IMG/VR virus record: IMGVR_UViG_3300045988_149625
Direction: 5' to 3' (one strand)
Source of the DNA: a virus
DNA: 64,000 nt
Part shown: piece after piece, positions 1-64,000 of the stretch
How positions within the stretch are numbered: position 1 is the stretch's first letter
How the letters are laid out: each line of letters starts with the position of its first letter
The notes under the pieces: generated by a model
The model's input: only the letters and a program-made list of their open reading frames with translations
The model's database searches: none
What the model was told of the DNA's origin: nothing
Translations under genes and position numbers: made by a program

Positions 1-732
1 CTAATTAAATATTTAGAAGATAGTTTAGTTCTTTCTACGCCTTTAATTGAGAACGACCCCTCGTATCAGCAGATAAAGGATAATATTCCATCCATCATAG
101 AAATGTCTTTGATGGGTATGGGAAAGTCAGTTGATGATGAACTAACTCCAAAAGAAAAGTATCTAGTTGTGTTAAAAAGCCTTTATGTATTATACATGAG
201 GCTTGCAACAGCATCTGCCCCAGAATTTGATGTAAGTGCGGAGCAAGTAAGCTTTAAGAAAGGCGATAGGTTCTTCCATTACACTTCCTTAGCTGAAAAA
301 GCACAAGCGGATATTGAGAAAGCAGAGCAGAGTGATATAGAATGTGCAGATATTACTATAAGCATACGTAATGGAACTATTCGTAACTATAACTTATCTA
401 AAGGACAGAAAGTAAACTTACAAGTTGGTACAGTAAGTTCAACATCTGCGGAGTTAAGTTGGAATATGTTTAATCTAGGCTATGGAGAGTTTTGTAAATA
501 TGCTTTAATGTATAGCACTAAGTCTATCTATGATGAATACTCTGTGCCAATCTTACGGCAGGGGAATGATGTAGATGCAATTTCTTTTTGGGACATTAAG
601 AGGACTAAATATCGTTTAATGAATTTAAGTCCAAATACAACATACTATATAGTAATGGTATTTTATAATAGGGATGGTCATAAATCTATTGAGCAGGTTG
701 AGTTAATGACTGGGGATGCTGAAAATGGATAG
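1..732 (+). CDS. 5'-partial structural protein (head/decoration-like) with C-terminal fibronectin-III/Ig-like domain; frame is open from base 1
   Basis: No stop in frame from position 1 to 732. C-terminus has an FN3-like pattern (SAELSWN...YRLMNLSPNTTYYIVMVFYNRDG). Located upstream of head-tail joining genes. Confidence 0.4.
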   Translation, partial: LIKYLEDSLVLSTPLIENDPSYQQIKDNIPSIIEMSLMGMGKSVDDELTPKEKYLVVLKSLYVLYMRLATASAPEFDVSAEQVSFKKGDRFFHYTSLAEKAQADIEKAEQSDIECADITISIRNGTIRNYNLSKGQKVNLQVGTVSSTSAELSWNMFNLGYGEFCKYALMYSTKSIYDEYSVPILRQGNDVDAISFWDIKRTKYRLMNLSPNTTYYIVMVFYNRDGHKSIEQVELMTGDAENG

Positions 733-1204
733 TATTAGTAGGTATTTAAGTAATTCAATCGACCAAGTTTATGGTATTATAGGGAATAGGGAAATGAAAT
801 TTTATTATGTCCCTGTTCTTGAAAGAAAATACCTTGAAAGTAAGGACTTTATAGATTATGATTTTGAAAATAAAATACGCATAAATGCAACTTTAAATTC
901 TGATTTAGCCAGCGATATAGATTTAGAGCGGGCTAAGGATTATTTAACAGTTACACAGGAGTCAGCAACAATACAGTTTGCTTTAACAAGTATTAGACCA
1001 CATATTCCTAATAAATTAGACCGCATTTATATAGAGTATCCAAATGGAAAGACAGCCAATTATTTAATTGTGGGCATAGATGATGGCGTTTTACTACAAG
1101 GTATTTATGTAAGTGTGCGTGTTTTTAAGATGGATGGTGTAATTACAAATTTTCAGTGGGCTAATAATGGGGTAATGCCAAATGGTTATGAGTTACAACT
1201 CTAA
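716..1204 (+). CDS. hypothetical head-tail connector/adaptor-region protein
   Basis: 162-aa ORF in the head-tail joining module. It overlaps its neighbours in operon fashion. Confidence 0.3.
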   Translation: MLKMDSISRYLSNSIDQVYGIIGNREMKFYYVPVLERKYLESKDFIDYDFENKIRINATLNSDLASDIDLERAKDYLTVTQESATIQFALTSIRPHIPNKLDRIYIEYPNGKTANYLIVGIDDGVLLQGIYVSVRVFKMDGVITNFQWANNGVMPNGYELQL

Positions 1205-1697
1205 TGTATTTCAGCGGATTAGTAGCGAACTTATAGATAAATCTCTCCGAATGGAGGGGGCTTTAAGGGAAGCTGCTAAGCTGTGTGCAGAGGATTTATT
1301 GAGGGAGTCAGAAGTGCAAGTACCTGTTGATACAGGCGCATTGATTTTAAGTGGTGAGGTCGTAGATAATGGTAATTCCTTTGATGTTGTCTATTCTGCA
1401 ACACAGAGAGATAGGCATTTATTAGACCCCTCAAAGCCTTTGGGGAGTAACCCAGATTATAATTATGCGCTTATTCAGCATGAAGCCACATGGTTTAAAC
1501 ACCCAAATGGGGGTAAAGACCATTACTTAAGTGACCCATATAATGCAAATAAGCAGACATATATGGAGATTATGAAAGCGTCTGTAAGAGAAGCAATTCT
1601 TGAAGATGTTCCTATAAATGCTGGAAGTAGTAAATCTGTTAGGGGAAAGAAAAGCAGGCGTAAAGCTAAGCAGCGCGCGCGTAAGCATATGAAGTAG
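1182..1697 (+). CDS. HK97 gp10-family head-tail joining protein
   Basis: Motif ...VQVPVDTGALILSG... is typical of the HK97 gp10 family. Position before tail genes fits. Confidence 0.5.
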   Translation: MVMSYNSNVFQRISSELIDKSLRMEGALREAAKLCAEDLLRESEVQVPVDTGALILSGEVVDNGNSFDVVYSATQRDRHLLDPSKPLGSNPDYNYALIQHEATWFKHPNGGKDHYLSDPYNANKQTYMEIMKASVREAILEDVPINAGSSKSVRGKKSRRKAKQRARKHMK

Positions 1698-1707
1698 GTG
1701 AGGGAAA

Positions 1708-2094
1708 ATGTTCGCGGAAAGTATGGCAGGTTTTTTGGAAACAAATGAATATGGCATAGTGGATAAGAATATTTTTGTAAACCTTTTTCCTCAAAGGACA
1801 GAAATACCTGACGCAATATGTGTAACAGAAATGCAGCCTTTTAGCATTAAAGGGCGCGCTAGAAATAGTGTAAACTTTAATTGCCAGATAAGGGTAAGGA
1901 ATAGGTTTAGTTCTAAAGCGCAAGAAATTGCACTAAATATATATAATCTTTTAAATAAAGATGGTTTTATGATTGACACTAATGGAAAGCGTTTTACAGT
2001 AAGACCAATGAACCCGCCAATGTATCTTACAACGGATACTGGGGGCAGGGCGAATTGGGTACTCAATGTAACAGGGCTTTCATTGAATTATTAG
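1708..2094 (+). CDS. hypothetical tail-completion/terminator-like protein
   Basis: 128-aa ORF between the gp10-like gene and the major tail protein. Assignment is by synteny only. Confidence 0.3.
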   Translation: MFAESMAGFLETNEYGIVDKNIFVNLFPQRTEIPDAICVTEMQPFSIKGRARNSVNFNCQIRVRNRFSSKAQEIALNIYNLLNKDGFMIDTNGKRFTVRPMNPPMYLTTDTGGRANWVLNVTGLSLNY

Positions 2095-2110
2095 AAAGGA
2101 TTGAAAGCAT

Positions 2111-2695
2111 ATGGCAGGAAAGATTCTTGACACAAGAGTAGTTTTAATGGAGCTGAGTGACGTAAAAGTTGCACCTCTATTAACCGACCCAACCGAGGGC
2201 GAAACTACTTACGGTGCATTTGTAGATTTAGCAGGTGTCCTTTCTTTACAGGTTTCACCAGAAATGGTTTCTAAGACACTTTATGGTGACTCAACTGTAA
2301 TGGATAACTATGCACGTACCACAAGTATTAACTTTACTGTTACAAACAGTGTAATAAGTTATAGTGGACTAAAGTGTATCTTAGGTGGTAATGTAAGTAC
2401 CGAGGGTACAGATGGGACTGAAAAAGTTACTTATAGCATAACAGCAGCAAATGCTACCCCAGGTTACTTTAAGCTAGAGGGTAAATGGGATTATGCAAGT
2501 ACAGATGACACTGTAAAAGATGCCCATGTAGTGCTTTATAAATGTAGATTAAGTGAAGCCCCAGATTTCACCATTAACGATTCTAGTGGCGATTTTGGCG
2601 ACTGTTCTTTCAGCGGTGTAGCAATGCCTACAAACAGTGATGGAAAGTGGATGGATATGACACTTAACGCTACTGCAGCAGCTATTGGTGGTTGA
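2111..2695 (+). CDS. major tail protein (putative)
   Basis: 194-aa S/T-rich beta-type protein directly upstream of the chaperone/tape-measure genes. Has an RBS (aaaggattgaaagcatATG). Confidence 0.45.
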   Translation: MAGKILDTRVVLMELSDVKVAPLLTDPTEGETTYGAFVDLAGVLSLQVSPEMVSKTLYGDSTVMDNYARTTSINFTVTNSVISYSGLKCILGGNVSTEGTDGTEKVTYSITAANATPGYFKLEGKWDYASTDDTVKDAHVVLYKCRLSEAPDFTINDSSGDFGDCSFSGVAMPTNSDGKWMDMTLNATAAAIGG

Positions 2696-2706
2696 TAATG
2701 AATTTT

Positions 2707-2739
2707 AAGGGTGTTTTATACACCCTTATTTTATTTTTT
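2707..2739 (+). terminator. rho-independent terminator after major tail gene
   Basis: Hairpin aagggtg-ttttata-caccctt followed by a T-run (attttatttttt). Confidence 0.5.
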
Positions 2740-2746
2740 AAGGGTA

Positions 2747-2775
2747 TTGACAAAATCTTAATTATATGATATAAT
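2747..2775 (+). promoter_or_regulatory. sigma-70-like promoter (TTGACA-N17-TGnTATAAT)
   Basis: ttgaca at 2747-2752 and an extended -10 tgatataat ending at 2775. Confidence 0.45.
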
Positions 2776-2813
2776 ATAGTTAAGATATTAATACATAAAG
2801 GAGAGTAATAAAT

Positions 2814-3149
2814 ATGTCAAAATTAAGCTTATTAAAACCACAAGGAACGGTTCTTCAAATTGGAGAAAAAGATTATGAATTAGTTTATGATTTCAACGCA
2901 TTTGCAATGTTAGAGGATAAATTCGGAAGTGTGCAAAAAGCCTTTGATGCACTCACTGGAACACCTAGATTTGCTGACGTTTTAGCTATTTTACAGGCAG
3001 GGTTTGCGTCAAGTAAGGATAAAATGACGGATAAAGAATTAGGAAGTTATTTAACACCTAAAAATATTCCAGATGTAATTAGTTTGGTTAATGAAGCTTT
3101 AACTAAGGTAATGCCAGAAGTTAAAGAAACTAAGAGTTCAAAAAACTAA
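2814..3149 (+). CDS. tail assembly chaperone (gpG-like)
   Basis: 111-aa ORF immediately upstream of the tape measure. Ends at the slippery site A_AAA_AAC (3141-3147). Confidence 0.55.
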   Translation: MSKLSLLKPQGTVLQIGEKDYELVYDFNAFAMLEDKFGSVQKAFDALTGTPRFADVLAILQAGFASSKDKMTDKELGSYLTPKNIPDVISLVNEALTKVMPEVKETKSSKN

Positions 3150-3388
3150 AGAAAGCCCTTTCCCATGAAGAAGATGATTCGTGGGATTGGGTAGCTTTTT
3201 ACTATTTTGCAAAGAGAGTTTTAAAAATGTCAGATACAGAATTTTGGGAAAGCTCTCCTGCAAAAATATTTGCTTTATTGGACTATCATGTAAAGGTGGA
3301 GAACCCAGATAAGGCAAAGAATGATGTCAAGAATATGCCGAAAATGACACCAGATTTATTTAAACAGTGGGGCGGTGGTATAAAATAG
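2814..3388 (+). CDS. tail assembly chaperone G-T fusion made by -1 programmed frameshift (putative)
   Basis: X_XXY_YYZ heptamer A_AAA_AAC sits before the TAA at 3147-3149. The -1 frame is open from 3149 to a TAG at 3386-3388 (KKALSHEEDDSWDW...QWGGGIK), ending just before the tape-measure start at 3400. Confidence 0.45.
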
Positions 3389-3399
3389 CCCCAAATTGA

Positions 3400-6300
3400 T
3401 TGGAGGGAGAAAAGATGGCTAATGCAGATGTAGGTAAACTAACAGCTAGTATAGCTTTAGATGTTAGTAATCTTACAAAAGGCGTGGCAAAGGCAGACCA
3501 GCAATTAGAGCAGCTTTCTACTTCATTCCAAAAATCGCAGAAAAAAGTAAATTCATCATTAAATAGTATAGATACAAAAGTGGCAATGACTGCCAAAAAT
3601 GTTATTGCTACAATTAGGGCGCAGACTAATCAGATAAATGCGCAGATGGCAACGCAAAGAAATTTGCTGACTAAGAGCTTAAACGCACAAACAAAAACTC
3701 TTGAATCTTCTATGCAACAGCAGATAAGGGCGACACAGAAGTTATCAACTGCTGTTGGGGTAAACACTTCTCTAGTATCTGCTAGTATAATGTCAATGAA
3801 TAAGAATGTTTCAGAGGCACTTAGTCAACTGACAAGTGCTTTTGAAAGAATGTCTACACGTTCTGGACAGAGTATGACAAATGCTAGAAAAACATTATCA
3901 CAGCAAGCTGTACAGATGGCAGGGGATTTAGAGAAGTTAAAAGTAAAAGCTGAACAAACACAAGTTACTCTGAATAATAGACAGACACAAAAATTAAATT
4001 ATAAAGCTACTAAAACGGACACTGCAAAACTTGATAGTAAGCTCTCTAGAATGGATACTGTTTCATTCACACCCACCATGAACACCTCTGGGGCAGTTTC
4101 ACAAGTTAATGGCTTGGAAAGTGCTTTAGCAAAAGCAAATACGCAAGCAGTTACTTTGAGCGGAAGTTTAAGTAAGGCTTGGGAAATTTATGAAACAATA
4201 TCTTTTAGTGCTTTTAAATTAGTCTATGGTATTGACGCTATTGGACAGGCAGTAACAGCATTGGTTTCACCTGGGTGGCAACTTGCAAATTTATTGGAAA
4301 CAGAACAAATAGGTATGGCAGGTATCCTAAGCTCCATGACTTCTTTACATGGTGAGAGCTTAAAGTGGAATAGCGCAATGTCCATGTCGAAATCTATTAT
4401 GAAAGACCTTACAGTTGAGGCAGCAAAAACTGCGGCAACAAGTGAGGAATTGATTACTACTTTTAGAGCACTGCTTGGTCCAGGTTTAGGGGCAGGAATG
4501 AGCGTTGAGGAGATTAAGCAAGCCACTGTTACAGGTGTAAATGCTGTTAAATCAATGGGACTTGATGGTAGACAGCTAGTACAGGAATTAAGGGATTTAG
4601 TTCAAGGTGGTATTCAAGCTTCAAGCTCAACTTTAGCAACAGCTTTAGGTTTAACTGATAAGGATATTAAGGCAGCTAAACAAAGTAGCGAAGGTTTATT
4701 TAAATTCTTAATGAAACGCCTAGAAGGTTTTAAACAATCTTCCACAGAGTATGGCAATACTTTAAGTGGTATGCTTGCACAGGTTAAGGAAGGTTATGCA
4801 CTTGCACAGGCACAAGCTGTTGAACCTTTACGTGATGCTGCTAAGGGCATCTTAAAAGATATAAGGGATGTTCTCTATACAAAAGATATGCAAATAAATC
4901 CTGCTTTTGTGGAAGGATTTAAGGAAGTTGGAAATTACGTTTTAAAAATTTGGGAAGCTTTAAAAGAGGTAGGCAGTAGTTTTATGCCTGCTATTGAAGC
5001 AGCTTTAAATATTGCAGTTCCTTTAGTTAAGTTAATAGTAGACAATCTTAAAGAGCTTACTATAATGTTCTTGACTTGGAACATTGCTAAAAAGGTAAAC
5101 ACTTTATTTCAGATTAAAGAAGCCACTGATAGTGTAACTAGCAGTCAGATAGCACAAAATAAAGCCATTGAGGAAGCAGAAGCAAAATACAAAAAGGCAC
5201 AGAACGCTGCAATGGATTATGCTAATAGTTCTGCTTTAAAGTTTAATGCGCATGTCGAAGCAAATAATCAGAGAATAAATACAAATGCTATAGCAGGGCA
5301 GGTTAAGATGCTAGGCTCTATGTCTAATGATAAGTCCTTACAACTTTGGGGAGAGGAACTAACTAAGTTGGAAGGTAAGTATCAAAAGCTTGGAGCATCT
5401 GCAAATGAAGCCGCTAAGTATGCAAATCTTGTAGCAGAAATTACTATAAAAGGCAGTAAAGAATCTGCAAAGGAACTTGATAGAGAAATAGAAAAACGTC
5501 TAGAAGTAGCACGTGCCGCTGAAAAAGAATATCAAGGACAAATTAAGCTTGAAGGCGAAAAGAAGAAAAACTTAGAATCTACAAACAAGCTAATGGGCAA
5601 ATTTAGTGTCTTTGCTAATGTGACAGGTGGCGTTGGAGATGCTTTAATGAGCCTAGGTTTAATTTTAGGACTAACCGCAGATAAAAACGATGAATCTGCT
5701 AGACAGACCGCCGCTAATATTGAGCAATTTGGCTTTTTAATGGCAATGGCAGGAAATTTAGCATCTACACTTACAAATACCCTAGTTCCTGCGATAATGA
5801 AAGCTGTTGAATGGTTTGCAAAGCTAAAACTTGTAGCTGCAATGGGTGGTGTGGGTGCTGCCTTAGGTAAAGGTGCTTTAGTGCTTTCACCTGCTTTAAT
5901 AGCCGCAGGTGCTGCAAACTACTTTAAAAAAGACGACGACCCTACCAAGATAAAATTTGACAGTTTTGAAAGTGTTGGCGCAGGGCTTTGGCGCAATTAT
6001 ATTTATAACCCAAAAGCTGAAAAAGAAAAATTGGAGGCAGCTGCTAAAGCGGCTGCGGATAAAAAAGCTGCTGATGAAAAAGAAATGCAAGAGCAGGCAG
6101 AAAAGATTAGGCAACAATTAGCAGGTTTAGAGCTTAAATTCCCTAAGAGTCCTACTGGCGGTGGTACTAAAGGAAGCGCCGCCGCAGGTAGGGCAGCAGA
6201 TAAGGCAGCTAGAAATCAAGCTAAAAACGCCTATAAAGTTTTAGAAACTGCTTTAAAAGCGGAAAAAGAAGCAATTAAACAACAGCAGTTACAACTTGAA

Positions 6301-8304
6301 AGTGCTTATAAATTTGACTTAACTTCTACACAAGATTATATGCAGACTAAGTTTAAATACGATTCTGATATAATAGAAGCAGAAATTAAGAATTATGAAA
6401 AGCGCAGGGAGATTGCAAAATCTTTAGGACAAGATTCTGACGTAGAATCATTCACGAATAAGATAGGTGAACTTAAAGAATCTGCTATTACAAAATACAT
6501 AGAATATGTAAATGATTTAAAAGATAAGTATAAAGAATTATATGATAGATTAGATGATATAAAAGGCAAGTATGAAGATATAGTTGGTGTATCAGAAGAA
6601 GCTTTTAAAACAAATTTAGTTAAAGAGTATGCAGCAGATTTTTCAAGGGTATATGCAGAGCTTGAAACTGCGCAAAAAGGTTTAGCAAAAGCGCAAGAAG
6701 ATGGTAACACAAGTGATATAAAAGCTTGGAGTACCTTGATAAGCAAAATGCAGGTTGCTAAACAGCAATTAGAGCAGATAGTATACTTACGAAAACTAGA
6801 GCGTGATGCACAAGAGTCTATCGCTCGTGCTCAGAATGTAGGATTACAAGCACAGTCTGCAAACCTTGACTATCAGCTTTCAACAGGTGTTCATAGTGAC
6901 TTTCAGAAAGAAAGTGACTTATGGATTAGAAGCCATTCTGATATGCAGTCTGTAATAGACCAGTATAGAACTGCGATTGCTAATTACACTGCTCAACTGA
7001 GTATGGCAAATAGTGAAGAGAGAAAGAGCCAAATACTACAAAATATTGTAGACGCTAAACAAGCTATTAAAGATTTGATGGACGAAGTACATCCATTAGA
7101 ATCTTTAATTAAGGATAATTTAGTTAGTGGTTTATCAGATGCTTTTCAAAGTATTTACTGGGGAGAAAAATCAGCGAAAGAAGCCTTACAAGATTTTGCA
7201 AATACTTTCTTACAGACCTTTACTAAGAAGATGTTTGATACAGCTTTTGATGAGTTGTTTGGTAATATCTTTGACAGTATTTCTGGAAGAAATACTTTGG
7301 ATACAGATGTTGTAACAAATGTTGAATCACGTGTTACAGTTGATATGACAAAGTTTCAGCAAGATGTTACAGATGCAGGACTTACTTTACAGCAGGAGCT
7401 TAATGGTCAGTTAATACCTTCTTTCCAAGCTTTAAATTCTGTTATACAGGAAATTTTGACAAAAGCAGGTGTAACAAGCGTTGGTGTTAGCGGTGCAACA
7501 GGTATCAGCGGTGTCACAGGAAGTGTCACAGGAAGTGTCACAGGAAGTGTCACAGGACAGCCTAACACTGAAAGCACAACTATTGGAAGTGGCATAGCAA
7601 TGCCAGACTTATCTAGCTCCGTTAAGGGTTTAGAAAGATTTGACAAAGGTGTTATTTCTGCAACAGGTGCTATCGCAGAAGATACAGCGGCTACTAAGAT
7701 AAGCACTGGTGCTACTGATAATTTAAGCAGTGTTACTAAATCCACAGGAAATAGCGCAATGCCTGCTTTAATGGCAGCCGTAACCGCTGTAAGTGGTAGT
7801 TTAGGAAAATTTGGTACTGTATTACAGACTGTAATGATGATATTGCAGATTGCGCAAGCAACCCACATTCTTGGACTTGCAGATGGTGGTGCTGTTAGTG
7901 GGGCAGGTACAGGTACTAGCGATAGTATTCCTGCTAGATTGTCTAATGGGGAGTATGTAATAAAGGCAAGTTCTGCAAAGGCTTTAGGTACAAATTTCCT
8001 TGACCGCTTAAACAGTGTTGGTGATGGAAGAACAATTCGTAGTGGTAGACTTCCACGTTTTAAATACGCAGATGGTGGCGAAGTAAGAACAGAGGATAGT
8101 CAGCTAGGAAATACAATGCCTATGCAACAGGCAAATGAATTGCCCTCAACAGTAGGCGTTACTATGAATATGACATTCCAGTCACTTGACCCAGAGGCTA
8201 ATATGAAGCTGTTTAATAAGCAATATGAGAACTTTAAGAGTAAGTTAATAAATGATATTCAGAAAAATACAAGTATGCGAACAGCAATTAGAGGTGTTAC
8301 ATAA
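3400..8304 (+). CDS. tail tape measure protein
   Basis: 1634 aa, coiled-coil/Q/A/K-rich with Gly/Ala-rich hydrophobic segments. Located after the G/GT pair. RBS ggagggagaaaagATG. Confidence 0.85.
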   Translation: MEGEKMANADVGKLTASIALDVSNLTKGVAKADQQLEQLSTSFQKSQKKVNSSLNSIDTKVAMTAKNVIATIRAQTNQINAQMATQRNLLTKSLNAQTKTLESSMQQQIRATQKLSTAVGVNTSLVSASIMSMNKNVSEALSQLTSAFERMSTRSGQSMTNARKTLSQQAVQMAGDLEKLKVKAEQTQVTLNNRQTQKLNYKATKTDTAKLDSKLSRMDTVSFTPTMNTSGAVSQVNGLESALAKANTQAVTLSGSLSKAWEIYETISFSAFKLVYGIDAIGQAVTALVSPGWQLANLLETEQIGMAGILSSMTSLHGESLKWNSAMSMSKSIMKDLTVEAAKTAATSEELITTFRALLGPGLGAGMSVEEIKQATVTGVNAVKSMGLDGRQLVQELRDLVQGGIQASSSTLATALGLTDKDIKAAKQSSEGLFKFLMKRLEGFKQSSTEYGNTLSGMLAQVKEGYALAQAQAVEPLRDAAKGILKDIRDVLYTKDMQINPAFVEGFKEVGNYVLKIWEALKEVGSSFMPAIEAALNIAVPLVKLIVDNLKELTIMFLTWNIAKKVNTLFQIKEATDSVTSSQIAQNKAIEEAEAKYKKAQNAAMDYANSSALKFNAHVEANNQRINTNAIAGQVKMLGSMSNDKSLQLWGEELTKLEGKYQKLGASANEAAKYANLVAEITIKGSKESAKELDREIEKRLEVARAAEKEYQGQIKLEGEKKKNLESTNKLMGKFSVFANVTGGVGDALMSLGLILGLTADKNDESARQTAANIEQFGFLMAMAGNLASTLTNTLVPAIMKAVEWFAKLKLVAAMGGVGAALGKGALVLSPALIAAGAANYFKKDDDPTKIKFDSFESVGAGLWRNYIYNPKAEKEKLEAAAKAAADKKAADEKEMQEQAEKIRQQLAGLELKFPKSPTGGGTKGSAAAGRAADKAARNQAKNAYKVLETALKAEKEAIKQQQLQLESAYKFDLTSTQDYMQTKFKYDSDIIEAEIKNYEKRREIAKSLGQDSDVESFTNKIGELKESAITKYIEYVNDLKDKYKELYDRLDDIKGKYEDIVGVSEEAFKTNLVKEYAADFSRVYAELETAQKGLAKAQEDGNTSDIKAWSTLISKMQVAKQQLEQIVYLRKLERDAQESIARAQNVGLQAQSANLDYQLSTGVHSDFQKESDLWIRSHSDMQSVIDQYRTAIANYTAQLSMANSEERKSQILQNIVDAKQAIKDLMDEVHPLESLIKDNLVSGLSDAFQSIYWGEKSAKEALQDFANTFLQTFTKKMFDTAFDELFGNIFDSISGRNTLDTDVVTNVESRVTVDMTKFQQDVTDAGLTLQQELNGQLIPSFQALNSVIQEILTKAGVTSVGVSGATGISGVTGSVTGSVTGSVTGQPNTESTTIGSGIAMPDLSSSVKGLERFDKGVISATGAIAEDTAATKISTGATDNLSSVTKSTGNSAMPALMAAVTAVSGSLGKFGTVLQTVMMILQIAQATHILGLADGGAVSGAGTGTSDSIPARLSNGEYVIKASSAKALGTNFLDRLNSVGDGRTIRSGRLPRFKYADGGEVRTEDSQLGNTMPMQQANELPSTVGVTMNMTFQSLDPEANMKLFNKQYENFKSKLINDIQKNTSMRTAIRGVT
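7509..7556 (+). repeat. 12-bp tandem repeat x4 (aagtgtcacagg) inside the tape measure, encoding (SVTG)n
   Basis: Direct reading: cggtgtcacagg aagtgtcacagg aagtgtcacagg aagtgtcacagg. Confidence 0.8.
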
Positions 8305-8732
8305 TGTTAGGTTTAGATATAACTACAAATACTGATTATAAAGCTGCTGGCAATTTAGAAGTTTGGGGTATAACTGCTTTACAGTTATACTCCTACACCC
8401 TTGAATTTAATACACTTGTTGATGAAAAGTGGACAGGTAATGAACAGCGTAGGGCGCAGTGGTCAGAACCTAGAAGAACTTGGACACTCAAATTCCAAAA
8501 GACACCTGCGGGCGGCAGGAAGTTAGAGGAATTTTTTAAGCAAGTGAAAGGTAAATATAGAGCTTTTAAATTTAAGTGGGCAAGGATTTATGCAGATGAT
8601 GGCACTGATAATGGCGGCGACGATAATTGGTATTATGTTAGATTTGACAGTGACTCCATGCAGTTTACCATGAATTATATGGGGTACAGAGAAGTTTCTA
8701 TAAATTTAATAGAAGTAAGGAATGGTTCATAA
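8304..8732 (+). CDS. minor/distal tail protein (lambda gpM-like position)
   Basis: 142 aa. First gene after the tape measure, with an ATGA overlap. Confidence 0.4.
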   Translation: MLGLDITTNTDYKAAGNLEVWGITALQLYSYTLEFNTLVDEKWTGNEQRRAQWSEPRRTWTLKFQKTPAGGRKLEEFFKQVKGKYRAFKFKWARIYADDGTDNGGDDNWYYVRFDSDSMQFTMNYMGYREVSINLIEVRNGS

Positions 8733-9349
8733 TGACAGTAGGTATTAAACAAGACATTGCTCAATACTTAGCACAAAGCGAGATTGAAACGCGCCTATTA
8801 GTAGTTATTGAGTATGATAAAGATAACATATATAGATTTATAGCAGATGAAAGTTTAGAATCTTTTGAAATTTGTGGAAATACTTACTTATCTACACAAA
8901 TTGAGAGAGGTAGTAGGCAGGAGAACGCAGATAACTCTATTGATAGTGTTTCTTTGACACTCTCTAATCATTGGCAAGAATGGGCAGCGATTGTAGCGAA
9001 TCATGGCAACGAATTTCTGGGAAAAAGGTGTACGCTTTATGAGTGGTTTCCAGAATATCCAGAGGATGAGCCAGTACCTATGTATAGTGGCGTTTTAGAT
9101 GAAATTAAAATGTCAGCCACAAGTTTTGAAATGGAGGTTGTTAGGGTATTAGGTGACTACGACCAAGAAGCACCTTTAATGACCTACGACCCGAACTGTC
9201 AGTTTATTTATAAGGATGCTAGATGTAAGGCAAAAAATACAATTTACTATTCATGTGGTAAAACGCTGAATGACTGCATACAGCGTGGTAACGTATTAAA
9301 TTTCGGTGGGTATGTCGCCGTACCGAGAGAATATTTAGTTAAACATTAA
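8732..9349 (+). CDS. minor tail protein L-like (Cys cluster at C-terminus)
   Basis: 205 aa. C-terminal Cys cluster (CQFIYKDARCKAKNTIYYSCGKTLNDC) resembles the lambda gpL Fe-S region. Synteny M-L-K-I/J. Confidence 0.5.
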   Translation: MTVGIKQDIAQYLAQSEIETRLLVVIEYDKDNIYRFIADESLESFEICGNTYLSTQIERGSRQENADNSIDSVSLTLSNHWQEWAAIVANHGNEFLGKRCTLYEWFPEYPEDEPVPMYSGVLDEIKMSATSFEMEVVRVLGDYDQEAPLMTYDPNCQFIYKDARCKAKNTIYYSCGKTLNDCIQRGNVLNFGGYVAVPREYLVKH

Positions 9350-9350
9350 A

Positions 9351-9361
9351 GGGGGGGGGGG
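9351..9361 (+). repeat. homopolymeric G11 tract in the ribosome-binding region of the downstream NlpC/P60 gene
   Basis: aaaggggggggggg-cagg-ATG. Confidence 0.9.
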
Positions 9362-9365
9362 CAGG

Positions 9366-9755
9366 ATGATTCCCAGAGAAGATGTAAAAGATTACATAGG
9401 ATTACCTTTTGTACAGGAAAAGGACGGATACGCTTGGGGATGTCTTGCTCCTTTTTATCAAATTCACCCAGAATTTGAGCATATTAAAGCATATAGGTAT
9501 CCTGTAAGTGAGGATGCTAATATGCTAAAGCATTTTAAAAGCCATTTTAAAGAAGTTGATTTAGAAGATGCCGTTTATGGGGATGTTTTGGTTATAAAAT
9601 TACCTATGAATCAATGGCATTTAGCAGTGTATTTAGGGGACGGCAAGTTAATGCACTGTACATTACATATAGACACAGAAATTACAAGACTTGAAAATTT
9701 TTCACAAGGCAGGATAAAGGGGGTATTTAGGTGTCAGGTGCAGCAGCAGCATTAG
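9366..9755 (+). CDS. NlpC/P60-family tail tip protein (lambda gpK-like)
   Basis: Cys/His/His pattern (GCLA...HLAVYLGDGKLMHC) is typical of NlpC/P60. Position fits gpK. Confidence 0.5.
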   Translation: MIPREDVKDYIGLPFVQEKDGYAWGCLAPFYQIHPEFEHIKAYRYPVSEDANMLKHFKSHFKEVDLEDAVYGDVLVIKLPMNQWHLAVYLGDGKLMHCTLHIDTEITRLENFSQGRIKGVFRCQVQQQH

Positions 9756-12742
9756 GTTGGGTAGGTATTGGTATTGCCCTTGTCAGTATGTTTGTAAGCC
9801 TTAGACAACAAAAGAAATTGTCTAAAAAAAAGGCTTCCTATACATACGGTGAGGGCGCACTGACTACCAACGTGAGCACCACAGACCCAGTACCTATTAT
9901 ATATGGTACTGTAAAAACTGCGGGAAACATGATTTATTCTAGATTAAGTAATGATAAAAAAGTGCTCTATAAATTAGTATCTGTTGCGGATGGTAAGATT
10001 AAGGGCATAAGGGATTTGCAATTTGATGATTTAGATGCAAATAGCAGTAAGTATGAGGGCGTTAGCTATAACTATTACTATGGTGATGGCGTACAAGAAA
10101 TAGATAGCCGTGTAATCGGAGATACACAAGAAGATAAAGCAATGCTAGTTGGCGGTTTAAAGTATTTGGCATACATAGCTTTACAGGCAAAGGCGAATGA
10201 AAATTTAAGCAGTAGTTTTAATGTTACTTGTTTAGTAGACGGTTCTATTGTAAAGATATATGAGAACGCAAACGATTTGACGCAGTATCGAGAGGAATGG
10301 ACGGATAATCCTGCATGGTGTGTTTTAGATTTTATGACACGTTATAATGGATGCGGAATGAGCCTTGATGAAATTGATGTTCAAAGTTTTATAGACGGAG
10401 CTAAATTCTTTAAAGAAAAGAATTATACATTAAATTTAGCTTTAGATGAACAAAGAAGCCGTTTAGAGTGGATACAGTATATGTTAAACTGTTGCCGTTC
10501 ACTGCTTATATATAGAGCAGGTAAATATAGTTTATTCGTGGAAAAGGCAGATGAGGTAGTTCAATCATATACTCCGAATGACATACACGATTTGAGTATA
10601 TGGTTCAGTCCTTTATCAGAAGTCCCAGATATTTATAGAATTACTTATATTGACCCTAAAAATGAGTGGGTAAAAGTAAATGCAGAAGCTTCTTTAAGCC
10701 CAGATAGCTATTTAAGAAAACAGCCAATGGTTGAAACTTTGGAGCTAATGGGTGTAACAACTTTTGACCAAGCAAGTAGATTAGCATGGTTCTACTTAAA
10801 TCAAGCACTGACTTGTCAAACCTACATTTCTTTTAAAACAGATAGACGCGCTTTAAATAGAACTGTTGGCGATGTAATAGAGGTTACAGACTATGTAACA
10901 GAGTTTCAAAAGAAAAAATTTAGAATAATAAAAATTGAAGATGAGCAAAATGAAAGTATAAAGCTTACATGTAGAGAGTACAACGAATCTATTTATAGTG
11001 AGCAACGTGGAGCGAGTGACCCTGTAATAAATGTTACAGAACTCACTGACCCGCAACAAACGCCGCCAGAAATAGTATATGTAGGAAATGAGCAAGACTA
11101 TTATATACTACCAGATAAAACGGTAGTAAGTAATATAATGTTAGATGTAATTTATACAGATTGGACTTATAATAAGAGTTTCAATGTTTCGTACCGTAAG
11201 AAGGATTCAGATAAGTGGCTTTTTGGTGGAACATTTGATGATGGTACTTACAGGGCTGTTATAGAGAATATGGAAATATACGAAACCTACATTTTCAGAT
11301 TTCAGAATATGAGTAAGTACGGCAAATTTTCAGCATATACTTATTCCCCAGAGATTTACATTACAGGTAAAAATGTAGCTCCTAATATGCCTTCTAATTT
11401 TCACGGTGAAGAGGTGGTAGGAGGTTTTAAACTTTATTGGGACGCTGGTGAAAAGGATGTAGATTATTATTTGTTATATTTAGGTTCTGTATCAGAAGAA
11501 GCTAAAATAGCACAAGTATATGGAACATCTTATTACTATCCTGCAGATGTTGGTGAATATACTTTTTATTTAGTAGCTGTTGATACAGCAGGTAATCGTT
11601 CCACTCCTGCAAGACTACTTTTAGAAATTTTATGCCCCTCAGACGTAAACGGCTTTGACTGTGTACAGAATGAACGCAACATAGAGTTTCATTGGAATTT
11701 AGTGGAAGGAGCTTCTTACTATGTACTTAAAGAGGGTGAGAACTGGGAATATGGTAATACCTTAGCAACAAGTTCTGGACATTTCTTTAGTTACCCATAT
11801 GCACAAGCAACAAGCACTACTTTTTGGATGAAAGCGTATACTGAATATGGCGTGCCTAGTGTAAACCCTGCATACTGTCAATTAAGTGTAGCATCTATAC
11901 CTAATAGGAACATGATTTTAGAATATGATGCAGTAGAAGATGGTTGGAGTGGTAAGAAATATAACATGCACGTAAATGCAGGTGGTATACAATTAGATGC
12001 AGGCAAGGTTTATGGGGACTATATATATCCTATGGAGTTAGACCAAGAGTATTGCGCAAGAAACTGGACAGAGAAAACTATCAAGCCAGTAAACGCGGAG
12101 TTAGAGCTTATGTGGAAGGATGCTCATTTTACATGGGCGAGTGCGAACGCTAAACGAAGAACTTGGTTTCCATTAGGCATAGATGATATATACAATTCAT
12201 GGACGGAAATTGCAATATATAATGAAGCAAGTAAAGAGGATATAGTCGAAAGAATGTCATTGAATGAAACACTTGTTTCAGATAGTGGTAAAAAGCCTGT
12301 AGGAAATGTTGGTACACCCACATATGGTGCAGGAAGATTTGAAAAAGGTCTTGTGTTAGATGGAAAGTGCCGTCCAAAATGGAAAAATTTGCCCATTGAT
12401 GATGCTTTCTCATTCAGTTTTAATCTTTACGTGCCTTTTGACAGTGTAAATAATTACTCGATTCTTACTTTAAGGAATGATTTAGGTGATTATTTATGGC
12501 TTCATTATAGAGAAGATGATGATATGTTTGTATGTACCTTTTCAGATGGTAGAGAGTATGAGTTAAAAGATTTTTCTGGAAAGGGCGATTATCTACATTT
12601 TATAATTTCACAAGGCGCAGGATATTTTACATTTGTTATATATGACGTAGGTTATGATTCCTATGTTATAAATAGAAAGAAAATTTCTACAATGAAGCGA
12701 TACACGCAGGTAGCTTTGTACGGTGATTTCAATAGGGAATAG
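9731..12742 (+). CDS. tail tip / host-specificity protein (gpI-like N-terminus fused to gpJ-like body)
   Basis: 1003 aa. Hydrophobic N-terminus followed by FN3-like repeats. Large central fibre gene after the M-L-K homologues. Confidence 0.55.
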   Translation: MSGAAAALGWVGIGIALVSMFVSLRQQKKLSKKKASYTYGEGALTTNVSTTDPVPIIYGTVKTAGNMIYSRLSNDKKVLYKLVSVADGKIKGIRDLQFDDLDANSSKYEGVSYNYYYGDGVQEIDSRVIGDTQEDKAMLVGGLKYLAYIALQAKANENLSSSFNVTCLVDGSIVKIYENANDLTQYREEWTDNPAWCVLDFMTRYNGCGMSLDEIDVQSFIDGAKFFKEKNYTLNLALDEQRSRLEWIQYMLNCCRSLLIYRAGKYSLFVEKADEVVQSYTPNDIHDLSIWFSPLSEVPDIYRITYIDPKNEWVKVNAEASLSPDSYLRKQPMVETLELMGVTTFDQASRLAWFYLNQALTCQTYISFKTDRRALNRTVGDVIEVTDYVTEFQKKKFRIIKIEDEQNESIKLTCREYNESIYSEQRGASDPVINVTELTDPQQTPPEIVYVGNEQDYYILPDKTVVSNIMLDVIYTDWTYNKSFNVSYRKKDSDKWLFGGTFDDGTYRAVIENMEIYETYIFRFQNMSKYGKFSAYTYSPEIYITGKNVAPNMPSNFHGEEVVGGFKLYWDAGEKDVDYYLLYLGSVSEEAKIAQVYGTSYYYPADVGEYTFYLVAVDTAGNRSTPARLLLEILCPSDVNGFDCVQNERNIEFHWNLVEGASYYVLKEGENWEYGNTLATSSGHFFSYPYAQATSTTFWMKAYTEYGVPSVNPAYCQLSVASIPNRNMILEYDAVEDGWSGKKYNMHVNAGGIQLDAGKVYGDYIYPMELDQEYCARNWTEKTIKPVNAELELMWKDAHFTWASANAKRRTWFPLGIDDIYNSWTEIAIYNEASKEDIVERMSLNETLVSDSGKKPVGNVGTPTYGAGRFEKGLVLDGKCRPKWKNLPIDDAFSFSFNLYVPFDSVNNYSILTLRNDLGDYLWLHYREDDDMFVCTFSDGREYELKDFSGKGDYLHFIISQGAGYFTFVIYDVGYDSYVINRKKISTMKRYTQVALYGDFNRE

Positions 12743-12753
12743 GAGAGGATTAA

Positions 12754-13200
12754 ATGAATACAGAAATGTCAGTTGTTGTTACAGGAATACTGTATGACGA
12801 GAATAATAATATTAAACAAAAGTTTGTAAAGCATAATTTGATTACAAGTGTAGGTTTTGATTTTGTAAGTAATTGCTTGGGTTCAACAACAAGACCAAAA
12901 CCTATTAGTCAAATTGGTGTAGGAACTAATAATACTGCCCCCGCTCTAGGGGATACAAACTTGAAAGCACTTAAACTTAAAAAGGCTTGTACCTACACTC
13001 ATACAGCAGGAACTACTTCCCTTGTATTCCAGACAGTTTTTGGTGCTGGGGAGGCAACGGGCGCTTTGGTGGAAGCGGGTATTTTTACAGGGGATGGTAT
13101 TTTATTTGATAGAGTTGTATACCCAGTAATTAATAAAGAAGATGTAGATACTTATGCAATGACTTTTGAAATTATTTTGAAGGAAGTATCAGTAGTATGA
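12754..13200 (+). CDS. hypothetical tail/fibre-region protein
   Basis: 148-aa ORF with an RBS (ggagaggattaaATG). Operon context. Confidence 0.3.
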   Translation: MNTEMSVVVTGILYDENNNIKQKFVKHNLITSVGFDFVSNCLGSTTRPKPISQIGVGTNNTAPALGDTNLKALKLKKACTYTHTAGTTSLVFQTVFGAGEATGALVEAGIFTGDGILFDRVVYPVINKEDVDTYAMTFEIILKEVSVV

Positions 13201-13937
13201 GTTTTACGATTAGAGAGGAAATTCGTGGCATAAAATTAAAAGAAGTCGCATTTCCTATCAGCCATTTTAAAGGGAAACGCTTAAAAGATTTTCGAGGAAC
13301 AGCTTACATTGCAGACTGGAAAGATTTACTAAGCTTCGACCTAGATGCTACAACTGTAAATGCTTATTCTAGAAAATTTAGTACAGCATTGGGGATACAA
13401 GAGGCACATAATAAGAAAACTATAAAGCATATTAAAGAGATATTTGGAATTGGTGTATTAAAAATAAATAATGCACAACAAGTATTAAGTGATTTACGCT
13501 TCTATGATAAGGTTCTAAATGAAACAAATTTTGATGAAACATTTACACCTTTTGGTTATAGTAAGTGGAAGAAAATGATTACAGGCGATTATATATATCA
13601 AAAAGCATTATGTAAATATGTAATGCAAGCTAGTCTTAATGCAGATAGACCTAATGCAAGGGCGTATACGCATAAAGTAGATGTGCCAGACCTTTTGGCT
13701 CAAGGTACGGTAGAATTAACAGTGAGTAATCAACCACGGGAGGTACACTTTCCTAAGGATAGGACTTTCCATATTGTACCAGAAATGAATATATCTATTA
13801 AGAGTTACAGTGGCACAGGTGCAACACCTTTAGTGTTGGCTTACAATGTTACTACAAAAGGTTTTATGGTGTCTATGAAAAACGAAGATGGCGGCTATGT
13901 TGAGGGGACAATAACTTATGCAGCCCGCGGATATTGA
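13197..13937 (+). CDS. hypothetical tail/fibre-region protein
   Basis: 246-aa ORF overlapping upstream by ATGA. Confidence 0.3.
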   Translation: MSFTIREEIRGIKLKEVAFPISHFKGKRLKDFRGTAYIADWKDLLSFDLDATTVNAYSRKFSTALGIQEAHNKKTIKHIKEIFGIGVLKINNAQQVLSDLRFYDKVLNETNFDETFTPFGYSKWKKMITGDYIYQKALCKYVMQASLNADRPNARAYTHKVDVPDLLAQGTVELTVSNQPREVHFPKDRTFHIVPEMNISIKSYSGTGATPLVLAYNVTTKGFMVSMKNEDGGYVEGTITYAARGY

Positions 13938-13946
13938 GGTGAGATA

Positions 13947-14552
13947 ATGCAGAGATTAAGAAGAATAGAAGAAACTGAAACACTTGCAAACTCCTTAGAC
14001 CCTATAAATAAGAATTTTGAAAGTGTACAATCACAACATAGTGGTACAAGTTTCCCCCAAGATAATTTAGTTTTGGGACAACCTTGTTTTAGAACAGATA
14101 CAATGAGTCTTTATATCCTATCTAATGTGGAGTATAACTTATGGATAAAGGTAGCAGATTTAACATTAACACTTGTTAATAAGGAGTATGTGGATACATT
14201 CCATATCCCTCTTAGCAGGGTGGATGATATAATAGATGCTGCTACAAATAAGATTAAAATGAGCCTTATGTATACAGGCACACAAAATGGACAATTAGTA
14301 ATGGTAGGAAATAATAATAAGATAGCAACAAGCCTTATTGATACAGGGGTTAAGGCAGGACAGGTTGTGATGGTAAATGCAGATGGTAAAATACCTAATG
14401 GTATTTTAAATATAGGTTATGGTAGGGAAGAGATACCTATATTGAATGATAAAGCACTTATTCCAGATACCATTTTACCGAGTAATTTAGCGCGTTTTAA
14501 TGAGAGCGGACAAATAGTATTTCCTAATGGTACGAAAATGTGGGTGAAATAG
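13947..14552 (+). CDS. hypothetical tail/fibre-region protein
   Basis: 201-aa ORF with an RBS (gaggtgagataATG). Confidence 0.3.
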   Translation: MQRLRRIEETETLANSLDPINKNFESVQSQHSGTSFPQDNLVLGQPCFRTDTMSLYILSNVEYNLWIKVADLTLTLVNKEYVDTFHIPLSRVDDIIDAATNKIKMSLMYTGTQNGQLVMVGNNNKIATSLIDTGVKAGQVVMVNADGKIPNGILNIGYGREEIPILNDKALIPDTILPSNLARFNESGQIVFPNGTKMWVK

Positions 14553-14553
14553 T

Positions 14554-15357
14554 ATGGGTGTAACAGAGCATGTTTTAAACATACAAAGTAGTAATAATAA
14601 AAAAGTAGTTCCTTTATATGATACACCTACTTGTAGCTATACAGGAAGGTCTTTACCAATTAAATTAGCTAATGGTTCAACTGTGTATGCACCTCTAGGT
14701 GTTACAGATGATTTGTATGGAACACAGCTTTGGGTAGAAATTGATGGAGCGTCTTATAGAGTGGTTGAGCAAAGTGTGCAAGGTATTCAAGGTGTAAACT
14801 TTGATAAGACTGTAAAAATAGAATTTAGTGGTAGCGGTGAGCGCACAGCTAAATATGATACTTTTTATTTTGTAGCACCAAGAAGAACCAAGTTTCATTA
14901 TAAAAGTATGGTTAATTACGGACAAACTGGTTGGGGATACAGCTCTGATAGGTGGCAACGTAGTGATATATGGATAAACTTAGATGGAAATCTACTTGTT
15001 AAGAAAACTTTTAGACGCAGTGCAGGCATTAATTGGAAAACTCTATATGATGGGGACATTGAATTAGATGCAGGAACACATCGAATGGAACTTTGGCTTT
15101 TGGGGCAAGGCTCTAGTAAAGATAGTCATTTAACTGTTTGTTATGCTTGGAACAATGATTTGTTAATGTCTGGACAACAATTTGTCCAATATTCAAGTCC
15201 AGGTACGTATGACTTCACAGTTCCTAAGGGTGTGGAAAGCATTACCATCGTGACTGTTGGTGGTGGCGGTGGTGGAGCAGGGTATGGATACACCCCCCAA
15301 GAAGATAGTGGTAGCGGCCCCAGTCAAGGTGAAGGTAGTGGAGGCGAAGGAGCATGA
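14554..15357 (+). CDS. glycine-rich tail fibre protein (N-terminal part)
   Basis: ...FTVPKGVESITIVTVGGGGGGAGYGY... is a typical phage-fibre Gly-rich motif. Ends GEGSGGEGA*. Confidence 0.45.
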   Translation: MGVTEHVLNIQSSNNKKVVPLYDTPTCSYTGRSLPIKLANGSTVYAPLGVTDDLYGTQLWVEIDGASYRVVEQSVQGIQGVNFDKTVKIEFSGSGERTAKYDTFYFVAPRRTKFHYKSMVNYGQTGWGYSSDRWQRSDIWINLDGNLLVKKTFRRSAGINWKTLYDGDIELDAGTHRMELWLLGQGSSKDSHLTVCYAWNNDLLMSGQQFVQYSSPGTYDFTVPKGVESITIVTVGGGGGGAGYGYTPQEDSGSGPSQGEGSGGEGA

Positions 15358-15836
15358 GTAGTTATCCTTATACACAAGTTATTGTAGATGCTAAAGGCAC
15401 AGATGGTGGAAATTCTAAGGCTTCTTTAAATGGAGCAGATATAATTCTTGCAACTGGGGGCAGTGGTGCAAAATATAAAAGAACTCGTACCCATGTTAAT
15501 TGGCACAGCTCTACTGAGTCCGAAGAAAAGCAGGTAGGTAGGGGTGGTACACCAAATGGCATAGATGGCACTTATTCAGTATCTGGCACAAAGGGGTATG
15601 ATATTCGTCCAGAGGTTACTAGAGGTTCTTATGGTAGCGGGGGAGGTTGTTCAAATACTAATACAGTTGTATATCCTGTATCTGGGGGCAGTGGTGGTAT
15701 TAATATTGTCACCATTCCTGTTAAGGAAGGGGATAGATTACAAATCACTGTTGGAAGCGCGGGTGCAGGTGGTGGAATTGGTTTAGCAGGAAATGCAGGA
15801 GCGGTAGCATTATGGTATTACAAATTGGGAAACTAA
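15354..15836 (+). CDS. glycine-rich tail fibre protein (second part; possibly same gene as 14554-15357 via frameshift)
   Basis: GGSGAKY...SYGSGGGCSN...VSGGSGGINIVTIPV...VGSAGAGGGIGLAGNAG. ATGA overlap with the preceding Gly-rich ORF. Confidence 0.4.
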   Translation: MSSYPYTQVIVDAKGTDGGNSKASLNGADIILATGGSGAKYKRTRTHVNWHSSTESEEKQVGRGGTPNGIDGTYSVSGTKGYDIRPEVTRGSYGSGGGCSNTNTVVYPVSGGSGGINIVTIPVKEGDRLQITVGSAGAGGGIGLAGNAGAVALWYYKLGN

Positions 15837-17035
15837 TAGATAATATATTAGTGGCAAAATTTATAACAAATAATACATTAAAAGAGTTTAAAGATTTAGT
15901 TGGGGAAGGAGATTATGTGGATATTACAGGGGTCGACATTCAAGAGGGTGACAAATTTGTTAATGGGGATGCTATTCATTGTGAGGGCGATTCATTATCC
16001 AAGGAAGGTGTAAAAGCACTTTATCTGATGCTAGGCAGTGCGTGTAATATGTCTTGCAGACATTGTACACAAACTCCTATTAAAGGTAATGTTGCTTTTC
16101 CTACTACTGAGTTAAGTAAGGATGTACTAGATTTTATAGTAAATTGGGATAAAAATGGCGGTGGAAGGTTATATTTTTGGGGCGGTGAACCTTTACTTTA
16201 TTGGAATACAATAAAGAAACTTATAGAAGAGTTTGAAAAAATGGGAATGAGAAATACTTCTTATCGCATTTTCACCAATGGTCTATTACTTTCAAATTCC
16301 ATTGTAGACTTTTGTAACAAACATAATATATGGGTAATTATGAGTTATGATGCACCTAACCCCTTAGCTGCAAGAAACGCCATGCCGTCAGAGAGAAATA
16401 TAGAAGCTTTCTTGTTGGCAGAAAAAAGAACAGTAAATGGTGTATACAATGCCTTAAACTGTGATATGGTAGCTGCTTTTAAATACTTGGAGTCAAAATT
16501 TCCTAATACTGAGGTAACTCTAGGGTTTATAAATGTATTATGGGATATACCAAAAGACTTATACGCTTTTGGAAAAGGCGAAGTAAGAAAGGCGGTAAAA
16601 GATTTATTTGAATATTATAAAGAAACAAGGGATTCAAATGTACACAGGTGGTTTGAAACTAAACTTAGAAGAGGGAATTACTTTTCCATTGAAGAATTTA
16701 TGCTTTCCCCATTTCCTCCCTGTGCACCTGGGCGTATCTCTTTATCTATAGATTTTGCAGGTAATATAATAAGATGCCACAATGACGATAAAGTGGTTGC
16801 AAATATTAAAGATGATTATTCAGATATATTAAAAGCACATGAAATGGAGTGGCTAAAGTTATTGCCAAGAAATTGTGCAGAATGTGAATGTCTACCTTTG
16901 TGCAGGTCAATTTGTCCAATAGCCTATAAGAAAGAAAACAAAGAAGAATTTGTACAATGTGATTATATAAGGGAGTTTTTTAGCGCGGTGCAGGAATGTG
17001 CCGATGATTTTTGGAGAATGGAAGGTGAGATGTAA
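15812..17035 (+). CDS. radical SAM enzyme with C-terminal SPASM domain (peptide/protein-modifying maturase-like)
   Basis: CNMSCRHC (CxxxCxxC) at about residue 78 and GGEPLL (SAM-binding). C-terminal Gx4C (GNIIRC) plus CAECECLPLCRSIC (Cx2Cx5Cx3C) plus a final Cys form a SPASM signature. An ~75-aa N-terminal extension precedes the cluster, as in RRE-containing sactisynthases. Confidence 0.7.
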   Translation: MVLQIGKLIDNILVAKFITNNTLKEFKDLVGEGDYVDITGVDIQEGDKFVNGDAIHCEGDSLSKEGVKALYLMLGSACNMSCRHCTQTPIKGNVAFPTTELSKDVLDFIVNWDKNGGGRLYFWGGEPLLYWNTIKKLIEEFEKMGMRNTSYRIFTNGLLLSNSIVDFCNKHNIWVIMSYDAPNPLAARNAMPSERNIEAFLLAEKRTVNGVYNALNCDMVAAFKYLESKFPNTEVTLGFINVLWDIPKDLYAFGKGEVRKAVKDLFEYYKETRDSNVHRWFETKLRRGNYFSIEEFMLSPFPPCAPGRISLSIDFAGNIIRCHNDDKVVANIKDDYSDILKAHEMEWLKLLPRNCAECECLPLCRSICPIAYKKENKEEFVQCDYIREFFSAVQECADDFWRMEGEM

Positions 17036-18970
17036 ATGGCAAGCTTTCATAACTGGACAGGTGATGAATTAATTGATACACAAGTCCCACAGTTTTTAAA
17101 TGAAGATAATGCAGCAACACAGGAGAAATTAGACACTAAATTTAATAAATCCTTAGATATAGCAGAAGCCTCAGACTTAAACAATTTTAAGGATGAGGGG
17201 TTCTACTGCTGTAATTCTAATTCTCGTGCTGAAACTATTTTAAATTGTCCTACTAATTATGCTTTCGGTTTAATGGTATGGGGTAAAGGCGAAATAGTCT
17301 ATCAAGAAGTGCGCGAATTTAACAGAGGCTCTAACCAAGATTACAATAACTGTTGGAGAAGAAGTTATTCTGGGGGCGGACAAGGTGTGTGGTCTAACTG
17401 GCAGAAAGTGGCTTATGCAGCTACTACTTTAGCAGAATACGGAATAACAGACGGTATGGGCAAGAACGCCACAAACAGTGTGGGTGTGACAGATATTATT
17501 AAAAGAAGTATTAATACGTCGTACTTGCGTTTAACAGGTGGCAATACATTTGATAAAAGTGCAACTCTTCAACTCTGCGGAGGTACTTATGCAACAAACG
17601 CAGGACAGTTTTTATTAAAAGCAGCAGATTCAGCACACTCAGCAACTCTTTCAGGTAATCCTTCTGGGCTACTTAAATGGAATGATAAAAATATAGTACG
17701 TTCAGTAAATAATTCTGTTGCAGATGAACATGGTAATGTAACTTTACTGTTCCCCGACTCAGATGTAACGCAGGAAGGCGCGGGGTACTGGAAGCCTAAT
17801 GAATCAGTACAAGAAGGGGATATACGTTATGTGTATGGTAGAGGAAACACAGGTGTTGTTTTAAAATGTGTGAAAGCAGGAATAACAGGAGCAGAATTAC
17901 CAGATTTAGAGGCTGCTTCAAATGCTGTGCAATTAGTAACAGAAACTACTACTGAGGTAAAACCTTTTGATATATTGGATTATGTATCACAAGTACCAGA
18001 ATATTACACACGCCCTAGTTTGTATACAGTTTCAAAAAAATCTATAACTATACCTAAGGGGTTACGTGTAAGAATTGGTGATAAAGGTTATGAGAGTGTT
18101 AGTACAACTACATTAAGCACTACATCTTTGGGAAGTTTGGCAGCAAAAGATGTTTATATATATGCTTGTGCTCCTATTACTTTATCTACTGAGCCAATAT
18201 TTGTACTTTCATTAAATAGTACAGTACCTAGTGGGTATACCGCAGAAAACAGTCGCAAGATTGGCGGTTTTCATTGCTTATGTGCAGATGTTGGTACAAT
18301 AAGTGGACATACTTTAAGTGGTTATGTAGCAGGTGACATACTTCCTGCTTCTGCATGGGATTTAATTCATCGTCCACGATGTTCCCCCGAAGCAATGGTG
18401 TATTGTGATACGGTGGACTTTTGGGTCGATATATATTTGGATAGTTGGGATGGTAACAAATTAGTATCTGTATACAAAGGTGTTACAGCAGACGGAACTT
18501 CCACTAAAAAGTTTCATGGTGAGCTTTTTGTAGATGAGCTTGCAAAATTGAATAAAAGACTACCTCCAAGAAGAGTATTTCAAGCAATAATGAAAGGCTC
18601 AAATGAACGCACCAATGTTAAAGGTTCGAAAGACGTAAATACTACTGGTGGTAATGTAGATACAGCAGGTCGAAGAATGATAAGTAATTATGGTTGTGAA
18701 GATGGCTGCGGTTTCTTGTGGCAATGGTCTGATGAACTAGGTTTTGCAGGTGGTAGTGCATGGACAGATTCAGTATATAATTCAAGTGTCGATTCTGAAA
18801 GAATTGGACAAACTTATGGAACTTTGTATAGAGCTGCGCTGGGCGGTTGCTGGGTTCACGGCGGTTCTTGTGGTTCGCGGTCGGTGTTTTGCAGCCATTC
18901 CTCGGCTCTTGTCAGTGCTTATTTTGGCGGTCGCGGCGCTTGCGAGCCGAAGGTCGCAAAGTTCTATTAG
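17036..18970 (+). CDS. DGR target protein: tail fibre/receptor-binding protein with C-terminal C-type-lectin-fold variable region
   Basis: 644 aa. Its C-terminus (…GGCWVHGGSCGSRSVFCSHSSALVSAYFGGRGACEPKVAKFY) is encoded by the variable repeat (VR), which matches the downstream template repeat (TR) except at TR adenines. ATGG overlap with the rSAM gene. Confidence 0.75.
   Translation: MASFHNWTGDELIDTQVPQFLNEDNAATQEKLDTKFNKSLDIAEASDLNNFKDEGFYCCNSNSRAETILNCPTNYAFGLMVWGKGEIVYQEVREFNRGSNQDYNNCWRRSYSGGGQGVWSNWQKVAYAATTLAEYGITDGMGKNATNSVGVTDIIKRSINTSYLRLTGGNTFDKSATLQLCGGTYATNAGQFLLKAADSAHSATLSGNPSGLLKWNDKNIVRSVNNSVADEHGNVTLLFPDSDVTQEGAGYWKPNESVQEGDIRYVYGRGNTGVVLKCVKAGITGAELPDLEAASNAVQLVTETTTEVKPFDILDYVSQVPEYYTRPSLYTVSKKSITIPKGLRVRIGDKGYESVSTTTLSTTSLGSLAAKDVYIYACAPITLSTEPIFVLSLNSTVPSGYTAENSRKIGGFHCLCADVGTISGHTLSGYVAGDILPASAWDLIHRPRCSPEAMVYCDTVDFWVDIYLDSWDGNKLVSVYKGVTADGTSTKKFHGELFVDELAKLNKRLPPRRVFQAIMKGSNERTNVKGSKDVNTTGGNVDTAGRRMISNYGCEDGCGFLWQWSDELGFAGGSAWTDSVYNSSVDSERIGQTYGTLYRAALGGCWVHGGSCGSRSVFCSHSSALVSAYFGGRGACEPKVAKFY
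18831..18945 (+). repeat. DGR variable repeat (VR), ~115 bp, with GC-rich IMH at its 3' end
   Basis: Aligns base-for-base with 19047-19161. About 24 mismatches, every one at a TR adenine. Ends in a shared ggcggtcgcggcgcttgcga; downstream gcgagccgaaggtcgca forms an imperfect GC hairpin. Confidence 0.8.
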
Positions 18971-19046
18971 AACTAGGTATACGGCTACATGAAGTTGTTA
19001 AGGAACACGAAGTAGTCTTGAATATACTGGGTTGTGGTTGTTAAAA

Positions 19047-19161
19047 GAGCTAAACTAGGCGGTAACTGGGATAACAGCAGTTCTTGTAGTTCGCAGTCAG
19101 TGAATTGCAACAATTCCTCAGCTAATGTCAATGCTAATTATGGCGGTCGCGGCGCTTGCGA
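19047..19161 (+). repeat. DGR template repeat (TR), A-rich (AAC/AAT codons)
   Basis: gagctaaactaggcggtaactgggataacagcagttcttgtagttcgcagtcagtgaattgcaacaattcctcagctaatgtcaatgctaattatggcggtcgcggcgcttgcga. Identical to the VR except where the TR has A. Confidence 0.8.
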
Positions 19162-19416
19162 TACGGAGAGAGCTATTCCTTCGGCTGAACCACAATCCAT
19201 TCTAGCAGAGAAATACTGTATAGAAAAACACACAACAGGAGTATAGAAGGGCTAGTAGTGTAAACGAACGTCATTCTATAAAACTCCGTATCTTTAAATA
19301 AAGGAGAAATAAACTTGAAAAGAATTGGGAATTTATGAACTAAAATTATAGATAAAGAAAATATTAAGGAGAGTATTTTAAGCGCTGCAAAACATAAGAA
19401 AAAGCGCCCTGCGGTA

Positions 19417-20709
19417 ATGAAGGTACTCAATAATATAGACGAATATGTAGAAAAGATTCACAAATTGTTAGTAAACAAGGAGTATAAAGTTTCGGAATAT
19501 TATATAAAAGCAATTTATGAGCCTAAGCTAAGGCTTATTTACATATTACCCTTTTATCCAGATAATATAATATTTCACTGCATAATGAGGGTATTAGAGC
19601 CTATATGGGACAGTAGGTTTATTTATGATACTTATTCATGCAGGAAGGGTAAGGGGCAACATAAAGGAATGTTAAAGAGCACTATATACGTAAAGAATTA
19701 CAAATACTGCTTAAAATGTGATATAAGTCAGTTTTACCCAAGCCTTAATCATAGAATACTAAAGGAAAGTTTCCGTTGGAAAATCAAAGATAAGGACGTA
19801 TTGGAGCTACTTGACTTAATAGTAGATAGTGTTTCTGTGCGGGAAAGGAATCTAGATTTTTTAAAGTGCTGCAAGGCAAGTGATAAACATATGATGGAAC
19901 AGAAGCTTCAAACATTAAAAGAAGAGTTCCCAGAAGGAGATTTCGGTGTGCCTATTGGTAATTATCCTTCACAATGGTTCGGAAACCTTTATATGAACCC
20001 TTTAGATAACCTTATTAAGTACTGTTTCCATGCAAAAGCATATGTAAGATACTGCGACGATTTTGTTGTTTACAGTAATGATAAAAAGTGGTTACATAGT
20101 GTAGCTGCGGAGATAGAGAACTTTTGTAAGGAAAGATTAAAATTAAAGATGAGTAAGTGTCGGGTATTTCCTACGAAGTGTGGAGTAGATTTCTTAGGGT
20201 ATAAAGCATTTCCCAGTGGTAAGATTCTTTTGCGTAAAAGGACAGCAAAAAGAGTCCATAAACAAATAAAAGCATTATGGAAAGAGCTATCTTATGGGAA
20301 CTATGAACAAATGCTTTCTAAAGTGGGAAGCAGAATGGGGTATTTAAGGTACGCTAAAAGTTATAATTTTAGATTACAAATAAAGATTAAAGAGTTGGAA
20401 AGGGAACTAAAAAGGAGGATTAGTATGGTAGGTTATCCAAAAAATTTAAGCACAAAAGAAGATTATGAGTACGTGAGAACACATTTCCCTAAAAGTGATT
20501 GGCAGAAAGACTTTGAAAGTCTTTTACCTCGCAAGGAATGGTTCTTCATTGAAGAAACTAAGGTTAATAAAAAAGAAGATGCTACTCATAAAACAGAACC
20601 CTCTGACGATGAAGGGGTATTCTATCGTTATGAATTGAGGGGGGTAAGTAAGGCAGCAGAAATTGGATATACGGTAGAAGAAGTAGAGAAGATTCTAAGG
20701 AGTGAATAA
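19417..20709 (+). CDS. DGR reverse transcriptase
   Basis: YCDDFVV (YxDD) and IGNYPSQWFGNLYMNP (DGR-type SQ motif). N-terminal YEPKLRLI is typical of DGR RTs. The conserved sequence continues in frame upstream to 19339 and the RBS-linked TTG at 19315, but an in-frame TGA lies at 19336-19338. Confidence 0.85.
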   Translation: MKVLNNIDEYVEKIHKLLVNKEYKVSEYYIKAIYEPKLRLIYILPFYPDNIIFHCIMRVLEPIWDSRFIYDTYSCRKGKGQHKGMLKSTIYVKNYKYCLKCDISQFYPSLNHRILKESFRWKIKDKDVLELLDLIVDSVSVRERNLDFLKCCKASDKHMMEQKLQTLKEEFPEGDFGVPIGNYPSQWFGNLYMNPLDNLIKYCFHAKAYVRYCDDFVVYSNDKKWLHSVAAEIENFCKERLKLKMSKCRVFPTKCGVDFLGYKAFPSGKILLRKRTAKRVHKQIKALWKELSYGNYEQMLSKVGSRMGYLRYAKSYNFRLQIKIKELERELKRRISMVGYPKNLSTKEDYEYVRTHFPKSDWQKDFESLLPRKEWFFIEETKVNKKEDATHKTEPSDDEGVFYRYELRGVSKAAEIGYTVEEVEKILRSE

Positions 20710-20711
20710 TA

Positions 20712-21719
20712 ATGGTAGTAGATAATACAGTACAGTGGTTACAGCTTAATTTAAAAGAAACAGGTTTGCCAGTAGGGTTTGAATACTTTACAATGAACCC
20801 AAACATACCCGCAGGAAGTTTGCCGCTACAAGGTGGTCTTTATAGCAGATTAGCATATTCAGACCTTTGGGAATGGGTACAGAAACAGACAGGATATTTA
20901 AAGGCTGAGTCAGAGTGGCAGGAACTTGCGGTCAGTAATAGTGGAAATGTGCCGTTTTACAGTAGCGGTGATGGTAGCACTACATTTAGAGTTCCTGCGC
21001 TGAAATGCTGGGTGCGGGGTGCTAGTAGCATTAGTGAGGTTGGTGGCTATTTGACTGCTGGATTGCCGAATATTACAGGAAGTATGGGACTAGCTGGTGC
21101 TCCTATATCAAATGCTAATAATAGAAACTTATATCCAAGCATTCTAAATGGTGTGTTTGAGATACAAGAAGGGCAAGAAGAACATTGGGCGGGTGAGCAT
21201 AAGGCAAATACTTTTTCAAAAGATGCGATTATATTTAACGCTTTTCTTTCTAATCCCATCTACGGTGCATCCGATACTGTACAACCACCATCCATCGTAG
21301 GCTTATGGTGTGTAAAGGCTTATGGCACTGTTACAAATGTTGGTAGCACGGATGTGGCTAATTTAGCACAAGGACTAACACAAACTGAAACACGTATAAG
21401 TGCATTGGAAACAAACAAGGTTGACAAGGCTGGTAATGCATGGGTGGTAGAATCTTACCGCAACGGCACTGAATGGTATAGAGTATGGTCAGATGGTTGG
21501 GTAGAACAAGGTGGATATTTTGAAAAGAAAAGAGACACGGCTTTAACTGTTACATTTTTGAAGCCTTACGTAGATAATGAATATACGTTTGCTTGTATGC
21601 TAGCTAGAGAAAATGGTTCTACACCAAAACTAACCACAAAGACTACAACAGGTTTTTCTATGTACACTGCCTCATGGGACTATGATATGTATTGGCGCAC
21701 AGAAGGTAAGGGGGCTTAA
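20712..21719 (+). CDS. tail fibre protein with phage tail-collar domain
   Basis: NIPAGSLPLQGGLYSRLAYSDLWEWV matches the tail-collar motif (iPaGw..cdG...Yp.Lw). Confidence 0.5.
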   Translation: MVVDNTVQWLQLNLKETGLPVGFEYFTMNPNIPAGSLPLQGGLYSRLAYSDLWEWVQKQTGYLKAESEWQELAVSNSGNVPFYSSGDGSTTFRVPALKCWVRGASSISEVGGYLTAGLPNITGSMGLAGAPISNANNRNLYPSILNGVFEIQEGQEEHWAGEHKANTFSKDAIIFNAFLSNPIYGASDTVQPPSIVGLWCVKAYGTVTNVGSTDVANLAQGLTQTETRISALETNKVDKAGNAWVVESYRNGTEWYRVWSDGWVEQGGYFEKKRDTALTVTFLKPYVDNEYTFACMLARENGSTPKLTTKTTTGFSMYTASWDYDMYWRTEGKGA

Positions 21720-21725
21720 TTTATT

Positions 21726-22205
21726 ATGTTAGGCACAAAAATCTATAAAACTGATATGAGCAATTACACTGATTGTGCTATTTGGTGTAATCAAAACAAA
21801 GCAACTATTGAGGATAGGGGCACTTATTACGAAGTGGTAACTTTACCACTCCCGACGCTGCAAGAAATTAAGGTTGCCAAAATCGCAGAGCTTAAAGCCG
21901 AGAGGGATGCAAAAGAGGTTGAGCCGATTACCTACAACGGCAACAGCTATGATTACGATGACAAGGCACGTGACCGCATTAATGCAGCTATTGTTGCCCT
22001 GTCTGTACAAGGCACTGGTGCTGACTTAATGTGGACTACCGCTGACAACAAAGAAGTCCCTGTGACTGCCGACGATTTACGTATGGTAATCGCTGCTGTG
22101 GCGGTACGTAGCAATGCTTTGCATACTGCCTACCGTATAGCGAAAGAAAAAGTTGAAGCAGCGCAGAATAAAGAAGAAGTTGAAGCTATAATATTAAATG
22201 TGTAA
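21726..22205 (+). CDS. hypothetical protein (fibre-associated; locally higher GC)
   Basis: 159-aa ORF after the fibre gene. Its sequence looks visibly more GC-rich than its flanks. Confidence 0.25.
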   Translation: MLGTKIYKTDMSNYTDCAIWCNQNKATIEDRGTYYEVVTLPLPTLQEIKVAKIAELKAERDAKEVEPITYNGNSYDYDDKARDRINAAIVALSVQGTGADLMWTTADNKEVPVTADDLRMVIAAVAVRSNALHTAYRIAKEKVEAAQNKEEVEAIILNV

Positions 22206-22223
22206 TATTGAGAGGGTGGACTA

Positions 22224-22514
22224 ATGGATGGAAGAAATTTTGCAAATAGATTAAATAAAATGTCAAAGAATGTACTTAAACCTTTAATACCTGCACTTGG
22301 TTTACACAAGCGGGTTGAAAGGGTATTATATTTGAGGTACATTGAAGAGCAAAGTATTTATGATATAGCAGAGGATGCAGGAATGTCCTTTGATTCTCTT
22401 AATAATTATCTTAGTTTTGCAAGACATGAAATGCTTTCTACAATGCAACGAGATTTTGAGATATTACCAGATGATATTAAAAAGTTGATTAACATTGTAT
22501 TATCAGACTGTTAA
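22224..22514 (+). CDS. small HTH protein resembling sigma-70 region 4
   Basis: ...RVERVLYLRYIEEQSIYDIAEDAGMSFDSLNNYLSFARHEM... has a region-4-like pattern. Confidence 0.3.
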   Translation: MDGRNFANRLNKMSKNVLKPLIPALGLHKRVERVLYLRYIEEQSIYDIAEDAGMSFDSLNNYLSFARHEMLSTMQRDFEILPDDIKKLINIVLSDC

Positions 22515-22579
22515 AAGTTAGTTATTCACCCTTTAAAATATATGCTATAATTAAAATGTAAGTTGAGGAGGGGTGTGAA

Positions 22580-22990
22580 ATGTATCCTAATAATAATTAC
22601 TTTGGGCAAGGTTATATGAATTACCCATATTTTAATATGAATCAATCTGGGCAGCAAGGTTTTCAGCAGGGACAACAAGTAATGCCCCCAAATAAACCTC
22701 AAATGCCAAAAACCGCATTTGTAGCAAGTTTTGATGAGGTTAAATCTGCCGCTGTAGATTATGATGGAAGCCTTAAGGTTTTTGTAGATACGCAGCAGGA
22801 CAGAATTTATACAAAACAGTTTACAAATGAGGGTAAAGTTGATTATAAAGTATTTATTTTAAGTAAGGATGAACCGAGGGAAATAAGCCCTGCAAATTTT
22901 GCAACTAAAGACGACTTAGAGGTGTTGCTAAGTGAAGTTGCAGAATTAAAGGATAGTTTGAATAGGTTGGAAGGGGGAGCTACTAAATGA
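22580..22990 (+). CDS. hypothetical protein with Q/N/Y-rich low-complexity N-terminus
   Basis: MYPNNNYFGQGYMNYPYFNMNQSGQQGFQQGQQ... RBS ggaggggtgtgaaATG. Confidence 0.3.
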   Translation: MYPNNNYFGQGYMNYPYFNMNQSGQQGFQQGQQVMPPNKPQMPKTAFVASFDEVKSAAVDYDGSLKVFVDTQQDRIYTKQFTNEGKVDYKVFILSKDEPREISPANFATKDDLEVLLSEVAELKDSLNRLEGGATK

Positions 22991-23214
22991 TGAATCCGAT
23001 GCAGTTAATGGGAATGGTACAGGGGTCACAAAATCCCATGCAGTTAATGCAACAAATGTTTGGTGGCAATCCCCTATTTAACCAAGCTATGCAAATGGGA
23101 CGGGGGAAAAGCCCTGAACAGTTGCAACAAATAGTTAGAAATATTGCGCATACAAAAGGTATGAGTGATAATGATTTAAATAATTTTCTTTCACAATTTA
23201 ACCTAAGATTTTAG
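22987..23214 (+). CDS. hypothetical M/Q-rich small protein
   Basis: Repeated NPMQLM units. ATGA overlap with the upstream gene. Confidence 0.3.
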   Translation: MMNPMQLMGMVQGSQNPMQLMQQMFGGNPLFNQAMQMGRGKSPEQLQQIVRNIAHTKGMSDNDLNNFLSQFNLRF

Positions 23215-23271
23215 CAGACGCGCGGGCTAGAAGATTGGGCTGAAAATAAATCAATATAGGAGGTACTTACT

Positions 23272-23946
23272 ATGGAAGGTACTGGTGTTGTTCCTGTAAT
23301 GAATATGAACCGTGGATATGACAACGATTGGAGTAATGGTTGTGGTATGTGGTTCATGTGGATTATTGTTATCTTTGCCTTAATGGGCGGATGGGGAAAT
23401 GGTTTCGGTAATAACAGGGGTTTAAACGAAGCCTTAACTAGAAGCGACCTGCAAGCAGGTTTTGATAACCAATCTGTTCAAAGAGGTATAGCAGGTATTC
23501 AAAATGGTCTGTGTGACGGCTTTTATGCACAGAACACAACTATGTTAAACGGTTTCAATGGAGTACAGCGTGATTTAATGGCGAATGGTTATCAGTTAGG
23601 TAATCAAATCGCAGAAAACCGCTTTGCTGCACAAGATTGTTGCTGCACCACAAATCGCAACATAGATTCTGTAAGAGCTGAAAACTATAAGAATACTTGT
23701 GAAATTGTGAACGCAATTAATGCGGATGGTGAAAAGACACGTGCAGTAATGGTAGCTAATACCATTCAAGAACTTCGTGATAAACTTGCTGACAGAGATA
23801 GAGATTTGCAGACTGCTAATTTCCAGCTTAGTCAACAAGCGCAAAGTGCAGCCTTAATTGGTGCGCTTAGACCCTTCCCGCAGCCTGCATTTTTAACCTG
23901 CTCTCCTTATCAGAGCGCAGCAAATAATGTTTGTGGTTGTGTTTAA
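23272..23946 (+). CDS. hypothetical membrane protein
   Basis: N-terminal TM segment (MWFMWIIVIFALMGGWG). C-terminus is Cys-rich. RBS ggaggtacttactATG. Confidence 0.3.
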   Translation: MEGTGVVPVMNMNRGYDNDWSNGCGMWFMWIIVIFALMGGWGNGFGNNRGLNEALTRSDLQAGFDNQSVQRGIAGIQNGLCDGFYAQNTTMLNGFNGVQRDLMANGYQLGNQIAENRFAAQDCCCTTNRNIDSVRAENYKNTCEIVNAINADGEKTRAVMVANTIQELRDKLADRDRDLQTANFQLSQQAQSAALIGALRPFPQPAFLTCSPYQSAANNVCGCV

Positions 23947-23994
23947 ATAACTTGGGGTGTTAGTTCACCCCTTTATTTAAAGGAGGGATAAGGA

Positions 23995-24420
23995 ATGGCT
24001 TACTTAAATGCTATTAACTCTGTCACTCAGACAGTGGTAGCTGATGGGTATTTAGTATACGACACAAAAGCTGTAAGCGGTTGCAATAGTTGTTGCAATC
24101 AAGGAATTTTATTTACAGCAGGTAGTAATACAATTACTTTACGTAAAGCAGGAACTTACTTAGTCACTGTTAATGCGAATGTTACACCTACTGCGGCGGG
24201 GGATATTTCCCTACGCTTGGTTAAGAACGGTGTAGCAGTCCCTGGTGCTAGTGCTACTGCGACAGGTGTGGTAGCTACTACATTCCCTGCAAGTTTTACC
24301 ACTTTGATTACGGTTCTACCTTCTTGCAAAGCTATCAATAATGTAGCTTCACTGCAAGTACAGTTGACAGCTGCGGGAACGGTAACAAGCACTTCTTTCA
24401 CCGCTGTAAAAATTGCGTAG
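23995..24420 (+). CDS. hypothetical beta-rich protein (possible TNF-like/BclA-C-like fold)
   Basis: 141 aa, T/A/V-rich. RBS aaggagggataaggaATG. Confidence 0.3.
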   Translation: MAYLNAINSVTQTVVADGYLVYDTKAVSGCNSCCNQGILFTAGSNTITLRKAGTYLVTVNANVTPTAAGDISLRLVKNGVAVPGASATATGVVATTFPASFTTLITVLPSCKAINNVASLQVQLTAAGTVTSTSFTAVKIA

Positions 24421-24432
24421 AAGGGTGATTGA

Positions 24433-24762
24433 ATGGATAAAGAGGATAAATTACTAGAAGCTTTATTGAAGTCCACTAGCGATTGTGCTGAAATCAAGCA
24501 TAGTCAAGAAAGAGATATGAAAGAGATAGATGCAGTTAGAGAAAAGCTTGAACTGCAAGGCAAAAATATTGCCTTTCTTGAAGCCTCTTTGAAAGGTTTA
24601 GGGGAGTCCTTAGACCAAGAACGTAAACTTAATAGAGATAGACAGTTGGATTTTTCAAAATTATTGGAAGATAAGATAGGCACTCTGTATAAAGGAGTGT
24701 CTATTCTTACTGCTATAATATCTTTAGTTATAAGTTTAATTCATAATTTCTTTTCAAAGTAA
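24433..24762 (+). CDS. xhlA: XhlA-like lysis-associated protein
   Basis: Coiled-coil N-terminus plus a C-terminal TM (ILTAIISLVISLIH). Lies immediately upstream of holin and endolysin, as in PBSX. Confidence 0.5.
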   Translation: MDKEDKLLEALLKSTSDCAEIKHSQERDMKEIDAVREKLELQGKNIAFLEASLKGLGESLDQERKLNRDRQLDFSKLLEDKIGTLYKGVSILTAIISLVISLIHNFFSK

Positions 24763-24765
24763 GGA

Positions 24766-25029
24766 GTGCATTATATGAAAAGTTGGCTAGAAGTTTTTAA
24801 AGAGGGTGGAATCCTCAGTTTAACAAGGATATTAATAACACTTGGTTATGTAACATTTTTAGTGCTTTCTTGTATTCTTGCATTAACAGGACATTTTTGG
24901 GGCAATTATGCAGAATTTGCGTTTGCTACTGGTGGTGCGGTACTCGTACAGCTTGGTAATAAATACATTAATTCTCGTTATAATACGCCAGAAGGTTGTT
25001 TAGGCAAGGAAGTGAAACGTGATGTATAA
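24766..25029 (+). CDS. holin (two transmembrane domains)
   Basis: 87 aa, two hydrophobic helices with a charged C-terminus, between the XhlA-like gene and the endolysin. Confidence 0.5.
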   Translation: MHYMKSWLEVFKEGGILSLTRILITLGYVTFLVLSCILALTGHFWGNYAEFAFATGGAVLVQLGNKYINSRYNTPEGCLGKEVKRDV

Positions 25030-25447
25030 AAGTAAACATTGGACAGTAAATGAATGGGACTGCTTACAACGCAGCGAAAATCCATTTGCTTGGACAGAAG
25101 GTGGTAGACTTTGTACAGATGATGAGAGAACTGCAAATCTCTTTAAGATATTGGATATGCTAAGGGATTGGAATCCAAACTGGGTAGTTAATACTACAAA
25201 TGCAGGATATAAAAGCGGTTATCGTACAGAGTATATTAACGCCCTAGTTGGTGGTACAGGGGGAAGCTTGCATACACAAGGCTGTGCTGCTGACATACAT
25301 ATAGCAGGGCAAGACGATACAGATACAGCATTAGCAGATACAGTGTTGGTAGCTGCGGATGCTTGGGGCTTAAAAGATAAGCTAGGTATTGGATACTATG
25401 GTGATTGGATTCACATAGACTGCCGTGGGTATACATCAAGATGGTAA
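25019..25447 (+). CDS. endolysin, peptidase M15 (L-Ala-D-Glu/VanY-like) family
   Basis: SLHTQGCAADIH...DWIHIDCR has the M15 Zn-binding H/D/H pattern. Confidence 0.6.
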   Translation: MMYKSKHWTVNEWDCLQRSENPFAWTEGGRLCTDDERTANLFKILDMLRDWNPNWVVNTTNAGYKSGYRTEYINALVGGTGGSLHTQGCAADIHIAGQDDTDTALADTVLVAADAWGLKDKLGIGYYGDWIHIDCRGYTSRW

Positions 25448-25451
25448 TTTA

Positions 25452-25480
25452 GGGGTACAAAAGTACCCCTTATTTTTTAT
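25452..25480 (+). terminator. rho-independent terminator ending the late/lysis operon
   Basis: ggggtac-aaaa-gtacccc followed by ttattttttatt. Confidence 0.55.
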
Positions 25481-25482
25481 TC

Positions 25483-25511
25483 TTGACAGATGTTGTGTAA
25501 TATGTTATACT
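25483..25511 (+). promoter_or_regulatory. sigma-70-like promoter (TTGACA-N17-TATACT), start of early region
   Basis: ttgaca at 25483-25488 and tatact at 25506-25511. Confidence 0.45.
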
Positions 25512-25544
25512 AACCATAGTTTAAAAATGAAAGGAGTCTTAGAG

Positions 25545-25880
25545 ATGAAAGTAGTAGATTTGATTAAAATATTGCAGGGGCATCCAATGGACGCTTCTGT
25601 TTCTATTGAAGGTGATATGCTTAGAGTAGCAGGTTACGATAGCTGCATCTGTTCCACCGCTTACATATCTTTAAAAGATATTGTAAGCAAAAAGTTTCCT
25701 TTATCTAAAGAAAAAAGAGATGCAGTTTTAGAAGCATTGAATTTATTACATAATACATGCAAAGGTACAGACTGCTCGGACTGTGTTTTAGCTAGTGATT
25801 CTGGTGATTGTATCCTACTATTAAATTCGCCTGATAGGTGGGGTTTGAAAATAGTGGAACAGAATTGTAAGGAGGAATAA
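25545..25880 (+). CDS. hypothetical early protein
   Basis: RBS aaaggag 8 nt before the ATG at 25545. The six-frame track's 25425 start would overlap the endolysin and the terminator. Confidence 0.4.
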   Translation: MKVVDLIKILQGHPMDASVSIEGDMLRVAGYDSCICSTAYISLKDIVSKKFPLSKEKRDAVLEALNLLHNTCKGTDCSDCVLASDSGDCILLLNSPDRWGLKIVEQNCKEE

Positions 25881-26063
25881 ATGAAAGTATCAGAGTTTTG
25901 TGAAAGATTGTTAAGGCTCAGTGATGCGGACGGTGAATTGGTGTTTGTAACAGATACAGGTAGATTATATCATGCAGAGGATTGTGACATTTACCTAAAA
26001 GTTTTCGGAGCAAATACAGATAGGCTAATAATTGCCTTAGATGGTGATTTGGAGGGACATTAA
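25881..26063 (+). CDS. hypothetical small protein
   Basis: 60 aa. RBS aaggaggaataaATG. Confidence 0.35.
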   Translation: MKVSEFCERLLRLSDADGELVFVTDTGRLYHAEDCDIYLKVFGANTDRLIIALDGDLEGH

Positions 26064-26065
26064 AA

Positions 26066-26254
26066 ATGTTAGTAGGCGTTAATTCAGATGAGAGAATTGT
26101 CATTAAGAAGGATAATCATATTGAAATTGCTTATTTAGATGATGCAGGAATCCCACACATTACATTAAATTTTTTTAAGTTAAACAGTAAAGAAGTGCAG
26201 GCGTTTTGGGAGTTGGTTAATAAATTTAGGGGAGATATAAATGATAACTTATGA
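26066..26254 (+). CDS. hypothetical small protein
   Basis: 62 aa. RBS ggagggacattaaaaATG. Confidence 0.35.
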   Translation: MLVGVNSDERIVIKKDNHIEIAYLDDAGIPHITLNFFKLNSKEVQAFWELVNKFRGDINDNL

Positions 26255-27728
26255 AGAAAAACAGGGGCAGAAGTTGTTTAAAGGATTAACTCTTGAACAG
26301 CTTTCTAAGATTAAAGAAGATTTAACTTTTGATAACCCACAATATCAGAGTGCTATCCATTACAGTAAGTGGGGAAGTGTGCGTATTCCTTCAAAATTAA
26401 GATACTATAAACTAATTTCAAATGATATTTTAGTTCCTTTGGGGTACGAGGCACGTCCTTGTGCGGTTTTTGTTAAGAGCGACGCAAAGGATGATGTTGT
26501 CGAATACCCCCCTTTTCAATTAGAATTACGTGATATTCAAAAGAAAGCAGTTTCTACTTTTAGGGGCTTAGGAACACTTGTTTTACCAACAGGTACTGGA
26601 AAGAGTATTTGCGGTCTTTATTTGGCAGGTAAATTAGGTAAGAAAACTTTAATCGTGGTAAATAAAGATGATTTAGTAGATGGCTGGATTCAAGATGCAA
26701 AACTAGCCTATAATGATGCTTTGGATATTGGTTTGGTTAAAGGTAAGGTATTCAAAATTGGTGAACATATTACACTTACTACAATACAAACACTTTCTCG
26801 TTTAGGTGCGGATAAGCTTAAAAAATTGCATAATGAAATTTCCATGCTGATTGTAGATGAGGTACATCGTGCAGGTGCAGTTAGTTATCAAGTTCTTAAT
26901 GAGTTCCCTGCATACATTAGGTTAGGTCTGACAGCTACTAAAATGCGTAATGATGGCTTAGTAGATGTTATTGACTTACTCTGCGGCAGAACCTTATTTG
27001 ATGGGACAATGTGTGAAACAGATGCAATAATTCCTGCTGAGAACATTCATGTCATAAGCAGGAAAAGCAATATTTTTTGGCGGCCTAAAAAGGCGTATTA
27101 TAGTGTACACACAAAGAGAACTATAGAAGATTATGTCTGCAATCACAAAACTTATAAACGTGGTACTATTGAATGGGTATTAAAAATGGAAGAGCTTGTA
27201 TCAGAAGGTCTTGTGAAGCCATATCCATTACGTTTGCATGATGCTTATGATAAAATTGCAACAGATGAGGAATTTAATAACTTAGTTTGTGAGGATATTA
27301 AAAATGCTTATATGCAGAACAAGTCTTGCATAGTTTTCTGTAAAACTATTGAGCAGCTAGAACTTCTTTATAATAAGTTAATTCCTACCTGCCCTAAAAT
27401 TCAGAAATTTTATGGGAATATGTCTGATTCAAAGGCAGATATTAAAGCACGTGCTGAAAGTAAGGAAGTTCTTGTAACATTAGCAACGCTTTCCATTGCG
27501 TGTGAGGGTACAAATGTTAAAGCTTGGGAATATGGGTTTTTGGTAGCAGATATTGCAAATGACAAAGACTTGATACAAGCACTTGGAAGGTTGCGGAGAA
27601 CAGTTGAGGGAAAGACTGATGTTTATATTTTTGACTACCAACATCCTTTAATGGTAGCCATTAAAAACCATTGGTCTAAGCGTGTAGAATGTTATAAATC
27701 TCTTGGAATACCTATTGACAACTTTTAA
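26241..27728 (+). CDS. superfamily-2 DNA/RNA helicase (DEAD/DEAH-like)
   Basis: Walker A LPTGTGKS and DEVH box (LIVDEVHRAG). 495 aa. Confidence 0.6.
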   Translation: MITYEEKQGQKLFKGLTLEQLSKIKEDLTFDNPQYQSAIHYSKWGSVRIPSKLRYYKLISNDILVPLGYEARPCAVFVKSDAKDDVVEYPPFQLELRDIQKKAVSTFRGLGTLVLPTGTGKSICGLYLAGKLGKKTLIVVNKDDLVDGWIQDAKLAYNDALDIGLVKGKVFKIGEHITLTTIQTLSRLGADKLKKLHNEISMLIVDEVHRAGAVSYQVLNEFPAYIRLGLTATKMRNDGLVDVIDLLCGRTLFDGTMCETDAIIPAENIHVISRKSNIFWRPKKAYYSVHTKRTIEDYVCNHKTYKRGTIEWVLKMEELVSEGLVKPYPLRLHDAYDKIATDEEFNNLVCEDIKNAYMQNKSCIVFCKTIEQLELLYNKLIPTCPKIQKFYGNMSDSKADIKARAESKEVLVTLATLSIACEGTNVKAWEYGFLVADIANDKDLIQALGRLRRTVEGKTDVYIFDYQHPLMVAIKNHWSKRVECYKSLGIPIDNF

Positions 27729-27743
27729 AGTGTGTGGTATAAT
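27715..27743 (+). promoter_or_regulatory. sigma-70-like promoter
   Basis: ttgaca at 27715-27720 and tggtataat ending at 27743. Confidence 0.4.
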
Positions 27744-27797
27744 TAGTTACAGACATTGAGAAATGTTTATTTAAAGATTATTTGGAGGTTTTAAGAA

Positions 27798-27932
27798 TGG
27801 ACGAAAAACAATTTAAGGATTTTAAAAGACGTATTCCAATGTGCACAAAGAGCCGTAAATGGTTGCCCAATAATGCAGTAGAACGCCGTTTGTGGACAAA
27901 AATGCGCAAGGAGAATAAGAATGAAAATTAAT
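27798..27932 (+). CDS. small basic protein (44 aa), not in the ORF track
   Basis: RBS tttggaggtttt then ATG. Translates MDEKQFKDFKRRIPMCTKSRKWLPNNAVERRLWTKMRKENKNEN. ATGA overlap with the next gene. Confidence 0.35.
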
Positions 27933-28391
27933 ATTCCAACCAAAGAGAAGCAAATTGTTGATTTAAATGAAGCACCAAAAGAAACAACATTGACTGAGCT
28001 TTATGATGCGTATGCCTTATTCAGTAAAGTAGAAAATGATGCTAAAAAGAAAAAGGCAGAGATTAAGAAGCAGTTAGATGAATATTTTGACACGCAAGGT
28101 GTTAAAGATACTATGGGTAATGTTTGGCTTAACACACCGAACGGAAGCTTTAAAAAGCAGCAAAGGGTATCTCTTGGAATTAATGAAGAACTTGCAACAC
28201 AGGTATTAAGACGCTTAGATTTATTTGATAAGGTTGTTTCCTATGAACCAGTCTTTGATGTAGATGCGATTCAAGGATTTATTGCAGACGGCGTTATTTC
28301 CGATGAAGATATGAATAAGATATTTGAAAGGAAGATTACATATGCCCTTACCACGCAAAAAGGGAAGAAAGCGGAAGAAGTTTCCGAATAA
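27921..28391 (+). CDS. hypothetical protein
   Basis: 156-aa ORF. Confidence 0.35.
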   Translation: MKINIPTKEKQIVDLNEAPKETTLTELYDAYALFSKVENDAKKKKAEIKKQLDEYFDTQGVKDTMGNVWLNTPNGSFKKQQRVSLGINEELATQVLRRLDLFDKVVSYEPVFDVDAIQGFIADGVISDEDMNKIFERKITYALTTQKGKKAEEVSE

Positions 28392-28737
28392 GCGCAGATG
28401 TTCTGCCCACTTTAAAGAGTGGGCGACAAATGGCAGGAAGATGATTATAAACGGAAAAGAAATGACTGTTTATACAAGTGGTAAATTGGTAGAAGCATTT
28501 GCCAATGTAGGAATACCCAGAACTTATATGTGCTTTCATTTGTGGATTAAAAATGGTTATATGCCAGAGTCCCCAATTAAAACAAAGAATAGGTCATGGT
28601 ACACTAGAGGTATGATTGAGTGTCTTGCAATGACGGCACTCGAATGTGGTATGACAAAGACTACACCTAACATGGAATTTATGAAAGTACGTTGGTTTGA
28701 GGAATTTGATAAAGTAGTTAGAAAGGAGTTAATGTAA
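28342..28737 (+). CDS. hypothetical protein with highly basic N-terminus
   Basis: MPLPRKKGRKRKKFPNKRR... RBS aaaggaag 7 nt before the ATG at 28342. Confidence 0.3.
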   Translation: MPLPRKKGRKRKKFPNKRRCSAHFKEWATNGRKMIINGKEMTVYTSGKLVEAFANVGIPRTYMCFHLWIKNGYMPESPIKTKNRSWYTRGMIECLAMTALECGMTKTTPNMEFMKVRWFEEFDKVVRKELM

Positions 28738-28940
28738 TGGAAAAGGGTGAAACTTTAGTTAGAGTTGTTAAAAGCTTTACAAAAAATTTAGGTAACTATG
28801 AGAGTGCTAGGATTGAGCTTGGCATGGAGAGAATTGTAGAGGACTCTAAAATTGAGTTTACTAAACAACAATTAAGCGCAGAAATTGATGAATTTATCAA
28901 CGCTGAAATTACAGATTTGGTTTCTGATAATGCACATTAA
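28737..28940 (+). CDS. hypothetical small protein
   Basis: 67 aa. ATGG overlap with the upstream gene. Confidence 0.3.
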   Translation: MEKGETLVRVVKSFTKNLGNYESARIELGMERIVEDSKIEFTKQQLSAEIDEFINAEITDLVSDNAH

Positions 28941-29376
28941 TAAAGCAATGAGTGCTGCCCTCTTTGGTAGGGCAGTAGTCACACCGAAAGCAAGTGGCAT
29001 TATTAAATCAGATGTAGATGTTTCTGTCTTTACTCCTACTGATTTTCTGCGTTATTGGAAGGATAAAGCGAAACAGCGTGACATAAAGTATGTCACAGTT
29101 CAATATAAGGATAATGCCATTTTGAAGTCAGTAATGAAGTCCTATACTAATACAGAGGTTAAATTAATGATAGACTATCTTTGGGATAGTGGAGAGCGCA
29201 TTTCTAGTAATGATAAAGAAATCCCCTATACAGATTACGGTATTTACTTACTTTCGTCTGGTTGGGCAAATTCCATTTATAATCGTGCTAACTTTTGGAA
29301 GAAGCACTTTAAGGATAAGGAATTGCGCGGTTGGGAAAATACAAGAGGTGAGAATGTTGCCGAAATTGAGTTCTAG
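28885..29376 (+). CDS. hypothetical protein (start uncertain)
   Basis: 163-aa ORF. An internal start at MHINKAMSAALFGR... is possible. Confidence 0.3.
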   Translation: MMNLSTLKLQIWFLIMHINKAMSAALFGRAVVTPKASGIIKSDVDVSVFTPTDFLRYWKDKAKQRDIKYVTVQYKDNAILKSVMKSYTNTEVKLMIDYLWDSGERISSNDKEIPYTDYGIYLLSSGWANSIYNRANFWKKHFKDKELRGWENTRGENVAEIEF

Positions 29377-29965
29377 GAGAACATTTTTAAGCAGAGAAGC
29401 CTTATCTTTAATGGGCATCCCTATTATGTACCAAGGTCTTTCTTGGAAAGATTATCGGTTTCCCAACGAACAAATGGAACATCTGTTACGTGGTTATACA
29501 ACGCATTGTGATGAAATGTTGCGGGACTGTGTTGGACTTCTTTTTATAGGGCAGAATGGTTGTGGTAAATCATTCGTATCTAGTATTATACTGCAATATT
29601 GTTATTCTTATTACCATACATGCAGAATGACAACTTTTAAAGAACTTATTTCCAAGGCTTTCAGTAAGGATGATTCTTATAACGAGTTTCTTGGGGCAGA
29701 GTTCTTAGTAATTGATGAACTTGGTGCAGAAGTAAGTTTGAAGTCAGATGCTGAAAAGTCGCTCTTAGAGGATATTCTAAAGCAGAGATTTACGAAAGGA
29801 TACCCAACGATTATTTGTAGTAATTTAGATACTGTGCAGTTAAAAGAGCGTTATGGAAATACTTTCTATTCTATGCTTTCAGAATTTGTTAAGGTTAAGC
29901 TTTTAGGTGAGGATGGCAGAAAGCAGGCTTTTCGTAATAAAAAAGCCTTGGAGTTTTTAAAGTAA
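29354..29965 (+). CDS. DnaC/IstB-like AAA+ ATPase (helicase loader)
   Basis: Walker A GQNGCGKSF and Walker B FLVIDELG. RBS aagaggtga before the ATG at 29354. Confidence 0.55.
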   Translation: MLPKLSSRRTFLSREALSLMGIPIMYQGLSWKDYRFPNEQMEHLLRGYTTHCDEMLRDCVGLLFIGQNGCGKSFVSSIILQYCYSYYHTCRMTTFKELISKAFSKDDSYNEFLGAEFLVIDELGAEVSLKSDAEKSLLEDILKQRFTKGYPTIICSNLDTVQLKERYGNTFYSMLSEFVKVKLLGEDGRKQAFRNKKALEFLK

Positions 29966-29977
29966 GGAAGTGATTAT

Positions 29978-30139
29978 ATGATTAAAAAAGATGAGTGCTT
30001 TAATTGCGGAAGCAAAGATGTTACAGGTTTTGCAGGAAAACAAGAATTTCCTTTATGCACAGCTTGCTGGCAAAAGCTTTTGGCTAAAGAATTGACCTTA
30101 GAATCTTTGGAGAATAAGCTAAATGAACAGAAAAGGTGA
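29978..30139 (+). CDS. small zinc-ribbon protein (53 aa), not in the ORF track
   Basis: RBS aaggaag then ATG. MIKKDECFNCGSKDVTGFAGKQEFPLCTACWQKLL... has CxxC...CxxC. Confidence 0.35.
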   Translation: MIKKDECFNCGSKDVTGFAGKQEFPLCTACWQKLLAKELTLESLENKLNEQKR

Positions 30140-30518
30140 ACTTTCTAATAGAGTAGCGGCCATCGTAGCTATCGATTACGATACAATTTTTAGTAAAAAA
30201 CCTTCTTTAAAGGATTTTTTTACGAAAAGTAAGTTACAACGCACCTTTAAGCAGGAATATAGGGATTTAACCCTAAAGTTGTATTCTGCTGGGTTTAGTA
30301 TTTATATTATAAGTAAGGATTTAAAAAAGACAAAATCAGAGCTTGACGACTTGTATTTTGGTAGGTATATATTCTATACAGACTTTATACAGTATGAGAA
30401 TCTTAATGATTTAGCAGTAGATTGTAGGTCACTTTTTAAATATTTTATTTGCGAAACCCCAAAAGGTGCGTTTTTAGATAATGTGTATTCCTTAGAGTCT
30501 TTCAAGGAGTTGTTATAA
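30123..30518 (+). CDS. hypothetical protein
   Basis: 131-aa ORF. Confidence 0.35.
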   Translation: MNRKGELSNRVAAIVAIDYDTIFSKKPSLKDFFTKSKLQRTFKQEYRDLTLKLYSAGFSIYIISKDLKKTKSELDDLYFGRYIFYTDFIQYENLNDLAVDCRSLFKYFICETPKGAFLDNVYSLESFKELL

Positions 30519-31774
30519 TGTCAGTAGAAAATAAGTTAATTTTAAAACTCCTAGAGAGTAAGGATTGGGACGTTGTAGTTGATAAAGGTATTACACAGAA
30601 CTACTTTACAGGCTCTAACAAACGTGCCTTTAAGTGGATAAGTAACTTCAAACTTAACTATGGTACATTACCAGACCTAGATACTTTTAAGAAACACTTC
30701 CCTGAAGTAAATCTTCTAGTAGATGCTAGAGAATGTACTGCTTACTATTGCGACGAGGTTCGTAAGAAGATTAGGCAGAATAAGTTGGTGTCTGTACTAG
30801 AGGGGGCTGCGGATAAAATAAATGCAGGTAATGTAGATTCTGTCTATACAGATTTAACGAAGTTACTCATGGAAGTCAACACAGAGTTCACTTTTGCCGA
30901 GAAAGTGGATATTGGTAGACAGACTGAGGAACGCTTTAAAGAGTACGAGCTTAATAAGATAACAGGCGGTATGACAGGTATTCCATTAGGTATTTTACCA
31001 ATAGATAAGCAAACTGGCGGTGTAAAGGATATGGACTTGTACACTTTCCTCGGAAAATCTGGTTCTGGCAAGAGTTGGATGCTTTGTATTTTAGCTGCCA
31101 ATCTTATTAAGGCAGGGTATAAAGTAATGCTACTTACTAAAGAAATGTCCCCTAAACAGCTCTTAAAGCGTATGGATGCTATCATGGCGTGTGTTAGTTA
31201 TAATGCTTTGAAGAATGGTAAATTACCTGCAAATGAAGAAGCACAGTACAAAACATACTTAGAACAATACGCTCCTAAATACAAGGACAAACTTAGTATT
31301 GAGCTTGTTACAAATGGTGTTGATGAAGCTATCAGTAAAATAGATAACTTTCAACCAGACATTGCTTTGGTAGATGGCGGTTATCTGTTGAGTGAGGGCG
31401 CAGACCCAGAAGATTGGAAAGCAGTTATTGGTGTATGGAAAGCTTTCAAAGTATTTGCTTTAAGCAGAAAAATACCAGTCATTCTTACATCACAATTAAC
31501 TGATAAGAATACTGTTGCATACTCAACTGGTTTAAAGCAATATTGTGACGGTATTTGGGCTATGAAGCAGGACGATGTACAAAGGGCAGCCAAAGAGATT
31601 CAAATAGAGAACATTAAGATTCGTGACGGTGAACATTTATTACCCTTTACAATGTCTTGGGACTTTTCAAGCTCACCAATGAATTATGAAGTAGTGCATC
31701 AAGCATATAACTCTGAAACAAATAAAGGCTTTTTAGTGAAAGATGAGCCAATAAGCTTAAAGAAGGTAGAATAG
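30518..31774 (+). CDS. DnaB-like replicative DNA helicase
   Basis: Walker A FLGKSGSGKSWML in a DnaB-C-like RecA fold. 418 aa. Confidence 0.65.
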   Translation: MSVENKLILKLLESKDWDVVVDKGITQNYFTGSNKRAFKWISNFKLNYGTLPDLDTFKKHFPEVNLLVDARECTAYYCDEVRKKIRQNKLVSVLEGAADKINAGNVDSVYTDLTKLLMEVNTEFTFAEKVDIGRQTEERFKEYELNKITGGMTGIPLGILPIDKQTGGVKDMDLYTFLGKSGSGKSWMLCILAANLIKAGYKVMLLTKEMSPKQLLKRMDAIMACVSYNALKNGKLPANEEAQYKTYLEQYAPKYKDKLSIELVTNGVDEAISKIDNFQPDIALVDGGYLLSEGADPEDWKAVIGVWKAFKVFALSRKIPVILTSQLTDKNTVAYSTGLKQYCDGIWAMKQDDVQRAAKEIQIENIKIRDGEHLLPFTMSWDFSSSPMNYEVVHQAYNSETNKGFLVKDEPISLKKVE

Positions 31775-31945
31775 ATGAATTGTGATAAATGTAAATATTC
31801 TCAAAAGTTTAATGGTATGTGTATGTGCCATAAGTTTAAAAAGATAGTCGCTAATGAAACAGGTGACAAACCTTGTTTTGAACCTAGAAATTCTGGTGAG
31901 TTTTTAAAAGATTTTTTTAATTTAGTAGGTGGGTATTGACACGCT
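31775..31945 (+). CDS. small Cys-rich protein (56 aa), not in the ORF track
   Basis: MNCDKCKYSQKFNGMCMCHKF...KPCFEP. RBS aagaagg. Start overlaps the DnaB stop. Confidence 0.3.
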
Positions 31946-31964
31946 TATAAAAGTGTGTTATAAT
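31936..31964 (+). promoter_or_regulatory. sigma-70-like promoter
   Basis: ttgaca at 31936-31941 and tgttataat ending at 31964. Confidence 0.45.
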
Positions 31965-31985
31965 AGATACATGAGGTGTTAAGAA

Positions 31986-32960
31986 ATGTTAGCAGACGAA
32001 ATGGTTTCTTTGTGTAGAGAGCTAGGTTTGGAAAAAATCAAAGTACGTGGAGATAATGTTACGTTTTGTTGTCCTTCACATGGCGAGAATAATCCTTCCT
32101 GTGGAATCTCTATTACAAAAGAAATTGGAGGTTGTTTTGCTTGTGGATGGCACTTCAATTTAATTCAGTTAGTAGCTTTTTGTAAGCAGATTCAAGAATG
32201 GGAAGCTATTGAATATCTCAACAGTTATTTTAATCGCGATTTTCGTAAAGTTGATTGTGCAGGGAAGTTCCCACTTTATAGTGAGGATAAGGCAAGCGTT
32301 TCAAGCTTTCTTCCGCACACAGCACTTGCCCCTTTTCGGAGCGGCGAAATTTCGCACCCATACTTGATAAAGCGTGGTTTTAGTGAGCAAGATTTTATAA
32401 ATTTTAAGTTAGGGTGGGATAGTAATTTAAAACGTATTACAATTCCTTTCTACGATACTAAGGGGAATTTACTAGGTTTTAGCGGTAGAGCGGTTCTAAA
32501 TGAATCTAATCCGAATTATGGAGTTGTTTATGGTAATTCCCCTAAGTATCTAATTTATAATAATTTTAAAGCTAAAGACACGTTGTTTCCCCTAAATCTA
32601 TATAAAAAGTCAGACACGCTTATTTTAGTTGAGGGCTTGTTAGATGCCTTGTGGCTGCATAAAATGCAGTTTACTAATACGCTTTCCGTTATAAGCGCGC
32701 AGATAAGTAGGGCGCAGCTAGAGATTTTAAAATCACTAGACGTTAAAACAATTATTCTTTGTCTTGACAATGATAAGTATGGGGAAGCAGGTTGTAAAAA
32801 GCTATATGACAATTTAAAAGGCAATTTTGTATTTAAGAAAGTGATTTTTCCAGAAGGTAAAAAAGACGTTCAAGAATGTACAAAAGAAGAATTAGATTTC
32901 ATGTTTAAGAATTTGATTAATTATCCAGTGAGAAATTTTAAGTTTTATGAAGGAGAATGA
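31986..32960 (+). CDS. DNA primase (zinc-binding CHC2 + TOPRIM, DnaG-like)
   Basis: CCPSHGENNPSCGI...CFACGWH forms the Zn finger. ILVEGLLDALWL...ILCLDNDKYGEAG is the TOPRIM motif. Confidence 0.65.
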   Translation: MLADEMVSLCRELGLEKIKVRGDNVTFCCPSHGENNPSCGISITKEIGGCFACGWHFNLIQLVAFCKQIQEWEAIEYLNSYFNRDFRKVDCAGKFPLYSEDKASVSSFLPHTALAPFRSGEISHPYLIKRGFSEQDFINFKLGWDSNLKRITIPFYDTKGNLLGFSGRAVLNESNPNYGVVYGNSPKYLIYNNFKAKDTLFPLNLYKKSDTLILVEGLLDALWLHKMQFTNTLSVISAQISRAQLEILKSLDVKTIILCLDNDKYGEAGCKKLYDNLKGNFVFKKVIFPEGKKDVQECTKEELDFMFKNLINYPVRNFKFYEGE

Positions 32961-33709
32961 TAATAATGAAAATGGGATTTTTTAACAGAGGTATTGAAGC
33001 AACACAAAAATTGGCAGATGCACATAAAGCATCTTTTTCAAGTAATGGTATTTATGATTTCTATGTAAAAGACGGACAAGAAGCACTCATGCGTTTCTTA
33101 ACAGATGAACCTGTTTCTTTTATGGCACATAATATTAAGGTAGGCAAAGCACCAAGAACCTTTGTTTGTACTGGTGACGCAGATTGCCAAGGTTGTAAAC
33201 AAGCAGATAGTTTCGACCCGACTAAACCGAACAAGCCTGTTGTACGTGCAGCATATCTTGTATTGGATGGCACTGTTACTGAAAAGGATGAAATGCAGGA
33301 CGGAAAGCCTACTGGCAAAAAGGTACAATACACTGACCAGATTAAGGTAATGGTACGTGGTACAAGTGATATTGCAGCTATTGAGCGTTGTAAAGAGAAA
33401 TACGGCTTGCTGGGACGTGCTTATTATGTAAGTAAAAATGGTAAAAAGAATCCTTATGCTTTTGACCGTGCAGATGGTTGCCCACATGGTAAAGATGAAG
33501 AGTTTTGGGGACAGCATGAACTTTCTGCTGAGGCTATTGAAAAGCTTATTGAGAAGCTTCCAGAAAAGTACAGAGATTTGGCGCGTCAAGAAGGTGGCTT
33601 CTATAATGTAATTGAAGCACTGTTTACACCTTATGGTGTTTCTAGTGATTCTGAGGAAATTCCCTTTGCTACGTCAGTAGAAGAACCACAGAGCTTGAAT
33701 AGAATGTAA
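32957..33709 (+). CDS. hypothetical protein, possible ssDNA-binding protein (acidic ...EEIPF... near C-terminus)
   Basis: C-terminal SSDSEEIPF resembles the SSB acidic tail motif. Weak evidence. Confidence 0.3.
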   Translation: MIIMKMGFFNRGIEATQKLADAHKASFSSNGIYDFYVKDGQEALMRFLTDEPVSFMAHNIKVGKAPRTFVCTGDADCQGCKQADSFDPTKPNKPVVRAAYLVLDGTVTEKDEMQDGKPTGKKVQYTDQIKVMVRGTSDIAAIERCKEKYGLLGRAYYVSKNGKKNPYAFDRADGCPHGKDEEFWGQHELSAEAIEKLIEKLPEKYRDLARQEGGFYNVIEALFTPYGVSSDSEEIPFATSVEEPQSLNRM

Positions 33710-33759
33710 TTTATTAGGGAGGGGGCATTAGCTCCCTTTCTTTTTAAGGAGATATAAAC

Positions 33760-34065
33760 ATGAGAGTAAACGGTGAAATATTTGCAAGGCATATCGCAAG
33801 GGTTAATAATGTTTCTATCAAAGAAGGTTGGCGTATCTATAAAGCTTTTATGACAGCTTTTTCAGAAACAGTGTCTGAGGGCTGCGACACTTTTGACTTT
33901 ATAAACTATTTTAGAATCGAGTTTAAAGCTTATAAGGCTAAGGGAATGGATTTAGTTCGCCAAGAAACTGTTGAAAGGCAGATTGTGCGTGGAAAGGTAA
34001 AGCCATATTCTAAATTACGTAAGCGCATTTTGGAGGCACAAAATGTATCACCAAAAGTATTTTAA
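33760..34065 (+). CDS. HU/IHF-like DNA-binding protein (putative)
   Basis: ~100 aa with a basic arm (...RQIVRGKVKPYSKLRKR...). Pattern similarity to HU only. Confidence 0.35.
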   Translation: MRVNGEIFARHIARVNNVSIKEGWRIYKAFMTAFSETVSEGCDTFDFINYFRIEFKAYKAKGMDLVRQETVERQIVRGKVKPYSKLRKRILEAQNVSPKVF

Positions 34066-35803
34066 ATTACATATTGTTCAAGAAGATACCTTAAATGACT
34101 TTTTAAATCTTTTTAAAAAAGCAAAGCAAGTCTTTTGGGACACTGAAACATCTGGGTTAAATGTACGTGCTGTAGGTAAAGATTATACAGTAGGCTTTAC
34201 GTATGCTTTTGATGATACTACATCTAAAGACGTTTTTTACGTTCCTGTAAGACATGTGTTCGAGGGAAAATATGAGGATAATGGCAGATTCTCTTTCTTG
34301 AAGAAATCACAGCTTGAAAAGTTTCCAGATTTTTGCCCAGAAAAATTTGAAGGAACTTATTATAATGTAGATTCTTTTAAGTTTGCAGCAGAGCTTAAAA
34401 CTATTATGGAGCGTGGCGGTAAAGAGTATATCGCACATAATCAAGATTATGATTTACATTTACTAGCTAATGAAGGAATTGATATTTATAAAGTCTTTGA
34501 CGTAAACACTTTTCAAGATACACAAATAATGGTGCATACACTAGATGAGAATGTAGAAAAGAATCTTGAAAGTGTTACTAAGATGATTTTTAAAGTTGAA
34601 AAGTCGCATTATAGTGATACCATTAAAACTGTTACTAAAGAAGAAAAGCTTTCACAGGGTTTAAAGGCTACTAATAATGCAAGCTTTCAGCATGTTCAAA
34701 TTCCAATAGGTGCACAGTATTCAGCAGAGGACGTTTGGTTTATGAAGCAAATGTATCCAATGCTTGAAAAAGGTTTAAAAGAAGATGATTCTTATGACAT
34801 ATATCTTAAATGCCGTATGCCTTTTATGAAAGCCCTTTGGAAAATGGAAAGAAAAGGTGTAAGTGTAGATATTGCTGCCCTGGATAAGATGCAGGAACTT
34901 GCGGAGAAAGAATTAGAAAACTCTAAATATAAAATGTTTTCTTTGGCAGGAGTGGAGTTCAATCCCGATAGTGGACAACATCTTTATGAAATCCTTTTTG
35001 GCTTTAAAAAGAAAGTTATGAGGCTTACTCCAAGCGCACAAAATGCTTTTGAAATGGAAAGTGCTGGATACACTACGACTGAAAAAACTAAGCTTAAAAA
35101 CTTGTATATGAATGAGCCGTCACATGTAATGTTCGTAGAATCTTGCAATAATAATTTAGTAGATGTAAACTTTGGCTTTAAACCAATAGAGTTTACAACA
35201 GGCGGTAAGTATGGCTATGAAGAGTTACAAACGCCGAAAACAGGTGGAGATATTTTAAAAGCATTGTTAAAGCAGAAAAATGTTGATGCAAAAGCGCATG
35301 ATTTTATTACAGAGCTTGTAACTTATAAAAAACTCTCTAAACTTATTAGTGCATTTATGATAGGGTTAAGAGAGAATATTTATAGTGATGGCAAAGTGCA
35401 TTGTAGCTTGAATTTAACAGGAACAGATTCGTGGCGAATTAGTAGTCAGATGCCGAATCTCCAGCAGCTACCGCACCCACTAGAAGAGCCGAAAGCGGGG
35501 GAAGATAGAACCTACTTTGATTTTTGGGAACGGTTTGAAATAAGAAAACTGTTTATAGCCGATGAAGGTTATAGTGTAATAGCTTGCGACTATCATGCTT
35601 TGGAGAAATACTTAACGGCGCATTTGTCACAAGATAAGATGCTTTTAAAGATGTTGAGGGAGAATTTAGACCCGCACGGTACAGTTGCAACTATCGTTTT
35701 TCCAGAACTTGCAAACATGAATCCAAATGACGTAAAGAAGCGTGAGCCTGCTAAAAGGCAAATTGCAAAAAAAATAGGCTTCGCTAAAGGTATGGTGAAG
35801 TAA
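34043..35803 (+). CDS. DNA polymerase I (family A), exon 1: 3'-5' exonuclease plus N-terminal polymerase domain through motif A and start of motif B
   Basis: Exo I VFWDTETSGL. Motif A CDYHALEKYLTAHLSQDKML (DYSQIELR-like). Start of motif B REPAKRQIAK... Frame closes at 35803 inside motif B. Confidence 0.75.
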   Translation: MYHQKYFKLHIVQEDTLNDFLNLFKKAKQVFWDTETSGLNVRAVGKDYTVGFTYAFDDTTSKDVFYVPVRHVFEGKYEDNGRFSFLKKSQLEKFPDFCPEKFEGTYYNVDSFKFAAELKTIMERGGKEYIAHNQDYDLHLLANEGIDIYKVFDVNTFQDTQIMVHTLDENVEKNLESVTKMIFKVEKSHYSDTIKTVTKEEKLSQGLKATNNASFQHVQIPIGAQYSAEDVWFMKQMYPMLEKGLKEDDSYDIYLKCRMPFMKALWKMERKGVSVDIAALDKMQELAEKELENSKYKMFSLAGVEFNPDSGQHLYEILFGFKKKVMRLTPSAQNAFEMESAGYTTTEKTKLKNLYMNEPSHVMFVESCNNNLVDVNFGFKPIEFTTGGKYGYEELQTPKTGGDILKALLKQKNVDAKAHDFITELVTYKKLSKLISAFMIGLRENIYSDGKVHCSLNLTGTDSWRISSQMPNLQQLPHPLEEPKAGEDRTYFDFWERFEIRKLFIADEGYSVIACDYHALEKYLTAHLSQDKMLLKMLRENLDPHGTVATIVFPELANMNPNDVKKREPAKRQIAKKIGFAKGMVK

Positions 35804-36199
35804 AATTCCTCTCATAACGGTGAAAGCCATTAAGATTGCCATAACTTAATGGTCAACGCCGTGCCGAACTTCTTTGTAAAAAGACGGTGTAACGACTTAT
35901 AATGTATCGCTATACTTTAAGTATAAATCTTACGAATACATTTAATGGGGAACATGAACTATGTAAGAAGTGCCATCAAAAAGAGCATCATGCAGTTACC
36001 TATTTACTTTGTGATTGCGATGGCAATGTATTACATACGTTGATTAGTAAAAAGAGTGTGTTAAAGTTTTTAAATAGCCTTGGTTACTTTCCTAAAGATA
36101 CAAGTGGTATTAGAGGGGTTATTAGAAATAAAACTAAAATATATGGTTTTTACTGGCAGCGAGTTCTAAAGGCATAGTCTGACACCAGTAGTAATACTG
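35804..36199 (+). mobile_element. group I intron (IA-like) interrupting DNA polymerase motif B; boundaries approximate
   Basis: R-like element gtgtaacgactt (35887-35898) and S-like element aaggcatagtctgaca (~36170-36185, AUAGUC) bracket an HNH-like ORF. The downstream exon frame encodes ILDNGLVDYGGTS (motif B NFGxxYG) upstream of any start codon, so an RNA-level join is needed. Confidence 0.5.
35902..36177 (+). CDS. intron-encoded HNH/AP2-like homing endonuclease (putative)
   Basis: 91 aa. CKKCHQKEHH...CDCDGN (Cys/His zinc-finger/HNH-like) and SGIRGV...KIYGFYW (AP2-like). Sits inside the pol intervening sequence. Confidence 0.4.
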   Translation: MYRYTLSINLTNTFNGEHELCKKCHQKEHHAVTYLLCDCDGNVLHTLISKKSVLKFLNSLGYFPKDTSGIRGVIRNKTKIYGFYWQRVLKA

Positions 36200-36724
36200 G
36201 ACAACGGACTGGTAGATTATGGCGGCACTTCTGTTGCGGTAAGTAAGAATTTGGATGTAGACCAAAAGACAGCACAGAAATACATTGACCGTTATTTTGA
36301 AGGTTTCTATGGTTTGCATACTTATGATAAAGCTGTAATACGTTTTGCACAGTCAAATGGGTTTGTAAAGACGCTTGGTGGACATAAAAGGCATTTATGG
36401 GATATTAACAGCAGTGATAAGAAAGTATCTTCTTACTTAGAGCGTGTTGCAGTAAATGTAATGAGCCAGGGTGCAGGTGGGGACGTAGCAATGTTTGCTA
36501 CATTAGATGTTGACCGCGACCCAGTGCTTAAAGCAATAGGTGCATACTTATTTTTAAATGTACACGATGAGTTAGGCTTAATGTGTCCAACTAAATACGT
36601 GGAGCTTGGAATGGAGCGTTTACAATATCATATGGAACATTGTTTACAGAACCGTGGAATTAATCTGACAATTCCTTTGGAGGCAGTCCCAGATTATGGG
36701 CATAGCTATTATGATGCAAAATAA
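36200..36724 (+). CDS. DNA polymerase I (family A), exon 2: rest of motif B through motif C
   Basis: ...DNGLVDYGGTSVAVSKNLDVDQKTAQKYIDRYF (compare E. coli [17 protein letters not shown]...EAQKYIDLYF). Motif C VHDELGL. The 5' boundary is a guess. Confidence 0.6.
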   Translation, partial: DNGLVDYGGTSVAVSKNLDVDQKTAQKYIDRYFEGFYGLHTYDKAVIRFAQSNGFVKTLGGHKRHLWDINSSDKKVSSYLERVAVNVMSQGAGGDVAMFATLDVDRDPVLKAIGAYLFLNVHDELGLMCPTKYVELGMERLQYHMEHCLQNRGINLTIPLEAVPDYGHSYYDAK

Positions 36725-36736
36725 GAGGTGAAAATA

Positions 36737-37798
36737 GTGGTAGAAATTGATAAATTAGTTAAAGATATTAATAAGAAGTTTGGTACAAATGCAATAAGAT
36801 TGGGACGAAATATTAGAGAGGATATGAATTTTAAAATCCCCTTAGGCAGTGTTGGTTTAAATGACGCATTGGGCGGTGGACTTCCGAGTGGGCGTTATAT
36901 CACACTTGCAGGGCAGGAAAGCAGCGGTAAAAGCTTACTTGCTTATAAAGCTATTGCTGCTGTGCAGAATCTGCGCAAAAAATTGGTTGGGGAAGGTGCA
37001 GATGCCTATGAGGTTGTTGCAGATGATGGTGACACTCCTTTAACCGCAGCACTTATTCAGCTTGAATGTGGTAGTTATTCCCCAGATTGGGGCGAAGTCC
37101 ACGGTATTGACAATGATAGATTAATATTTGTACAGCCAGAGGGTATGGAACAGGCTTTAGACCTTGCCTGTGCTCTCCAACGTGCTGGGGTTGAATTTAT
37201 TGTCATTGATAGTATTGCAGCAATGCTGCCTACTAAAGAGATTGAAACAGACCAAGAGGACACTGTACAAATGGGACTTAGGGCAAAGGCTTTAAATGTT
37301 TTTCATGGCAAGTTTCAAAGTATTAACAACTCCTTAGAAAGAAATGGTAAATTGCCTACTACTTTATTGGCAATTAATCAGTTACGTGAAAAGATTGGTG
37401 CTTATGGTAATCCATTGTACGCACCTGGGGGTAGTAGCCAAAAATTCACCAATGCTATTGAAATTCGTACACGTGTAGGTGATATTATTCGTGAGGGTAC
37501 TGGCGTAAACGCTAGAACCGTGGGAAGGATTATTAAGTGGAAGATTGAGAAAAATAAAACAGGTAAGGCTTTTAGTGACGGAGAATATGACCTTTATGTA
37601 GATGATGCACTACTTCCAAGAGGAAGCATTGATACAGGCAAAGAGTTGGTTATTCTTGCAATGTCTAAAGGCTTGATTGAGCGCCGTGGTGGTTGGTTCT
37701 ATTATAATGGTGAGCAGCTGGGGCAAGGACAGGACAATGTAGTTGCTAAATTAAGAGAGAACCAAGAACTGTTCATGGAGATTGTTGAGAAGTTATAG
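36737..37798 (+). CDS. RecA-like recombinase
   Basis: ALGGGLPSGRYITLAGQESSGKSLLA is the RecA P-loop context. GTG at 36737 with RBS AAGAGGTG; the ORF track uses GTG at 36728. Confidence 0.65.
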   Translation: MVEIDKLVKDINKKFGTNAIRLGRNIREDMNFKIPLGSVGLNDALGGGLPSGRYITLAGQESSGKSLLAYKAIAAVQNLRKKLVGEGADAYEVVADDGDTPLTAALIQLECGSYSPDWGEVHGIDNDRLIFVQPEGMEQALDLACALQRAGVEFIVIDSIAAMLPTKEIETDQEDTVQMGLRAKALNVFHGKFQSINNSLERNGKLPTTLLAINQLREKIGAYGNPLYAPGGSSQKFTNAIEIRTRVGDIIREGTGVNARTVGRIIKWKIEKNKTGKAFSDGEYDLYVDDALLPRGSIDTGKELVILAMSKGLIERRGGWFYYNGEQLGQGQDNVVAKLRENQELFMEIVEKL

Positions 37799-37801
37799 GA
37801 G

Positions 37802-38008
37802 TTGATTAATATTTTTAAGAGGGGATATACTAAAGAATTGGCACAAAGAATAAAAAAGGGTGCTAAATTTATCGCAAGGTGTGAAAGTTGTAAATATTAT
37901 GATGAGTTTAAGAGCTGTACAAATTGTAATGTTACAGAGTTTGACCTTGTTACTGAGGGTGACAGACATTTCTGTCTTTTATGGAGTCCCGAAGATGGTA
38001 CAAACTGA
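37802..38008 (+). CDS. small Cys-rich (zinc-ribbon-like) protein
   Basis: CESCKYYDEFKSCTNCN...HFC. Confidence 0.3.
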   Translation: MINIFKRGYTKELAQRIKKGAKFIARCESCKYYDEFKSCTNCNVTEFDLVTEGDRHFCLLWSPEDGTN

Positions 38009-38480
38009 AAATAAGAAGATGAGTGAAGCCCATGAGAGATTCATTGCAGAATCTCTCAACGGCAAAACCACGATTGCTAGTGGAGCACTTTGGATGGCAA
38101 AATCAGATGTAGTTACTTCCCTTTATCAGATAGAGTGCAAAGCTACTCGGAAAAATTACTATATCTTAAAATCAAAAATTGTAGAGAAGATTAGAGGGGA
38201 GGCATTGAAAAGTGGTAGGATTCCTTTACTCGCTATTCGGTGTTCTCTTGGTGACTTTATACTTTTTAGGGTTTATGATTTCTTTACAGAAATTACGGAA
38301 ACATCTTTAAAGTGTAGTAGCTCTTTAAAGATTACACAGGATATTTTTGAAGGTTTGTTTGAAGGTTTTAGAGAGATTGATGTAAATGGCAATGTTTGGG
38401 GTTTAATAAGATTAACGGATTTTCAATTTTATATAGACGGAGGTACGGATGAAGATAAAAGGAAGCTTAAAAAATATTAA
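37996..38480 (+). CDS. PD-(D/E)XK-family nuclease (possible Holliday-junction resolvase)
   Basis: ...SDVVTSLYQIECKAT... fits D-x(n)-E-x-K. The start is chosen downstream of the overlap with the zinc-ribbon ORF. Confidence 0.35.
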
Positions 38481-39330
38481 TAAAATTTCCAATGATACAG
38501 CGGATAAGTTACTTATTCCTGCTATTGAAGAAACTTTGCGTAATTTAAAAGCAGGTGTTGATAGAGGACATGGTTGGAACAGTCCTAGTAGCGTTGGTTA
38601 TTGTAGTAGAAGTGTTTACTTTGGACGTATAGGTTTACCGCCAGACTTTCCTAGTAACGAACCACGTTTACAGCGAATCTTTGACAATGGTACTTATACA
38701 CATATTCGCTTACAGAATTATCTTCTGCAAAGTGGTGTTCTTTTAGCAGATGAAGCCCCTTTATATGATAAAGCTTATCAAATTATGGGAACAACAGATG
38801 GTTTGCTTTTAGATAAAGATAGGTCTATTGCAGTGCTTGAAATTAAAAGCATTAATTCTATGGGATTTGCGGGGCTTAAAGATGCAAAACCAGAACATAA
38901 GATGCAGGCAAGTATCTACATGTATTGTTTAAATACTATGCGTAATTTAATCTTATTAGGAAAGCGCAAAGAGTTAGAACAAGAGTATCTATATAAACTA
39001 GATTCTTTTTTGGAAGATACTACCTCTTTAGACGGAAAAGTGCATTTCAAAAAGGATAAGGTAAACAGCAGGTTTAAAGATTTTAAGAACACCCTTGACT
39101 TTTTAGAACAATACCCAAAACCTATAAAAAAAGTTATATTTCTTTATGAGAATAAGGATACACAAGAGTTGAAAGAGTTTGCTTATACAGATAAGGCAGC
39201 CACTACTAAAGCTCTTAAAAAGTTCTCGGCTATAAACGACGCTGTTAGGGGGCGAAAAGTTCCAGCAGCAGAAAAGACATTTATGTGTAATGGCTGCCAT
39301 TATAGAAAGGTGTGTGCTAATTATGATTGA
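38449..39330 (+). CDS. Cas4/RecB-like PD-(D/E)XK exonuclease with 4-Cys Fe-S signature
   Basis: DGLLLDKDRSIAVLEIKS (D...ExK) and QASIYMY (QhxxY). Cysteines at GYCSRS (N-terminal) and CNGCHYRKVC (C-terminal). Confidence 0.55.
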   Translation: MKIKGSLKNINKISNDTADKLLIPAIEETLRNLKAGVDRGHGWNSPSSVGYCSRSVYFGRIGLPPDFPSNEPRLQRIFDNGTYTHIRLQNYLLQSGVLLADEAPLYDKAYQIMGTTDGLLLDKDRSIAVLEIKSINSMGFAGLKDAKPEHKMQASIYMYCLNTMRNLILLGKRKELEQEYLYKLDSFLEDTTSLDGKVHFKKDKVNSRFKDFKNTLDFLEQYPKPIKKVIFLYENKDTQELKEFAYTDKAATTKALKKFSAINDAVRGRKVPAAEKTFMCNGCHYRKVCANYD

Positions 39331-39544
39331 AAAGTTACTAGATGTTTTTGCAGTTCTTATTATTTTTCTGACCTTGGTATTAGGTGCATTAGTCTTTATT
39401 TTAAGTTTGATGTATATTGGGGCTTGGGGAGCTTCTTTCTTCACAGGAGTAGCTAATATTGTTTTTTGGGTATTATGGACATTTGTTACAGTAGGTGCTT
39501 TAAATGGTATTTCCACAGTTATCAGTAAAAGAGTTTCTAATTAG
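39290..39544 (+). CDS. small membrane protein (two transmembrane segments)
   Basis: 84 aa, mostly hydrophobic. Confidence 0.3.
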   Translation: MAAIIERCVLIMIEKLLDVFAVLIIFLTLVLGALVFILSLMYIGAWGASFFTGVANIVFWVLWTFVTVGALNGISTVISKRVSN

Positions 39545-40022
39545 TCTGTTGGTTTTAGCCCTATTTGGGGGATGTGTATATTTCTACACACACCCCAAAA
39601 TAAAAGAGGTTGAAAAGGTTAGAGAGAAGCCAGTAATACATGAGGTTGTACAAAAAGAAACGATTAATACAATCACTGCAAAAGAGAAAGTCAGCCCTAA
39701 AGACGCAGACTTGGTTGTAAATACTAAAGATACAGTAAAGGTCAGTATTAATGGTAAAGAGGCAGAAATTAAGCCAAAAACAAGTTCTAAATATGAGTAT
39801 GGTAAAGATTATTTAGAATTTAATCAGAAGAGTATTTATACTTTAGATGTAAAGACTAAAGCTCTTGAACCTGCGTGGGGGGTAGGTATGGGATACACAA
39901 GTAATAACAAACCTGCGGGATTTTTTCAAGTACGTGTAAAGAAAACACCTGCTCATGTATGGGTAATGTCAGACGGAAAGACACATGCCGCAGGTGTAAT
40001 GTTCAGCACGAATTATCATTAA
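39504..40022 (+). CDS. hypothetical protein with N-terminal transmembrane/signal anchor
   Basis: 172-aa ORF. Confidence 0.3.
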   Translation: MVFPQLSVKEFLISLLVLALFGGCVYFYTHPKIKEVEKVREKPVIHEVVQKETINTITAKEKVSPKDADLVVNTKDTVKVSINGKEAEIKPKTSSKYEYGKDYLEFNQKSIYTLDVKTKALEPAWGVGMGYTSNNKPAGFFQVRVKKTPAHVWVMSDGKTHAAGVMFSTNYH

Positions 40023-40037
40023 GGAGGATACTCAAAT

Positions 40038-40517
40038 ATGGAAACAAATTTAGATAGAATTAAAGAATTTTTAAAAGAAACAGGGGTAAACACTTTTGAC
40101 AATCAGAATGTAGATGCAGAGTATTTAAAACTTCCTAAAGATTTAACAGAATTGCCTACTAATGAGATTAGCAAATACTTAAATGCAATTACGCAGCAGA
40201 GAATGTATGTACGTACCTTAGCAAGTCAGGCTAGAGCAATTTATAGGGAAGCAAAGTCCGCATATGATAGAGAAAAATGTAGAGTTTTCTCGCTTGCTCC
40301 AGCAAAGATGAGTGTTACAGAAAAAGAACTGCGTGTTTATCAAGATGAGCAGGCAAGTGAGATTCGTGCAACTATGGAGTATTCCTTAGAACGCTTTGAC
40401 TTTTTAAAAGACATTATGGATAGCTTGGACGATGGCACTTTCCTTGTAAGTAGGGAACTTACACGTCGTTTAAAAGATTTTGACGATAATAGTAGAAATG
40501 GGCGATTTAATGCGTAA
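40038..40517 (+). CDS. hypothetical protein
   Basis: 159 aa. RBS aaggaggatactcaaatATG. Confidence 0.3.
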   Translation: METNLDRIKEFLKETGVNTFDNQNVDAEYLKLPKDLTELPTNEISKYLNAITQQRMYVRTLASQARAIYREAKSAYDREKCRVFSLAPAKMSVTEKELRVYQDEQASEIRATMEYSLERFDFLKDIMDSLDDGTFLVSRELTRRLKDFDDNSRNGRFNA

Positions 40518-41031
40518 CAGTGATTTATTAAGAGATAAAATTGCTTTCCTTGAAGAACACGCTCCGCAGAGTGAAGAAATTGCGCTTTTAAAAAAGAAAT
40601 TAGGATATAGTAAGAGGGGAAGAAGTTCCAAAACAAAAGGTGCTACTTATGAACGTAAGATAGTAAAGTTTTTAAAGGAACAATTCCCTGCCCTAACTTT
40701 TGGGCGCACACCTTCAAGCGGCGGGTATAAAAAAGAATTAGAAAGCAATACATTGCGTGGTGACGTTGTGTGTTTAGATGATAATGTAGATTTTGCACTT
40801 CATTTAGAGCTTAAAAATAGGAAAGCGGGTTGGAAAGTAGTGCAAGATTGGTTTAAGCAGGCAGAGGATGATTGTATTAAAGGTAAATACCCTTGCTTAG
40901 TTATGCACCAATCACAAGAAAAGGGAAAATATAGGTCAGAGGACTTTATTATGTTGAAACTGAAAGACTTTTTTAATCTTGTGGATAAAAAACTTTTAGT
41001 AAGGGGTATTGACAAAACAAGAATTTTGTGA
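40498..41031 (+). CDS. VRR-NUC domain nuclease
   Basis: KGATYERKIVKFL...GRTPSSGGYKK...GDVVCLDD...LELKNR matches the VRR-NUC pattern (PD-(D/E)XK). Start chosen at ATG 40498. Confidence 0.5.
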   Translation: MGDLMRNSDLLRDKIAFLEEHAPQSEEIALLKKKLGYSKRGRSSKTKGATYERKIVKFLKEQFPALTFGRTPSSGGYKKELESNTLRGDVVCLDDNVDFALHLELKNRKAGWKVVQDWFKQAEDDCIKGKYPCLVMHQSQEKGKYRSEDFIMLKLKDFFNLVDKKLLVRGIDKTRIL

Positions 41032-41038
41032 TATAATA
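41009..41038 (+). promoter_or_regulatory. sigma-70-like promoter upstream of spoVS-like gene
   Basis: ttgaca at 41009-41014 and tgtgatataat ending at 41038. Confidence 0.45.
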
Positions 41039-41129
41039 ATAAAGTAGAACTATAATTGAATAATTACGGCTATAATCTTAGAAAAATCATTGTATAAACG
41101 TGTAGAAATTATGGGAAGGAATTTTAGTT

Positions 41130-41411
41130 ATGAAGGAAGTAATTTTCAGAGTAAGCAGCATTAGCAATGTTAAAAAGCTTGCAGGAAGTATTGCACACAC
41201 TGTAAAAGGTGACGGAGAAACCGTAGCAGCAAATGTTGTGCTGAATTGCTGTGGTGCATCAGCAGTGAGTCAAGCAGTTAAAGCAGTTGCAGTTGCTCGT
41301 GGATTTCTAGCCTCTAATGGTAGGGATTTGGTTGTAAGACCTGGGTTCGATACCGCTTTTATAGAGGGTGAAGAAAGAACAGTTATCAAACTTTTTATAA
41401 GTTTGAATTGA
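41130..41411 (+). CDS. spoVS: SpoVS (stage V sporulation protein S) homologue
   Basis: ...SQAVKAVAVARGFLASNGRDLVVRPGFDTAFIEGEERTVIKL... versus B. subtilis SpoVS ...NQAVKAVAIARGFVAPSGVDLICIPAFTDIQIDGEERTAIKL.... Confidence 0.75.
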   Translation: MKEVIFRVSSISNVKKLAGSIAHTVKGDGETVAANVVLNCCGASAVSQAVKAVAVARGFLASNGRDLVVRPGFDTAFIEGEERTVIKLFISLN

Positions 41412-41414
41412 TTA

Positions 41415-41441
41415 TAGCCCCTATATAGGGGCTATTTTTAT
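41415..41441 (+). terminator. rho-independent terminator after spoVS-like gene
   Basis: tagcccct-atat-aggggcta then tttta. Confidence 0.55.
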
Positions 41442-41454
41442 TAGGAGGAGTCAG

Positions 41455-41853
41455 ATGTACAATAATTTTTTTACTACTGTACGTGGTGGTTCAAGGTATG
41501 TAATTTTAATAGGAAATCTTGCTATTAAATTCCCATACCTACGTTTTCCATATCACGGACGTAAGCAAAACTTGAAGGAGTGGGAATACAGGAATAAAAG
41601 CAAGTATTTAGCTAAATTATATATTTCATTCCCTTTTGGTTGGTGCAATGTAATGGAGAGGGTGCAGCCCTTAGCTAAGTCTTTAAGCAGTGTGGATTGC
41701 ACCAATTTGATAAGAGCTTATTTTAAGAATAAAGTTACAGGTGATGAGCTTGCTTTTTTATTGGAGGATAGCACCTTGGAAAACTTTGGTACTAAAAACG
41801 GTAGGATAGTTAAGCTTGACTGGGGAGGTTTTGGGCGAAGTGAAAGTATGTGA
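41455..41853 (+). CDS. hypothetical protein
   Basis: 132 aa. RBS ggaggagtcagATG. Confidence 0.3.
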   Translation: MYNNFFTTVRGGSRYVILIGNLAIKFPYLRFPYHGRKQNLKEWEYRNKSKYLAKLYISFPFGWCNVMERVQPLAKSLSSVDCTNLIRAYFKNKVTGDELAFLLEDSTLENFGTKNGRIVKLDWGGFGRSESM

Positions 41854-42400
41854 AATTTATTCGGCTTTACAGGGGGAGGGCAGGTATACAGGATATGCAA
41901 CGACTTTTATACAAGAGCCTATTGATTTAGCCAAAGGCACAGATTGGTCAATAGATAGGATTCTCTCAAAAGTAAATAAATTAGGGAACAGGCATGTTTG
42001 TATAAAAGGTGAAACGCTTTTGCAGGAAGATAGTTATACACTTGTATATGAGTTGTTAGCCTACTCATATATTGTAACTATGGAAACGTCTTGTAGAATC
42101 CCTTTAGAAGATTGTTTATATGACAGAACTTATGCTTACAATGTAATTATAAACTGTGCTAATGAAAATATCTTAAATAATTTAAGATTATTGCACAGTA
42201 ATGATGAAGTTAAATTCGTAATAAAAGATGATTCTGATTTTGATTATGTAAAGAAAGCTTTAAAGAAATACCCAACGTCTGCTATGGTTACACTTTATCC
42301 TTTTAAAAATGATTTAAATATCTTTAAAAAAATAGAAGATTTCTTAATGAAAAACCGTTTAAATGCAAGAGCAGGTTTAAAGTTACATAAATTGATTTAG
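41816..42400 (+). CDS. QueE-like (7-carboxy-7-deazaguanine synthase family) protein lacking the radical-SAM cysteine triad
   Basis: N-terminal EIYSALQGEGRYTGYATTFIQ (QueE EIFxSIQGEG...FIR) and RHVCIKGETLLQ (QueE HVVxTGGEPLLQ). No CxxxCxxC between them. TTG start. Confidence 0.4.
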   Translation: MTGEVLGEVKVCEIYSALQGEGRYTGYATTFIQEPIDLAKGTDWSIDRILSKVNKLGNRHVCIKGETLLQEDSYTLVYELLAYSYIVTMETSCRIPLEDCLYDRTYAYNVIINCANENILNNLRLLHSNDEVKFVIKDDSDFDYVKKALKKYPTSAMVTLYPFKNDLNIFKKIEDFLMKNRLNARAGLKLHKLI

Positions 42401-42407
42401 AAAAGTG

Positions 42408-42436
42408 TTGACAATACCTTTAAGGTGTGCTATAAT
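42408..42436 (+). promoter_or_regulatory. sigma-70-like promoter
   Basis: ttgaca at 42408-42413 and tgctataat ending at 42436. Confidence 0.45.
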
Positions 42437-42457
42437 ATACACATAAGGAGGTAGGTT

Positions 42458-42856
42458 ATGGAATACACTAAAGAAAACGTAGTAAAAATTGTAGAAGATT
42501 TTAAAGACCTAATTTTAGCCATTGAAATGGAACGCAGAATCCGTTATGATGCTGTACATGAGAATGATTGCGCTTTAGGGGATATTCGACATTTTTGTGA
42601 GCTGGAATATCCTACGGAGCGCAGTATGCGCACTAAAATTTGTCAATTAATGCGTGATATCAGCAAGAAAAGGCGTGAGGACAAAGACTTCTTAGATGTC
42701 ACACAGCCTTTGGCAGAATTTCTTTCTGGCTCACCTAATTTAAAGGTAAATTTAGGCAAAACAACTAATAACATGAAAAAAGCGTTGGTTAAAACACAGG
42801 GGGAACGTGTTTACGTTCCCAGAGTGCTTAATGATTTATTTAAAAAGGAGATTTAA
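42458..42856 (+). CDS. hypothetical protein
   Basis: 132 aa. RBS aaggaggtaggttATG. Confidence 0.3.
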   Translation: MEYTKENVVKIVEDFKDLILAIEMERRIRYDAVHENDCALGDIRHFCELEYPTERSMRTKICQLMRDISKKRREDKDFLDVTQPLAEFLSGSPNLKVNLGKTTNNMKKALVKTQGERVYVPRVLNDLFKKEI

Positions 42857-42980
42857 AAATGCAAAAAAGATTACACACTAAAAATTGGAACACTAAACCT
42901 AAAAATAGAGAATTACCCGCTATTTTTCAAGCTTTTAATCTAAGACAGTTTCAGAAAGCATTTATCGGAGGTTCTAAAAA

Positions 42981-43328
42981 TTGTTAATTACCAATATTAA
43001 AATTTATGGACTAGAAGAATCCATTTATGCAAGTGGGTATCCAATGCTTTCAAAACCACCTACTAAAGAAGAGTTTGAGAGTGGGGTATCTGATGTAACA
43101 ACGAATATTTTTATGCGTGAAACTGTAGGAGCAAAAGCAGCAGGTGCACATATTAAAAGGGCTTTAAAGCTTGGCAGTGCAGCCGCAGGAACTGGGCACA
43201 ATAACTTTTTAAAGGGAATTATTGTGCAAATGGATGTTAATGCACCGCAGTATTGGTGGCAACAGGCACAGCGTTATCACTGGTTCGATTTCGTTAGCTC
43301 GAAGGGCGTTTTAGTAGGTAACTATTAA
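42981..43328 (+). CDS. ThyX-like (flavin-dependent thymidylate synthase fold) protein, exon 1; divergent (RHR motif replaced)
   Basis: ...GHNNFLKGIIVQMDVNAPQYWWQQAQRYHWFDFVSS... versus ThyX ...[35 protein letters not shown].... Frame closes just before an intron-like structured region. Confidence 0.35.
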   Translation: MLITNIKIYGLEESIYASGYPMLSKPPTKEEFESGVSDVTTNIFMRETVGAKAAGAHIKRALKLGSAAAGTGHNNFLKGIIVQMDVNAPQYWWQQAQRYHWFDFVSSKGVLVGNY

Positions 43329-43329
43329 A

Positions 43330-43685
43330 ATTATGAATTGGTGAACCTAGAAATCTAGGGTGTGCGACTTATGTCGTGCTAACGGTAAGAGTTAAATAAG
43401 ACTGGGAATATGACAATTATTCTCTTTAGCCATAGGCGAATACGCTCTCTAAGAGAAGCTAAGGACTTTCGTAAGTTAGCTTGCTAATACCGTGCTAAGT
43501 TTTTCTATTCTCATGTAATTTGAGAATAGATTAAAAAGTGTAACGACTAACCGAAGTATTAACATACTTCAAGAGGTTTAAGGTGAAATTCCTTATTCCG
43601 TAGCGCCAATTACCCTATAAGGGTAAAGAGATAGTCTAATCCCACTATTAAATTAGTGTTAAAGTACGCCGAAAGGCGGGGTAGA
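43330..43685 (+). mobile_element. ORF-less group I intron (IA-like); boundaries approximate
   Basis: R element gtgtaacgactaacc (P7 5'). P7.1 hairpin gaagtat-taac-atacttc. P8 hairpin taccct-ata-agggta. J8/7 plus P7 3' aagagatagtct (S element). P9-like cgcc-gaaa-ggcg (GNRA loop). About 330 bp without an ORF between two halves of one reading frame. Confidence 0.5.
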
Positions 43686-44000
43686 AATGCAATGAGTAAG
43701 GTACATTGCCTTACAAAAATGGATATTGACAGTATGTGTGACAGCACTGTAACGGAAACAGCGAAGCTCAATTTAGTTGGGGCAATTCAAGATTACACTG
43801 AGGGCAAGATTGACTTTGACACTATGATGTGTAATGTTCCTATGGGATTGCATTTAACTGCAAGAATGACAACAAATTATTTGCAGCTTAAAACGATGTA
43901 TGCACAAAGACAGCATCACAAATCTAAAGAGTGGCAGGAGTTCTGTAAGTGGGTAACATATTTACCTATGAGCTATTTAATTACAGGAGGTACTATGTAA
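43686..44000 (+). CDS. ThyX-like protein, exon 2 (putative)
   Basis: Frame open from 43635. Continues NAMSKVHCLTKMD...; exons 1 and 2 together give about 218 aa, a small-ThyX length. Confidence 0.3.
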   Translation, partial: NAMSKVHCLTKMDIDSMCDSTVTETAKLNLVGAIQDYTEGKIDFDTMMCNVPMGLHLTARMTTNYLQLKTMYAQRQHHKSKEWQEFCKWVTYLPMSYLITGGTM

Positions 44001-44317
44001 TGAGTAATTCTAAGGAGTTTATACAATTTCAAAAGGATTACATCTTGTTTCCTTGGGGAGAGCAAGAAGTTATTGGGTATTTTAAATGCCCCGTTTGTGG
44101 TAAGCCAATTTATGTTTTAGAGTTTTTTGGCGGTGAGGAAGAGCACTATTACTATCTTTATCATTTTAATTCTTGGGATGATAAGAAATTATGTCCTATT
44201 GCGCAGGATGACTGTTCCACACCTTTCACTATCCTAGGTGGTATTACCTACGATAATTTTGAAGAAATTGTAGATACATGGGCGTATGGTATCCGTACAG
44301 TGGAGTGTACAGAATGA
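44000..44317 (+). CDS. Cys-rich small protein (zinc-finger-like)
   Basis: RBS aggagg then an ATG at 44000 overlapping the upstream stop (TAATG). CPVCGKP...C. Confidence 0.35.
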   Translation: MSNSKEFIQFQKDYILFPWGEQEVIGYFKCPVCGKPIYVLEFFGGEEEHYYYLYHFNSWDDKKLCPIAQDDCSTPFTILGGITYDNFEEIVDTWAYGIRTVECTE

Positions 44318-44727
44318 TTTATGCAATAGATTTTGATGGTACGCTAGTTAAAAATCAATATCCCTATATAGGGGAAGAGCAAAAGATTTCTACACACATG
44401 CTTGACAAGACAAAAATTGAGAAGTTTATTCCTGCCACAGACTTTTGCAAGGAATTGCAACGTGAGGGACATAAACTTATTTTGTGGACTTGCAGAGAGG
44501 GTGAGCTTTTACAAGAGGCATTACGCTGGTGCCTTTATAGAGGGTTAATCTTTGATGCAGTAAATGATGATTTGCCACAAGTAAAGCAATGTTTTCCAGA
44601 TGAACTTAAATCGTGGGAAGGTTCAGAACGTGCAAGAAAAATCCATGCAGATGTGTATATTGATGATAAAGCAGTTGTACCGATTTGTGAGGATAAAGAT
44701 AAAAATGTACGTTATCGCGAGTTTTGA
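44314..44727 (+). CDS. HAD-superfamily phosphatase/hydrolase
   Basis: MIYAIDFDGTLVK is the HAD motif I (DxDGT). RBS ggagtg. Confidence 0.5.
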   Translation: MIYAIDFDGTLVKNQYPYIGEEQKISTHMLDKTKIEKFIPATDFCKELQREGHKLILWTCREGELLQEALRWCLYRGLIFDAVNDDLPQVKQCFPDELKSWEGSERARKIHADVYIDDKAVVPICEDKDKNVRYREF

Positions 44728-45016
44728 AAATTTTAAAGGAACAAGTTATCATGTGCTAGATGTTTTATCTTTTCATTTTAATGGTTCTAAAGGAACTTGC
44801 GTTATCGTGGGGGGTATTCCCCCCATTTTAGAACCATTTTTAAAGGATTGGGCAGATAAGAATGATATACATTTAGTACAGTGTACTAAAGACGATTTTA
44901 AAGACTTAGATATGCTTTTTGGAGATATTTCAGTCATTATCTTTGGCATGAACACATTTCTTCTAAAGAAAAGTTTAGAATTAAGTCTTAGATATTATAT
45001 TATAAAAGAGGAATAA
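44705..45016 (+). CDS. hypothetical protein
   Basis: 103 aa from the ATG at 44705. Confidence 0.3.
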   Translation: MYVIASFENFKGTSYHVLDVLSFHFNGSKGTCVIVGGIPPILEPFLKDWADKNDIHLVQCTKDDFKDLDMLFGDISVIIFGMNTFLLKKSLELSLRYYIIKEE

Positions 45017-45017
45017 A

Positions 45018-45614
45018 ATGACTAATATTATATGTATGAGTGGCGGTTATGACAGTACCGTACTTTATGATTATCTGAAAAAAGATGAACATTTAGATTT
45101 AAAGGTTTACCATGCGCTTTATACTAAAGTTGAAGGTGGCACATATAATTTAAATGAGTTTAAACGTCTTTCACAAAAGTTTAATAATGAAATAGATTAT
45201 TTAGCGCACTTTAACTTACATTTATTAGGTGAGGATTACATTCCGAACAGAAACACTCTATTTGTAATGGATATCATTGCAAAGCTTTATGTTGGAGAGC
45301 CTTTAAATATTTACCTGGGAATTATTAAGAATTTTCCTAGATACCCAGACTGTACACATGAATGGTTGGAGGCTCTTAATTCATTTTTAAGCATTGAATT
45401 TCCAAATGTTAAAGTTTTAGCACCCTTTATAGACCTTACAAAAGACGATGTTTTCAAGATTGGATGCAAGCTTGGCGTAAAATTAGAGGATACTTTTTCA
45501 TGTAACTTTTCTGATAATGGTGAGCCTTGCGGTGTTTGTGAGAATTGTAAATGGCGCGCAGCGCATATGTACCCTAGTTATTTTTTGAAGGAGGGGAATG
45601 AAATTGGCAAATAA
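45018..45614 (+). CDS. queC: QueC-like 7-cyano-7-deazaguanine synthase
   Basis: PP-loop ICMSGGYDST and a C-terminal Zn-binding Cys cluster (CNFSDNGEPCGVCENCKW). Confidence 0.6.
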   Translation: MTNIICMSGGYDSTVLYDYLKKDEHLDLKVYHALYTKVEGGTYNLNEFKRLSQKFNNEIDYLAHFNLHLLGEDYIPNRNTLFVMDIIAKLYVGEPLNIYLGIIKNFPRYPDCTHEWLEALNSFLSIEFPNVKVLAPFIDLTKDDVFKIGCKLGVKLEDTFSCNFSDNGEPCGVCENCKWRAAHMYPSYFLKEGNEIGK

Positions 45615-45822
45615 ATCTAATTCGGAGAAGAAAAATTCTGTTCCGCAGATTAAAATTGCAGCAAGAAGTGTTGAAAAGACTAAAGGTGGATTTTTAAGTA
45701 TTAAGCAGGGAAGAACAGGCGACACAAATAACTTACAGACTAATCCATATTATAGATTTATGAATAGAACTTCTTGGAAAACTAAGAATAAAAAAGGCAT
45801 TACACCTTGGGGGCGTATTTAA
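45598..45822 (+). CDS. hypothetical small basic protein
   Basis: 74-aa ORF. Confidence 0.25.
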   Translation: MKLANKSNSEKKNSVPQIKIAARSVEKTKGGFLSIKQGRTGDTNNLQTNPYYRFMNRTSWKTKNKKGITPWGRI

Positions 45823-47717
45823 AAATGAAAGGTGATTTTACGCTTTTATTATCTGGTGTTGAGCCTAAGGAAAACTGGGAAGTAGCATCTTCTGTAACAA
45901 AGAATGTGCTACTTTCCTATAAGTATATTCGTAAACGTGGATTAGATGAAATTGTAAAGCGTTTAAAGTCCCATAGGGGAATGAAAGTTTTAATTGATAG
46001 TGGTGCTTATACATTCTTTAATGATAAAGAGTTTAATAATAAGACTATTGAATGGTGGGAAGATTATTTAGTAAAGTATATTAACTTTATACGTGAGTAC
46101 CGTGACTATATCTTTGCCTGCGTGGAACTAGATATTGATAGTATTGTTGGCGAGGATATTGTAGAAGGTTGGCGTGAAAAGTATTTCTACCCATTAGAAA
46201 GAGAAGGAATAAATGTTATTTATCTTTATCATTTAGATAAAGATTTATCGCATTTTGAAAAGCTTTGTAAGCAGCATCCTTATGTTGGATTTTCGTACAT
46301 GGAGATAAAGCATACTATTGAGGATATGGGGGAAAGAGAAAATCTCATTTCACAACTATTCCAAATAGCTAAAAGGTATAAATCTGCTATTCATGGTTTT
46401 GCAATTACAGGTAATAAGCTACTATTGAGTTATCCATTCTTTTCCGCAGATTCTACTACGTATTTAACAGGTGCGCAATTTGGTACAATTACCTACTTTG
46501 AAGCAGGTCAAATGAAGCATCTTGAAAAAACACAGTGGAAAACAGAATATATGGAAAAACTAAAGGCGTTGGGGTTAAAGGAGAAATTGCTTGAAATAGA
46601 ATCTCCTTATGAGCTTATAAGAGCAAATGCCATTAGCTATAAGAAATTTGAAGAATACGTTAAAAATGTTATGCGGCCACAAAAATATTGGGAAGCACGT
46701 TCAAACACTAAATACTCTATTCCAGATGCATCATGGTTTGAAGGGGATATGCAAGATTGGCAGGAACGCTTAGAACTAGCAGGAATTGATACAAACATTC
46801 CTCAAACAGCGGGTGAAACAATTTTACATGATGCTTATATTTTTCTAAATGAGCCTAAAGAAGCCAAGAATTATGAACTTGACGACCTTGTGGGTTTATG
46901 TGCAATGTTTGGTGCAACAGGTGCAAACTATAATACAAAAGATAAGTGTATAAAGTTTTTGCAGGAAGCTTTCAAAGAACATGTTGACGGTATGCGAAAC
47001 GAGTTGTCAAATTTGCAGAATCCAGAAGAGGGGCAGCGTATAGCACTTGAACGTGAGGACTATATTACAGAGAAAGAGTATTTAGAGGTTGAAATGAGTA
47101 GGGAAGAATGTGGAGAACTTCTACCTGCATTATTAACTTCTGGATATGATAAAGATGATGTTGAAAAATCTTTAATAGAACAAGGTATTAAACCAATCTA
47201 TGATAAAAATGGTAATATCTTAAAAGGTATCAAAAAGGTTAAGCGACAGAAAAAGCTTTCCACAAGGGCTTTGCCTAGACTTTCTTGTGATAGATGCGTA
47301 ATGGCAGCAAACTGTACAGAGTACCAAGCAGGATATATTTGTGCATACGATAAAATGTTCCGCAGATTTAACACCAGGGAACAAGAAGATGTTATACAGG
47401 GAATGACAGCTATTGCTGATTTAGCAATAGAACGTGCTCAAAAAGCCTTTATGCTTGAAACAGCTATGGGTGGGACACCTACAAAGGCTACTTCACAGGC
47501 AATGCAGGATGCTTTTGGATATTTAACTAAGTTAAAAGAATTGCAAGATGAAGTAAAAGGACGACCAGTTATGGTTTCACAAACAAAAATCAAGGGCGGC
47601 AGTATCGAACAAACTGTTGTTCATGGTGCTAATCCTCAATCTGGCGGCATTTTAGAGCGAATTTTTATGGAAGATACAGACGATGAAAAAACAGTAGAAG
47701 CGGAGGTAGTTAAATGA
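45807..47717 (+). CDS. DpdA/TGT-like (tRNA-guanine transglycosylase superfamily) protein, putative DNA 7-deazaguanine transglycosylase
   Basis: VLIDSGAYTF resembles TGT LTDSGGFQ. C-terminal Cys cluster (SCDRC...NC...C). Lies next to the QueC and QueE-like genes. 636 aa. Confidence 0.4.
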   Translation: MGAYLKMKGDFTLLLSGVEPKENWEVASSVTKNVLLSYKYIRKRGLDEIVKRLKSHRGMKVLIDSGAYTFFNDKEFNNKTIEWWEDYLVKYINFIREYRDYIFACVELDIDSIVGEDIVEGWREKYFYPLEREGINVIYLYHLDKDLSHFEKLCKQHPYVGFSYMEIKHTIEDMGERENLISQLFQIAKRYKSAIHGFAITGNKLLLSYPFFSADSTTYLTGAQFGTITYFEAGQMKHLEKTQWKTEYMEKLKALGLKEKLLEIESPYELIRANAISYKKFEEYVKNVMRPQKYWEARSNTKYSIPDASWFEGDMQDWQERLELAGIDTNIPQTAGETILHDAYIFLNEPKEAKNYELDDLVGLCAMFGATGANYNTKDKCIKFLQEAFKEHVDGMRNELSNLQNPEEGQRIALEREDYITEKEYLEVEMSREECGELLPALLTSGYDKDDVEKSLIEQGIKPIYDKNGNILKGIKKVKRQKKLSTRALPRLSCDRCVMAANCTEYQAGYICAYDKMFRRFNTREQEDVIQGMTAIADLAIERAQKAFMLETAMGGTPTKATSQAMQDAFGYLTKLKELQDEVKGRPVMVSQTKIKGGSIEQTVVHGANPQSGGILERIFMEDTDDEKTVEAEVVK

Positions 47718-49873
47718 GAAAATTAGCAAGTGTAGAAATTATAGATAAATTAGAGCCTATCCCAAATGCTGATAGAATTTTAAAAGCAACTGTAAAAGGT
47801 TGGGAATGTGTTGTAAGTAAGAGTGACAACTTTCAGCAAGGCGATAAAGTAGTGTATATTGAAGTAGATTCTGTTCTCCCTGCAAGACCAGAATTTGCCT
47901 TCCTTAAAGACAGAAAGTACCGCATTAAGACTATTAAGTTGCGTAAACAGATTTCACAAGGTTTGATTCTGCCTTTAAGTTACTTGCCAAACAAAGAATA
48001 CGCTGTTGGGGAAGATGTAACTAAAATATTGAATATTAAGAAATTTGACCCGCAGCTTGAAGCAGAGAATAAAATCATGGCAGTTGCTGCCCCAAAAGGA
48101 AGATTCACATTCTTATGGAAGCCTTTAATGCGTTTCCGTTGGTTTAGACGCTTATATGCAAAATTCCATGTACAGAATGAAAAGTTCCCTACTTACATTG
48201 CAAGCAAGACTGATGAAGAACGCTGGCAGAATATTACTGACAAGCTTGAACAATGGAGAGATACAAATGTCCCCCTGATTTGTACAGAGAAGGTCGACGG
48301 CTGCCATTCATACAGAAGTAGTGTAATTACAAATAAGGGGTTCTTGCCAATAGGTAAAATTGTAAATGAAAAACTTGATGTGGAAGTTCTTACTTATAAT
48401 GAAGAATCCAAATGTTGTGAGTTTAAACCTATTATAGATTATCATAAAATCTTATGTACAAAGCCTACATACCGCATTGGTGTAGGAAGTCGTGGTAAGG
48501 GAAATAAGCCTAAATATATTGAGTGTACCTCTAACCATGAATTTTTAACACAAGACGGCTGGAAGCAAGCGGATGAGCTTACTTTAGATGATACTCTAAT
48601 GCACTATTTTTCTGTTATTAACTATGATATTCAAAGTATTATCTTAGGCTGCTTACTAGGGGATAGCAGCATTAATGGCAATAGAAAAGGTACATCTTAC
48701 TTAACTGTACTGTTTGGGCACTCTGAAAAACAAGTAGAATATTTTAATTATAAGAAGCAGCTTTTTGGAAATCTTTTTATTGAACAAAAGGATACTTTAA
48801 GTGGATATGGCAGTGTAATTAAACATGGTATTTTACGTTCCAATGAGGGTGTTCGTAGACTTATTGAGGAGTATTGTTTGGTAGATGATAAATTTGCGGT
48901 AACACAAAAATATTGCGATGCTTTAACACCTATGTCATTGGCATTTTGGTATATGGACGACGGAAGCCTTTTAACAGGTACTTTACGACCAAAAGCAATT
49001 TTAAATACGCAAGCATATGATTTAAATACTATCAAAATGCTTGTAGAAACCTTACGTAACCGCTTTGGTTTAGAGGCATTTATTGGAGATAAAGAAGTTT
49101 ATAAAGGATACGTTATTTATTTCTCTGTGGAATCTACCCTTAAATTTGCACAATTAATTGCCCCCTATGTATGCGAAAGTATGAGATATAAATTACCAGA
49201 ACAGTATAGAAGTTATGGATGTGCTTTAAATAGTGTAAATACAGAAGTGCAAGATATTTTACCCACAAAAATTCTCTCCATTGAAGAGTTTGAAGCAGGT
49301 CATTTTGGCAAGCATATGTATGATTTAACTATTCAAGATAATCATAATTATTTTGTACATAGTATTTTAACTCATAATTGTTCCTCAACCTTCTTTTTAG
49401 ACGGCGGCACTTTTGGGGTTTGCAGTAGAAATATTTGGCTACGTAAGGAAGATAATTCGCCCTATTGGGAAATTGCAAGACGCTTTCAGATTGAGGAAGC
49501 TTTAAAGGAGATTCAAAAGTGCTTTGGTTTTAGAAAAATTGTTTTACAAGGTGAGATTATTGGGCAAAATATCCAAGCTAATAAATATAAGATTAGCGGG
49601 TATGATTTTTATGCCTATAATTTAATCCTTGACGGCATTAAAGTTTCACAAGTAAAAATGGAAGAGCTTCTTAAAGAATTTCGCATTAAAACAGTGCCTG
49701 TAGTTTATAAGCATATCAATGTGCCAAGTGACTTACAGACCTTAAACAATCTTGCGAGTGGTAAAAGTGTATTACTTGATACACAAGAGCGTGAAGGTAT
49801 CGTTTGCAGAAATTATGAGCAGGGGATTTCTTTTAAAGCGATTTCCCCAACTTTCTTGCTAAAAGAAGAATAA
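47714..49873 (+). CDS. RNA ligase (N-terminal tRNA-binding-like OB domain plus nucleotidyltransferase domain, Rnl5/DraRnl-like) interrupted by an intein
   Basis: N-terminus SVEII...PNADRIL...VGDKVVYIEVDSVLP is tRNA-binding-domain-like. Motif I TEKVDG is followed immediately by the intein Cys. C-extein has EGIVCRN (motif IV). Confidence 0.6.
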   Translation: MRKLASVEIIDKLEPIPNADRILKATVKGWECVVSKSDNFQQGDKVVYIEVDSVLPARPEFAFLKDRKYRIKTIKLRKQISQGLILPLSYLPNKEYAVGEDVTKILNIKKFDPQLEAENKIMAVAAPKGRFTFLWKPLMRFRWFRRLYAKFHVQNEKFPTYIASKTDEERWQNITDKLEQWRDTNVPLICTEKVDGCHSYRSSVITNKGFLPIGKIVNEKLDVEVLTYNEESKCCEFKPIIDYHKILCTKPTYRIGVGSRGKGNKPKYIECTSNHEFLTQDGWKQADELTLDDTLMHYFSVINYDIQSIILGCLLGDSSINGNRKGTSYLTVLFGHSEKQVEYFNYKKQLFGNLFIEQKDTLSGYGSVIKHGILRSNEGVRRLIEEYCLVDDKFAVTQKYCDALTPMSLAFWYMDDGSLLTGTLRPKAILNTQAYDLNTIKMLVETLRNRFGLEAFIGDKEVYKGYVIYFSVESTLKFAQLIAPYVCESMRYKLPEQYRSYGCALNSVNTEVQDILPTKILSIEEFEAGHFGKHMYDLTIQDNHNYFVHSILTHNCSSTFFLDGGTFGVCSRNIWLRKEDNSPYWEIARRFQIEEALKEIQKCFGFRKIVLQGEIIGQNIQANKYKISGYDFYAYNLILDGIKVSQVKMEELLKEFRIKTVPVVYKHINVPSDLQTLNNLASGKSVLLDTQEREGIVCRNYEQGISFKAISPTFLLKEE
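48302..49378 (+). mobile_element. intein (359 aa) with LAGLIDADG homing-endonuclease domain, inserted after ligase motif I (KVDG|C...HN|C)
   Basis: Starts at Cys197 right after KVDG and ends ...SILTHN before the +1 Cys. LAGLIDADG-type blocks ILGCLLGDSSI and LAFWYMDDGSL. In-frame, length is a multiple of 3. Confidence 0.7.
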
Positions 49874-49878
49874 AGTAG

Positions 49879-49907
49879 TTGACAAGCCTTTTTGATTGTG
49901 TTATAAT
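49879..49907 (+). promoter_or_regulatory. sigma-70-like promoter
   Basis: ttgaca at 49879-49884 and tgtgttataat ending at 49907. Confidence 0.45.
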
Positions 49908-49942
49908 AAAGACACATTCAGAAAGGCTTTTATTATAGGTGG

Positions 49943-50296
49943 TTGAAAATGAAAATCTCGGTAACTGAAATTAAACGTAAAAAAGAGTTTCCTAAATACA
50001 TACTTACAGAGTCAAGTGATAAATTGGTAGTAAATACTGGCAATTTAAAATTCCTAGCAAGCTGTATTTATGCGTCAAATCATTATCCTGTCCGCATTGT
50101 TATTGATGAGGGGGGTGAGGATTTTACCTATGGTTTTGTAGTCTATATTTCAAAGGAATTTCTTATATGTATTGATACAAGTTCTGAGAATGAAAATTTT
50201 CAATCAATCTTTAAAATTCCTGTTGACAGCTTTTCAAAGCTGTGTTATAATGGATGTAGATTCAAGATATACATTAAAGAATCATTATGTAAATAA
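49943..50296 (+). CDS. hypothetical protein
   Basis: 117 aa. RBS aggtggttgaaaATG. Confidence 0.35.
   Translation: MKMKISVTEIKRKKEFPKYILTESSDKLVVNTGNLKFLASCIYASNHYPVRIVIDEGGEDFTYGFVVYISKEFLICIDTSSENENFQSIFKIPVDSFSKLCYNGCRFKIYIKESLCK
50223..50251 (+). promoter_or_regulatory. sigma-70-like promoter embedded in 3' end of preceding ORF
   Basis: ttgaca at 50223-50228 and tgtgttataat ending at 50251. Confidence 0.35.
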
Positions 50297-50307
50297 GGAG
50301 TGTCAAA

Positions 50308-50733
50308 ATGAAGCAACCAATTATGCGTTTTAAAGATGAGAAAGATTTGCAGCAAGCTACTCGGAAATGGCAAGGAATTTTGCAGCTAAATGATTGGCTG
50401 ATTAAAACAAACCTTGTAGATGATGCTATTAAAGATGGTAACGATACTTGTGACGGCATTAATAATGTTACTCATTCAACTAAAACAGCCATAATTACAA
50501 TCTCGCATTGTAATGATGTAGACTTTGTTTTTAAACATTGTGAAGAACTTGTTTTAATTCACGAGTTACTTCACTGTACTATTATGGCTGTGGGGAACAC
50601 GCAGAGAAGTATTGAAGCCTGTGTCTATGAAGAGGTAATGCACCAGCCTATTGATACTATTGCACGTGCATTACTTATGACAGAGTACAATTTAACATTT
50701 GAGTGGTTTATGGAGGATGAAATTAAGGAATAA
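50308..50733 (+). CDS. hypothetical protein
   Basis: 141 aa. RBS aaggagtgtcaaaATG. Confidence 0.35.
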   Translation: MKQPIMRFKDEKDLQQATRKWQGILQLNDWLIKTNLVDDAIKDGNDTCDGINNVTHSTKTAIITISHCNDVDFVFKHCEELVLIHELLHCTIMAVGNTQRSIEACVYEEVMHQPIDTIARALLMTEYNLTFEWFMEDEIKE

Positions 50734-50817
50734 GAGGTGTCTTATGTTAATTCGTTCACCGCCGATTTAAAAACTCTTAAAGTCTACAAACTCCTTTAAA
50801 ATAAAGGAGAATTTAAA

Positions 50818-51048
50818 TTGGTACTTATTATTACAGGAATTATTATCTTATTTGCACCTATGGTTATTTTTACAAAGGGTTATTTTAAAATCCCTACTGA
50901 TATGGCGCAAGTTTTTGATACTATGAAATCCGCTACTGGCGTAGACTTGAAAGCTATTGCAGACGCAAATACCATTGATGCAAAAGTTAATAAGAATGTT
51001 GCTATTAAAGGAGCAATTCCTGTTAAAAATGCAGCTAAAAAGTCTTAA
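50818..51048 (+). CDS. small membrane protein
   Basis: TTG start after aaaggagaatttaaa. N-terminal TM helix. Confidence 0.35.
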   Translation: MVLIITGIIILFAPMVIFTKGYFKIPTDMAQVFDTMKSATGVDLKAIADANTIDAKVNKNVAIKGAIPVKNAAKKS

Positions 51049-51054
51049 TTAGCA

Positions 51055-51086
51055 AGGGTGCTCCTAATGGAGCACTCTTTATTTAT
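51055..51086 (+). terminator. rho-independent terminator
   Basis: agggtgctcc-taat-ggagcactct then ttatttat. Confidence 0.5.
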
Positions 51087-51091
51087 ATACC

Positions 51092-51150
51092 CCAGACGCA
51101 CAGATTTGGCTTGTATGCGTTCCAAAGTGAAGATAGGTATAAATTTACCT
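51092..51150 (+). repeat. conserved ~60-bp intergenic element, copy A (cagatttggcttgtatgcgt...ataggtataaat)
   Basis: About 85% identical to 61651-61712. Both copies follow a terminator and precede a TTGACA promoter. Confidence 0.6.
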
Positions 51151-51174
51151 AACCTATAAATTTAAAAATAGTGC

Positions 51175-51203
51175 TTGACAATGCTTAGAAAATGTGGTAC
51201 TAT
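51175..51203 (+). promoter_or_regulatory. sigma-70-like promoter
   Basis: ttgaca at 51175-51180 and tggtactat ending at 51203. Confidence 0.45.
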
Positions 51204-51230
51204 ATAGGTAACAAAGAAAAGGAGGTTACT

Positions 51231-51584
51231 ATGAAACGATATCATAAAGATGTATATTTTCCAGTATTTTTAGACTTAGACGGCTTTTTGAAGAATTTGC
51301 CACAACTGACGTATTCAAAACACTTTTTGCAGCAGCTTGGCAAAAAGGGAAGAACAAAAATTCCCCAAATAAATGCAGCTATTGCAAGGACAAGGGGTAA
51401 TATTTTCGAGGTTTATGTTGAAAATGGTGTAATTGAAAAAGCCTGCATAAGCATAAGAGTTGATAGATTTAAGTCTTATGTCTATGTTATTGCAAAGAGC
51501 GGATATGTCGTTACTGCATGGGTAACACGTAAAGAGGGAATACTTTGCAATATGAATAAGTCTTTATATGAAAGGGGCAATTAA
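51231..51584 (+). CDS. hypothetical protein
   Basis: RBS aaaggaggtt then ATG at 51231 (MKRYHKDVYF...). Confidence 0.4.
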   Translation: MKRYHKDVYFPVFLDLDGFLKNLPQLTYSKHFLQQLGKKGRTKIPQINAAIARTRGNIFEVYVENGVIEKACISIRVDRFKSYVYVIAKSGYVVTAWVTRKEGILCNMNKSLYERGN

Positions 51585-51585
51585 A

Positions 51586-51798
51586 ATGTTTATATTTCGT
51601 TGTAATAATACGATTTTTATGAATGTTATAAGTGTATCTTTAGGTATGGATGCTAACCATACACCTGTATTAAAGGTAAAAACATCAGATTTAGATACAG
51701 CCATAATTAAAACATATAAAACATCAGAAGATGCTTTGGCAGCCTTTAATAGAATTTGCAATGAGCTTAAAATTGGCAAGACTTATATTGAGGTGTAA
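51586..51798 (+). CDS. hypothetical small protein
   Basis: RBS gaaagggg then ATG at 51586. Confidence 0.35.
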   Translation: MFIFRCNNTIFMNVISVSLGMDANHTPVLKVKTSDLDTAIIKTYKTSEDALAAFNRICNELKIGKTYIEV

Positions 51799-51901
51799 TA
51801 ATGGACGAAAGTTACGTATTTTGCTTTTTCACGATTTGTTCCTTCACTTTTGCGTGTGTCACATTGTATTTTATGTATTTAATGGAAAGAGGTGATAAAT
51901 A

Positions 51902-52096
51902 ATGTATACTCCAACTAAAACGCCAAACACTTTAAGTGTTAAAATTGTGCAAGATTTTTTTAAAGATATTAACAAGAAGGGTGCGCCTGTTTTAGTAGTG
52001 ATTGATAATAAAGAATATGTCTTAGAATGTTTATTAGAGCAAAAAGACAGTGTTTGTTTATATGCAGGTGAAGTTTATACACGTAAGGGGGTATAA
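51902..52096 (+). CDS. hypothetical small protein
   Basis: RBS ggaaagaggtgataaataATG. Confidence 0.35.
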   Translation: MYTPTKTPNTLSVKIVQDFFKDINKKGAPVLVVIDNKEYVLECLLEQKDSVCLYAGEVYTRKGV

Positions 52097-52098
52097 AT

Positions 52099-52545
52099 AT
52101 GGAAACTTTAAAACTTTTTAATACTATTATGGACGAATTTTCTAATAAAACTGAACAAGAAAATTTCTTTAAAAAATTTGAGGAAGTTGTTGGAAAGCCT
52201 GTTATGCAAAAAGCTTTTTATCCAATGTATACATATCTTTACGGCGAGCATTTTAATAGTGAGCTTGCAACAGAGGCTGTACAGGGTATGGATAATATAA
52301 ACGGCACTAAAGGGGAAACTTATACATTCACTGCTTGTGTAGATGCAGCTGAAAAACTTGGTTTAAGTTGGGAAAAATATAATAAATTTGATTGGTACTT
52401 TACACTTAATATGATTGCAAGCGATTATGCAGGTATTGTAGAGGATGTAAAATTTGTTGAAATTGCAAAAGCTTGGCTTGAAGATAAAGACGTTCCAGAA
52501 GGGAAAGCTTTACGATATTGGTGGAAGGTGGTGAAGTGTAATTGA
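52099..52545 (+). CDS. hypothetical protein
   Basis: 148 aa. RBS gggggtataaatATG. Confidence 0.35.
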   Translation: METLKLFNTIMDEFSNKTEQENFFKKFEEVVGKPVMQKAFYPMYTYLYGEHFNSELATEAVQGMDNINGTKGETYTFTACVDAAEKLGLSWEKYNKFDWYFTLNMIASDYAGIVEDVKFVEIAKAWLEDKDVPEGKALRYWWKVVKCN

Positions 52546-52835
52546 TTACAGAGTTTCCTTATGATAATACCTTCGATACTATATTTAATAAGATTAAGAA
52601 TGGGGATACTATTCTAATTACAGATATTGAGGGCAAATTATTTTGGAACACAGTACAAGCACATGCACTAGAAAAAGGAGATTCCTATTTAAACGCAAGT
52701 AAAGCTAGTTATACTATTTTTGTTTATAAAGACATTACTTGGGGCGCAACTTTAAATAAGAATGATTCTACAATTAAATTATGCAAGGTGCGGAAAGTAG
52801 AATATGTTTATCATGCTTGGGAAGAAGTAGAATAA
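52542..52835 (+). CDS. hypothetical protein
   Basis: 97 aa. TTG start overlapping the upstream stop. Confidence 0.3.
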   Translation: MITEFPYDNTFDTIFNKIKNGDTILITDIEGKLFWNTVQAHALEKGDSYLNASKASYTIFVYKDITWGATLNKNDSTIKLCKVRKVEYVYHAWEEVE

Positions 52836-52837
52836 TA

Positions 52838-52866
52838 AAGCGCACTTGACATGGTGCGCTTTTTCT
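52838..52866 (+). terminator. rho-independent terminator whose loop carries the -35 of the next promoter
   Basis: aagcgcac-ttgacatg-gtgcgctt then ttttt. TTGACA lies at 52846-52851 and tgttataat ends at 52874. Confidence 0.45.
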
Positions 52867-52896
52867 GTTATAATAAGCGCATAAGGAGGTATTCAT

Positions 52897-53397
52897 ATGA
52901 GCGCAGAAGATTATATGTTTGAAAGTGGCGATTGGGCTGATTGGTCATATACATATAGCGGATACCATAAGCGCAGACGTTATAAACAATATGATAGTTT
53001 TGATTACAGTTTTTACAACAAGTCTTATACTACCAGTGAGCGTAGAGCTTATGGGTATAGAAAAGTACGTGCTTTTTATAGGGAGTTTTTAAAAGCACTC
53101 CCCTTAGCATTAAAGGAAAAAGCTTTTTATAAGCTTTTTAAACGTAATTTGCAGTATAGGGCACTTTCCTATACGGAAGATGTGCCAGAACAGTATGAAA
53201 ATGTTTTTACACGTCTGGTAATTAATTTGGCAACTACAGAAGATTTAACAAATGCTTGGTTAAATATGAATGTCTATGAATATTTTAGGAAACTTCCTAG
53301 AGTGTTGCAGGAAAGTTTGTTAAAAGGTTTTGTAGATAATTACAACTTAGATTTAAGCAAGCTGTCGCATATAAAGGAATATAATATTAATGCTTGA
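52897..53397 (+). CDS. hypothetical protein (Y/R-rich)
   Basis: 166 aa. RBS aaggaggtattcatATG. Confidence 0.35.
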   Translation: MSAEDYMFESGDWADWSYTYSGYHKRRRYKQYDSFDYSFYNKSYTTSERRAYGYRKVRAFYREFLKALPLALKEKAFYKLFKRNLQYRALSYTEDVPEQYENVFTRLVINLATTEDLTNAWLNMNVYEYFRKLPRVLQESLLKGFVDNYNLDLSKLSHIKEYNINA

Positions 53398-53422
53398 CAT
53401 TCTGTGAGGATTGCGTTATACT
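53394..53422 (+). promoter_or_regulatory. sigma-70-like promoter
   Basis: ttgaca at 53394-53399 and tatact at 53417-53422. Confidence 0.4.
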
Positions 53423-53449
53423 TAATATATCAAAGAAAGGGGCAATAAC

Positions 53450-53635
53450 ATGATTACTGTAAAAGTAACAACTACTAAACAACTATATTCCTTAATTAAC
53501 TGTTTATTCGAGCTACATAGGAATGAGCTTGAAACGGAGGAAAAGAAGCAGCTAACGGCTGTGACACTACTCCCATACAATCAATCTATCTATATGCCTG
53601 TAGAGCTTTATTTGAAGATAAGGGGGATATTATGA
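53450..53635 (+). CDS. hypothetical small protein
   Basis: RBS aaaggggcaataacATG. Confidence 0.35.
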   Translation: MITVKVTTTKQLYSLINCLFELHRNELETEEKKQLTAVTLLPYNQSIYMPVELYLKIRGIL

Positions 53636-54117
53636 TTTATCTTGTAGCCGACACACACTTCAACCATGATATGATGATTGAGAGTGGTTTGCGCCCAAAA
53701 GAGTATGAACGAAAGCTTATTAGAAATTGGAATAAGCAGGTAAAAGATGAAGATATTGTCATTCTCTTAGGGGATATTTCTTGGCGAAATGATTATAGTG
53801 TTCTTGAAAAATTGCATGGAAGAAAGATTCTTGTAAGAGGTAATCATGATAAACATTCCTGCGAGGCTTTTATGAAAGTCTTTGACTTTGCGTGTGATTC
53901 GTTTACAATGGACTACAAGGGAATTAATATCATTTTTACGCATAAACCATTAAAGCGTTTTTCACAAGATGTAAATATTCATGGACATTTACATGATAAA
54001 CCTGCTTTAAGAGATAAAAGACACATTCTTATTTCCCTGGAAAAAATGGGATACTGTGTGTTCCCTTTAAAGGGAATTATTAAGAAGTGGAAAAAGCTTA
54101 ATATGGAGGGATGCTAA
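53632..54117 (+). CDS. calcineurin-like metallophosphoesterase
   Basis: DTHFNH, GDISW, GNHD and GHLH metal-binding motifs. Confidence 0.55.
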   Translation: MIYLVADTHFNHDMMIESGLRPKEYERKLIRNWNKQVKDEDIVILLGDISWRNDYSVLEKLHGRKILVRGNHDKHSCEAFMKVFDFACDSFTMDYKGINIIFTHKPLKRFSQDVNIHGHLHDKPALRDKRHILISLEKMGYCVFPLKGIIKKWKKLNMEGC

Positions 54118-54846
54118 TTGATTTATATTACAGGTGATATTCACCAAAATTTTGATACTTGGAAGTTTGACGGAATTGATTTTAAATCAGAAGATTTCCT
54201 AATTATATGCGGAGATTTTGGTTGGGTATGGGCACATTCTTCTTTAAAGAAGCAAGTCTTAGATGAGAAGAAAAGACTACGTGCTTTTGTTCAAAAGCTG
54301 AAATGTACAGTGCTTTTCTGTGACGGAAACCACGAAAACTTTGCAAGATTGAATGATTATAAAGAATTTCCAGTTACAAAGCGTTGGGGTGGTAAGGTAC
54401 AAAAACTATGTAATAAATGTTATCATTTAGTACGTGGTGAAAGCTTCCTCATTGACGGCAAAAAATTCCTTGCTTTAGGTGGAGCGGAGTCACATGATAA
54501 ATTTCTTAGAACGCCAAATTTATCATGGTGGGAACAAGAAACGATTGAGGATGCAGAAGTTGAAAACGCTATAAAAAATTCTGACAATGTAGATTGTGTT
54601 ATAACACATTGTTGTCCTACATCTATTCTTACAGATTTATATGCAGCAAGGTGTATTGACAGTGTGCAGCCTACACTTTCCACGGAACAATTAGAAAAGT
54701 TGTATAAACATTTATGTACTAAAAATCATAAATTTAAATGGTTCTTTGGACATTATCATTTTGATAGGAATTTTACAAAGGGAGCAGGAGATTTCTATTT
54801 ACTGTATGATGCAATTTATTGTTTAGATACAGACAGCCATTTTTAA
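54118..54846 (+). CDS. calcineurin-like metallophosphoesterase (second, paralogous-type)
   Basis: GDIHQN, CGDFGW, DGNHENF and GHYHFD motifs. TTG start after ggaggg. Confidence 0.5.
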   Translation: MIYITGDIHQNFDTWKFDGIDFKSEDFLIICGDFGWVWAHSSLKKQVLDEKKRLRAFVQKLKCTVLFCDGNHENFARLNDYKEFPVTKRWGGKVQKLCNKCYHLVRGESFLIDGKKFLALGGAESHDKFLRTPNLSWWEQETIEDAEVENAIKNSDNVDCVITHCCPTSILTDLYAARCIDSVQPTLSTEQLEKLYKHLCTKNHKFKWFFGHYHFDRNFTKGAGDFYLLYDAIYCLDTDSHF

Positions 54847-54904
54847 TTGACAATCCCCCTTTGACGTGTTAGACTGATAAGGGGAATTTTTATAGGAGGT
54901 TAGA

Positions 54905-55090
54905 ATGAATTACGTTATCTTTATTTTAATTCTATGTATGGCAGCTATTGTTATTCTTACATTTAAAGCGCACCTTTTTATAAGCGGCGTTTTTGCAGCA
55001 ATATGTTTGTATCGAATAATTTTTGAAGCTTTTTCAAAAATAAGTGTTGACAAACAGTTTGTAAGATGCTATAATAAACACATCAAATGA
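54905..55090 (+). CDS. small membrane protein
   Basis: 61 aa with two hydrophobic segments. RBS ataggaggttagaATG. Confidence 0.35.
   Translation: MNYVIFILILCMAAIVILTFKAHLFISGVFAAICLYRIIFEAFSKISVDKQFVRCYNKHIK
55047..55075 (+). promoter_or_regulatory. sigma-70-like promoter inside 3' end of preceding small ORF
   Basis: ttgaca at 55047-55052 and tgctataat ending at 55075. Confidence 0.4.
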
Positions 55091-55108
55091 AAGCGAGGTA
55101 ATTTAACA

Positions 55109-55576
55109 ATGAGAGCAGACACATTTATTATTGTAGATATTACTTTTAACGGAGCGCATGAAAGCCTTGACCTGCTTGATTATCTTGATTGGGATGAGTT
55201 GAAAGTAGACTTGAAACACATCTTTAATGTTAAGAATGTAGACGGAGTTGAAGGAGTTATTACAAAGACTTCCTTCGGCGATATGGGTGGTAATGTAACT
55301 CTTGAAAACGCTATGAACTTCTTGGAATATGCTTATGATAATTATGATACAGACCTTATCGACGCATTATTTTATGCGACACCTTATAACTTCCTTTGTT
55401 GGAGCTGCAATGACTTAGATTACGAGGTAAGACATTGCAAGTTTTATGGCAAAGATTTAATCTCTTATGTTTACGATGATGAAGCAAGAGTAAGTAGTAG
55501 CTTGCGTAATAAGGTGTACAATGAAATTGCTGAAAACGTAGAGGAAACGCCTTGGGGGTACATTGATATTGAATAA
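55109..55576 (+). CDS. hypothetical acidic protein
   Basis: 155 aa, D/E-rich. RBS gaggtaatttaacaATG. Confidence 0.4.
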   Translation: MRADTFIIVDITFNGAHESLDLLDYLDWDELKVDLKHIFNVKNVDGVEGVITKTSFGDMGGNVTLENAMNFLEYAYDNYDTDLIDALFYATPYNFLCWSCNDLDYEVRHCKFYGKDLISYVYDDEARVSSSLRNKVYNEIAENVEETPWGYIDIE

Positions 55577-55729
55577 ATTATTGTTGGCTATATACTTTGT
55601 GTTTATTTTATTGACTTCCCAAATCTCTCTGTGGATGATTTACCACGGAGAGTATTTGGTAGGAGCATTTTATATACCTTTTATCCTTTTCGGTATTTAT
55701 GATTTTGTAGAAGAATTGGGGGAATTAAA

Positions 55730-55969
55730 TTGAAAAACGACGTTAAAGAGAAAGCATTTTTGAAACTTCATCATAGCTTGCTTGCTTTAGAACGTGCTTA
55801 CCAGGTGCGCAGGAACTATAAAGCAGCTGGAAAGACTGATACACCCATGTATAGAGGAAATGAAGCAGCAATCTCCAAAAGACTTATTGAAATTAATTGT
55901 TTAATGGAACTTTTTGATTTAAACCTTAAAAATCATTTGGAGTTGTTATACGATATGTACAATGATTAG
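55730..55969 (+). CDS. hypothetical small protein
   Basis: TTG start after ttgggggaattaaa. Confidence 0.3.
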   Translation: MKNDVKEKAFLKLHHSLLALERAYQVRRNYKAAGKTDTPMYRGNEAAISKRLIEINCLMELFDLNLKNHLELLYDMYND

Positions 55970-56025
55970 AACTTATGCGGTAATTATTTTACCGCATTTT
56001 TTCTTGCAAATTTATAAAAAAGTGC

Positions 56026-56054
56026 TTGACAGTATGCAAAAACTATGGTATTAT
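56026..56054 (+). promoter_or_regulatory. sigma-70-like promoter (AAAAGTGCTTGACA-N17-TATTAT)
   Basis: ttgaca at 56026-56031 and tattat at 56049-56054. Confidence 0.45.
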
Positions 56055-56112
56055 ATAGTCAAGGTAGTTAAAGGAAATAAACGTGCTACCAATTACATAA
56101 GGAGGCTATTAA

Positions 56113-56340
56113 ATGAAAACGAAGCAGAACAAAAAGCACATTGTAAACGTGCAGAGTGAAAGACAGATGATTCCAATTAAATCTAAAATTGAGAACGAAT
56201 TGCACAGTTATGTACTAATAGATAAAAGCAATGCAATTATTGTAAGAGGACGTGAGGACAAAATAGAATACACTATTATTGATAGCGGAAGAATTGCTTA
56301 CACACAATCAAGATATAGAGAAGTATGGGATAATGAATGA
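56113..56340 (+). CDS. hypothetical small protein (paralogue of 56428-56640)
   Basis: MKTKQNKKHIVN... versus MKRRQTKKHIVE.... RBS aaggaggctattaaATG. Confidence 0.4.
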   Translation: MKTKQNKKHIVNVQSERQMIPIKSKIENELHSYVLIDKSNAIIVRGREDKIEYTIIDSGRIAYTQSRYREVWDNE

Positions 56341-56427
56341 ACTTTTATCGGTACTACCGCTTCGGCGGTGGTACTCATTAAGAGCTTATTAAACTCTTAA
56401 ACTTAATAATTAGGAGGCGCAAAACAA

Positions 56428-56640
56428 ATGAAAAGACGACAAACTAAAAAGCACATTGTAGAACCAGAAAAAATAGGCTACAAAAAACAAAGTAGCAGCA
56501 GCGGCTATATTATCAAAAAGTACACACGCATGTATAACTGCTATCGAGGGGATTATACAGTAATAGTTAGTAACTACGCTACACTTAATGTCCTGCATTT
56601 ATACGGCAATCATGCAGATGTACATTTATACCGCTATTAA
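56428..56640 (+). CDS. hypothetical small protein (paralogue of 56113-56340)
   Basis: RBS ttaggaggcgcaaaacaaATG. Shared N-terminus. Confidence 0.4.
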   Translation: MKRRQTKKHIVEPEKIGYKKQSSSSGYIIKKYTRMYNCYRGDYTVIVSNYATLNVLHLYGNHADVHLYRY

Positions 56641-56660
56641 AGGAGGGGAGGCTATAAGAA

Positions 56661-56828
56661 ATGAAAGTAGTTTTAATGAAGGGTAATAGAGCTGTAATAA
56701 GTTATAAAGTATCTATGCTAAAGTCTATTAAATTTGATAATGATAACTTAATGTACATAGTGGAATTTAATGACGGCAGGAAACACCTTATTTCCGCATA
56801 TAACCATTATTTTGATTTTGTGGATTGA
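56661..56828 (+). CDS. small protein (55 aa), not in the ORF track
   Basis: RBS aaaggaggggagg then ATG. MKVVLMKGNRAVISYKVSMLKSIKFDNDNLMYIVEFNDGRKHLISAYNHYFDFVD. Confidence 0.35.
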   Translation: MKVVLMKGNRAVISYKVSMLKSIKFDNDNLMYIVEFNDGRKHLISAYNHYFDFVD

Positions 56829-56864
56829 CAAGCAGCGAAAAGTATTGTATAATCATTGTATAAT
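56825..56864 (+). promoter_or_regulatory. sigma-70-like promoter with tandemly duplicated -10 (cattgtataat x2)
   Basis: ttgaca at 56825-56830. tgtataat at 56846-56853 and again at 56857-56864. Confidence 0.4.
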
Positions 56865-56884
56865 CATTTTAGGAGGTATGAAAC

Positions 56885-57148
56885 ATGGCAAGACCAATTA
56901 ACAGTAAGAACAAAACACAAGGAAAGAAAATCTTTTTAACCCTGGCTGACGGCTCTAATTTATGGCAAGTTAGCATGACTTATACAGGAGGACACTTCTG
57001 TGTAACACACTACTTTGACGGCTTTCCAGATAAGCAGGAACGTTTGAAGCAAGCAGAAGCTTTAAAGCTTTTGCAAGACTTTTCAGATTTTGGAATTAAG
57101 GATATTCCTACACTGAAAAATTTCTTCAAAGTACGTGAAAAATGCTAA
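56885..57148 (+). CDS. hypothetical small protein
   Basis: RBS taggaggtatgaaacATG. Confidence 0.4.
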   Translation: MARPINSKNKTQGKKIFLTLADGSNLWQVSMTYTGGHFCVTHYFDGFPDKQERLKQAEALKLLQDFSDFGIKDIPTLKNFFKVREKC

Positions 57149-57212
57149 TTGTGTTTTTGGGGGCGCATTGAAATTTTGAAAAAAAAAATTGCTAGAATCA
57201 TAAATAAGTCAT

Positions 57213-57240
57213 TGACAAGTGTGTCAATTACTGTTATAAT
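57213..57240 (+). promoter_or_regulatory. sigma-70-like promoter
   Basis: ttgaca at 57213-57218 and tgttataat ending at 57240. Confidence 0.45.
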
Positions 57241-57286
57241 ATAGTCAAGTTAAGGGAATAAACTGAATACAGAGGAGGAAACAACG

Positions 57287-57514
57287 ATGTTGCAATAAAT
57301 TAAAAATAATGTTTATAATGCGGAAATAGTAGTAAGCGACGGCGAAAATCGCTACGCAGTATTCGAGCCAGATTGGAACGGCGAATATTGGGAAGCAATA
57401 CTTTGCACGGAAAGCGGCAACATTGTCAAAGGTAAAACTGTAAGATTGTTCCCAGTGCAGGAGTACAATGAAGAACATGATGTATGGGAAATAGTTGGTT
57501 ATGAAGTTAGATAA
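57287..57514 (+). pseudogene. small early ORF with in-frame TAA at codon 4 (ATG TTG CAA TAA then 72 open codons)
   Basis: Strong promoter and RBS (agaggagga) then ATG at 57287. In-frame TAA at 57296-57298. The frame stays open to a TAA at 57512-57514 (IKNNVYNAEIVVSDGENRYAVFEPDWNGEYWEAILCTESGNIVKGKTVRLFPVQEYNEEHDVWEIVGYEVR). No alternative canonical start in frame. Confidence 0.4.
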
Positions 57515-57578
57515 TGCCTAGCTATAAACCACCACCACCACAGCGCAAGCAGTGCTATTACGAAAGGAGAGAGAAAAC

Positions 57579-57800
57579 ATGAAATATTATTATATTGAAC
57601 GTATCAACACACAGGACGGCAGCCGTAATGGGTTCTATATCCAAAAGGCAGCTAATCTAGAAAAAGTCCTTTTTGCCTTTGACGAGGGCGAAAGCGACGG
57701 CGGCTTATACGCACCGCATATTGCCGAAATCACTGAAGCAGAATTTAATAATTTTCCGCATTTTATTCCCCAAAATTGGGTATATGGAATGGAGAACTGA
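57579..57800 (+). CDS. hypothetical small protein
   Basis: RBS gaaaggagagagaaaacATG (MKYYYIERINTQDG...). Confidence 0.4.
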   Translation: MKYYYIERINTQDGSRNGFYIQKAANLEKVLFAFDEGESDGGLYAPHIAEITEAEFNNFPHFIPQNWVYGMEN

Positions 57801-57818
57801 TATTTTATATAAAAAGTG

Positions 57819-57848
57819 CTTGACTTATTCATGGAAGTATGCTACAAT
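57819..57848 (+). promoter_or_regulatory. sigma-70-like promoter
   Basis: aaaaagtgcttgact and tacaat at 57843-57848. Confidence 0.4.
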
Positions 57849-57897
57849 ATAATCAAGGTTAGAGATAACCTACAATAAAGAAAAGGGGTAATTTAAC

Positions 57898-58449
57898 ATG
57901 AAAAACGATTACAAGAAAATTCAAGAGAAAATTGAGAAGGCTGTTGTAAAGCATCTTGATAGCGTAGTGACAAACACTGTTGAGCGCAATTCAATCTTAT
58001 ACAGTGATTATAATGAGTATGTACTTATGACCGCTTTTAACCACCAGGAATATTTCATTCCGAAAGATGAAGTGGTAGATTCAACAGTAATTGCTTATGG
58101 ACAGAAGGACATTGATTCTATGGTCGGCTTGACTGATAGGGTTATGAAGCAAGCAACGTGTGTATTGAAATACTTAGGTGTATATAAAGGCTACAAAAAA
58201 GAATACGTTCTGTTTGAAGGCGAAAATGATAATGGTTCTTACATGGTAGCTATTGACAAGAAAAACATTGCAGCTATTAAATATGATACAGTTTATGGCA
58301 GCGGTTCTAAACAGCCTGCATTATTTTATAATGAAGGTATTCCAGTGCTTTTGCAAGCTCCGTGTGTTTTGTCAAAAGAGAACTTAGAGGATATTAATGA
58401 AGATTTAAAGCATCTTAGAGCTATTAAACATTTCAAAATTAAACTGTAA
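57898..58449 (+). CDS. hypothetical protein
   Basis: 183 aa. RBS aaaaggggtaatttaacATG. Confidence 0.4.
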   Translation: MKNDYKKIQEKIEKAVVKHLDSVVTNTVERNSILYSDYNEYVLMTAFNHQEYFIPKDEVVDSTVIAYGQKDIDSMVGLTDRVMKQATCVLKYLGVYKGYKKEYVLFEGENDNGSYMVAIDKKNIAAIKYDTVYGSGSKQPALFYNEGIPVLLQAPCVLSKENLEDINEDLKHLRAIKHFKIKL

Positions 58450-58528
58450 TATTATTGGAGAGTAGTATATACTACTCTCTTTTCTTTTTGGGGCGATATT
58501 TTCAGAATATTAAATCACGAAAAAGTAG

Positions 58529-58557
58529 TTGACAGTGCTCTTATAGCATGGTATAAT
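58529..58557 (+). promoter_or_regulatory. sigma-70-like promoter
   Basis: ttgaca at 58529-58534 and tggtataat ending at 58557. Confidence 0.45.
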
Positions 58558-58591
58558 ATAACCAACAAAGGGGCAAGGGGGTAAATTAGAA

Positions 58592-58834
58592 ATGAAAACT
58601 TTTAAATTAAACAATCGTAGGCCTTTGGCAACGCTTTCCTTATCTGCATTTTATGCTTTAGGAATCTTTGACACAAATGATGTACAGTGTGACGAAGTAT
58701 TAGTTGCATTTTATAATGATGAAGAACGTGGGAAGCTGACATGGTGTAAGCTTTACGAAAATGCGGAAGGTGATGTCTTTTTTAAAAAATTCGGAAAAAG
58801 ATATTACTTAAAAGATTTTTTAAAAACACCTTGA
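58592..58834 (+). CDS. hypothetical small protein
   Basis: RBS aaggggcaagggggtaaattagaaATG. Confidence 0.4.
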   Translation: MKTFKLNNRRPLATLSLSAFYALGIFDTNDVQCDEVLVAFYNDEERGKLTWCKLYENAEGDVFFKKFGKRYYLKDFLKTP

Positions 58835-58859
58835 CAGTTATCAAAAACTATGCTATAAT
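58831..58859 (+). promoter_or_regulatory. sigma-70-like promoter
   Basis: ttgaca at 58831-58836 and tgctataat ending at 58859. Confidence 0.45.
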
Positions 58860-58891
58860 GAATACAACAAATGAAAGTGAGGTACTTAAAC

Positions 58892-59248
58892 ATGAATGAA
58901 AAAGAGATTTTAAAGATTTTGCAAGAAACACAAGATTTTGATTATGAAAATCTTGTAAAAGTATGGAACTCATATTGTGAGGAAAGAGGTTATCTTGAAA
59001 ACAAAATCTATAAGAACACTGTAGAAAATCTTGTAGCTTTGCTGCCCGAAAATCCGTTAGATGCGTTCTTAATGGGGCAATATGTAGGCGATACATATTT
59101 TCAAACTGATATGTGGTTGGCTGTTGACGAAAATAACAATGTATTCTCATTAACAGATGATATGTTGCTGGATAGTGCAATAAATATTTATAATTTGGCA
59201 ATCTATATTGCTAATTTTAATGCGGATAAACAGAGAGAGAAATTTTAG
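58892..59248 (+). CDS. hypothetical protein
   Basis: RBS aagtgaggtacttaaacATG. Internal start relative to the ORF track. Confidence 0.4.
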   Translation: MNEKEILKILQETQDFDYENLVKVWNSYCEERGYLENKIYKNTVENLVALLPENPLDAFLMGQYVGDTYFQTDMWLAVDENNNVFSLTDDMLLDSAINIYNLAIYIANFNADKQREKF

Positions 59249-59274
59249 ACGAATTATTTTAAGGAGGCTGTATT

Positions 59275-59709
59275 ATGTGGTTTGAAGTAATTGTGAAAGA
59301 TGCTGAAAAGGAAATTAAGCTTTCCTTGCCGTGTGATGAGCAGGAATTAAAAGACAGCTATACTATTGTAAGCTGTGAAAATAGCTGGGATTATGAGAAT
59401 GCGGATTTGACTTTGAAAGAGCTGAATAATCTTGCGCAAGATTTGCAAGATATTGAGGATAACGGCGATGAAGATTGGCTTGAAGCTTATATTGAAGCTA
59501 CTGGCTGTGATTTAAATATTGCCGTTGATAAATATGATACATCGACTTTTTATCATGATATGAGCTTGGTAGACGTTGCATATGATATTGTAGAAGAGTG
59601 TTACAACCTGCCAGAGAACTTAGAGCGTTATTTTGATTATGAAGCTTTTGCAAGAGATTTGGAGATTGAAGGTTATACAGAAACATACTATGGAACTATT
59701 TTAGTTTAA
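59275..59709 (+). CDS. hypothetical highly acidic protein (possible DNA-mimic/anti-defence candidate)
   Basis: 144 aa, D/E-rich throughout. RBS aaggaggctgtattATG. Confidence 0.4.
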   Translation: MWFEVIVKDAEKEIKLSLPCDEQELKDSYTIVSCENSWDYENADLTLKELNNLAQDLQDIEDNGDEDWLEAYIEATGCDLNIAVDKYDTSTFYHDMSLVDVAYDIVEECYNLPENLERYFDYEAFARDLEIEGYTETYYGTILV

Positions 59710-59781
59710 TAACTTGTGTATATTTGCAGGGTACAAATTTTGTGCCTTGCAGAAGTTATATAAATTATTTATGAAAAACAC

Positions 59782-59810
59782 TTGACAGTGTGTTGTTTAT
59801 ATGGTAATAT
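59782..59810 (+). promoter_or_regulatory. sigma-70-like promoter
   Basis: ttgaca at 59782-59787 and tggtaatat ending at 59810. Confidence 0.45.
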
Positions 59811-59841
59811 ATAACTAACGAAAGGTAAGGAGGTAATAATC

Positions 59842-60228
59842 ATGTTATTCGATTTTTATTATGGTGAAGCAGAAAAAATGTCACCTACTGTTTATGAAGG
59901 TTTACCTATTTACAGTGAATCTGACTTAATTTCCCTCATTAGAGAGAAGTGCGATGATGATTTGGCAGAAGCTGTACAGCGTTATGTAGACTCTTTGAAG
60001 GCACAAGCAGCACCTGCACCGCAACAAAAAGACAGTGATGAGGACGCTTATTTGGCAATGTTGGAAAGTCGCTGCACACAATTACAAGATGTAGAAGAGG
60101 AAATTAGAGATATAGAAGATATTCTCTTTGACCAACTTTATAATCAAAAACGTACTAATAGAAAAGCTTTAGAAAAAGCTTGCGATAGCCTGGGCGACTT
60201 GCGGGAAAGTATTCACGAAAGTTTATAA
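59842..60228 (+). CDS. hypothetical acidic protein
   Basis: 128 aa. RBS aaggtaaggaggtaataatcATG. Confidence 0.4.
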   Translation: MLFDFYYGEAEKMSPTVYEGLPIYSESDLISLIREKCDDDLAEAVQRYVDSLKAQAAPAPQQKDSDEDAYLAMLESRCTQLQDVEEEIRDIEDILFDQLYNQKRTNRKALEKACDSLGDLRESIHESL

Positions 60229-60237
60229 AAAAAATAG

Positions 60238-60266
60238 TTGACAAACAATTCATTGTATAGTAAAAT
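60238..60266 (+). promoter_or_regulatory. sigma-70-like promoter
   Basis: ttgaca at 60238-60243 and taaaat at 60261-60266. Confidence 0.4.
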
Positions 60267-60298
60267 ATAAACAACGAAAGACAAGGAGGACAATAAAC

Positions 60299-60580
60299 AT
60301 GACAATTTTTGAAGAAAGATTAATGGGTTTTGTGCTTGAAGGTGTTTCCTTTGAAGATTTCCCGCTTAGCGATATTAAGGTAATTTGTACCGATGTTTAT
60401 GGAAATCGTACAATCGTGCTTGTTGGCGATTATGGTAAATCTACATTTGCTTGCAAGCCTGCTTTTTCGGACATATGGTTAATTTCGTATGACTGTATGG
60501 AAGGTGAAACAGAAAATTATGTAGAAGCTGTTCTTCACAGGATTTTGGCTACACACGGAAAAACTTTTAAATATCTGTAA
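60299..60580 (+). CDS. hypothetical small protein
   Basis: RBS aaggaggacaataaacATG. Confidence 0.4.
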   Translation: MTIFEERLMGFVLEGVSFEDFPLSDIKVICTDVYGNRTIVLVGDYGKSTFACKPAFSDIWLISYDCMEGETENYVEAVLHRILATHGKTFKYL

Positions 60581-60588
60581 AAAAGTGC

Positions 60589-60617
60589 TTGACAACTTGT
60601 TGGCTATATGTTATTAT
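60589..60617 (+). promoter_or_regulatory. sigma-70-like promoter (AAAAGTGCTTGACAA...)
   Basis: ttgaca at 60589-60594 and tgttattat ending at 60617. Confidence 0.45.
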
Positions 60618-60648
60618 ATAGCCAACAAGATAAAAGGGGGTACTAAAC

Positions 60649-60942
60649 ATGTACACAAGAAGAATAATTATAGTCGACAACGGATTTGCCCATGCACTTA
60701 TGGGCAAGGATATTGACAAAGTTGTTGCAGGCTTGCAGGAGGCTGCAAAACAAATCGGCTTTGCAGCAAGCTTTGATGCAAGCTTTGCAAAGGTCAATTT
60801 CTGGGGGCAACACTACTCTAAAGAGCGTCAAGTGCTTTATCCCTTTGACGTTAGATTTTTCAATGGTGTTGAGAATATCCGTATCTATGGAAAAAGCAAT
60901 GAAAAAAACATCATTGAAGAAGTAAAAATTATAACTTTTTAG
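60649..60942 (+). CDS. hypothetical small protein
   Basis: RBS aaagggggtactaaacATG. Confidence 0.4.
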   Translation: MYTRRIIIVDNGFAHALMGKDIDKVVAGLQEAAKQIGFAASFDASFAKVNFWGQHYSKERQVLYPFDVRFFNGVENIRIYGKSNEKNIIEEVKIITF

Positions 60943-60971
60943 TTGACATTGCCTAAAAAGTATGATATTAT
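60943..60971 (+). promoter_or_regulatory. sigma-70-like promoter
   Basis: ttgaca at 60943-60948 and tgatattat ending at 60971. Confidence 0.4.
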
Positions 60972-60996
60972 AGATACAACAAAGGGAGGTAATAAA

Positions 60997-61287
60997 ATGA
61001 AAATTTTCGATTGGCAAGATATTCCGATGATTGGTAAGAACGTATATGACGTGTTTGATGAGCTTTTTTACCGCTCCGAAAAAGCAGGTATGGAAACACA
61101 AGATAACAACGTCATTATGGACGTTGCAATTTTAAATACATACCTTTGGAATTGTCTTTACACTGAAGCTCCAAAGGATAAATTGGTAGACTTCCAGATT
61201 GACTTTTTTGACGGCGAACAAGGTGTTATCCTTTATGGAAAATGTCATTATGTTGGCGGCAAGATTGAATCGGTAAAAATTGGATAA
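60997..61287 (+). CDS. hypothetical small protein
   Basis: RBS aaagggaggtaataaaATG (MKIFDWQDIPMIGK...). Confidence 0.4.
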   Translation: MKIFDWQDIPMIGKNVYDVFDELFYRSEKAGMETQDNNVIMDVAILNTYLWNCLYTEAPKDKLVDFQIDFFDGEQGVILYGKCHYVGGKIESVKIG

Positions 61288-61295
61288 AAAAGTGC

Positions 61296-61324
61296 TTGAC
61301 AATTAATTAAGCATGTGTTATAAT
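61296..61324 (+). promoter_or_regulatory. sigma-70-like promoter (AAAAGTGCTTGACAA...)
   Basis: ttgaca at 61296-61301 and tgtgttataat ending at 61324. Confidence 0.45.
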
Positions 61325-61357
61325 ATGTACAACAAAAGAAATTGGAGGTAATTTAAC

Positions 61358-61600
61358 ATGATTAAAGATTTTAATTACAAAGGTGCTGCAAAGTTGGCGG
61401 TATGCGAATTTCTTGGCAATGACATTAACGGCAATGGTCGTTACAGAGTTGTTGTTATCATTGATAACAAGGTGTACACGGCAAGCGGTAAAGGTTATTA
61501 CCGCAGTTATGAAACATCTAACGGCGATACCTTGCGTGATGTAAAAGTTGCAATCCGCCGCATGAAGGGCGGCAATTATCGCCTGGACGATTTAGAATAA
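61358..61600 (+). CDS. hypothetical small protein
   Basis: RBS ggaggtaatttaacATG. Confidence 0.4.
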   Translation: MIKDFNYKGAAKLAVCEFLGNDINGNGRYRVVVIIDNKVYTASGKGYYRSYETSNGDTLRDVKVAIRRMKGGNYRLDDLE

Positions 61601-61607
61601 AATTTTG

Positions 61608-61637
61608 AACTCCCCGTTATGGGGAGTTTTCTTTTTG
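61608..61637 (+). terminator. rho-independent terminator
   Basis: aactcccc-gttat-ggggagtt then ttctttttg. Confidence 0.55.
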
Positions 61638-61650
61638 TTAAAGATATTGC

Positions 61651-61712
61651 CAGCGCGCCCAGATTTGGCTTATAAGCGTCTGAAATGTAAAATAGGTATA
61701 AATATATGCGTA
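61651..61712 (+). repeat. conserved ~60-bp intergenic element, copy B (cagatttggcttataagcgt...ataggtataaat)
   Basis: See copy A at 51092-51150. Same context: after a terminator and before a promoter. Confidence 0.6.
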
Positions 61713-61792
61713 AACGAAAAAAGCTGCTTAGAACGCAAATATGGACGTGTGACAAGGTTTTCAATTTTTTTAAAAAATTTGGGGAAAAGTAG

Positions 61793-61821
61793 TTGACAAC
61801 TTATGTATGTTATGGTACTAT
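61793..61821 (+). promoter_or_regulatory. sigma-70-like promoter
   Basis: ttgaca at 61793-61798 and tggtactat ending at 61821. Confidence 0.45.
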
Positions 61822-61867
61822 ATACATGTAGCAAGGATAGAGCTACAAACAAAGGAGGTAACAATCA

Positions 61868-62104
61868 ATGGAACAAAATGTAAAAATCTTTATGCAAGAT
61901 AATTGCACAAAAGCAGAAGCTGAACACTATATCAAGAATGGCAGCGAAGTAGTCAATGTTGCCGATTGGGAACAGTATGCAAAAGATAATGACGTGCGCA
62001 ATGAGGATGGCGAATACATCACGCTTGATGATTTGCGTGGGGAAAGAGATATTTCCTTTGTCCAATTTGAGGGGCAAGAATACATCTTGTTGTATGTTTT
62101 GTAA
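61868..62104 (+). CDS. hypothetical small protein
   Basis: RBS aaggaggtaacaatcaATG. Confidence 0.4.
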   Translation: MEQNVKIFMQDNCTKAEAEHYIKNGSEVVNVADWEQYAKDNDVRNEDGEYITLDDLRGERDISFVQFEGQEYILLYVL

Positions 62105-62116
62105 GGAGGTAATAAA

Positions 62117-62407
62117 ATGTTTGTAACGTGTGAAGAACTGAATAAGAGCTTGACTGTAAGTGTTCGTTTTTTCAAGGAGGGAAATTGGACACCAGATGAG
62201 AGTAACGATTTGCTTTCCGACATGTCTACTTATGACGGAGCGGACATTTCCGCAGAATATTTTGAAAACTTAAAAGTGTTCTTGGAATCTGAAGAAGATA
62301 CTCTCCAACGTGGCGGCCGCTCTGATGATTGGTTGAGTAACATGACTTTGGATGAACTAGGTTTTGAAGGCATTAATATTGATATTGTAGAAGATGAGCT
62401 TGAATAA
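62117..62407 (+). CDS. hypothetical highly acidic small protein
   Basis: 96 aa, D/E-rich. RBS aaggaggtaataaaATG. Confidence 0.4.
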   Translation: MFVTCEELNKSLTVSVRFFKEGNWTPDESNDLLSDMSTYDGADISAEYFENLKVFLESEEDTLQRGGRSDDWLSNMTLDELGFEGINIDIVEDELE

Positions 62408-62433
62408 TTTTTCCATAAAACTTCAAAAAGTAT

Positions 62434-62462
62434 TTGACAACTTGCAAGGTAAATGCTATAAT
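62434..62462 (+). promoter_or_regulatory. sigma-70-like promoter
   Basis: ttgaca at 62434-62439 and gctataat ending at 62462. Confidence 0.45.
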
Positions 62463-62525
62463 ATAATCAAAGAGCAGGGGAAAACAAAATTTCCCCTGCC
62501 AAACAAAACAAAGGAGTTGTATAAC

Positions 62526-62924
62526 ATGCAAGTAAACATTGTAAAAACTATTGAAAAAATTGAAGGTCTGAAATTTCGTTCTACCTGGCAAAAAGCCGTA
62601 AAAGAGGACGCAAGCTGGTTGCTTTGGGAACTCATGGACGGACGCTATGATGATATTGTAGAGGATGTTATGACTTTTAAAAACATTGAAGGCTTTGAAC
62701 GTGCTTTGCGTAACGGCGCTGAAACATGGAAAGACTTCTCTGAAGGCGGCAGCGCACTTATCTCTGATGAAGATATTGCTAAACATTATTGCACGGCAAG
62801 CGAATTGAAAAAGACTCACAACGGCGAAAAAGCTCCAAATAGTAGAGAGAACTGGCTTGATGTACAAGCAAGAGCATTTTGGCAAGCTGCTTTACTGGTC
62901 AAACAAAATTTAGTAACTGAATAA
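62526..62924 (+). CDS. hypothetical protein
   Basis: RBS aaaggag then ATG at 62526 (MQVNIVKTIEK...). Confidence 0.4.
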   Translation: MQVNIVKTIEKIEGLKFRSTWQKAVKEDASWLLWELMDGRYDDIVEDVMTFKNIEGFERALRNGAETWKDFSEGGSALISDEDIAKHYCTASELKKTHNGEKAPNSRENWLDVQARAFWQAALLVKQNLVTE

Positions 62925-62928
62925 TCCT

Positions 62929-62961
62929 AAAGCTCCTCCTTGTTGTGGAGCTTTTCTTTTT
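62929..62961 (+). terminator. rho-independent terminator
   Basis: aaagctcc-tccttgttgt-ggagcttt then tctttttcc. Confidence 0.5.
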
Positions 62962-63022
62962 CCGGCGGCAGGATGTTCCACGTGAAACATTAGAAAAAAC
63001 TTGCAATTTTTATAAAAAAGTG

Positions 63023-63051
63023 TTGACAAAGTGCGGTAAAGCTGCTATAAT
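63023..63051 (+). promoter_or_regulatory. sigma-70-like promoter
   Basis: ttgaca at 63023-63028 and gctataat ending at 63051. Confidence 0.45.
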
Positions 63052-63100
63052 AAAAGCATAGACAAACAGTCTAATAAATAAGGAAAGAGGTAATTTAACA

Positions 63101-63370
63101 ATGAAAAAAGCAACTGAAATTAAGGAACATTATTTTGAGGTGTTGGCTAAAGCGCAGCCGTTTATGTGGGGCTTGCCTATGGAGATTGAGCAAAATCTCA
63201 AAAAATTTAACGAACAATTTGACAAGCTTGTAGAAAAAGAACTTGCTGCTGAATGTGAAAGATACTATTGGAAAGATTGGGTACAAGAGGCAAAAACGCT
63301 CGCATGGGTACTTAATAGGGACGTATACAAAGATTGTGAAAAACTTTATCAAGAGAGTCACAAGGAATAA
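63101..63370 (+). CDS. hypothetical small protein
   Basis: RBS aaagaggtaatttaacaATG. Confidence 0.4.
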   Translation: MKKATEIKEHYFEVLAKAQPFMWGLPMEIEQNLKKFNEQFDKLVEKELAAECERYYWKDWVQEAKTLAWVLNRDVYKDCEKLYQESHKE

Positions 63371-63376
63371 AAAATA

Positions 63377-63409
63377 ATGCGCTTACTTTTGTAGGCGCAT
63401 TTTCTTTTT
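63377..63409 (+). terminator. rho-independent terminator
   Basis: atgcgc-ttacttttgtag-gcgcat then tttcttttt. Confidence 0.5.
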
Positions 63410-63432
63410 ACCGCAATTTTTGAAAAAAGATG

Positions 63433-63461
63433 TTGACTTTGCGGAAAAGGTATGCTATAAT
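63433..63461 (+). promoter_or_regulatory. sigma-70-like promoter
   Basis: ttgact at 63433-63438 and tgctataat ending at 63461. Confidence 0.4.
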
Positions 63462-63494
63462 ATAGTCAAGTTAAAGTTAGGAGGTAACAAAAGC

Positions 63495-63626
63495 ATGGAT
63501 GATTATGGTTACGATATTCCAGAACGCTTTAAAGCGGCACTAGAGGAATGGAAAAGAGATAATCCTGATATTCAGAAGCTTTGTGAAGAGCTTGACAACA
63601 AAGTTATTATTAAGGAGGTAATGTAA
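63495..63626 (+). CDS. hypothetical very small protein (43 aa)
   Basis: RBS aggaggtaacaaaagcATG. Confidence 0.3.
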   Translation: MDDYGYDIPERFKAALEEWKRDNPDIQKLCEELDNKVIIKEVM

Positions 63627-63627
63627 C

Positions 63628-63978
63628 ATGAAAAAAAGATATTATGTACTTTGGGACAATGACGAATTGCAAGGCTGTACAGCGGAAAGCAAGGCGGCGG
63701 CAATGAAAGCAGCAAGAGCTTATAAACGTGCCTGGTGTACCGCTGATAAGCCGCTGAAGGCGTTTACAGAGGATGAAGCAATAGCTTACAGAAAACATAA
63801 ATGCTTGCAAAACATAGCGGACATGAAGGAAAGTTGCAGCTATTGGGACGATTTGAAAAAGTACGTTCCGCTGTATGAAAGAGGTTACAAAGTGCTTGAA
63901 AAGCTTTTAAAGCATAACCATGATATTGACAAGTCTAATCATTTAATTCTTGCGATATTATCCAACATGCCAAGGTAA
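63628..63978 (+). CDS. hypothetical protein
   Basis: 116 aa. RBS aaggaggtaatgtaacATG. Confidence 0.4.
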   Translation: MKKRYYVLWDNDELQGCTAESKAAAMKAARAYKRAWCTADKPLKAFTEDEAIAYRKHKCLQNIADMKESCSYWDDLKKYVPLYERGYKVLEKLLKHNHDIDKSNHLILAILSNMPR

Positions 63979-64000
63979 ATTGTTCCCTGCTTCGGCAGGG

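Follow-up and report, generated by a model that had tools for sequence, protein, structure and literature searches.

The window, a 64,000-nucleotide stretch of viral DNA (IMG/VR record IMGVR_UViG_3300045988_149625), contains a family A DNA polymerase gene that is broken by a 426-nt insertion (35786-36211) into two pieces located at 34043-35785 and 36212-36724. The gene belongs to a phage of roughly 100 kb. A megablast search of deposited phages with the polymerase region returned zero matches, and the nearest polymerase of an isolate, that of Bacillus phage BCD7, shares 38.5% protein identity with it. The split gene is composed of the following parts:

34043-35785, plus strand: polymerase exon 1, encoding the N-terminal portion of the polymerase domain preceded by the 3'-5' exonuclease domain
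35786-36211, plus strand: predicted group I intron of 426 nt, absent from the intron-less allele L003 and indicated by covariation, the MFE fold and sub-threshold RF00028 matches
36212-36724, plus strand: polymerase exon 2, which begins VDYGGTSVAVSKNL... (Y766 of the O-helix) and runs to the stop codon

Exon 1 matches the Pfam DNA_pol_A_exo1 profile and its last residues are ...RQIAKKIGFA, after codon 763 (E. coli Pol I numbering). The Pfam DNA_pol_A match of the ORF at 34043-35803 reaches profile position 216 of 381 and that of the frame at 36188-36724 covers positions 219-380, so that the two halves adjoin on the profile. In E. coli Pol I numbering the insertion point falls between codons 763 and 764, within the O-helix (motif B). 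Metagenomic alleles without the insertion that are 96-99% identical run uninterrupted across the junction (...AKKIGFA/VDYGG...) and encode a 751-aa polymerase, which argues that the split is not a chance feature. Fourteen clusters of such intron-less 751-aa polymerases (P0001-P0014, 91-99% identical) read ...RQIAKKIGFAVDYGGTSVAV... at this point. The joined exons align to L003 with 96.85% identity over 2256 nt and zero gaps, and excision thus restores the host gene; the segment absent from L003 is exactly 35786-36211, and the flanking bases forbid any sliding of these boundaries. The predicted ligated junction is GGCUUCGCU followed directly by GUAGAUUAU, and the site sequence of the intron-less polymerase is GCAAAGAAGATTGGCTTCGCTGTAGATTATGGCGGC. 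Splicing would leave motif B intact (A-K-K-I-G-F-A-V-D-Y-G-G), with a spacing of K758, F762 and Y766 that equals that of BCD7, AKTINFLLVYGG.

The central proposal of the first-pass annotation, a family A polymerase whose motif B is broken by a group I intron, is supported, and so is its view that splicing is needed to rebuild the O-helix. The exon ends that it gave have to be moved. Its 'KGMVK' tail of exon 1 is read-through into the intron, where the frame meets an in-frame UAA stop at 35801-35803, and the true last residues are ...KKIGFA (35785); 'ILDNGL', given as the start of exon 2, is intron sequence that is in frame by chance, the true start being VDYGG (36212). The insert measures 426 nt instead of about 400 bp, and the supposedly essential NxGLxxYG is partly fortuitous, since its N, G and L derive from the 3' end of the intron and the real motif is K-K-I-G-F-A/V-D-Y-G-G. 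Other junctions were rejected: splicing at 35781/36207 would yield AKKIGLLVDYGG, lacks P1 pairing and conflicts with the intron-less alleles, and any junction that retains 'DNGL' would add 3-4 residues to the O-helix.

The insertion shows hallmarks of a group I intron, namely the U·G pair in P1, a terminal G, a bulged P7, the P3-P8 pseudoknot, the P4-P6 domain and J8/7. The ribozyme is composed of the following elements:

35778-35801, plus strand: P1 hairpin, in which GCUUCGCU (35778-35785, the last 8 nt of exon 1) pairs with the guide GGUGAAGU (35794-35801)
35806-35811, plus strand: 5' strand of P3, UUCCUC, partner of 35947-35952
35817-35888, plus strand: P4-P5-P6 domain, indicated by a partial RF00028 match, pair counts and the MFE fold, with P4 at 35817-22/35857-62, P5 at 35826-29 (and inward)/35850-53 and P6 at 35863-66/35885-88
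35892-35897, plus strand: 5' strand of P7 with A35892, bulged C35893 and GACU at 35894-97, partner of AGUCU at 36176-36180
35902-35941, plus strand: P7.1, whose outer stem 35902-09/35933-41, with A35935 bulged, surrounds the P7.2 hairpin and a conserved run of AAAUC
35947-35952, plus strand: 3' strand of P3, GGGGAA, partner of 35806-35811
35956-36166, plus strand: P8 (GAACU at 35956-60 with AGUUC at 36162-66) and its 201-nt loop, which houses the remainder of the endonuclease gene
36185-36211, plus strand: P9 hairpin (36185-90/36195-200, GUAA loop) and 3' tail to terminal G36211

The 5' splice site is marked by the U35785·G35794 pair in P1, which keeps 8/8 pairs in the nine intron variants that were compared, three of them via one-sided changes. 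P3 shows compensatory double changes in 4/6 pairs with 100% of its cells paired, P8 in 4/5 pairs and P9 in 5/6 pairs. In P7 the closing A-U becomes G-C in three variants and the remaining four pairs are invariant; the helix agrees with the Rfam core consensus AGACUA...UAGUCU, and J8/7 and the P7 3' strand align to RF00028. The strings that had been quoted as the two strands of P7 are indeed these, gtgtaacgactt lying at 35887-35898 and catagtctgaca at 36173-36184. P6a bears a GUAA loop. Between P7 and the P3 3' strand, P7.1 and P7.2 make up an insertion of IA type with three compensatory pairs, and the architecture appears to be IA-like. No P2 was identified in the window intron, where the junction between P1 and P3 is AAAA; the absence of P2 is unusual for subgroup IA2. 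The intron ends with a G in 9/9 variants, and P10, which measures 6-7 bp in five variants and covaries with the different exon 2 of L019, is just 3 bp in the window type. Two other placements of P3 were discarded. A 3' strand inside the ORF (AGAGGGG, around 36112-36118, with P8 as UUAGAA/UUCUAA) falls where L005 and L011 vary without compensation, in contrast to the four compensatory pairs of the adopted placement at 35947-52, and the register CUCAU/AUGGG fits the window alone, gives no pairing at the variable columns and breaks down in L017.

These comparisons rest on a structural alignment built by hand from the nine distinct variants, whose host polymerases are down to about 65% identical with one more distant. 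In this alignment 99.1% of the 468 helix cells pair and 20/52 pairs show changes on both sides, counts that lean towards the proposed helices because the alignment was fitted to them by hand. None of 500 shuffles (0/500) matched these values, and controls in which the partner strand was slid by 1-3 columns gave 31-39% pairing and 1-4 double changes. When the window ribozyme is folded independently by MFE, with GAAA in place of the P8 loop, the fold recovers P1, P3, P4, P5, P6, P6a, P7.1, P7.2, P8 and P9, which is every helix outside the pseudoknot (z -4.24). The Rfam Intron_gpI search that had been suggested as a check gave sub-threshold matches only, the gathering score of RF00028 being 50 bits: one of 20.9 bits (36031-36201), whose alignment is partly forced through ORF sequence, and one of 11.8 bits (35817-35897, model positions 60-147). 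The low scores probably reflect two features, an apparent lack of P2 and the ORF remnant of 201 nt that fills the P8 loop. The homologous introns of L004 and L016-L019 have zero Rfam matches at E<=0.1, which indicates that the model misses the entire intron lineage. Scans with a core pattern turned up few further copies: IMG/VR and the metagenome_contigs collection gave two each. A second, ORF-less intron of the window also falls below the RF00028 threshold, at 41.5 bits. Its resemblance to the polymerase intron had been taken as a sign that introns spread within the genome, a suggestion that does not survive closer comparison, as the two share only the 11-nt core consensus of J6/7 and P7 and their global alignment is no better than that of shuffles (z=1.7).

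The stretch 35786-36211 is read as a group I intron in the polymerase gene that would splice and has lost most of its endonuclease gene, a reading based on sequence comparison to which a probability of about 0.9 is assigned. The polymerase gene would be transcribed as a single RNA; in its folded intron the guide at 35794-35801 would hold the end of exon 1 by base pairing, and the bond after U35785 would be attacked by a free guanosine. The released exon 1 would then attack after terminal G36211, and ligation would join ...AKKIGFA to VDYGG... to give the 751-aa polymerase. Unspliced RNA would give rise only to a 586-aa product that ends at the UAA at 35801-35803 and is devoid of Y766 and motif C.

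That same stop would take on a different meaning if the phage made a natural two-piece polymerase, the halves being translated apart and assembling afterwards around an endonuclease cassette that is never spliced. A TTG-initiated ORF is indeed present at 36251-36724, the Rfam scores stay below threshold, and phages have splits that do not splice, for example the NrdA of Aeromonas phage Aeh1 (PMC7344957). However, the break falls within the O-helix with no start codon before V764-D-Y766-G, and the TTG ORF lies 13 codons further downstream. The complete covarying group I core stops precisely at the exon boundaries, and in the strongly pairing variants P1 and P10 pair with those exon ends which the uninterrupted allele joins. 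A two-piece polymerase is therefore considered extremely improbable.

The intron carries what is left of a gene for an HNH homing endonuclease:

35902-36177, plus strand: ORF of 91 aa, residues 20-91 of which are what survives of the C-terminal end of a 177-aa HNH endonuclease
35960-35966, plus strand: deletion scar, with TATG microhomology at 35960-35963 and the ancestral ATG (35961-63) now directly before TAA (35964-66)

The sister alleles L011, L013, L014 and L004 encode a 177-aa ORF, located at 3397-3930 in L013, which scores 21.4 bits with Pfam HNH, equal to the cut-off, and matches PHROG HNH families down to E=1e-13. The cluster of full-length ORFs has 136 members. The endonuclease appears to be of a different HNH subfamily from I-HmuI. 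The 91-aa ORF of the window has no significant match in Pfam or PHROG, but shares 81% identity with residues 106-177 of the L004 ORF (BLASTP), while its codons 1-19 are ribozyme sequence read out of frame (P7.1, P3' and P8) and its UAG stop codon falls within the P7 3' strand. The first-pass annotation had taken it for an intact HNH endonuclease with AP2-like character. It equals residues 106-177 of the longer protein and retains just ...LCKKCHQKEH of the HNH motif; the HHKDxNRQNN part, with the first histidines and the motif asparagines, is deleted along with the rest of residues 1-105. The full beta-beta-alpha-metal motif with its catalytic histidine is found in the full-length sister ORFs and is missing from the window ORF, and no AP2 domain is detected at E<=0.1 in either the 91-aa or the 177-aa ORF. 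The ORF does lie between the two P7 strands as claimed, yet the ancestral reading frame sits in the P8 loop and not in P7.1.

The ancestral intron bore its 177-aa endonuclease gene in this loop with a ribosome-binding site in the P3 3' strand, a strand that doubles as the ribosome-binding site in the sister alleles (GGGAGG in L004). Compared to L011, L013 and L014 the window intron is short of 317 nt (aligned alleles of 743 nt versus 426 nt), and L005 and L015 share this deletion, which lies between two TATG repeats, took away endonuclease codons 1-105 and shifted the frame. Because the lost codons include the catalytic start of the HNH motif, loss of self-mobility is the most likely outcome, and the window intron is thus most likely without its own means of spreading while still splicing. 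Codon differences among the deleted alleles are 6 synonymous and 15 non-synonymous, compared to 16 and 14 among the near-identical full-length L011, L013 and L014; these small counts suggest relaxed constraint on the remnant. Variants of the remnant truncated to 84 aa by a nonsense change (W85 to stop) occur on 25 contigs.

The deletion within the intron, together with a P10 of just 3 bp, might alternatively mean that the intron is genuine yet splicing-dead here, in which case the polymerase would be a pseudogene in a defective or dead-end genome. The deletion is however confined to the P8 loop and leaves all helices intact, the ribozyme part matches that of L005 base for base and is at most one base away from full-length L011 and L014, and full-length alleles of the same intron type share the weak P10. 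The deleted allele furthermore forms a cluster of 116 distinct sequences, one variant of which recurs on 272 contigs as long as 110 kb; were the sole replicative polymerase lethally impaired, such abundance would not be expected. A dead intron is for these reasons rated as highly unlikely.

A third possibility concerns the remnant only, which may still be expressed and functional, for instance by binding and protecting the homing site or by aiding splicing. Most of the 15 members listed for the 116-member cluster have an open ORF, though the cluster is biased to open ORFs, as gene callers report open frames only. The 72 residues that are left make up a C-terminal module of their own, which the shorter relatives in Av-05, CB7 and L019 lack and which is taken to be a putative DNA-binding domain. 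Against expression, the ancestral start codon now reads ATG TAA, and the sole ATG that is in frame further upstream, at 35902, coincides with the start of the P7.1 stem and lacks a ribosome-binding site; the W85-to-stop variants circulate, and non-synonymous changes predominate among the deleted alleles. A functional remnant is accordingly deemed very unlikely. It is a long shot that the 72-residue module, translated from the ATG at 35902, binds the polymerase homing site and shields the genome from the intact endonuclease of co-infecting relatives, or assists splicing; if true, such a role would account for the deleted allele being roughly as frequent as the intact one.

Polymerase introns of the general type favoured here are known from SPO1, SP82, Bastille and Pf-WMP3, where as in the window a group I intron with an HNH homing endonuclease occupies a conserved and important region of a family A polymerase, and which encode the nicking HNH endonucleases I-HmuI, I-HmuII, I-BasI and I-PfoP3I; the Pf-WMP3 intron is reported as IA2 (PMC3428280). 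These four are inserted at site 674, phiL7 at 676 and PhiI and W31 at 881, whereas the window intron lies at 763/764, a position that is not among the insertion sites described in that study (PMC3428280). Relatives of the window phage bear another intron at the SPO1-type site, where the ORFs P0060 and P0061 end ...SSQMP before NLQQLP. A neighbouring intron site suspected from P0065 (579 aa) was dismissed, as a TGA replaces a Cys codon on a contig of 2x coverage and no intron is present.

Position 763/764 is already occupied in deposited phage genomes, namely in Av-05 and CB7, and one nucleotide away in Pseudomonas phage vB_PaeM_C2-10_Ab02. In Av-05 and CB7 the junction ...K-G-(V/I)-T-Y-G / I-M-Y-G-A-Q... 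is identical in position to that of the window (E. coli Pol I 763/764), and the endonucleases are homologous with 33-37% identity and have the N-terminal Cys pairs, FYKNGI and the HHxDxxxxNN...LCxxCHxxEH motif in common. The CB7 intron is reported to be splicing-competent by RT-PCR and Sanger sequencing (PMC7344957), and the Av-05 insert scores 47.5 bits on RF00028. In contrast to the window, the host polymerases are very distant from the window polymerase, the ribozymes of these Vequintavirinae introns look unlike that of the window by eye, with extra 5' and 3' peripheral helices, and their endonucleases are without the C-terminal module of about 60 aa, while it is the window endonuclease gene that is deleted. 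Ab02, a Pakpunavirus, has a family A polymerase annotated as 'DNA polymerase part I' and 'part II' and split in motif B (...AKNVKYG / TYGAQ...). Its insert reaches 38.1 bits on RF00028 and likewise contains an endonuclease ORF, which differs from the window in being of the endonuclease VII type; the locus is annotated as two polymerase parts and not as an intron, and its putative splice site is placed one nucleotide further downstream according to our reading.

A parallel to the loss of the endonuclease is the T4 nrdB intron, in which I-TevIII is defunct and which like the window intron has a close relative with an intact HNH endonuclease in a longer intron, in this case full-length I-TevIII in RB3; with its endonuclease defunct, the T4 intron persists without mobility of its own (PMC1865063, PMC2790892). 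T4 differs from the window in the gene involved and in the architecture of the endonuclease, and its nrdB intron is mobilised in trans by the neighbouring free-standing endonuclease MobE (PMC2790892). No free-standing endonuclease was found flanking the polymerase in the window. The relative L004 has a free-standing endonuclease between pol and recA.

The window intron is another example of a well-known kind of selfish element, real but ordinary, and reveals no new mechanism. For annotation, the polymerase should be given as one gene, 34043-35785 joined to 36212-36724, and the 91-aa ORF be marked as a remnant. In metagenomes this phage group displays three states of the same site: empty, occupied by an intron with an intact endonuclease gene, and occupied by an intron with a deleted one. 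Samples with such contigs include ERZ1034873 and ERR4096636. The same polymerase gene in relatives bears further introns at other sites as well as inteins. This set of polymerase genes therefore provides convenient natural data for the cycle of gain, decay and loss of homing elements.

In the window, part of a phage genome, every long ORF lies on the + strand. Its family A DNA polymerase gene is found in two frames:

34043-35803, + strand, polymerase ORF of 586 aa with Pfam matches to DNA_pol_A_exo1 and, as far as position 216 of the 381-position profile, to DNA_pol_A
36188-36724, + strand, second polymerase frame with Pfam DNA_pol_A profile positions 219-380

As proposed in the first-pass annotation, the polymerase is split at a single point in motif B, where the Pfam halves meet at profile positions 216 and 219, and the two strings quoted there are located as described (gtgtaacgactt at 35887-35898 and catagtctgaca at 36173-36184) with a 91-aa ORF (35902-36177) between them. 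Splice sites were first predicted from sequence alone and then compared with uninterrupted polymerases. Exon 1 ends in GCUUCGCU (35778-35785), eight bases whose pairing with GGUGAAGU (35794-35801) places a U·G wobble at U35785, and G36211 lies directly 5' of GUAGAU. The predicted spliced product reads ...AKKIGFA|VDYGG..., with a 12-residue spacing equal to that of AKTINFLLVYGG in Bacillus phage BCD7, whose polymerase is the closest from an isolate (38.5% identity). In a protein search, the predicted spliced product matched uninterrupted polymerases of 751 aa in 14 clusters, with 91-99% identity, and all of them read RQIAKKIGFAVDYGGTSVAV across the junction. At the DNA level, the joined exons align with L003, which encodes one of these intron-less polymerases, over 2256 nt with 96.85% identity and zero gaps. 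The intron boundaries are unable to slide because its first and last bases differ from the neighbouring exon bases. The insert spans 35786-36211 (426 nt) and separates codons 763|764 in E. coli Pol I numbering, with K758 and F762 encoded by exon 1 and Y766 by exon 2. The sequence 'KGMVK*', previously taken as the end of exon 1, is translational read-through into the intron, and 'ILDNGL', previously assigned to exon 2, is an in-frame translation of the intron 3' end, so that the 'NxGL' of the proposed motif does not belong to the polymerase. The comparison confirms the polymerase split and fixes its coordinates exactly. It is unlikely that the two halves are made as separate polypeptides, as VDYGG is without any start codon before it and the helices of the insert terminate exactly at the exon boundaries.

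Across the window Rfam gives no match at gathering thresholds, while at permissive thresholds the group I model RF00028 matches the insert twice, at 35817-35897 (11.8 bits), where P4-P5-P6, J6/7 and the P7 5' strand align cleanly, and at 36031-36201 (20.9 bits), where the alignment is convincing only in J8/7, the P7 3' strand and P9. The structure was tested with homologous introns at the same polymerase site, gathered from other assemblies:

L005 and L015, introns equal in length to that of the window
L011, L013 and L014, 743-nt introns with a ribozyme near-identical to that of the window
L004, L016, L017 and L018, diverged variants of the intron
L019 and L020, introns in a much more distant polymerase with the junction ...GNFA|KVYGQ...

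In a structural alignment made by hand from nine distinct intron sequences, 99.1% of 468 cells are paired and both-sided changes occur in 20 of 52 pairs, counts which are inflated since the alignment was fitted to the model. None of 500 shuffles matched these values, and controls in which the pairing partner was shifted by 1-3 columns gave 31-39% pairing and 1-4 double changes. Compensatory changes are found in P3 (4 of 6 pairs), P8 (4 of 5) and P9 (5 of 6) and also in P5, P6, P7 and P7.1; the change in P7 converts the closing A-U to G-C beyond the bulged nucleotide. As an alignment-independent check, the minimum free energy fold of the window ribozyme, with the P8 loop swapped for GAAA, gives P1, P3, P4, P5, P6, P6a, P7.1, P7.2, P8 and P9 in the same registers (z = -4.24 against shuffles). 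P10, formed by the start of exon 2 and the P1 loop, has 6-7 bp in L004 and L016-L019, co-changes in L019 with its different exon 2, and has just 3 bp in the window-type intron. GNRA loops cap P6a and P9, P7.1/P7.2 are inserted between P7 and P3', and no P2 is recognisable in this architecture, which resembles the IA subgroup. The fold also offers an alternative helix between 36174-36182 and 36204-36213 (core AGUCUG with CGGACU), which joins the P7 3' strand region to the final intron bases and the first two exon 2 bases and competes with P7; by eye, it could form in L004 and not in L016-L019.

The P8 loop of sister alleles holds a 177-aa ORF with the motif HHKDHNRQNNKDTNLQVLCKKCHQKEH, which scores exactly at the cut-off of Pfam HNH (21.4 bits) and matches PHROG families of HNH endonucleases with E down to 1e-13. 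The P3 3' strand doubles as its ribosome-binding site (GGGAGG in L004), and P8', J8/7 and P7' overlap the final seven codons of the ORF, which stops at the UAG of AUAGUC. Alignment of the 743-nt and 426-nt alleles reveals one 317-nt deletion with TATG at its flanks, which is shared by L005 and L015. The ancestral start codon now reads ATG TAA (35961-35966) in the window, and the 91-aa ORF corresponds to residues 106-177 of the 177-aa protein (81% identity). It exists because an upstream ATG (35902) is in frame by chance; the P7.1 stem starts at this ATG, which has no ribosome-binding site. The HNH/AP2-like endonuclease named earlier is of HNH descent and is no intact HNH protein but a remnant without the first histidines and the asparagines of the HNH motif and without all of the N-terminal part, and a domain search at E<=0.1 detected no AP2 domain in either the 91-aa or the 177-aa ORF. 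The exact 91-aa sequence falls in a cluster of 116 distinct sequences, one variant of which occurs on 272 contigs, and this cluster is comparable in size to that of the full-length protein (136 members), which itself includes truncated members (P0154, P0158). There is little support for a remnant protein that is still functional, and the sequences point to decay: W85-to-stop variants occur on 25 contigs and the residual CHQKEH is also substituted. Codon differences, in small numbers, are 6 synonymous and 15 non-synonymous among deleted alleles, and 16 and 14 among three near-identical full-length alleles.

The best-supported reading is that the element is an ordinary phage group I intron, which would have to be spliced from the pre-mRNA to rebuild the polymerase O-helix. 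It is proposed that its ancestor was a mobile intron spread by an HNH homing endonuclease, which the window allele has most likely lost. Spread by homing fits because near-identical introns reside in polymerases only ~65% identical (L013 versus the window) and polymerases with an empty site can be 99% identical to that of the window. A splicing-dead pseudogene is an unlikely description of the window allele, given that the deletion spares every helix, that the ribozyme is the same as, or at most one base from, that of other alleles, and that the allele is abundant and found on ~100 kb contigs. Within 15 nt 5' of the insertion site, three silent differences (35767-35777) distinguish the window from intron-less L003 in an otherwise nearly identical region, and these may stem from co-conversion or from variation of the target site.

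A gene of PHROG family 6721 is interrupted by a second group I intron, one without an ORF:

42981-43328, flanking ORF, exon 1 (profile positions 10-98)
about 43329-43690, second intron; RF00028 match at 43358-43657 (41.5 bits, E=4.5e-9)
43656-44000, flanking ORF, exon 2 (profile positions 89-215)

A Pfam search of both halves of this gene gave no match. The earlier suggestion of intron spread within the genome is not supported, as the two introns have only an 11-nt J6/7-P7 consensus in common; their global alignment is no better than shuffles (z = 1.7), and nothing in the sequences marks either as the source of the other. In a 719-aa ORF (47714-49873), an OB-fold domain (PHA02142) and an RNA ligase domain occur together with an intein splicing domain and a LAGLIDADG_2 endonuclease; the ORF is predicted to be an RNA-ligase-like gene interrupted by an intein and would be the third self-splicing element of the window. 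A QueC-like (queuosine biosynthesis) gene at 45018-45614 suggests that the phage DNA may be modified with a 7-deazaguanine derivative.

Judged from its relatives, this polymerase gene is a hotspot for mobile elements. Related polymerases are truncated at ...SSQMP before NLQQLP (P0060/P0061; SPO1-type site 674), at ...NVMSQG (~position 850) and at ...NIHD (~position 882), and some bear inteins (PF14528, PF14890); those cut at other conserved points or intein-bearing comprise P0060/P0061, P0015/P0063/P0064, P0029/P0037/P0038, P0028, P0033, P0035, P0039, P0062 and P0064. In L016 (1-4200) the polymerase is in four pieces with three ORFs between, namely one of 185 aa without family match, one at the motif B site that encodes a 176-aa HNH protein, and one for a LAGLIDADG_2 protein of 203 aa. 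In L004 (6014-7761), pol and recA are separated by a free-standing HTH-HNH endonuclease gene and RecA contains an intein with LAGLIDADG_2, whereas the recA of the window is uninterrupted and comes immediately after pol (36724-37798). The motif B interruption in L012 (2290-2300; ISF*LDYGG) was rejected as an intron, being a TGA in place of a Cys codon on a 2x-coverage contig, where either a nonsense allele or a sequencing error may be responsible.

Phage family A polymerase genes are classic sites of group I introns that carry HNH endonucleases. Known insertions are at site 674 (SPO1, SP82, Bastille and Pf-WMP3), site 676 (phiL7) and site 881 (PhiI and W31), and 763|764 is absent from this list (PMC3428280). 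Deposited genomes do contain insertions at 763|764. In Escherichia phage Av-05 the junction at this site is ...KGITYG|IMYGAQ..., with an insert scoring 47.5 bits on RF00028 and an HNH protein 33% identical to the full-length endonuclease of the sister alleles; an uninterrupted Klebsiella phage homologue aligns across the predicted Av-05 junction as a single block of exactly 131 codons. Pectobacterium phage CB7 shares this junction, its HNH protein CB7_52 is 37% identical to the full-length endonuclease, and splicing of the intron containing CB7_52 has been reported by RT-PCR (PMC7344957). In Pakpunavirus Ab02, 'polymerase part I' and 'part II' are separated within motif B by an insert with an RF00028 score of 38.1 bits. 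The defunct I-TevIII of the T4 nrdB intron, an endonuclease that phage RB3 has in intact form, offers a parallel to the deleted endonuclease of the window (PMC1865063, PMC2790892). The original assignment is right in kind, a group I intron in polymerase motif B, and wrong in several details. The finding has modest value in showing, at the level of populations, a snapshot of how homing elements are gained and decay.

Follow-up and report, generated by a model that had tools for sequence, protein, structure and literature searches.

A SpoVS-family gene with an Alba-like fold in the recombination region of BCD7-like tailed phages

A 64,000-nucleotide stretch of viral DNA (IMG/VR record IMGVR_UViG_3300045988_149625; hereafter the window) carries a SpoVS-family gene whose product adopts an Alba-superfamily fold. 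The gene lies at positions 41130–41411 of the + strand, starts with ATG, encodes 93 amino acids and ends with a TGA stop codon. It is best explained as a long-standing, vertically inherited module component in a broad group of BCD7-like tailed phages. With modest confidence, we regard its product as a nucleic-acid-binding accessory protein of the phage replication–recombination module and not as a sporulation-specific device. The fixed slot of the gene, the breadth of phages that have it, the kept adjacency to a resolvase gene, the fold and charge of the protein and a parallel recA–spoVS linkage in bacteria tip the balance, by a little, towards this role.

The first-pass annotation of this DNA had described a phage-encoded, true SpoVS homologue of 93 residues, and the open reading frame lies exactly at 41130–41411. 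The check named beforehand, a match to the Pfam SpoVS profile PF04232, came out strongly positive at 83.8 bits (E = 7e-24) against a gathering score of 24. Profile positions 2–82 of 83 are covered, so the protein contains a full-length SpoVS domain. It also matched PHROG 35646 ‘sporulation protein’ at 2.2e-22. BLASTP aligned residues 5–90 with B. subtilis SpoVS (SP5S_BACSU, P45693, confirmed through an exact look-up) at 45% identity and E = 7e-21, which upholds the proposed alignment along the length of the protein. The conserved core is present as AVKAVAVARGF...DL...P.F...I.GEERTVIKL, with both the (N/S)QAVKAxAxARG motif, here SQAVKAVAVARG, and the GEERT motif. Residues G42, Q48, A49, K51 and F73 are invariant in 45 homologues. 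The dN/dS of the gene is 0.04–0.18, and the gene is under purifying selection. An NCBIfam search with the 93-residue protein returned no SpoVS model, only a weak unrelated match. At the DNA level, 50,697 phage records yielded no relative except a 37-nt match within an intron. Phage-borne SpoVS genes have already been annotated, and the window gene adds another member.

Two further forms of the protein were considered and set aside. A longer 114-residue form (P0001) is ruled out in the window by an in-frame TAA at 41073; the upstream ATG of P0001 arises in strains L006 and L007 through a C-to-T change and a 1-nt deletion. The 132-residue ‘members’ of the window protein’s 90% cluster come from the gene downstream and are thus a clustering artefact.

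The AF2 model of the 93-residue protein (pLDDT 91.8) has a beta-alpha-beta-alpha-beta-beta topology. Foldseek matched it to the SpoVS structures 2eh1, 2ek0 and 9a7h_B with TM scores of 0.81–0.88, and the protein therefore has an Alba-like fold. The best match is PDB 9a7h, ‘Integrative model of YUND-SP5S’, an entry that the main text of the two source papers does not discuss. The closest solved structure is that of the Thermus thermophilus SpoVS-related protein (2EH1/2EK0), which superimposes on the model with TM scores of 0.81–0.88 and an rmsd of 2.1–2.3 Å and matches in sequence at E = 5e-14 (2eh1). It differs from the window protein in being only 41–42% identical and in lacking the insertion specific to the window clade, and it shows the family at work in a non-sporulating organism. 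After the SpoVS structures, Foldseek returned Alba, Pop6, Pop7, Rpp20 and Rpp25 (E = 1.2e-4 to 1e-3, TM 0.5–0.67), which places the model structurally within the Alba superfamily. The window protein resembles the archaeal chromatin proteins (Alba/Sso10b) and the RNase P/MRP subunits Pop6/Pop7 and Rpp20/Rpp25 in fold, small size and basic charge, whereas sequence identity to them is only 10–23%; the Alba Pfam family itself was not matched.

The known members of the Alba family form dimers that bind DNA or RNA (PMC11621453), and nucleic-acid binding by SpoVS has been predicted from its Alba fold (PMC2732212; PMC11621453). The phage protein is likewise expected to bind nucleic acid, as judged from its modelled fold and charge, and this small basic protein is probably dimeric. 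Its aligned 88-residue core has a pI of 9.5 and a net charge of +4, and the net charge of the full 93-residue protein is +3. Module-type phage SpoVS-like proteins have pI values of 9.1–10.6, with L114 as an acidic exception, compared to 5.0–6.6 for canonical SpoVS.

Canonical SpoVS is extraordinarily uniform: the orthologues of Bacillus, Sporomusaceae, Pelotomaculum and Thermoanaerobacter share at least 90% identity, and a single 90%-identity cluster covers Bacilli, Clostridia and Negativicutes. The window protein falls well outside this range, being 43–45% identical to SpoVS of B. subtilis, Pelotomaculum, Sporomusaceae, Natroniella and Thermoanaerobacter. Its identity to homologues beyond its own clade, bacterial or phage, is 35–49% throughout, and homologues from non-sporulating phyla, including Thermotogae and Chloroflexota, lie within that range too. 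The best bacterial match reaches 48%. Recent capture from a host was rejected after the scan of genome contigs gave nothing above this value, in a scan that used peptide patterns and is biased, since most of its matches share QAVKAVAV. In a neighbour-joining tree (88 columns, 300 bootstraps), only the window clade, at 0.91, and the clade of canonical proteins, at 0.87, were supported, and not the deep nodes; a single origin of the phage copies was accordingly not upheld by the tree, in which monophyly of the window protein with its BCD7 counterpart received a bootstrap of 0.03–0.08.

The window and canonical proteins share a Pfam family, a fold and the xQAVKAVAxARGF and GEERTxIKL motifs. Canonical SpoVS, however, is chromosomally encoded and neutral to acidic, while the window protein is basic, bears an insertion, is expressed from a sigma-A consensus promoter and belongs to a phage recombination module. 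B. subtilis spoVS lies in the recA–rny–ymdB region and is sigma-H dependent. The window gene lies instead between a resolvase gene and Que genes; YmdB was a neighbour of spoVS in one host-like locus.

Directly upstream on the + strand, at 40480–41031, is a gene for a predicted Holliday junction resolvase-type nuclease (phrog_244 ‘RusA-like’, 2e-21). Its orthologues in the related loci L001–L006 match Pfam PF24608 (PDDEXK_15), and its product is 46% identical to gp034 of Bacillus phage BCD7. Before it lies a recombination block (36728–40517, +) identified through PHROG matches, which comprises genes for a UvsX/RecA-like recombinase (36728–37798), a phrog_2002 resolvase (37860–38480), a Cas4-like PD-(D/E)XK exonuclease (38449–39330), two small open reading frames and, as a weak match, a UvsY-like mediator (40038–40517). 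Downstream, at 41455–47717 on the + strand, is a block with 7-deazaguanine DNA-modification genes, assigned with PHROG, Pfam and tblastn using the BCD7 Que proteins. It contains a phrog_4301 gene (41455–41853) and genes for QueE-like (41816–42400), QueC (45018–45614) and DpdA/TGT-like (45807–47717) proteins, with an intron-interrupted ThyX-like gene located between them. Neither QueD nor FolE was found within the window.

This slot, in the order UvsX/RecA-like, resolvase, Cas4-like, UvsY-like, second resolvase, SpoVS and 7-deazaguanine genes, is shared by Bacillus phage BCD7, Bacteroides phage BS162P1 and Streptomyces phage BRock, and about 70 IMG/VR contigs with GC contents of 32–65% have it as well. 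The SpoVS-like orthologues of BS162P1 and BRock are BS162P1_00084 and gp51. The recombination block is colinear with those of BCD7, BS162P1 and IMG/VR clusters 0, 2, 5, 10, 12 and 16. A module of PolA, UvsX-like, resolvase, Cas4-like, UvsY-like and SpoVS-like genes is found in the same six clusters (56 loci in cluster 0) and in BS162P1; with the window clade and BCD7 included, it extends to 8 of 17 clusters and about 72 of 83 loci. The succession of resolvase (phrog_244/PDDEXK_15), SpoVS and Que genes is shared by the window, L001–L005 and BCD7, and SpoVS is followed by Que genes in L001–L005, BCD7, L053/L057, L114 and BS162P1.

In most lineages the adjacent upstream gene of SpoVS encodes a resolvase. 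It is a phrog_244 gene in the window, L119 and L053/L057, and a RuvC-like phrog_159 gene in L115 (cluster 0), L123 and Streptomyces phage BRock (gp52). The SpoVS–resolvase adjacency thus outlasts a swap to an unrelated resolvase family. Lineages that share the module also share ancestry, and the adjacency counts are therefore of non-independent events. Among 14 other viral clusters, the recurrent neighbours of SpoVS are Cas4 exonuclease, a DnaD-like loader, RecT, a RuvC-like resolvase, RecE/YqaJ, PurZ, QueD/E, dNMP kinase and ThyX; the 25 families listed per library for these clusters include none of sporulation. Several viral SpoVS genes reside elsewhere, near an endolysin gene or a rolling-circle Rep gene. 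A bacterial parallel emerged from a survey of 36 loci, five of which were host-like IMG/VR loci and 31 bacterial. Six of these 31 have recA on the upstream side of spoVS, including loci from the non-sporulating Acidimicrobiia, where the two genes are directly adjacent, Chloroflexota and Saccharibacteria.

The closest known counterpart is BCD7 gp031 (‘putative stage V sporulation protein S’; NC_019515/JN712910; PHROG 35646), a basic protein of about 90 residues with a pI of 9.8 and a Pfam score of 71.9 bits. The gene for gp031 occupies the slot seen in the window, in the BCD7 order Cas4-like nuclease, RusA-like/PDDEXK_15 resolvase, SpoVS, QueD/E/C and DpdA; eight genes are colinear between the two, and the two SpoVS-like proteins have GRDLVVRPGF and a C-terminal SLN in common. 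However, gp031 is only 44–47% identical to the window protein, the tree does not join the two as sisters, and the 5-residue insertion peculiar to the window clade (GDGETVAANVV region) is absent from gp031. Two small open reading frames separate resolvase and SpoVS in BCD7, whereas in the window the two genes are direct neighbours. Overall the two genomes are very far apart (PolA 30% and DpdA 33% identity).

The gene has a perfect sigma-A-type promoter at 41009–41037 (+), TTGACA-17-TATAAT with a TG extension, matching the consensus at 12 of 12 positions. The −35 box TTGACA (41009–41014) sits within the 3′ end of the upstream gene, TG (41029–41030) ends the 17-nt spacer, and the −10 box TATAAT spans 41032–41037. 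The first-pass annotation had located this promoter correctly, except that it ends at 41037 and not 41038. Perfect TTGACA-N16–18-TATAAT sites number 16 in the window, every one on the + strand, against 0.08 expected. A Shine-Dalgarno sequence, GGGAAGGA (41113–41120, +), can be read 9 nt 5′ of the ATG; similar motifs precede 74 of 107 open reading frames, compared to a background of 19%. The 5′ UTR of about 90 nt folds weakly (−8.6 kcal/mol), and the UTR is not conserved in L005. Rfam at gathering thresholds gave nothing within the window, and the UTR therefore contains no known riboswitch or leader.

An intrinsic terminator, also called at first pass (as 41415–41441), was found 3′ of the gene at 41414–41443 (+). 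It has a 9-bp GC-rich stem, ATAGCCCCT/AGGGGCTAT, with a 4-nt loop (41414–41435), followed by TTTTTATT, and its predicted stability is −16.4 kcal/mol. Both elements are preserved in diverged relatives. The promoter equivalent in L001 and L003 is TGGACA-17-TGnTATAAT, while L005 has a perfect TTGACA-17-TGnTATAAT at a distance to the start codon that differs from the window. The terminator is kept in L001, L003, L005, L006 and L007 with loop changes, and one stem pair has changed from G:C to C:G in L005, a compensatory exchange. Because the next gene begins 20 nt on and there is no perfect-consensus promoter before 42408, the terminator is probably leaky; the two genes at 41455–42400 probably depend on read-through. 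No terminator was found between the upstream gene and the SpoVS promoter. The description of the gene as a stand-alone early unit holds for its own promoter and terminator and its position in the replication/recombination (‘early’) region, but not for its insulation, given the overlap upstream and the probable read-through downstream.

A promoter and terminator of its own around a single gene give the SpoVS-like gene the anatomy of a moron. This classical ‘moron’ layout of promoter, gene and terminator weighs against a recombination role. The gene shows neither the patchy presence nor the close host similarity of a moron, the slot being occupied in every related contig examined, in BCD7, in BS162P1 and in six further IMG/VR clusters, and the best bacterial match being 48% identical. 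The early, DNA-metabolism region of phages also houses host-takeover genes, so that location is non-discriminating, a further point against a recombination role.

The proposed role can be laid out as follows. Host sigma-A RNA polymerase would transcribe the gene from the consensus extended −10 promoter, and the strong, probably leaky terminator would keep its transcript more plentiful than that of the Que genes downstream; high expression is suggested by these signals. The protein would then bind nucleic acid, with branched or duplex DNA of the phage as the most likely target, and act as an accessory or architectural factor with the recombinase, mediator, Cas4-like nuclease and Holliday junction resolvase, a partnership we infer from gene neighbourhood. 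It would act during recombination-dependent replication and concatemer processing and may also aid the handling of 7-deazaguanine-modified DNA.

Three other explanations were weighed against the recombination role. A SpoVS mimic made early could block, promote or re-time host sporulation, or aid entry into spores, as the first-pass annotation had suggested. The family is named for its B. subtilis stage V phenotype and, within Firmicutes, is reported from spore formers only (PMC2732212), and in viromes viral spoVS has been interpreted as an AMG for sporulation (PMC8940887). The window protein keeps the core motifs of canonical SpoVS, the strong sigma-A promoter and terminator are moron-like, and SpoVS genes are found in Lysinibacillus and Bacillus phages as well. 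BCD7, the nearest cultured relative and the sole cultured phage whose PolA and DpdA match over their full length, has the spore former B. cereus as its host. However, identity of 43–45% to canonical SpoVS, set against at least 90% among canonical orthologues, makes faithful mimicry unlikely, and the charge is unlike that of the canonical protein (pI 9.5 as opposed to about 6). The gene is no copy of a host gene, at 35–49% identity, and no other sporulation-related family occurs among the 62 further non-structural open reading frames of the window. The window also has no full-length sigma factor, its sole Sigma70_r4_2 match being a 96-residue protein with region 4 only. The analogy drawn at first pass was to the sporulation-type sigma factors of Bacillus phages, likewise phage-borne homologues of a host developmental gene; those factors resemble the host ones and occur in phages of spore formers, whereas SpoVS-like genes also occur in Bacteroides and Streptomyces phages. 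Because the slot is also found in phages of non-endospore formers, the sporulation reading is unsupported, and we consider it quite improbable.

The protein could instead bind specific DNA or RNA sites and reprogramme phage expression, such as an early-to-middle switch, or host expression, with no part in recombination. SpoVS was put forward by Rigden and Galperin as a transcriptional regulator that binds DNA, and mutations in B. subtilis spoVS alter expression that depends on sigma-K and sigma-D (PMC2732212); many proteins of the Alba superfamily bind RNA, for example RNase P/MRP subunits (PMC11621453). The early-type host promoter of the gene and the many consensus promoters of the phage, which would need temporal control, are consistent with such a regulator. 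A pure regulator would nevertheless have no reason to stay beside two unrelated resolvase families in very distant phages, and we judge this explanation unlikely. The protein might also help DpdA/Que enzymes, or in other phages PurZ-type pathways, to act on DNA, or coat or recognize modified DNA, an explanation we hold to be the least probable. Que genes do follow SpoVS in the window clade, BCD7 and L053/L057; L114 has a QueE-like gene directly downstream, BS162P1 has QueC-like, DpdA and QueE genes, about 1.2 kb separates DpdA and the SpoVS-like gene in MT835482, and in the unrelated gut phage MT835471 SpoVS is two genes past a PurZ-like enzyme. Yet BRock shows neither a Que gene nor DpdA within 7 kb of the SpoVS-like gene, nor do most of the 56 loci of cluster 0 in their 6-kb flanks, and DpdA is present in 83 phage records, mostly without a SpoVS match, while SpoVS-like genes are present in only about 16. 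The SpoVS–Que link may merely reflect the shared ancestry of one module.

The gene had also been taken to imply a spore-forming host. This does not follow, as the same slot carries Pfam-passing SpoVS genes in cultured phages of Bacteroides salyersiae and Streptomyces, and IMG/VR contigs with as much as 65% GC have such genes too. Host prediction, also proposed at first pass, points weakly to a non-sporulating gut member of the Negativicutes similar to Phascolarctobacterium, which speaks against manipulation of sporulation. The sole clue to the host is the endolysin, which is 69% identical to a Phascolarctobacterium faecium prophage lysin. The hint is weak because only this lysin and a DUF4376 protein (47%) match the prophage, and the GC content differs (36% as opposed to 43–48%). 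Non-sporulating members of the Negativicutes lack even Spo0A (bioRxiv 2022.02.25.481979). Stenotrophomonas phage TS-12 was dropped as an example of a phage with a non-sporulating host: its locus has 34% GC, compared to about 66% for the genus Stenotrophomonas, and the host label was therefore not relied on.

It is conceivable, though doubtful, that SpoVS-like proteins are an unrecognized, widely conserved accessory of phage recombination modules, kept beside Holliday junction resolvases of unrelated folds in phages of Firmicutes, Bacteroidota and Actinobacteria and mirrored by the bacterial recA–spoVS linkage, non-sporulating phyla included. If so, proteins of the whole SpoVS family would be Alba-like factors for recombination or branched-DNA intermediates, and the B. 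subtilis sporulation phenotype would be a downstream consequence of that role. ‘Sporulation’ genes on viral contigs are routinely taken as auxiliary genes that steer host dormancy, and spoVS has been so cited for viromes from soil and from the sea. For SpoVS, a family whose name reflects a single mutant phenotype, this interpretation is unsafe; the copies in phages form basic-protein lineages of their own within recombination and DNA-modification modules, also in phages of non-endospore formers. The SpoVS–resolvase pairing offers a testable handle on the biochemistry of the family, with BCD7 and B. cereus, BRock and Streptomyces, and BS162P1 and Bacteroides as cultured systems.

The SpoVS-family open reading frame lies on the plus strand at 41130–41411 and runs from ATG to TGA, encoding 93 aa, exactly as the first-pass annotation had it. 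Its kinship with SpoVS also holds. The protein matches the Pfam SpoVS profile (PF04232) at 83.8 bits, well above the gathering score of 24, across 81 of 83 profile positions, and PHROG 35646, 'sporulation protein', at 2.2e-22; an NCBIfam search matched no model. BLASTP against B. subtilis SpoVS (SP5S_BACSU, confirmed by exact look-up) gave 45% identity over residues 5–90 (E 7e-21), with the core quoted in that annotation conserved.

A perfect TTGACA-17-TATAAT promoter with a TG extension (41009–41037, plus strand) precedes the gene, and a Shine–Dalgarno motif (GGGAAGGA) is positioned 9 nt 5′ of the ATG. The plus-strand terminator is a hairpin (41414–41435; −16.4 kcal/mol) composed of a 9-bp GC-rich stem, then TTTTTATT. 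These signals go beyond chance, because perfect TTGACA-N16–18-TATAAT sites number 16 in the window against 0.08 expected (16/16 on the coding strand), promoter and terminator are kept in relatives, and the coding sequence is under purifying selection. The promoter reads TGGACA-17-TGnTATAAT in the diverged related contigs L001 and L003 and is a perfect consensus in L005, at a start-codon distance differing from that of the window; it is functionally kept. The terminator persists in diverged relatives, where the loop has changed and one stem pair has switched from G:C to C:G in a compensatory manner. For the coding sequence, dN/dS is 0.04–0.18, and close strains show 5–7 synonymous versus 0–1 non-synonymous changes. 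The gene had been described as a stand-alone unit. It does have its own promoter and terminator, but no terminator was found 5′ of the promoter, the −35 box lies inside the 3′ end of the upstream gene, and the hairpin is probably leaky: the next two genes (41455–42400) have no perfect-consensus promoter before 42408, and the hairpin therefore probably attenuates transcription instead of ending it.

The gene occupies a conserved slot. Every close homologue (71–81% identity) is from a metagenomic contig, 45–107 kb long, and these contigs share the gene order DnaB, primase, PolA, RecA-like, Cas4/PDDEXK, PDDEXK_15 nuclease, SpoVS, QueD, x, QueE, QueC, DpdA-like, RNA ligase. Bacillus phage BCD7 carries an annotated SpoVS gene in the same slot and shares eight colinear homologous genes with the window; no other cultured phage matched PolA (30% identity) and DpdA (33%) over their full length. 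Scanning IMG/VR with the family alignment gave 80 loci which, with three from earlier searches, form 17 sequence clusters (83 loci; GC 27–65%). By local tblastn, the colinear module of PolA, UvsX-like, resolvase, Cas4-like, UvsY-like and SpoVS-like genes is present in 8 of the 17 clusters and about 72 of the 83 loci, namely clusters 0 (56 loci), 2, 5, 10, 12 and 16, the window clade and BCD7. The gene immediately 5′ of SpoVS encodes a nuclease of Holliday-junction-resolvase type that belongs to one of two unrelated PHROG families: phrog_244 (PDDEXK_15) in the window and loci L119 and L053/L057, and RuvC-like phrog_159 in loci L115 (cluster 0) and L123 and in Streptomyces phage BRock. A census of three genes to either side of SpoVS in 14 further clusters recovered recombination, replication and nucleotide-metabolism neighbours (Cas4 exonuclease, DnaD-like loader, RecT, RuvC-like resolvase, RecE/YqaJ, PurZ, QueD/E, dNMP kinase, ThyX), and no sporulation family among the 25 families listed per library. 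The few host-like matches (YmdB, NusB, ribosomal protein S6) presumably come from prophage edges.

Canonical SpoVS is extraordinarily conserved: at 90% identity, 2,676 members fall into a single cluster that includes Bacillus, Sporomusaceae, Pelotomaculum, Thermoanaerobacter and Natroniella. In contrast, the window protein shares 35–49% identity with all sequences outside its clade and is about equally close to Thermotogae, Chloroflexota and Clostridia proteins. That clade separates with a bootstrap of 0.91 and has a 5-residue insertion. The deep nodes of the tree lack resolution; the probable common ancestry with the BCD7 protein therefore rests on synteny and two shared motifs, GRDLVVRPGF and a C-terminal SLN, and not on the tree. 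The module-type phage proteins are basic (pI 9.1–10.6, with L114 the exception at 5.3), whereas canonical SpoVS has a pI of 5.0–6.6. Among bacteria, recA is upstream of spoVS in 6 of the 31 fetched bacterial loci (36 searched, including five host-like IMG/VR loci); in an Acidimicrobiia MAG the two genes are immediate neighbours, and recA is upstream also in Chloroflexota and Saccharibacteria. One 1.8-kb ENA contig (P0008) encodes a SpoVS whose N-terminal 57 residues are identical to the window protein and whose C-terminal part is canonical-like; either the assembly is chimeric or recombination joined the two parts naturally.

The first-pass annotation took the gene to imply a spore-forming host, and that implication is not supported. 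Cultured phages were searched with two distant SpoVS variants, and all matches exceeded the Pfam threshold (52–129 bits). The carriers are five Streptomyces phages (BRock, LuckySocke, Alone3, GiJojo and pSt2308), Bacteroides phage BS162P1, Lysinibacillus and Bacillus phages, and Stenotrophomonas phage TS-12. BS162P1, isolated on Bacteroides salyersiae, is colinear with the window over Cas4-like, UvsY-like, HNH endonuclease, SpoVS-like, QueC-like, DpdA and QueE genes. Because this phage and the Streptomyces phages carry it, the family occurs, within the same module, in phages of non-endospore-forming hosts. TS-12 (MW302330), which has the most canonical-like phage copy (129 bits), was discounted as evidence on hosts; its SpoVS locus is 34% GC, the genus is about 66% GC, and the stated host seems questionable. 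As to the window phage, the extended −10 consensus promoters and the Shine–Dalgarno motifs preceding 69% of ORFs would fit a Firmicutes-type host. Its M15 endolysin, a single-domain protein, shares 69% identity with a Phascolarctobacterium faecium prophage lysin (contigs up to 944 kb), and its DUF4376 protein shares 47% with the prophage counterpart; no other window matches to that prophage were found, and GC differs. P. faecium, a diderm Negativicute, does not sporulate, and the lysin likeness is a weak hint against a spore-forming host. The B. cereus host of BCD7 hints the other way. Spo0A is absent from non-sporulating Negativicutes (bioRxiv 2022.02.25.481979).

An AlphaFold2 model of the 93-aa protein (pLDDT 91.8) has a beta-alpha-beta-alpha-beta-beta topology. 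The top Foldseek matches are B. subtilis SpoVS (PDB 9a7h) and Thermus SpoVS (TM 0.81–0.88), followed by Alba and RNase P/MRP Alba-like subunits (E 1e-4 to 1e-3). Nucleic-acid binding by SpoVS has been predicted from its fold, and the family has been noted in non-sporulating phyla (PMC2732212, PMC11621453, PMC5167688). We lean towards the window protein being a basic nucleic-acid-binding accessory of the phage replication–recombination module. A host-type promoter would drive abundant SpoVS-like protein, which would act in that module and may have a further link to how modified DNA is handled. Entry 9a7h is an integrative model of B. subtilis SpoVS with YunD from in-cell cross-linking; it may be the sole physical-interaction evidence for canonical SpoVS, and the source papers do not address the pair in their main text.

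That the protein regulates expression in phage or host seems to us unlikely. Manipulation of sporulation, as originally proposed, is quite improbable given the same-module copies in phages of non-endospore-formers. We hold it very improbable that the protein is a partner of a base-modification pathway, even though Que genes lie downstream of SpoVS in at least five lineages and, in the unrelated 89-kb human gut phage MT835471, a SpoVS homologue in the region 12899–15255 stands two genes downstream of a PurZ-like enzyme of the 2-aminoadenine pathway (phrog_1211, 7e-131), a second kind of DNA base-modification pathway beside phage SpoVS. BRock lacks Que or DpdA within 7 kb of its SpoVS-like gene, however, as do most cluster-0 loci within their 6-kb flanks.

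Phage SpoVS genes are already annotated in BCD7, in PHROG 35646 and in several Bacillus and Lysinibacillus phages, and viral spoVS has been reported as a virome AMG (PMC8940887). A literature search found no paper that connects phage SpoVS with resolvases or with deazaguanine clusters. The conserved resolvase pairing and the occurrence in phages of non-endospore-forming hosts are the parts worth pursuing.

PHROG and Pfam matches identify the window as a tailed phage, with all substantial ORFs on the plus strand, GC of ~36% and no tRNA found in the window. They include tape measure, tail fibre, an Mtd-type tail protein with reverse transcriptase, M15 endolysin, helicases, DnaB, primase, PolA, a UvsX/RecA-like recombinase, two resolvase-type nucleases, a Cas4-like exonuclease, a weak UvsY-like match, QueE, QueC, DpdA/TGT-like, RNA ligase and ArdA. 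A DNA-level search of phage records found none similar; a 99-kb IMG/VR contig is 97.8% identical across 16 kb, and 742 public contigs encode the exact 93-aa protein. Its 90%-identity protein-database cluster (window 41130–41408) also holds many sequences of 132 aa, which are encoded by the next gene downstream (41455–41853) and were rejected as a clustering artefact, perhaps from a fused gene call.

The 7-deazaguanine set (41816–47717) comprises QueE-like, QueC and DpdA/TGT-like genes; neither QueD nor GTP cyclohydrolase I was detected across the window's 64 kb, and QueD directly follows SpoVS in related contigs L001–L005. The ThyX-like gene (phrog_6721, 42981–44000) is split into two ORFs by a ~390-nt insertion (about 43300–43690), absent from sister contig L041. 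This insert aligns with Rfam's complete group I intron model, RF00028, at 43358–43657 (41.5 bits, below the gathering 50; E 3e-9), and the region's only phage-record DNA match is 37 nt inside it, common to Clostridium phage c-st. The 719-aa RNA ligase ORF (47714–49873) contains a LAGLIDADG homing-endonuclease segment (aa 308–497), probably an intein or inserted endonuclease since the L001–L005 orthologues (354–361 aa) lack it. Inteins or LAGLIDADG insertions likewise occur in PolA and ThyX of related contigs, and the window PolA looks split (34043–35803 plus another DNA_pol_A fragment ORF).

A diversity-generating retroelement spans 17036–20709. Its target tail protein (17036–18970), with an Mtd second domain, ends in a 123-nt variable repeat (18830–18952), followed by the template repeat (19046–19168; 79% identical by repeat scan, 89% by pairwise alignment) and the reverse transcriptase (19417–20709). 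The repeat copies differ almost solely at template A positions. Directly 5′ of the target gene, within the tail block, is a 407-aa radical-SAM/4Fe-4S protein (15812–17035). The 16 perfect TTGACA-17-TATAAT promoters extend from 2747 to 63051, nearly all TG-extended, and are densest at 49.9–63 kb, among small ORFs of no assigned function. A 96-aa sigma-70 region-4-like HTH protein (22224–22511; Pfam Sigma70_r4_2, E 1.2e-4), encoded between the tail/DGR and lysis genes, has region 4 only and may be a late-gene regulator.

Follow-up and report, generated by a model that had tools for sequence, protein, structure and literature searches.

What interrupts the RNA ligase gene of this virus three codons past its catalytic lysine, and what would the interruption mean for the enzyme? 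We analyzed a window of 64,000 nucleotides from IMG/VR virus record IMGVR_UViG_3300045988_149625, in which a first-pass annotation made from the sequence alone had proposed an intein with a LAGLIDADG endonuclease inside a ligase of the Rnl5/DraRnl type. Our analysis makes it highly probable that the gene encodes an Rnl5-family ligase split by a canonical class 1 intein that carries an I-SceI-type LAGLIDADG homing endonuclease.

The ligase gene and its predicted intein

The 719-aa open reading frame is present as annotated, its domain matches are much too strong to be due to chance, and searches found no identical record of this exact protein elsewhere. The features of the locus, all on the + strand, are as follows:

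45807..47717, +, upstream DpdA/TGT-like gene (context; phrog_887 queuine tRNA-ribosyltransferase, E=9.8e-67)
47714..49873, +, precursor gene, stop codon included: 719-aa predicted Rnl5-type RNA ligase with intein (ORF list; Pfam, NCBIfam, PHROG)
47714..48301, +, N-extein, aa 1-196: OB domain (aa 4-88), linker and start of the nucleotidyltransferase domain (PF21189; NgrRnl alignment)
48290..48301, +, motif I KVDG, aa 193-196 (K193 and G196 invariant in homologues)
48302..49378, +, predicted class 1 intein, 359 aa, aa 197-555 (PF14890; TIGR01445/TIGR01443; natural empty allele)
48302..48598, +, N-terminal half of the Hint domain, aa 197-295, kept in mini-intein allele P0004 of genome L001 (Foldseek)
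48599..49228, +, I-SceI-type LAGLIDADG homing-endonuclease domain, aa 296-505 (PF03161; I-SceI 1r7m; Foldseek; deletion mapping)
48641..48673, +, LAGLIDADG motif 1 ILGCLLGDSSI, aa 310-320, catalytic Asp317 (G316 and D317 invariant)
48938..48970, +, LAGLIDADG motif 2 LAFWYMDDGSL, aa 409-419, catalytic Asp415/416 (invariant columns)
49229..49378, +, C-terminal part of the Hint domain with blocks F and G, ending His554-Asn555 (TIGR01443; invariant columns)
49379..49873, +, C-extein, aa 556-719 (PF09414 at aa 556-709; NgrRnl alignment; invariant columns)
53632..54846, +, two adjoining metallophosphoesterase genes (context; Pfam Metallophos and Metallophos_2, phrog_547, phrog_1649)

The ligase ATG lies 8 nt downstream of a GGAGG ribosome-binding site and shares an ATGA overlap with the stop codon of the DpdA/TGT-like gene, and the two genes are translationally coupled. 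The same gene order occurs in the relatives L001 and L005, and ORF annotation places the ligase within a module of DNA replication, recombination and 7-deazaguanine modification.

The insertion lies between Gly196 of KVDG and Cys556, exactly where the first-pass annotation had put it: 359 residues that begin with Cys, end in THN and are followed by a second Cys. Profile searches for intein blocks matched Intein_splicing PF14890 over residues 17-359 of the insert (E=3.4e-12 to 8e-13) and both NCBIfam models of the intein N- and C-terminal regions, TIGR01445 and TIGR01443, the latter at aa 536-556. The blocks comprise Cys1 (C197), block B TSNH (aa 272-275), block F DLTIQDNHNYF (aa 537-547) and block G ILTHN (aa 551-555), with C197, T272, H275, D537, H554 and N555 invariant across 46 homologues and a Cys, Ser or Thr at the +1 position in all 81 of 81 homologues interrupted at this site (site A). 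In Foldseek comparisons of the predicted structure, the two Hint halves matched DnaB, DnaE, NrdJ-1 and RecA inteins, including the Ssp/Npu DnaB, DnaE and Mtu RecA mini-inteins, with an rmsd of ~2 Å. By Hint fold, blocks A, B, F and G, in-frame position and the existence of empty alleles, the insert is a predicted canonical class 1 intein.

Nested within the Hint domain is a LAGLIDADG_2 domain (PF03161, E=1.2e-27 to 3.4e-28) that matches I-SceI (1r7m) in sequence (E=1.3e-15) and in predicted structure (Foldseek, TMt 0.76, rmsd 2.5 Å). Both LAGLIDADG blocks named in the first-pass annotation were found, as in the single-chain pseudo-dimeric fold of this enzyme class, and their catalytic Asp residues are invariant in the 46 homologues, as are A410, W412 and G417 beside D415 and D416 in the second motif. 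Despite these intact catalytic residues, the endonuclease of the window copy could be inactive. I-SceI itself is a free-standing enzyme from a mitochondrial group I intron, whereas the window endonuclease is embedded in an intein and its predicted target is a phage ligase gene.

The interrupted ligase and the RNA-repair question

Removal of nt 48302-49378 in silico, on which the first-pass annotation had staked the intein reading, yields a continuous 360-aa ligase. The RNA_ligase PF09414 match, E=8.6e-18 in the window protein, becomes unbroken over aa 187-350 (E=3.8e-22), and the N-terminal OB fold PF21189 (PHA02142) is matched at aa 4-88 (E=1.7e-28). The nucleotidyltransferase match runs up to the C-terminus, and no further domain was found beyond it. 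Against TIGR02306 (RNA_lig_DRB0094) the spliced sequence scores 145.5 bits, just under the cut-off of 151.15. It aligns across the junction to the crystal-structure sequence of Naegleria gruberi NgrRnl (E=3e-43, ~30% identity), with the N-extein covering NgrRnl residues 4-128 and 138 onward, and an AlphaFold model of the intein-free allele (pLDDT 90.4) superposes on NgrRnl with a TM score of 0.78-0.85. A model of the whole precursor contains NgrRnl-like, I-SceI-like and mini-intein-like folds. NgrRnl and Deinococcus radiodurans DraRnl (Rnl5; PDB 5cot, 6vt*) share the layout of an N-terminal OB domain without a C-terminal domain and, unlike the window ligase, have no intein.

The N-extein contributes TDEER (R170) and motif I (K193), and the C-extein, which opens with the +1 nucleophile Cys556, contributes CSRN and motifs III QGE (E614), IV EGIV (E694) and V FKAI (K708). 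Residues E614, E694 and K708 are invariant together with K193 and G196 across the 46 intein-containing homologues (32-81% identity), and K193 and G196 are likewise invariant in 43 intein-free homologues. In the alignment, R2, D52, K110, R170, K193 and D195 correspond to NgrRnl R4, D53, K121, R149, K170 and D172, and E614, E694 and K708 to E227, E312 and K326. All eight NgrRnl ATP and metal ligands listed in PMC7261155 (R4, D53, K121, R149, D172, E227, E312, K326) are thereby conserved in the window ligase, as is Lys170, and the mapped residues are invariant or nearly so among homologues. Residue K193 is the predicted adenylylation nucleophile, and the predicted spliced product is an Rnl5-family ligase of N-terminal OB and nucleotidyltransferase domains that lacks a C-terminal domain and is predicted to be ATP-dependent and nick-sealing.

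The first-pass annotation had further suggested that the ligase and the two downstream phosphoesterases repair tRNA damage by host anticodon nucleases, a proposal that we regard as unlikely. Both neighbors match metallophosphoesterase profiles as described (ORF 53632-54117, Pfam Metallophos E=2.7e-8 and phrog_547 1e-32; ORF 54118-54846, phrog_1649 5.7e-32), and such genes are found repeatedly in the neighborhood of RNA ligases of unrelated phages: gp165 of Pseudaeromonas phage vB_PpeM_KLEP7 lies immediately upstream of gp164, its intein-containing ligase, and gp151 of mycobacteriophage KashFlow is near ligase gp155. The order of ligase followed by Metallophos gene is kept in L001, L005 and L006, L005 also has NUDIX and Thg1-like genes downstream, and the Cluster J mycobacteriophage ligase was proposed as a Pnk partner in RNA repair (PMC3706429). 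Against this, 3.7 kb and ~12 small ORFs separate the phosphoesterases from the ligase, no tRNA gene was found across the 64-kb window, and a scan of ~50 ORFs, which took in part of the small ORFs, yielded no polynucleotide kinase. The enzyme is also of the Rnl5 type, a family characterized by Mn-dependent sealing of 3′-OH/5′-PO4 nicks in duplexes with an RNA 3′-OH strand, and not of the Rnl1 type that serves tRNA repair. In tRNA genes, kinase and ligase type, the window as scanned differs from phage tRNA-repair systems of the T4 kind, which pair Pnkp with an Rnl1-type ligase and often come with tRNA genes. Coupling to the DpdA-like gene and the surrounding replication, recombination and 7-deazaguanine module would fit the sealing of ribonucleotide-containing DNA nicks equally well, and the physiological role of the Rnl5 family is termed uncharted in PMC5397189 and PMC7261155.

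Natural alleles and proposed homing

Natural alleles in closely related phages fix the intein boundaries exactly. One intein-free allele, P0121 (360 aa; cluster size 234), shares 98.9% identity with the sequence spliced in silico, and on either side of the insertion point its DNA, L002, matches the window at 97% identity. Both L002 and a second intein-free genome, L009 from IMG/VR, are collinear with the window save for nt 48302-49378, and the metagenome that yielded L009 also contains the intein-positive L008. A mini-intein allele, P0004 (509 aa), has lost precisely the endonuclease domain through a clean in-frame deletion of 630 nt that leaves both Hint halves; in its genome, the sister L001 (95-98% identical to the window), the deletion edge is ambiguous by 3 nt (TAA). 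Empty and mini alleles both occur on phage DNA that shares 94-98% identity with the window, and P0008 is another mini-intein. When alleles with and without the intein are compared, their exteins show 35 synonymous and 4 non-synonymous codon differences, indicating that purifying selection still acts on the ligase.

We infer protein splicing and DNA cleavage by the window element from these sequence features. The 719-aa precursor would be translated first and could not be adenylylated, because the intein holds KVDG apart from the remaining nucleotidyltransferase fold. The Hint domain would then catalyze an N-S acyl shift at Gly196-Cys197, trans-thioesterification onto Cys556, cyclization of Asn555 and an S-N shift, so that the intein (359 aa) comes free and the joined exteins form the active ligase (360 aa, ...TEKVDG-CSSTFF...). 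The endonuclease of the free intein would cut intein-less ligase alleles of co-infecting related phages at the predicted empty site GAGAAGGTCGACGGC/TGTTCGAGTACC, and recombinational repair of the cut allele would then bring in the intein along with the +1 Cys codon next to it.

Comparison between lineages is consistent with such homing. The inteins of P0002 and P0003 are 96.1% and 94.7% identical to that of the window in amino acid sequence, yet their exteins are only 59-70% identical to the window exteins, a disparity that suggests recent homing; in each of these two lineages of the ligase, a separate intein-free allele occurs at ~97% identity. The intein DNA of L005 departs from that of the window at 46 synonymous and 14 non-synonymous codons. 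The +1 Cys appears to be co-converted along with the intein: the empty P0133 has QSG at the junction where the intein-bearing P0002 has CSS, and the empty P0123 has MSI where P0008 has CSV. The empty alleles nearest to the window already have Cys at +1, so the history of the window lineage is compatible with either invasion or precise loss.

The position of the insertion beside the catalytic lysine could also be read as a sign that the intein was recruited as a post-translational switch, in which conditional protein splicing gates or delays the ligase during infection, with a redox-sensitive disulfide between Cys1 and Cys+1 as a possible trap. This role would be compatible with the main explanation and does not exclude it. 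The Cys at both positions, the clustering of three separate insertion sites around the adenylylation pocket in this ligase family and the persistence of mini-inteins P0004 and P0008 after endonuclease loss all point in its direction. Conserved active-site motifs are, however, the usual insertion points of selfish inteins and require no regulatory explanation, and alleles without the intein are no less abundant than those with it (clusters of 234 empty, 89 full and 8 mini alleles), so the host does not depend on the intein; we therefore consider regulatory co-option improbable. Even less probable is that the element is dead and no longer splices, which would make the ligase gene effectively a pseudogene: although the endonuclease-deleted allele shows the element decaying within the population, every splicing residue is intact and invariant in 46 homologues, the frame is open across 719 codons, the exteins remain under purifying selection, and the natural deletion preserves the reading frame exactly and spares both halves of the Hint domain, a pattern that a need for splicing would predict.

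Intein-containing ligases in other phages

The preferred reading, a selfish intein within a functional ligase, has precedent. An intein in a phage RNA ligase had been called unusual, which holds for the literature only. More than 100 metagenomic protein clusters (at 90% identity) are intein-carrying members of the window's ligase family, GenBank OM654377 already bears the annotation 'intein-containing RNA ligase', and actinophage intein hosts include RNA ligases (2025 preprint 10.1101/2025.01.02.630785). In Cluster J mycobacteriophages (KashFlow gp155, MW314846; Bobby, Beem, Dallas and Phoebus), a PF09414 ligase named merely 'RNA ligase' or 'HNH endonuclease' in GenBank is split by a Hint and LAGLIDADG_2 intein just after the motif I glycine (KLHG/C...VHN/S), an insertion site that it shares with the window ligase. 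The two inteins are homologous (27-28% identity over 82% of the window intein), whereas the Cluster J ligase belongs to a high-GC actinophage host, has a very diverged extein with no PF21189 OB match above threshold, and carries Ser at +1 in place of Cys. This +1 residue also varies among uninterrupted enzymes, being Ser in NgrRnl (KLDG-SS) and Gln in most intein-free phage homologues.

The closest intein from a cultured phage is that of KLEP7 gp164 (OM654377), which is 31.8% identical over 100% of its length and likewise places a Hint domain with an I-SceI-like LAGLIDADG endonuclease (WYMDDGSL) within a PF09414 RNA ligase. Its host enzyme is instead Rnl2-like, with a KIHGTN motif I near the N-terminus and no N-terminal OB domain, and the insertion lies at a different site, past GEWAG (...AG/C...HN/S). 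Together, these comparisons identify the intein-containing RNA ligase as a real arrangement that is ordinary in kind and not rare, and the alleles point to the window intein as a mobile selfish element that exists in full, shrunken and absent states among near-identical phages.

An Rnl5-type phage RNA ligase contains an intein with a homing endonuclease

The ORF list places a 719-aa precursor at 47714..49873 (+), with a GGAGG ribosome-binding site and a start ATG that shares ATGA with the stop codon of the upstream gene. The precursor has the following features, listed by residue:

4-88: PHA02142 OB fold (Pfam, E=1.7e-28)
193-196: KVDG motif
197-555 (nt 48302-49378, + strand): intein of 359 aa, first residue Cys, ending ...ILTHN and followed by Cys556
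214-555: Intein_splicing (Pfam, E=3.4e-12)
308-478: LAGLIDADG_2 (Pfam, E=1.2e-27)
556-709: RNA_ligase PF09414 (Pfam, E=8.6e-18)

NCBIfam models for the intein N-terminal and C-terminal regions and for RNA_lig_DRB0094 also match the precursor, as do the PHROGs families for RNA ligase (phrog_968) and a LAGLIDADG homing endonuclease. Across 46 site-matched homologues with 32-81% identity, the splicing residues Cys1, T272/H275, D537 and H554-N555 and the endonuclease acidic residues D317 and D415/D416 are invariant. An AlphaFold model of the precursor (pLDDT 82.5) contains three recognizable folds, matching Naegleria gruberi RNA ligase NgrRnl (TMt about 0.8), the homing endonuclease I-SceI (TMt 0.76, rmsd 2.5 Å) and the mini-inteins DnaB, DnaE, NrdJ-1 and RecA (rmsd about 2 Å). 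Its sequence marks the element as a class-1 intein of canonical type, predicted to splice, that carries an I-SceI-type homing endonuclease and sits in an Rnl5-type phage RNA ligase. The first-pass annotation had proposed a LAGLIDADG intein in an Rnl5-type ligase with exactly these intein boundaries, and domain matches, alignment of the spliced product and natural empty alleles bear this interpretation out. A non-splicing Hint/BIL domain and a stand-alone endonuclease gene between two gene halves are both ruled out by the single open frame, the HN and Cys+1 junction and the empty allele on record.

Removal of the intein in silico leaves a 360-aa protein in which the PF09414 match runs unbroken through the junction (aa 187-350, E=3.8e-22) and phrog_968 spans aa 1-360 (E=1.4e-65). 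The sequence of the NgrRnl crystal structure aligns through the junction at E=3e-43, with KVDG-CSST facing KLDG-SSMT, upholding the earlier expectation that the flanks join into one continuous ligase. Intein-free phage ligases likewise align to the spliced protein across the junction as single tblastn pieces in 338 records, among them those of Microcystis phage Mic1 and of PAK_P1-like Pseudomonas phages, and an AlphaFold model of the empty allele (pLDDT 90.4) superposes on NgrRnl structures with TM 0.78-0.85. Both the architecture and the active-site residues of the spliced protein are those of Rnl5 enzymes: NgrRnl R4, D53, K121, R149, K170, D172, E227, E312 and K326 correspond to window R2, D52, K110, R170, K193, D195, E614, E694 and K708. 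Its TIGR02306 score is slightly under the cut-off (145.5 versus 151.15 bits). Rnl5 enzymes seal duplex nicks with an RNA 3′-OH strand, and their physiological role is termed uncharted (PMC5397189; PMC7261155). The gene can be annotated as an intein-containing Rnl5-type RNA ligase, with the 360-aa protein as mature product.

Natural alleles capture empty, full-length and endonuclease-deleted states

Compared at the sequence level, natural alleles provide what we regard as the decisive evidence for the intein. The empty-allele protein P0121 (360 aa), a cluster of 234 member sequences, matches the predicted spliced product at 98.9% identity. Contig L002, the corresponding empty-allele DNA, aligns to both flanks of the window at 97% identity and lacks exactly nt 48302-49378, with an insertion site that reads GAGAAGGTCGACGGC/TGTTCGAGTACCTTC (here and below, a slash marks an intein boundary). 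Two IMG/VR genomes from the same metagenome differ in the same way: the intein is present in L008 (99 kb) and absent from L009 (102 kb), which is 94-96% identical in the flanks. A third allele, mini-intein cluster P0004 (509 aa), derives from contig L001, which is 95-98% identical to window 37323-60842 and carries an exact in-frame 630-nt deletion equivalent to window 48599-49228. This deletion, flanked by imperfect repeats GATGATACTCTAA and GATGTGCTTTAA, takes out the entire LAGLIDADG domain and leaves the two Hint halves in place. Another mini-intein, P0008, is independent of P0004 and differs from it in its boundaries. The exteins of alleles with and without the intein show 35 synonymous and 4 non-synonymous codon differences, and the ligase is thus under purifying selection whether or not the intein is present.

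Sequence evidence for intein transfer between diverged ligase genes

Inteins of the ligase clusters P0002 and P0003 are 96.1% and 94.7% identical to the window intein, while their N-/C-exteins share 70/61% and 64/59% identity with the window ligase, and both ligase lineages have intein-free alleles of their own at about 97% identity (P0133 and P0130). At the DNA level, the window intein and that of the related contig L005 share 94% identity, and their codons differ synonymously at 46 positions and non-synonymously at 14. These comparisons clearly point to movement of the intein sequence between diverged ligase genes with the +1 cysteine carried along, and the window intein probably is, or recently was, mobile. 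Alignments indicate that the +1 splicing nucleophile is co-converted, moving together with the intein: empty P0133 reads KIDG-QSG and P0002 reads KIDG-intein-CSS, and the same comparison of empty P0123 with P0008 gives DG-MSI and intein-CSV. In the window lineage, Cys occupies +1 even in the empty allele, and the sole cluster of differences at the junction is the next two Ser codons, a synonymous change of TCG AGT to TCC TCA. Of 116 intein-free relatives, 78 have Q at the +1 position, 19 have C, 12 have T, 5 have S, and M and F occur once each.

Three intein sites lie in the ligase adenylylation pocket

We searched with the full precursor protein and matched 383 proteins; nearly all of the best 120 clusters combine OB, RNA_ligase, Intein and LAGLIDADG_2 domains in 700-790 aa. 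Pattern analysis of these best 120 clusters defined three insertion sites that fall within about 30 residues:

Site A (the window's): KxDG/C, after the motif I Gly; 77 of the best 120 clusters
Site B: TDExR/C...HN/C(E/Q)N, after the gamma-phosphate-binding Arg; 27 of the best 120 clusters
Site C: EK/C...HN/CDG, right behind the catalytic Lys; 10 of the best 120 clusters

At least four Rnl5 ligases among these clusters, about 1110-1120 aa long, carry B and A inteins together; metagenomic relatives of this size with two full-length LAGLIDADG inteins at these sites are P0005, P0007, P0015, P0018 and P0055. A further ligase, P0106 (1131 aa), has a site-A intein and a second one at another site further downstream. 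Identity of the window intein is 25-98% to site-A, 38-44% to site-C and 29-35% to site-B inteins, and all three groups appear from these values to be one related lineage. Inteins tend to occupy nucleotide-binding motifs, and the Rnl5 active site fits this tendency. By alignment and published numbering (PMC7261155), sites B, C and A lie directly behind the equivalents of NgrRnl Arg149, which contacts the ATP gamma-phosphate, Lys170, the adenylylation nucleophile, and Gly173. In phage Rnl5 ligases, the adenylylation pocket may represent an intein hot-spot, so far not described as such. We consider it very improbable that these inteins are more than parasites and serve as conditional switches, gated for instance by redox state or substrate, to set when the ligase becomes active in the course of infection.

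Inteins in phage RNA ligases have precedents. Pseudaeromonas phage KLEP7 (GenBank OM654377) gp164 is annotated as an 'intein-containing RNA ligase' and has the intein closest to the window's among cultured phages (31.8%), but its host ligase is Rnl2-like and its insertion site, GEWAG/C, differs from that of the window. In the ligases of Cluster J mycobacteriophages, for example KashFlow gp155, a homologous intein occupies the identical site (KLHG/C...VHN/S), and related inteins also occur in T5-like DNA polymerases and UvsX recombinases. RNA ligase (IPR021122) is listed among newly found actinophage intein hosts in a 2025 preprint (10.1101/2025.01.02.630785). Our literature searches for a published account of inteins in Rnl5 ligases returned only this actinophage survey and genome notes, and found no paper on the Rnl5 hot-spot itself. 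The main added value here is the population snapshot of empty, full and mini alleles, the intein transfer between diverged ligases and the three pocket sites.

Genome context of the ligase

The window comes from an uncultured phage whose genome is siphovirus-like and about 100 kb long. Megablast of the ligase gene against 50,697 phage records gave no match, no public assembly had a record of exactly the window protein, and a GTDB genome scan for a prophage or host with the intein-free ligase found no relative. Bacillus phage BCD7 is the nearest isolate, at about 30-33% amino acid identity in the DpdA-like protein and PolA, and a SpoVS gene in related contigs hints at Firmicutes. Replication and recombination genes surround the ligase, including two helicases (one DnaB-like), a primase, PolA, a RecA/UvsX-like recombinase and PD-(D/E)XK nucleases. 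Immediately upstream of the ligase is a 7-deazaguanine (queuosine-precursor) synthesis module spanning 41816-47717 (+):

41816..42400 (+): QueE-like radical SAM gene
45018..45614 (+): QueC
45807..47717 (+): DpdA/TGT-like gene, 636 aa, with a stop codon that overlaps the ligase start and translational coupling to it

The gene content of this module points to modification of the phage DNA. Gene calls for L001 divide the DpdA-like gene between two ORFs (251 and 388 aa). Two perfect sigma-70 consensus promoters follow shortly after the ligase gene, at 49879-49907 and 50223-50251 (+), both with TTGACA, a 17-nt spacer, TATAAT and an extended TG. An ArdA-like anti-restriction gene is found at 59275-59709 (+) (phrog_2059, E=4.6e-14), and its L001 orthologue matches Pfam ArdA. 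Downstream of the intein-containing ligase in L005 (SRR28154193), 16097-16657 and 18125-19410 hold genes for a free-standing LAGLIDADG_3/4 endonuclease, a NUDIX protein and a Thg1-like protein (tRNA 5′-end repair family). Among the ORFs listed for the matching region of the window, none is of similar size (about 253 aa).

The ligase may seal nicks that contain ribonucleotides when DNA is replicated or repaired, a role no less plausible than the repair of RNA cut by a host anticodon nuclease. The latter had been proposed in the first-pass annotation from the ligase together with two metallophosphoesterases at 53632-54846 (+). Both genes are real, phosphoesterase genes also neighbour the ligases of KLEP7 and KashFlow, and the gene order of the ligase/metallophosphoesterase region is kept in relatives. 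However, a search across the window for RNA-repair partners found no tRNA gene, and no kinase among the roughly 50 ORFs scanned. Nor is the ligase of the Rnl1 type. On these grounds, we regard the anticodon-nuclease hypothesis as a weak possibility and consider it unlikely.

Probable group I introns and a diversity-generating retroelement in the window

An Rfam scan of the whole window at the gathering threshold gave zero matches, and the group I intron matches came from permissive local scans only. An ORF-less insertion of 389-390 nt at 43303-43691 (+), absent at exactly this point from L001 and L009, covers the whole RF00028 model (41.5 bits, gathering score 50, E=3.4e-9). It divides a gene into ORFs 42981..43328 and 43656..44000 that is unbroken in L001 (210 aa, phrog_6721, unknown function), and by these matches is probably a polymorphic self-splicing group I intron. 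The family-A DNA polymerase gene is also in two parts, 34043..35803 and 36251..36724 (+), with the break inside the conserved K..NFG..YG region. The gap at 35803-36251, which contains a weak RF00028 match (36031-36201, 20.9 bits, E=0.006) and a 91-aa ORF (35902..36177), is probably a second group I intron. The window also encodes a diversity-generating retroelement at 17036-20709 (+):

18830-18952 (+): variable repeat at the 3′ end of a tail-protein gene
19046-19168 (+): template repeat, 79% identical to the variable repeat, with mismatches at template adenines
19417..20709 (+): reverse-transcriptase gene (phrog_1423, E=3.6e-91)

Discussion

These findings leave the current understanding of inteins and RNA ligases unchanged. 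Candidate tools for protein or genome engineering could be the natural 149-aa mini-intein and the I-SceI-like endonuclease, which has a defined target site. With empty, full-length and endonuclease-deleted alleles in genomes 94-98% identical, this uncultured phage population offers a condensed natural view of the homing cycle, and the active site of Rnl5 ligases is a frequent intein target, with three sites.
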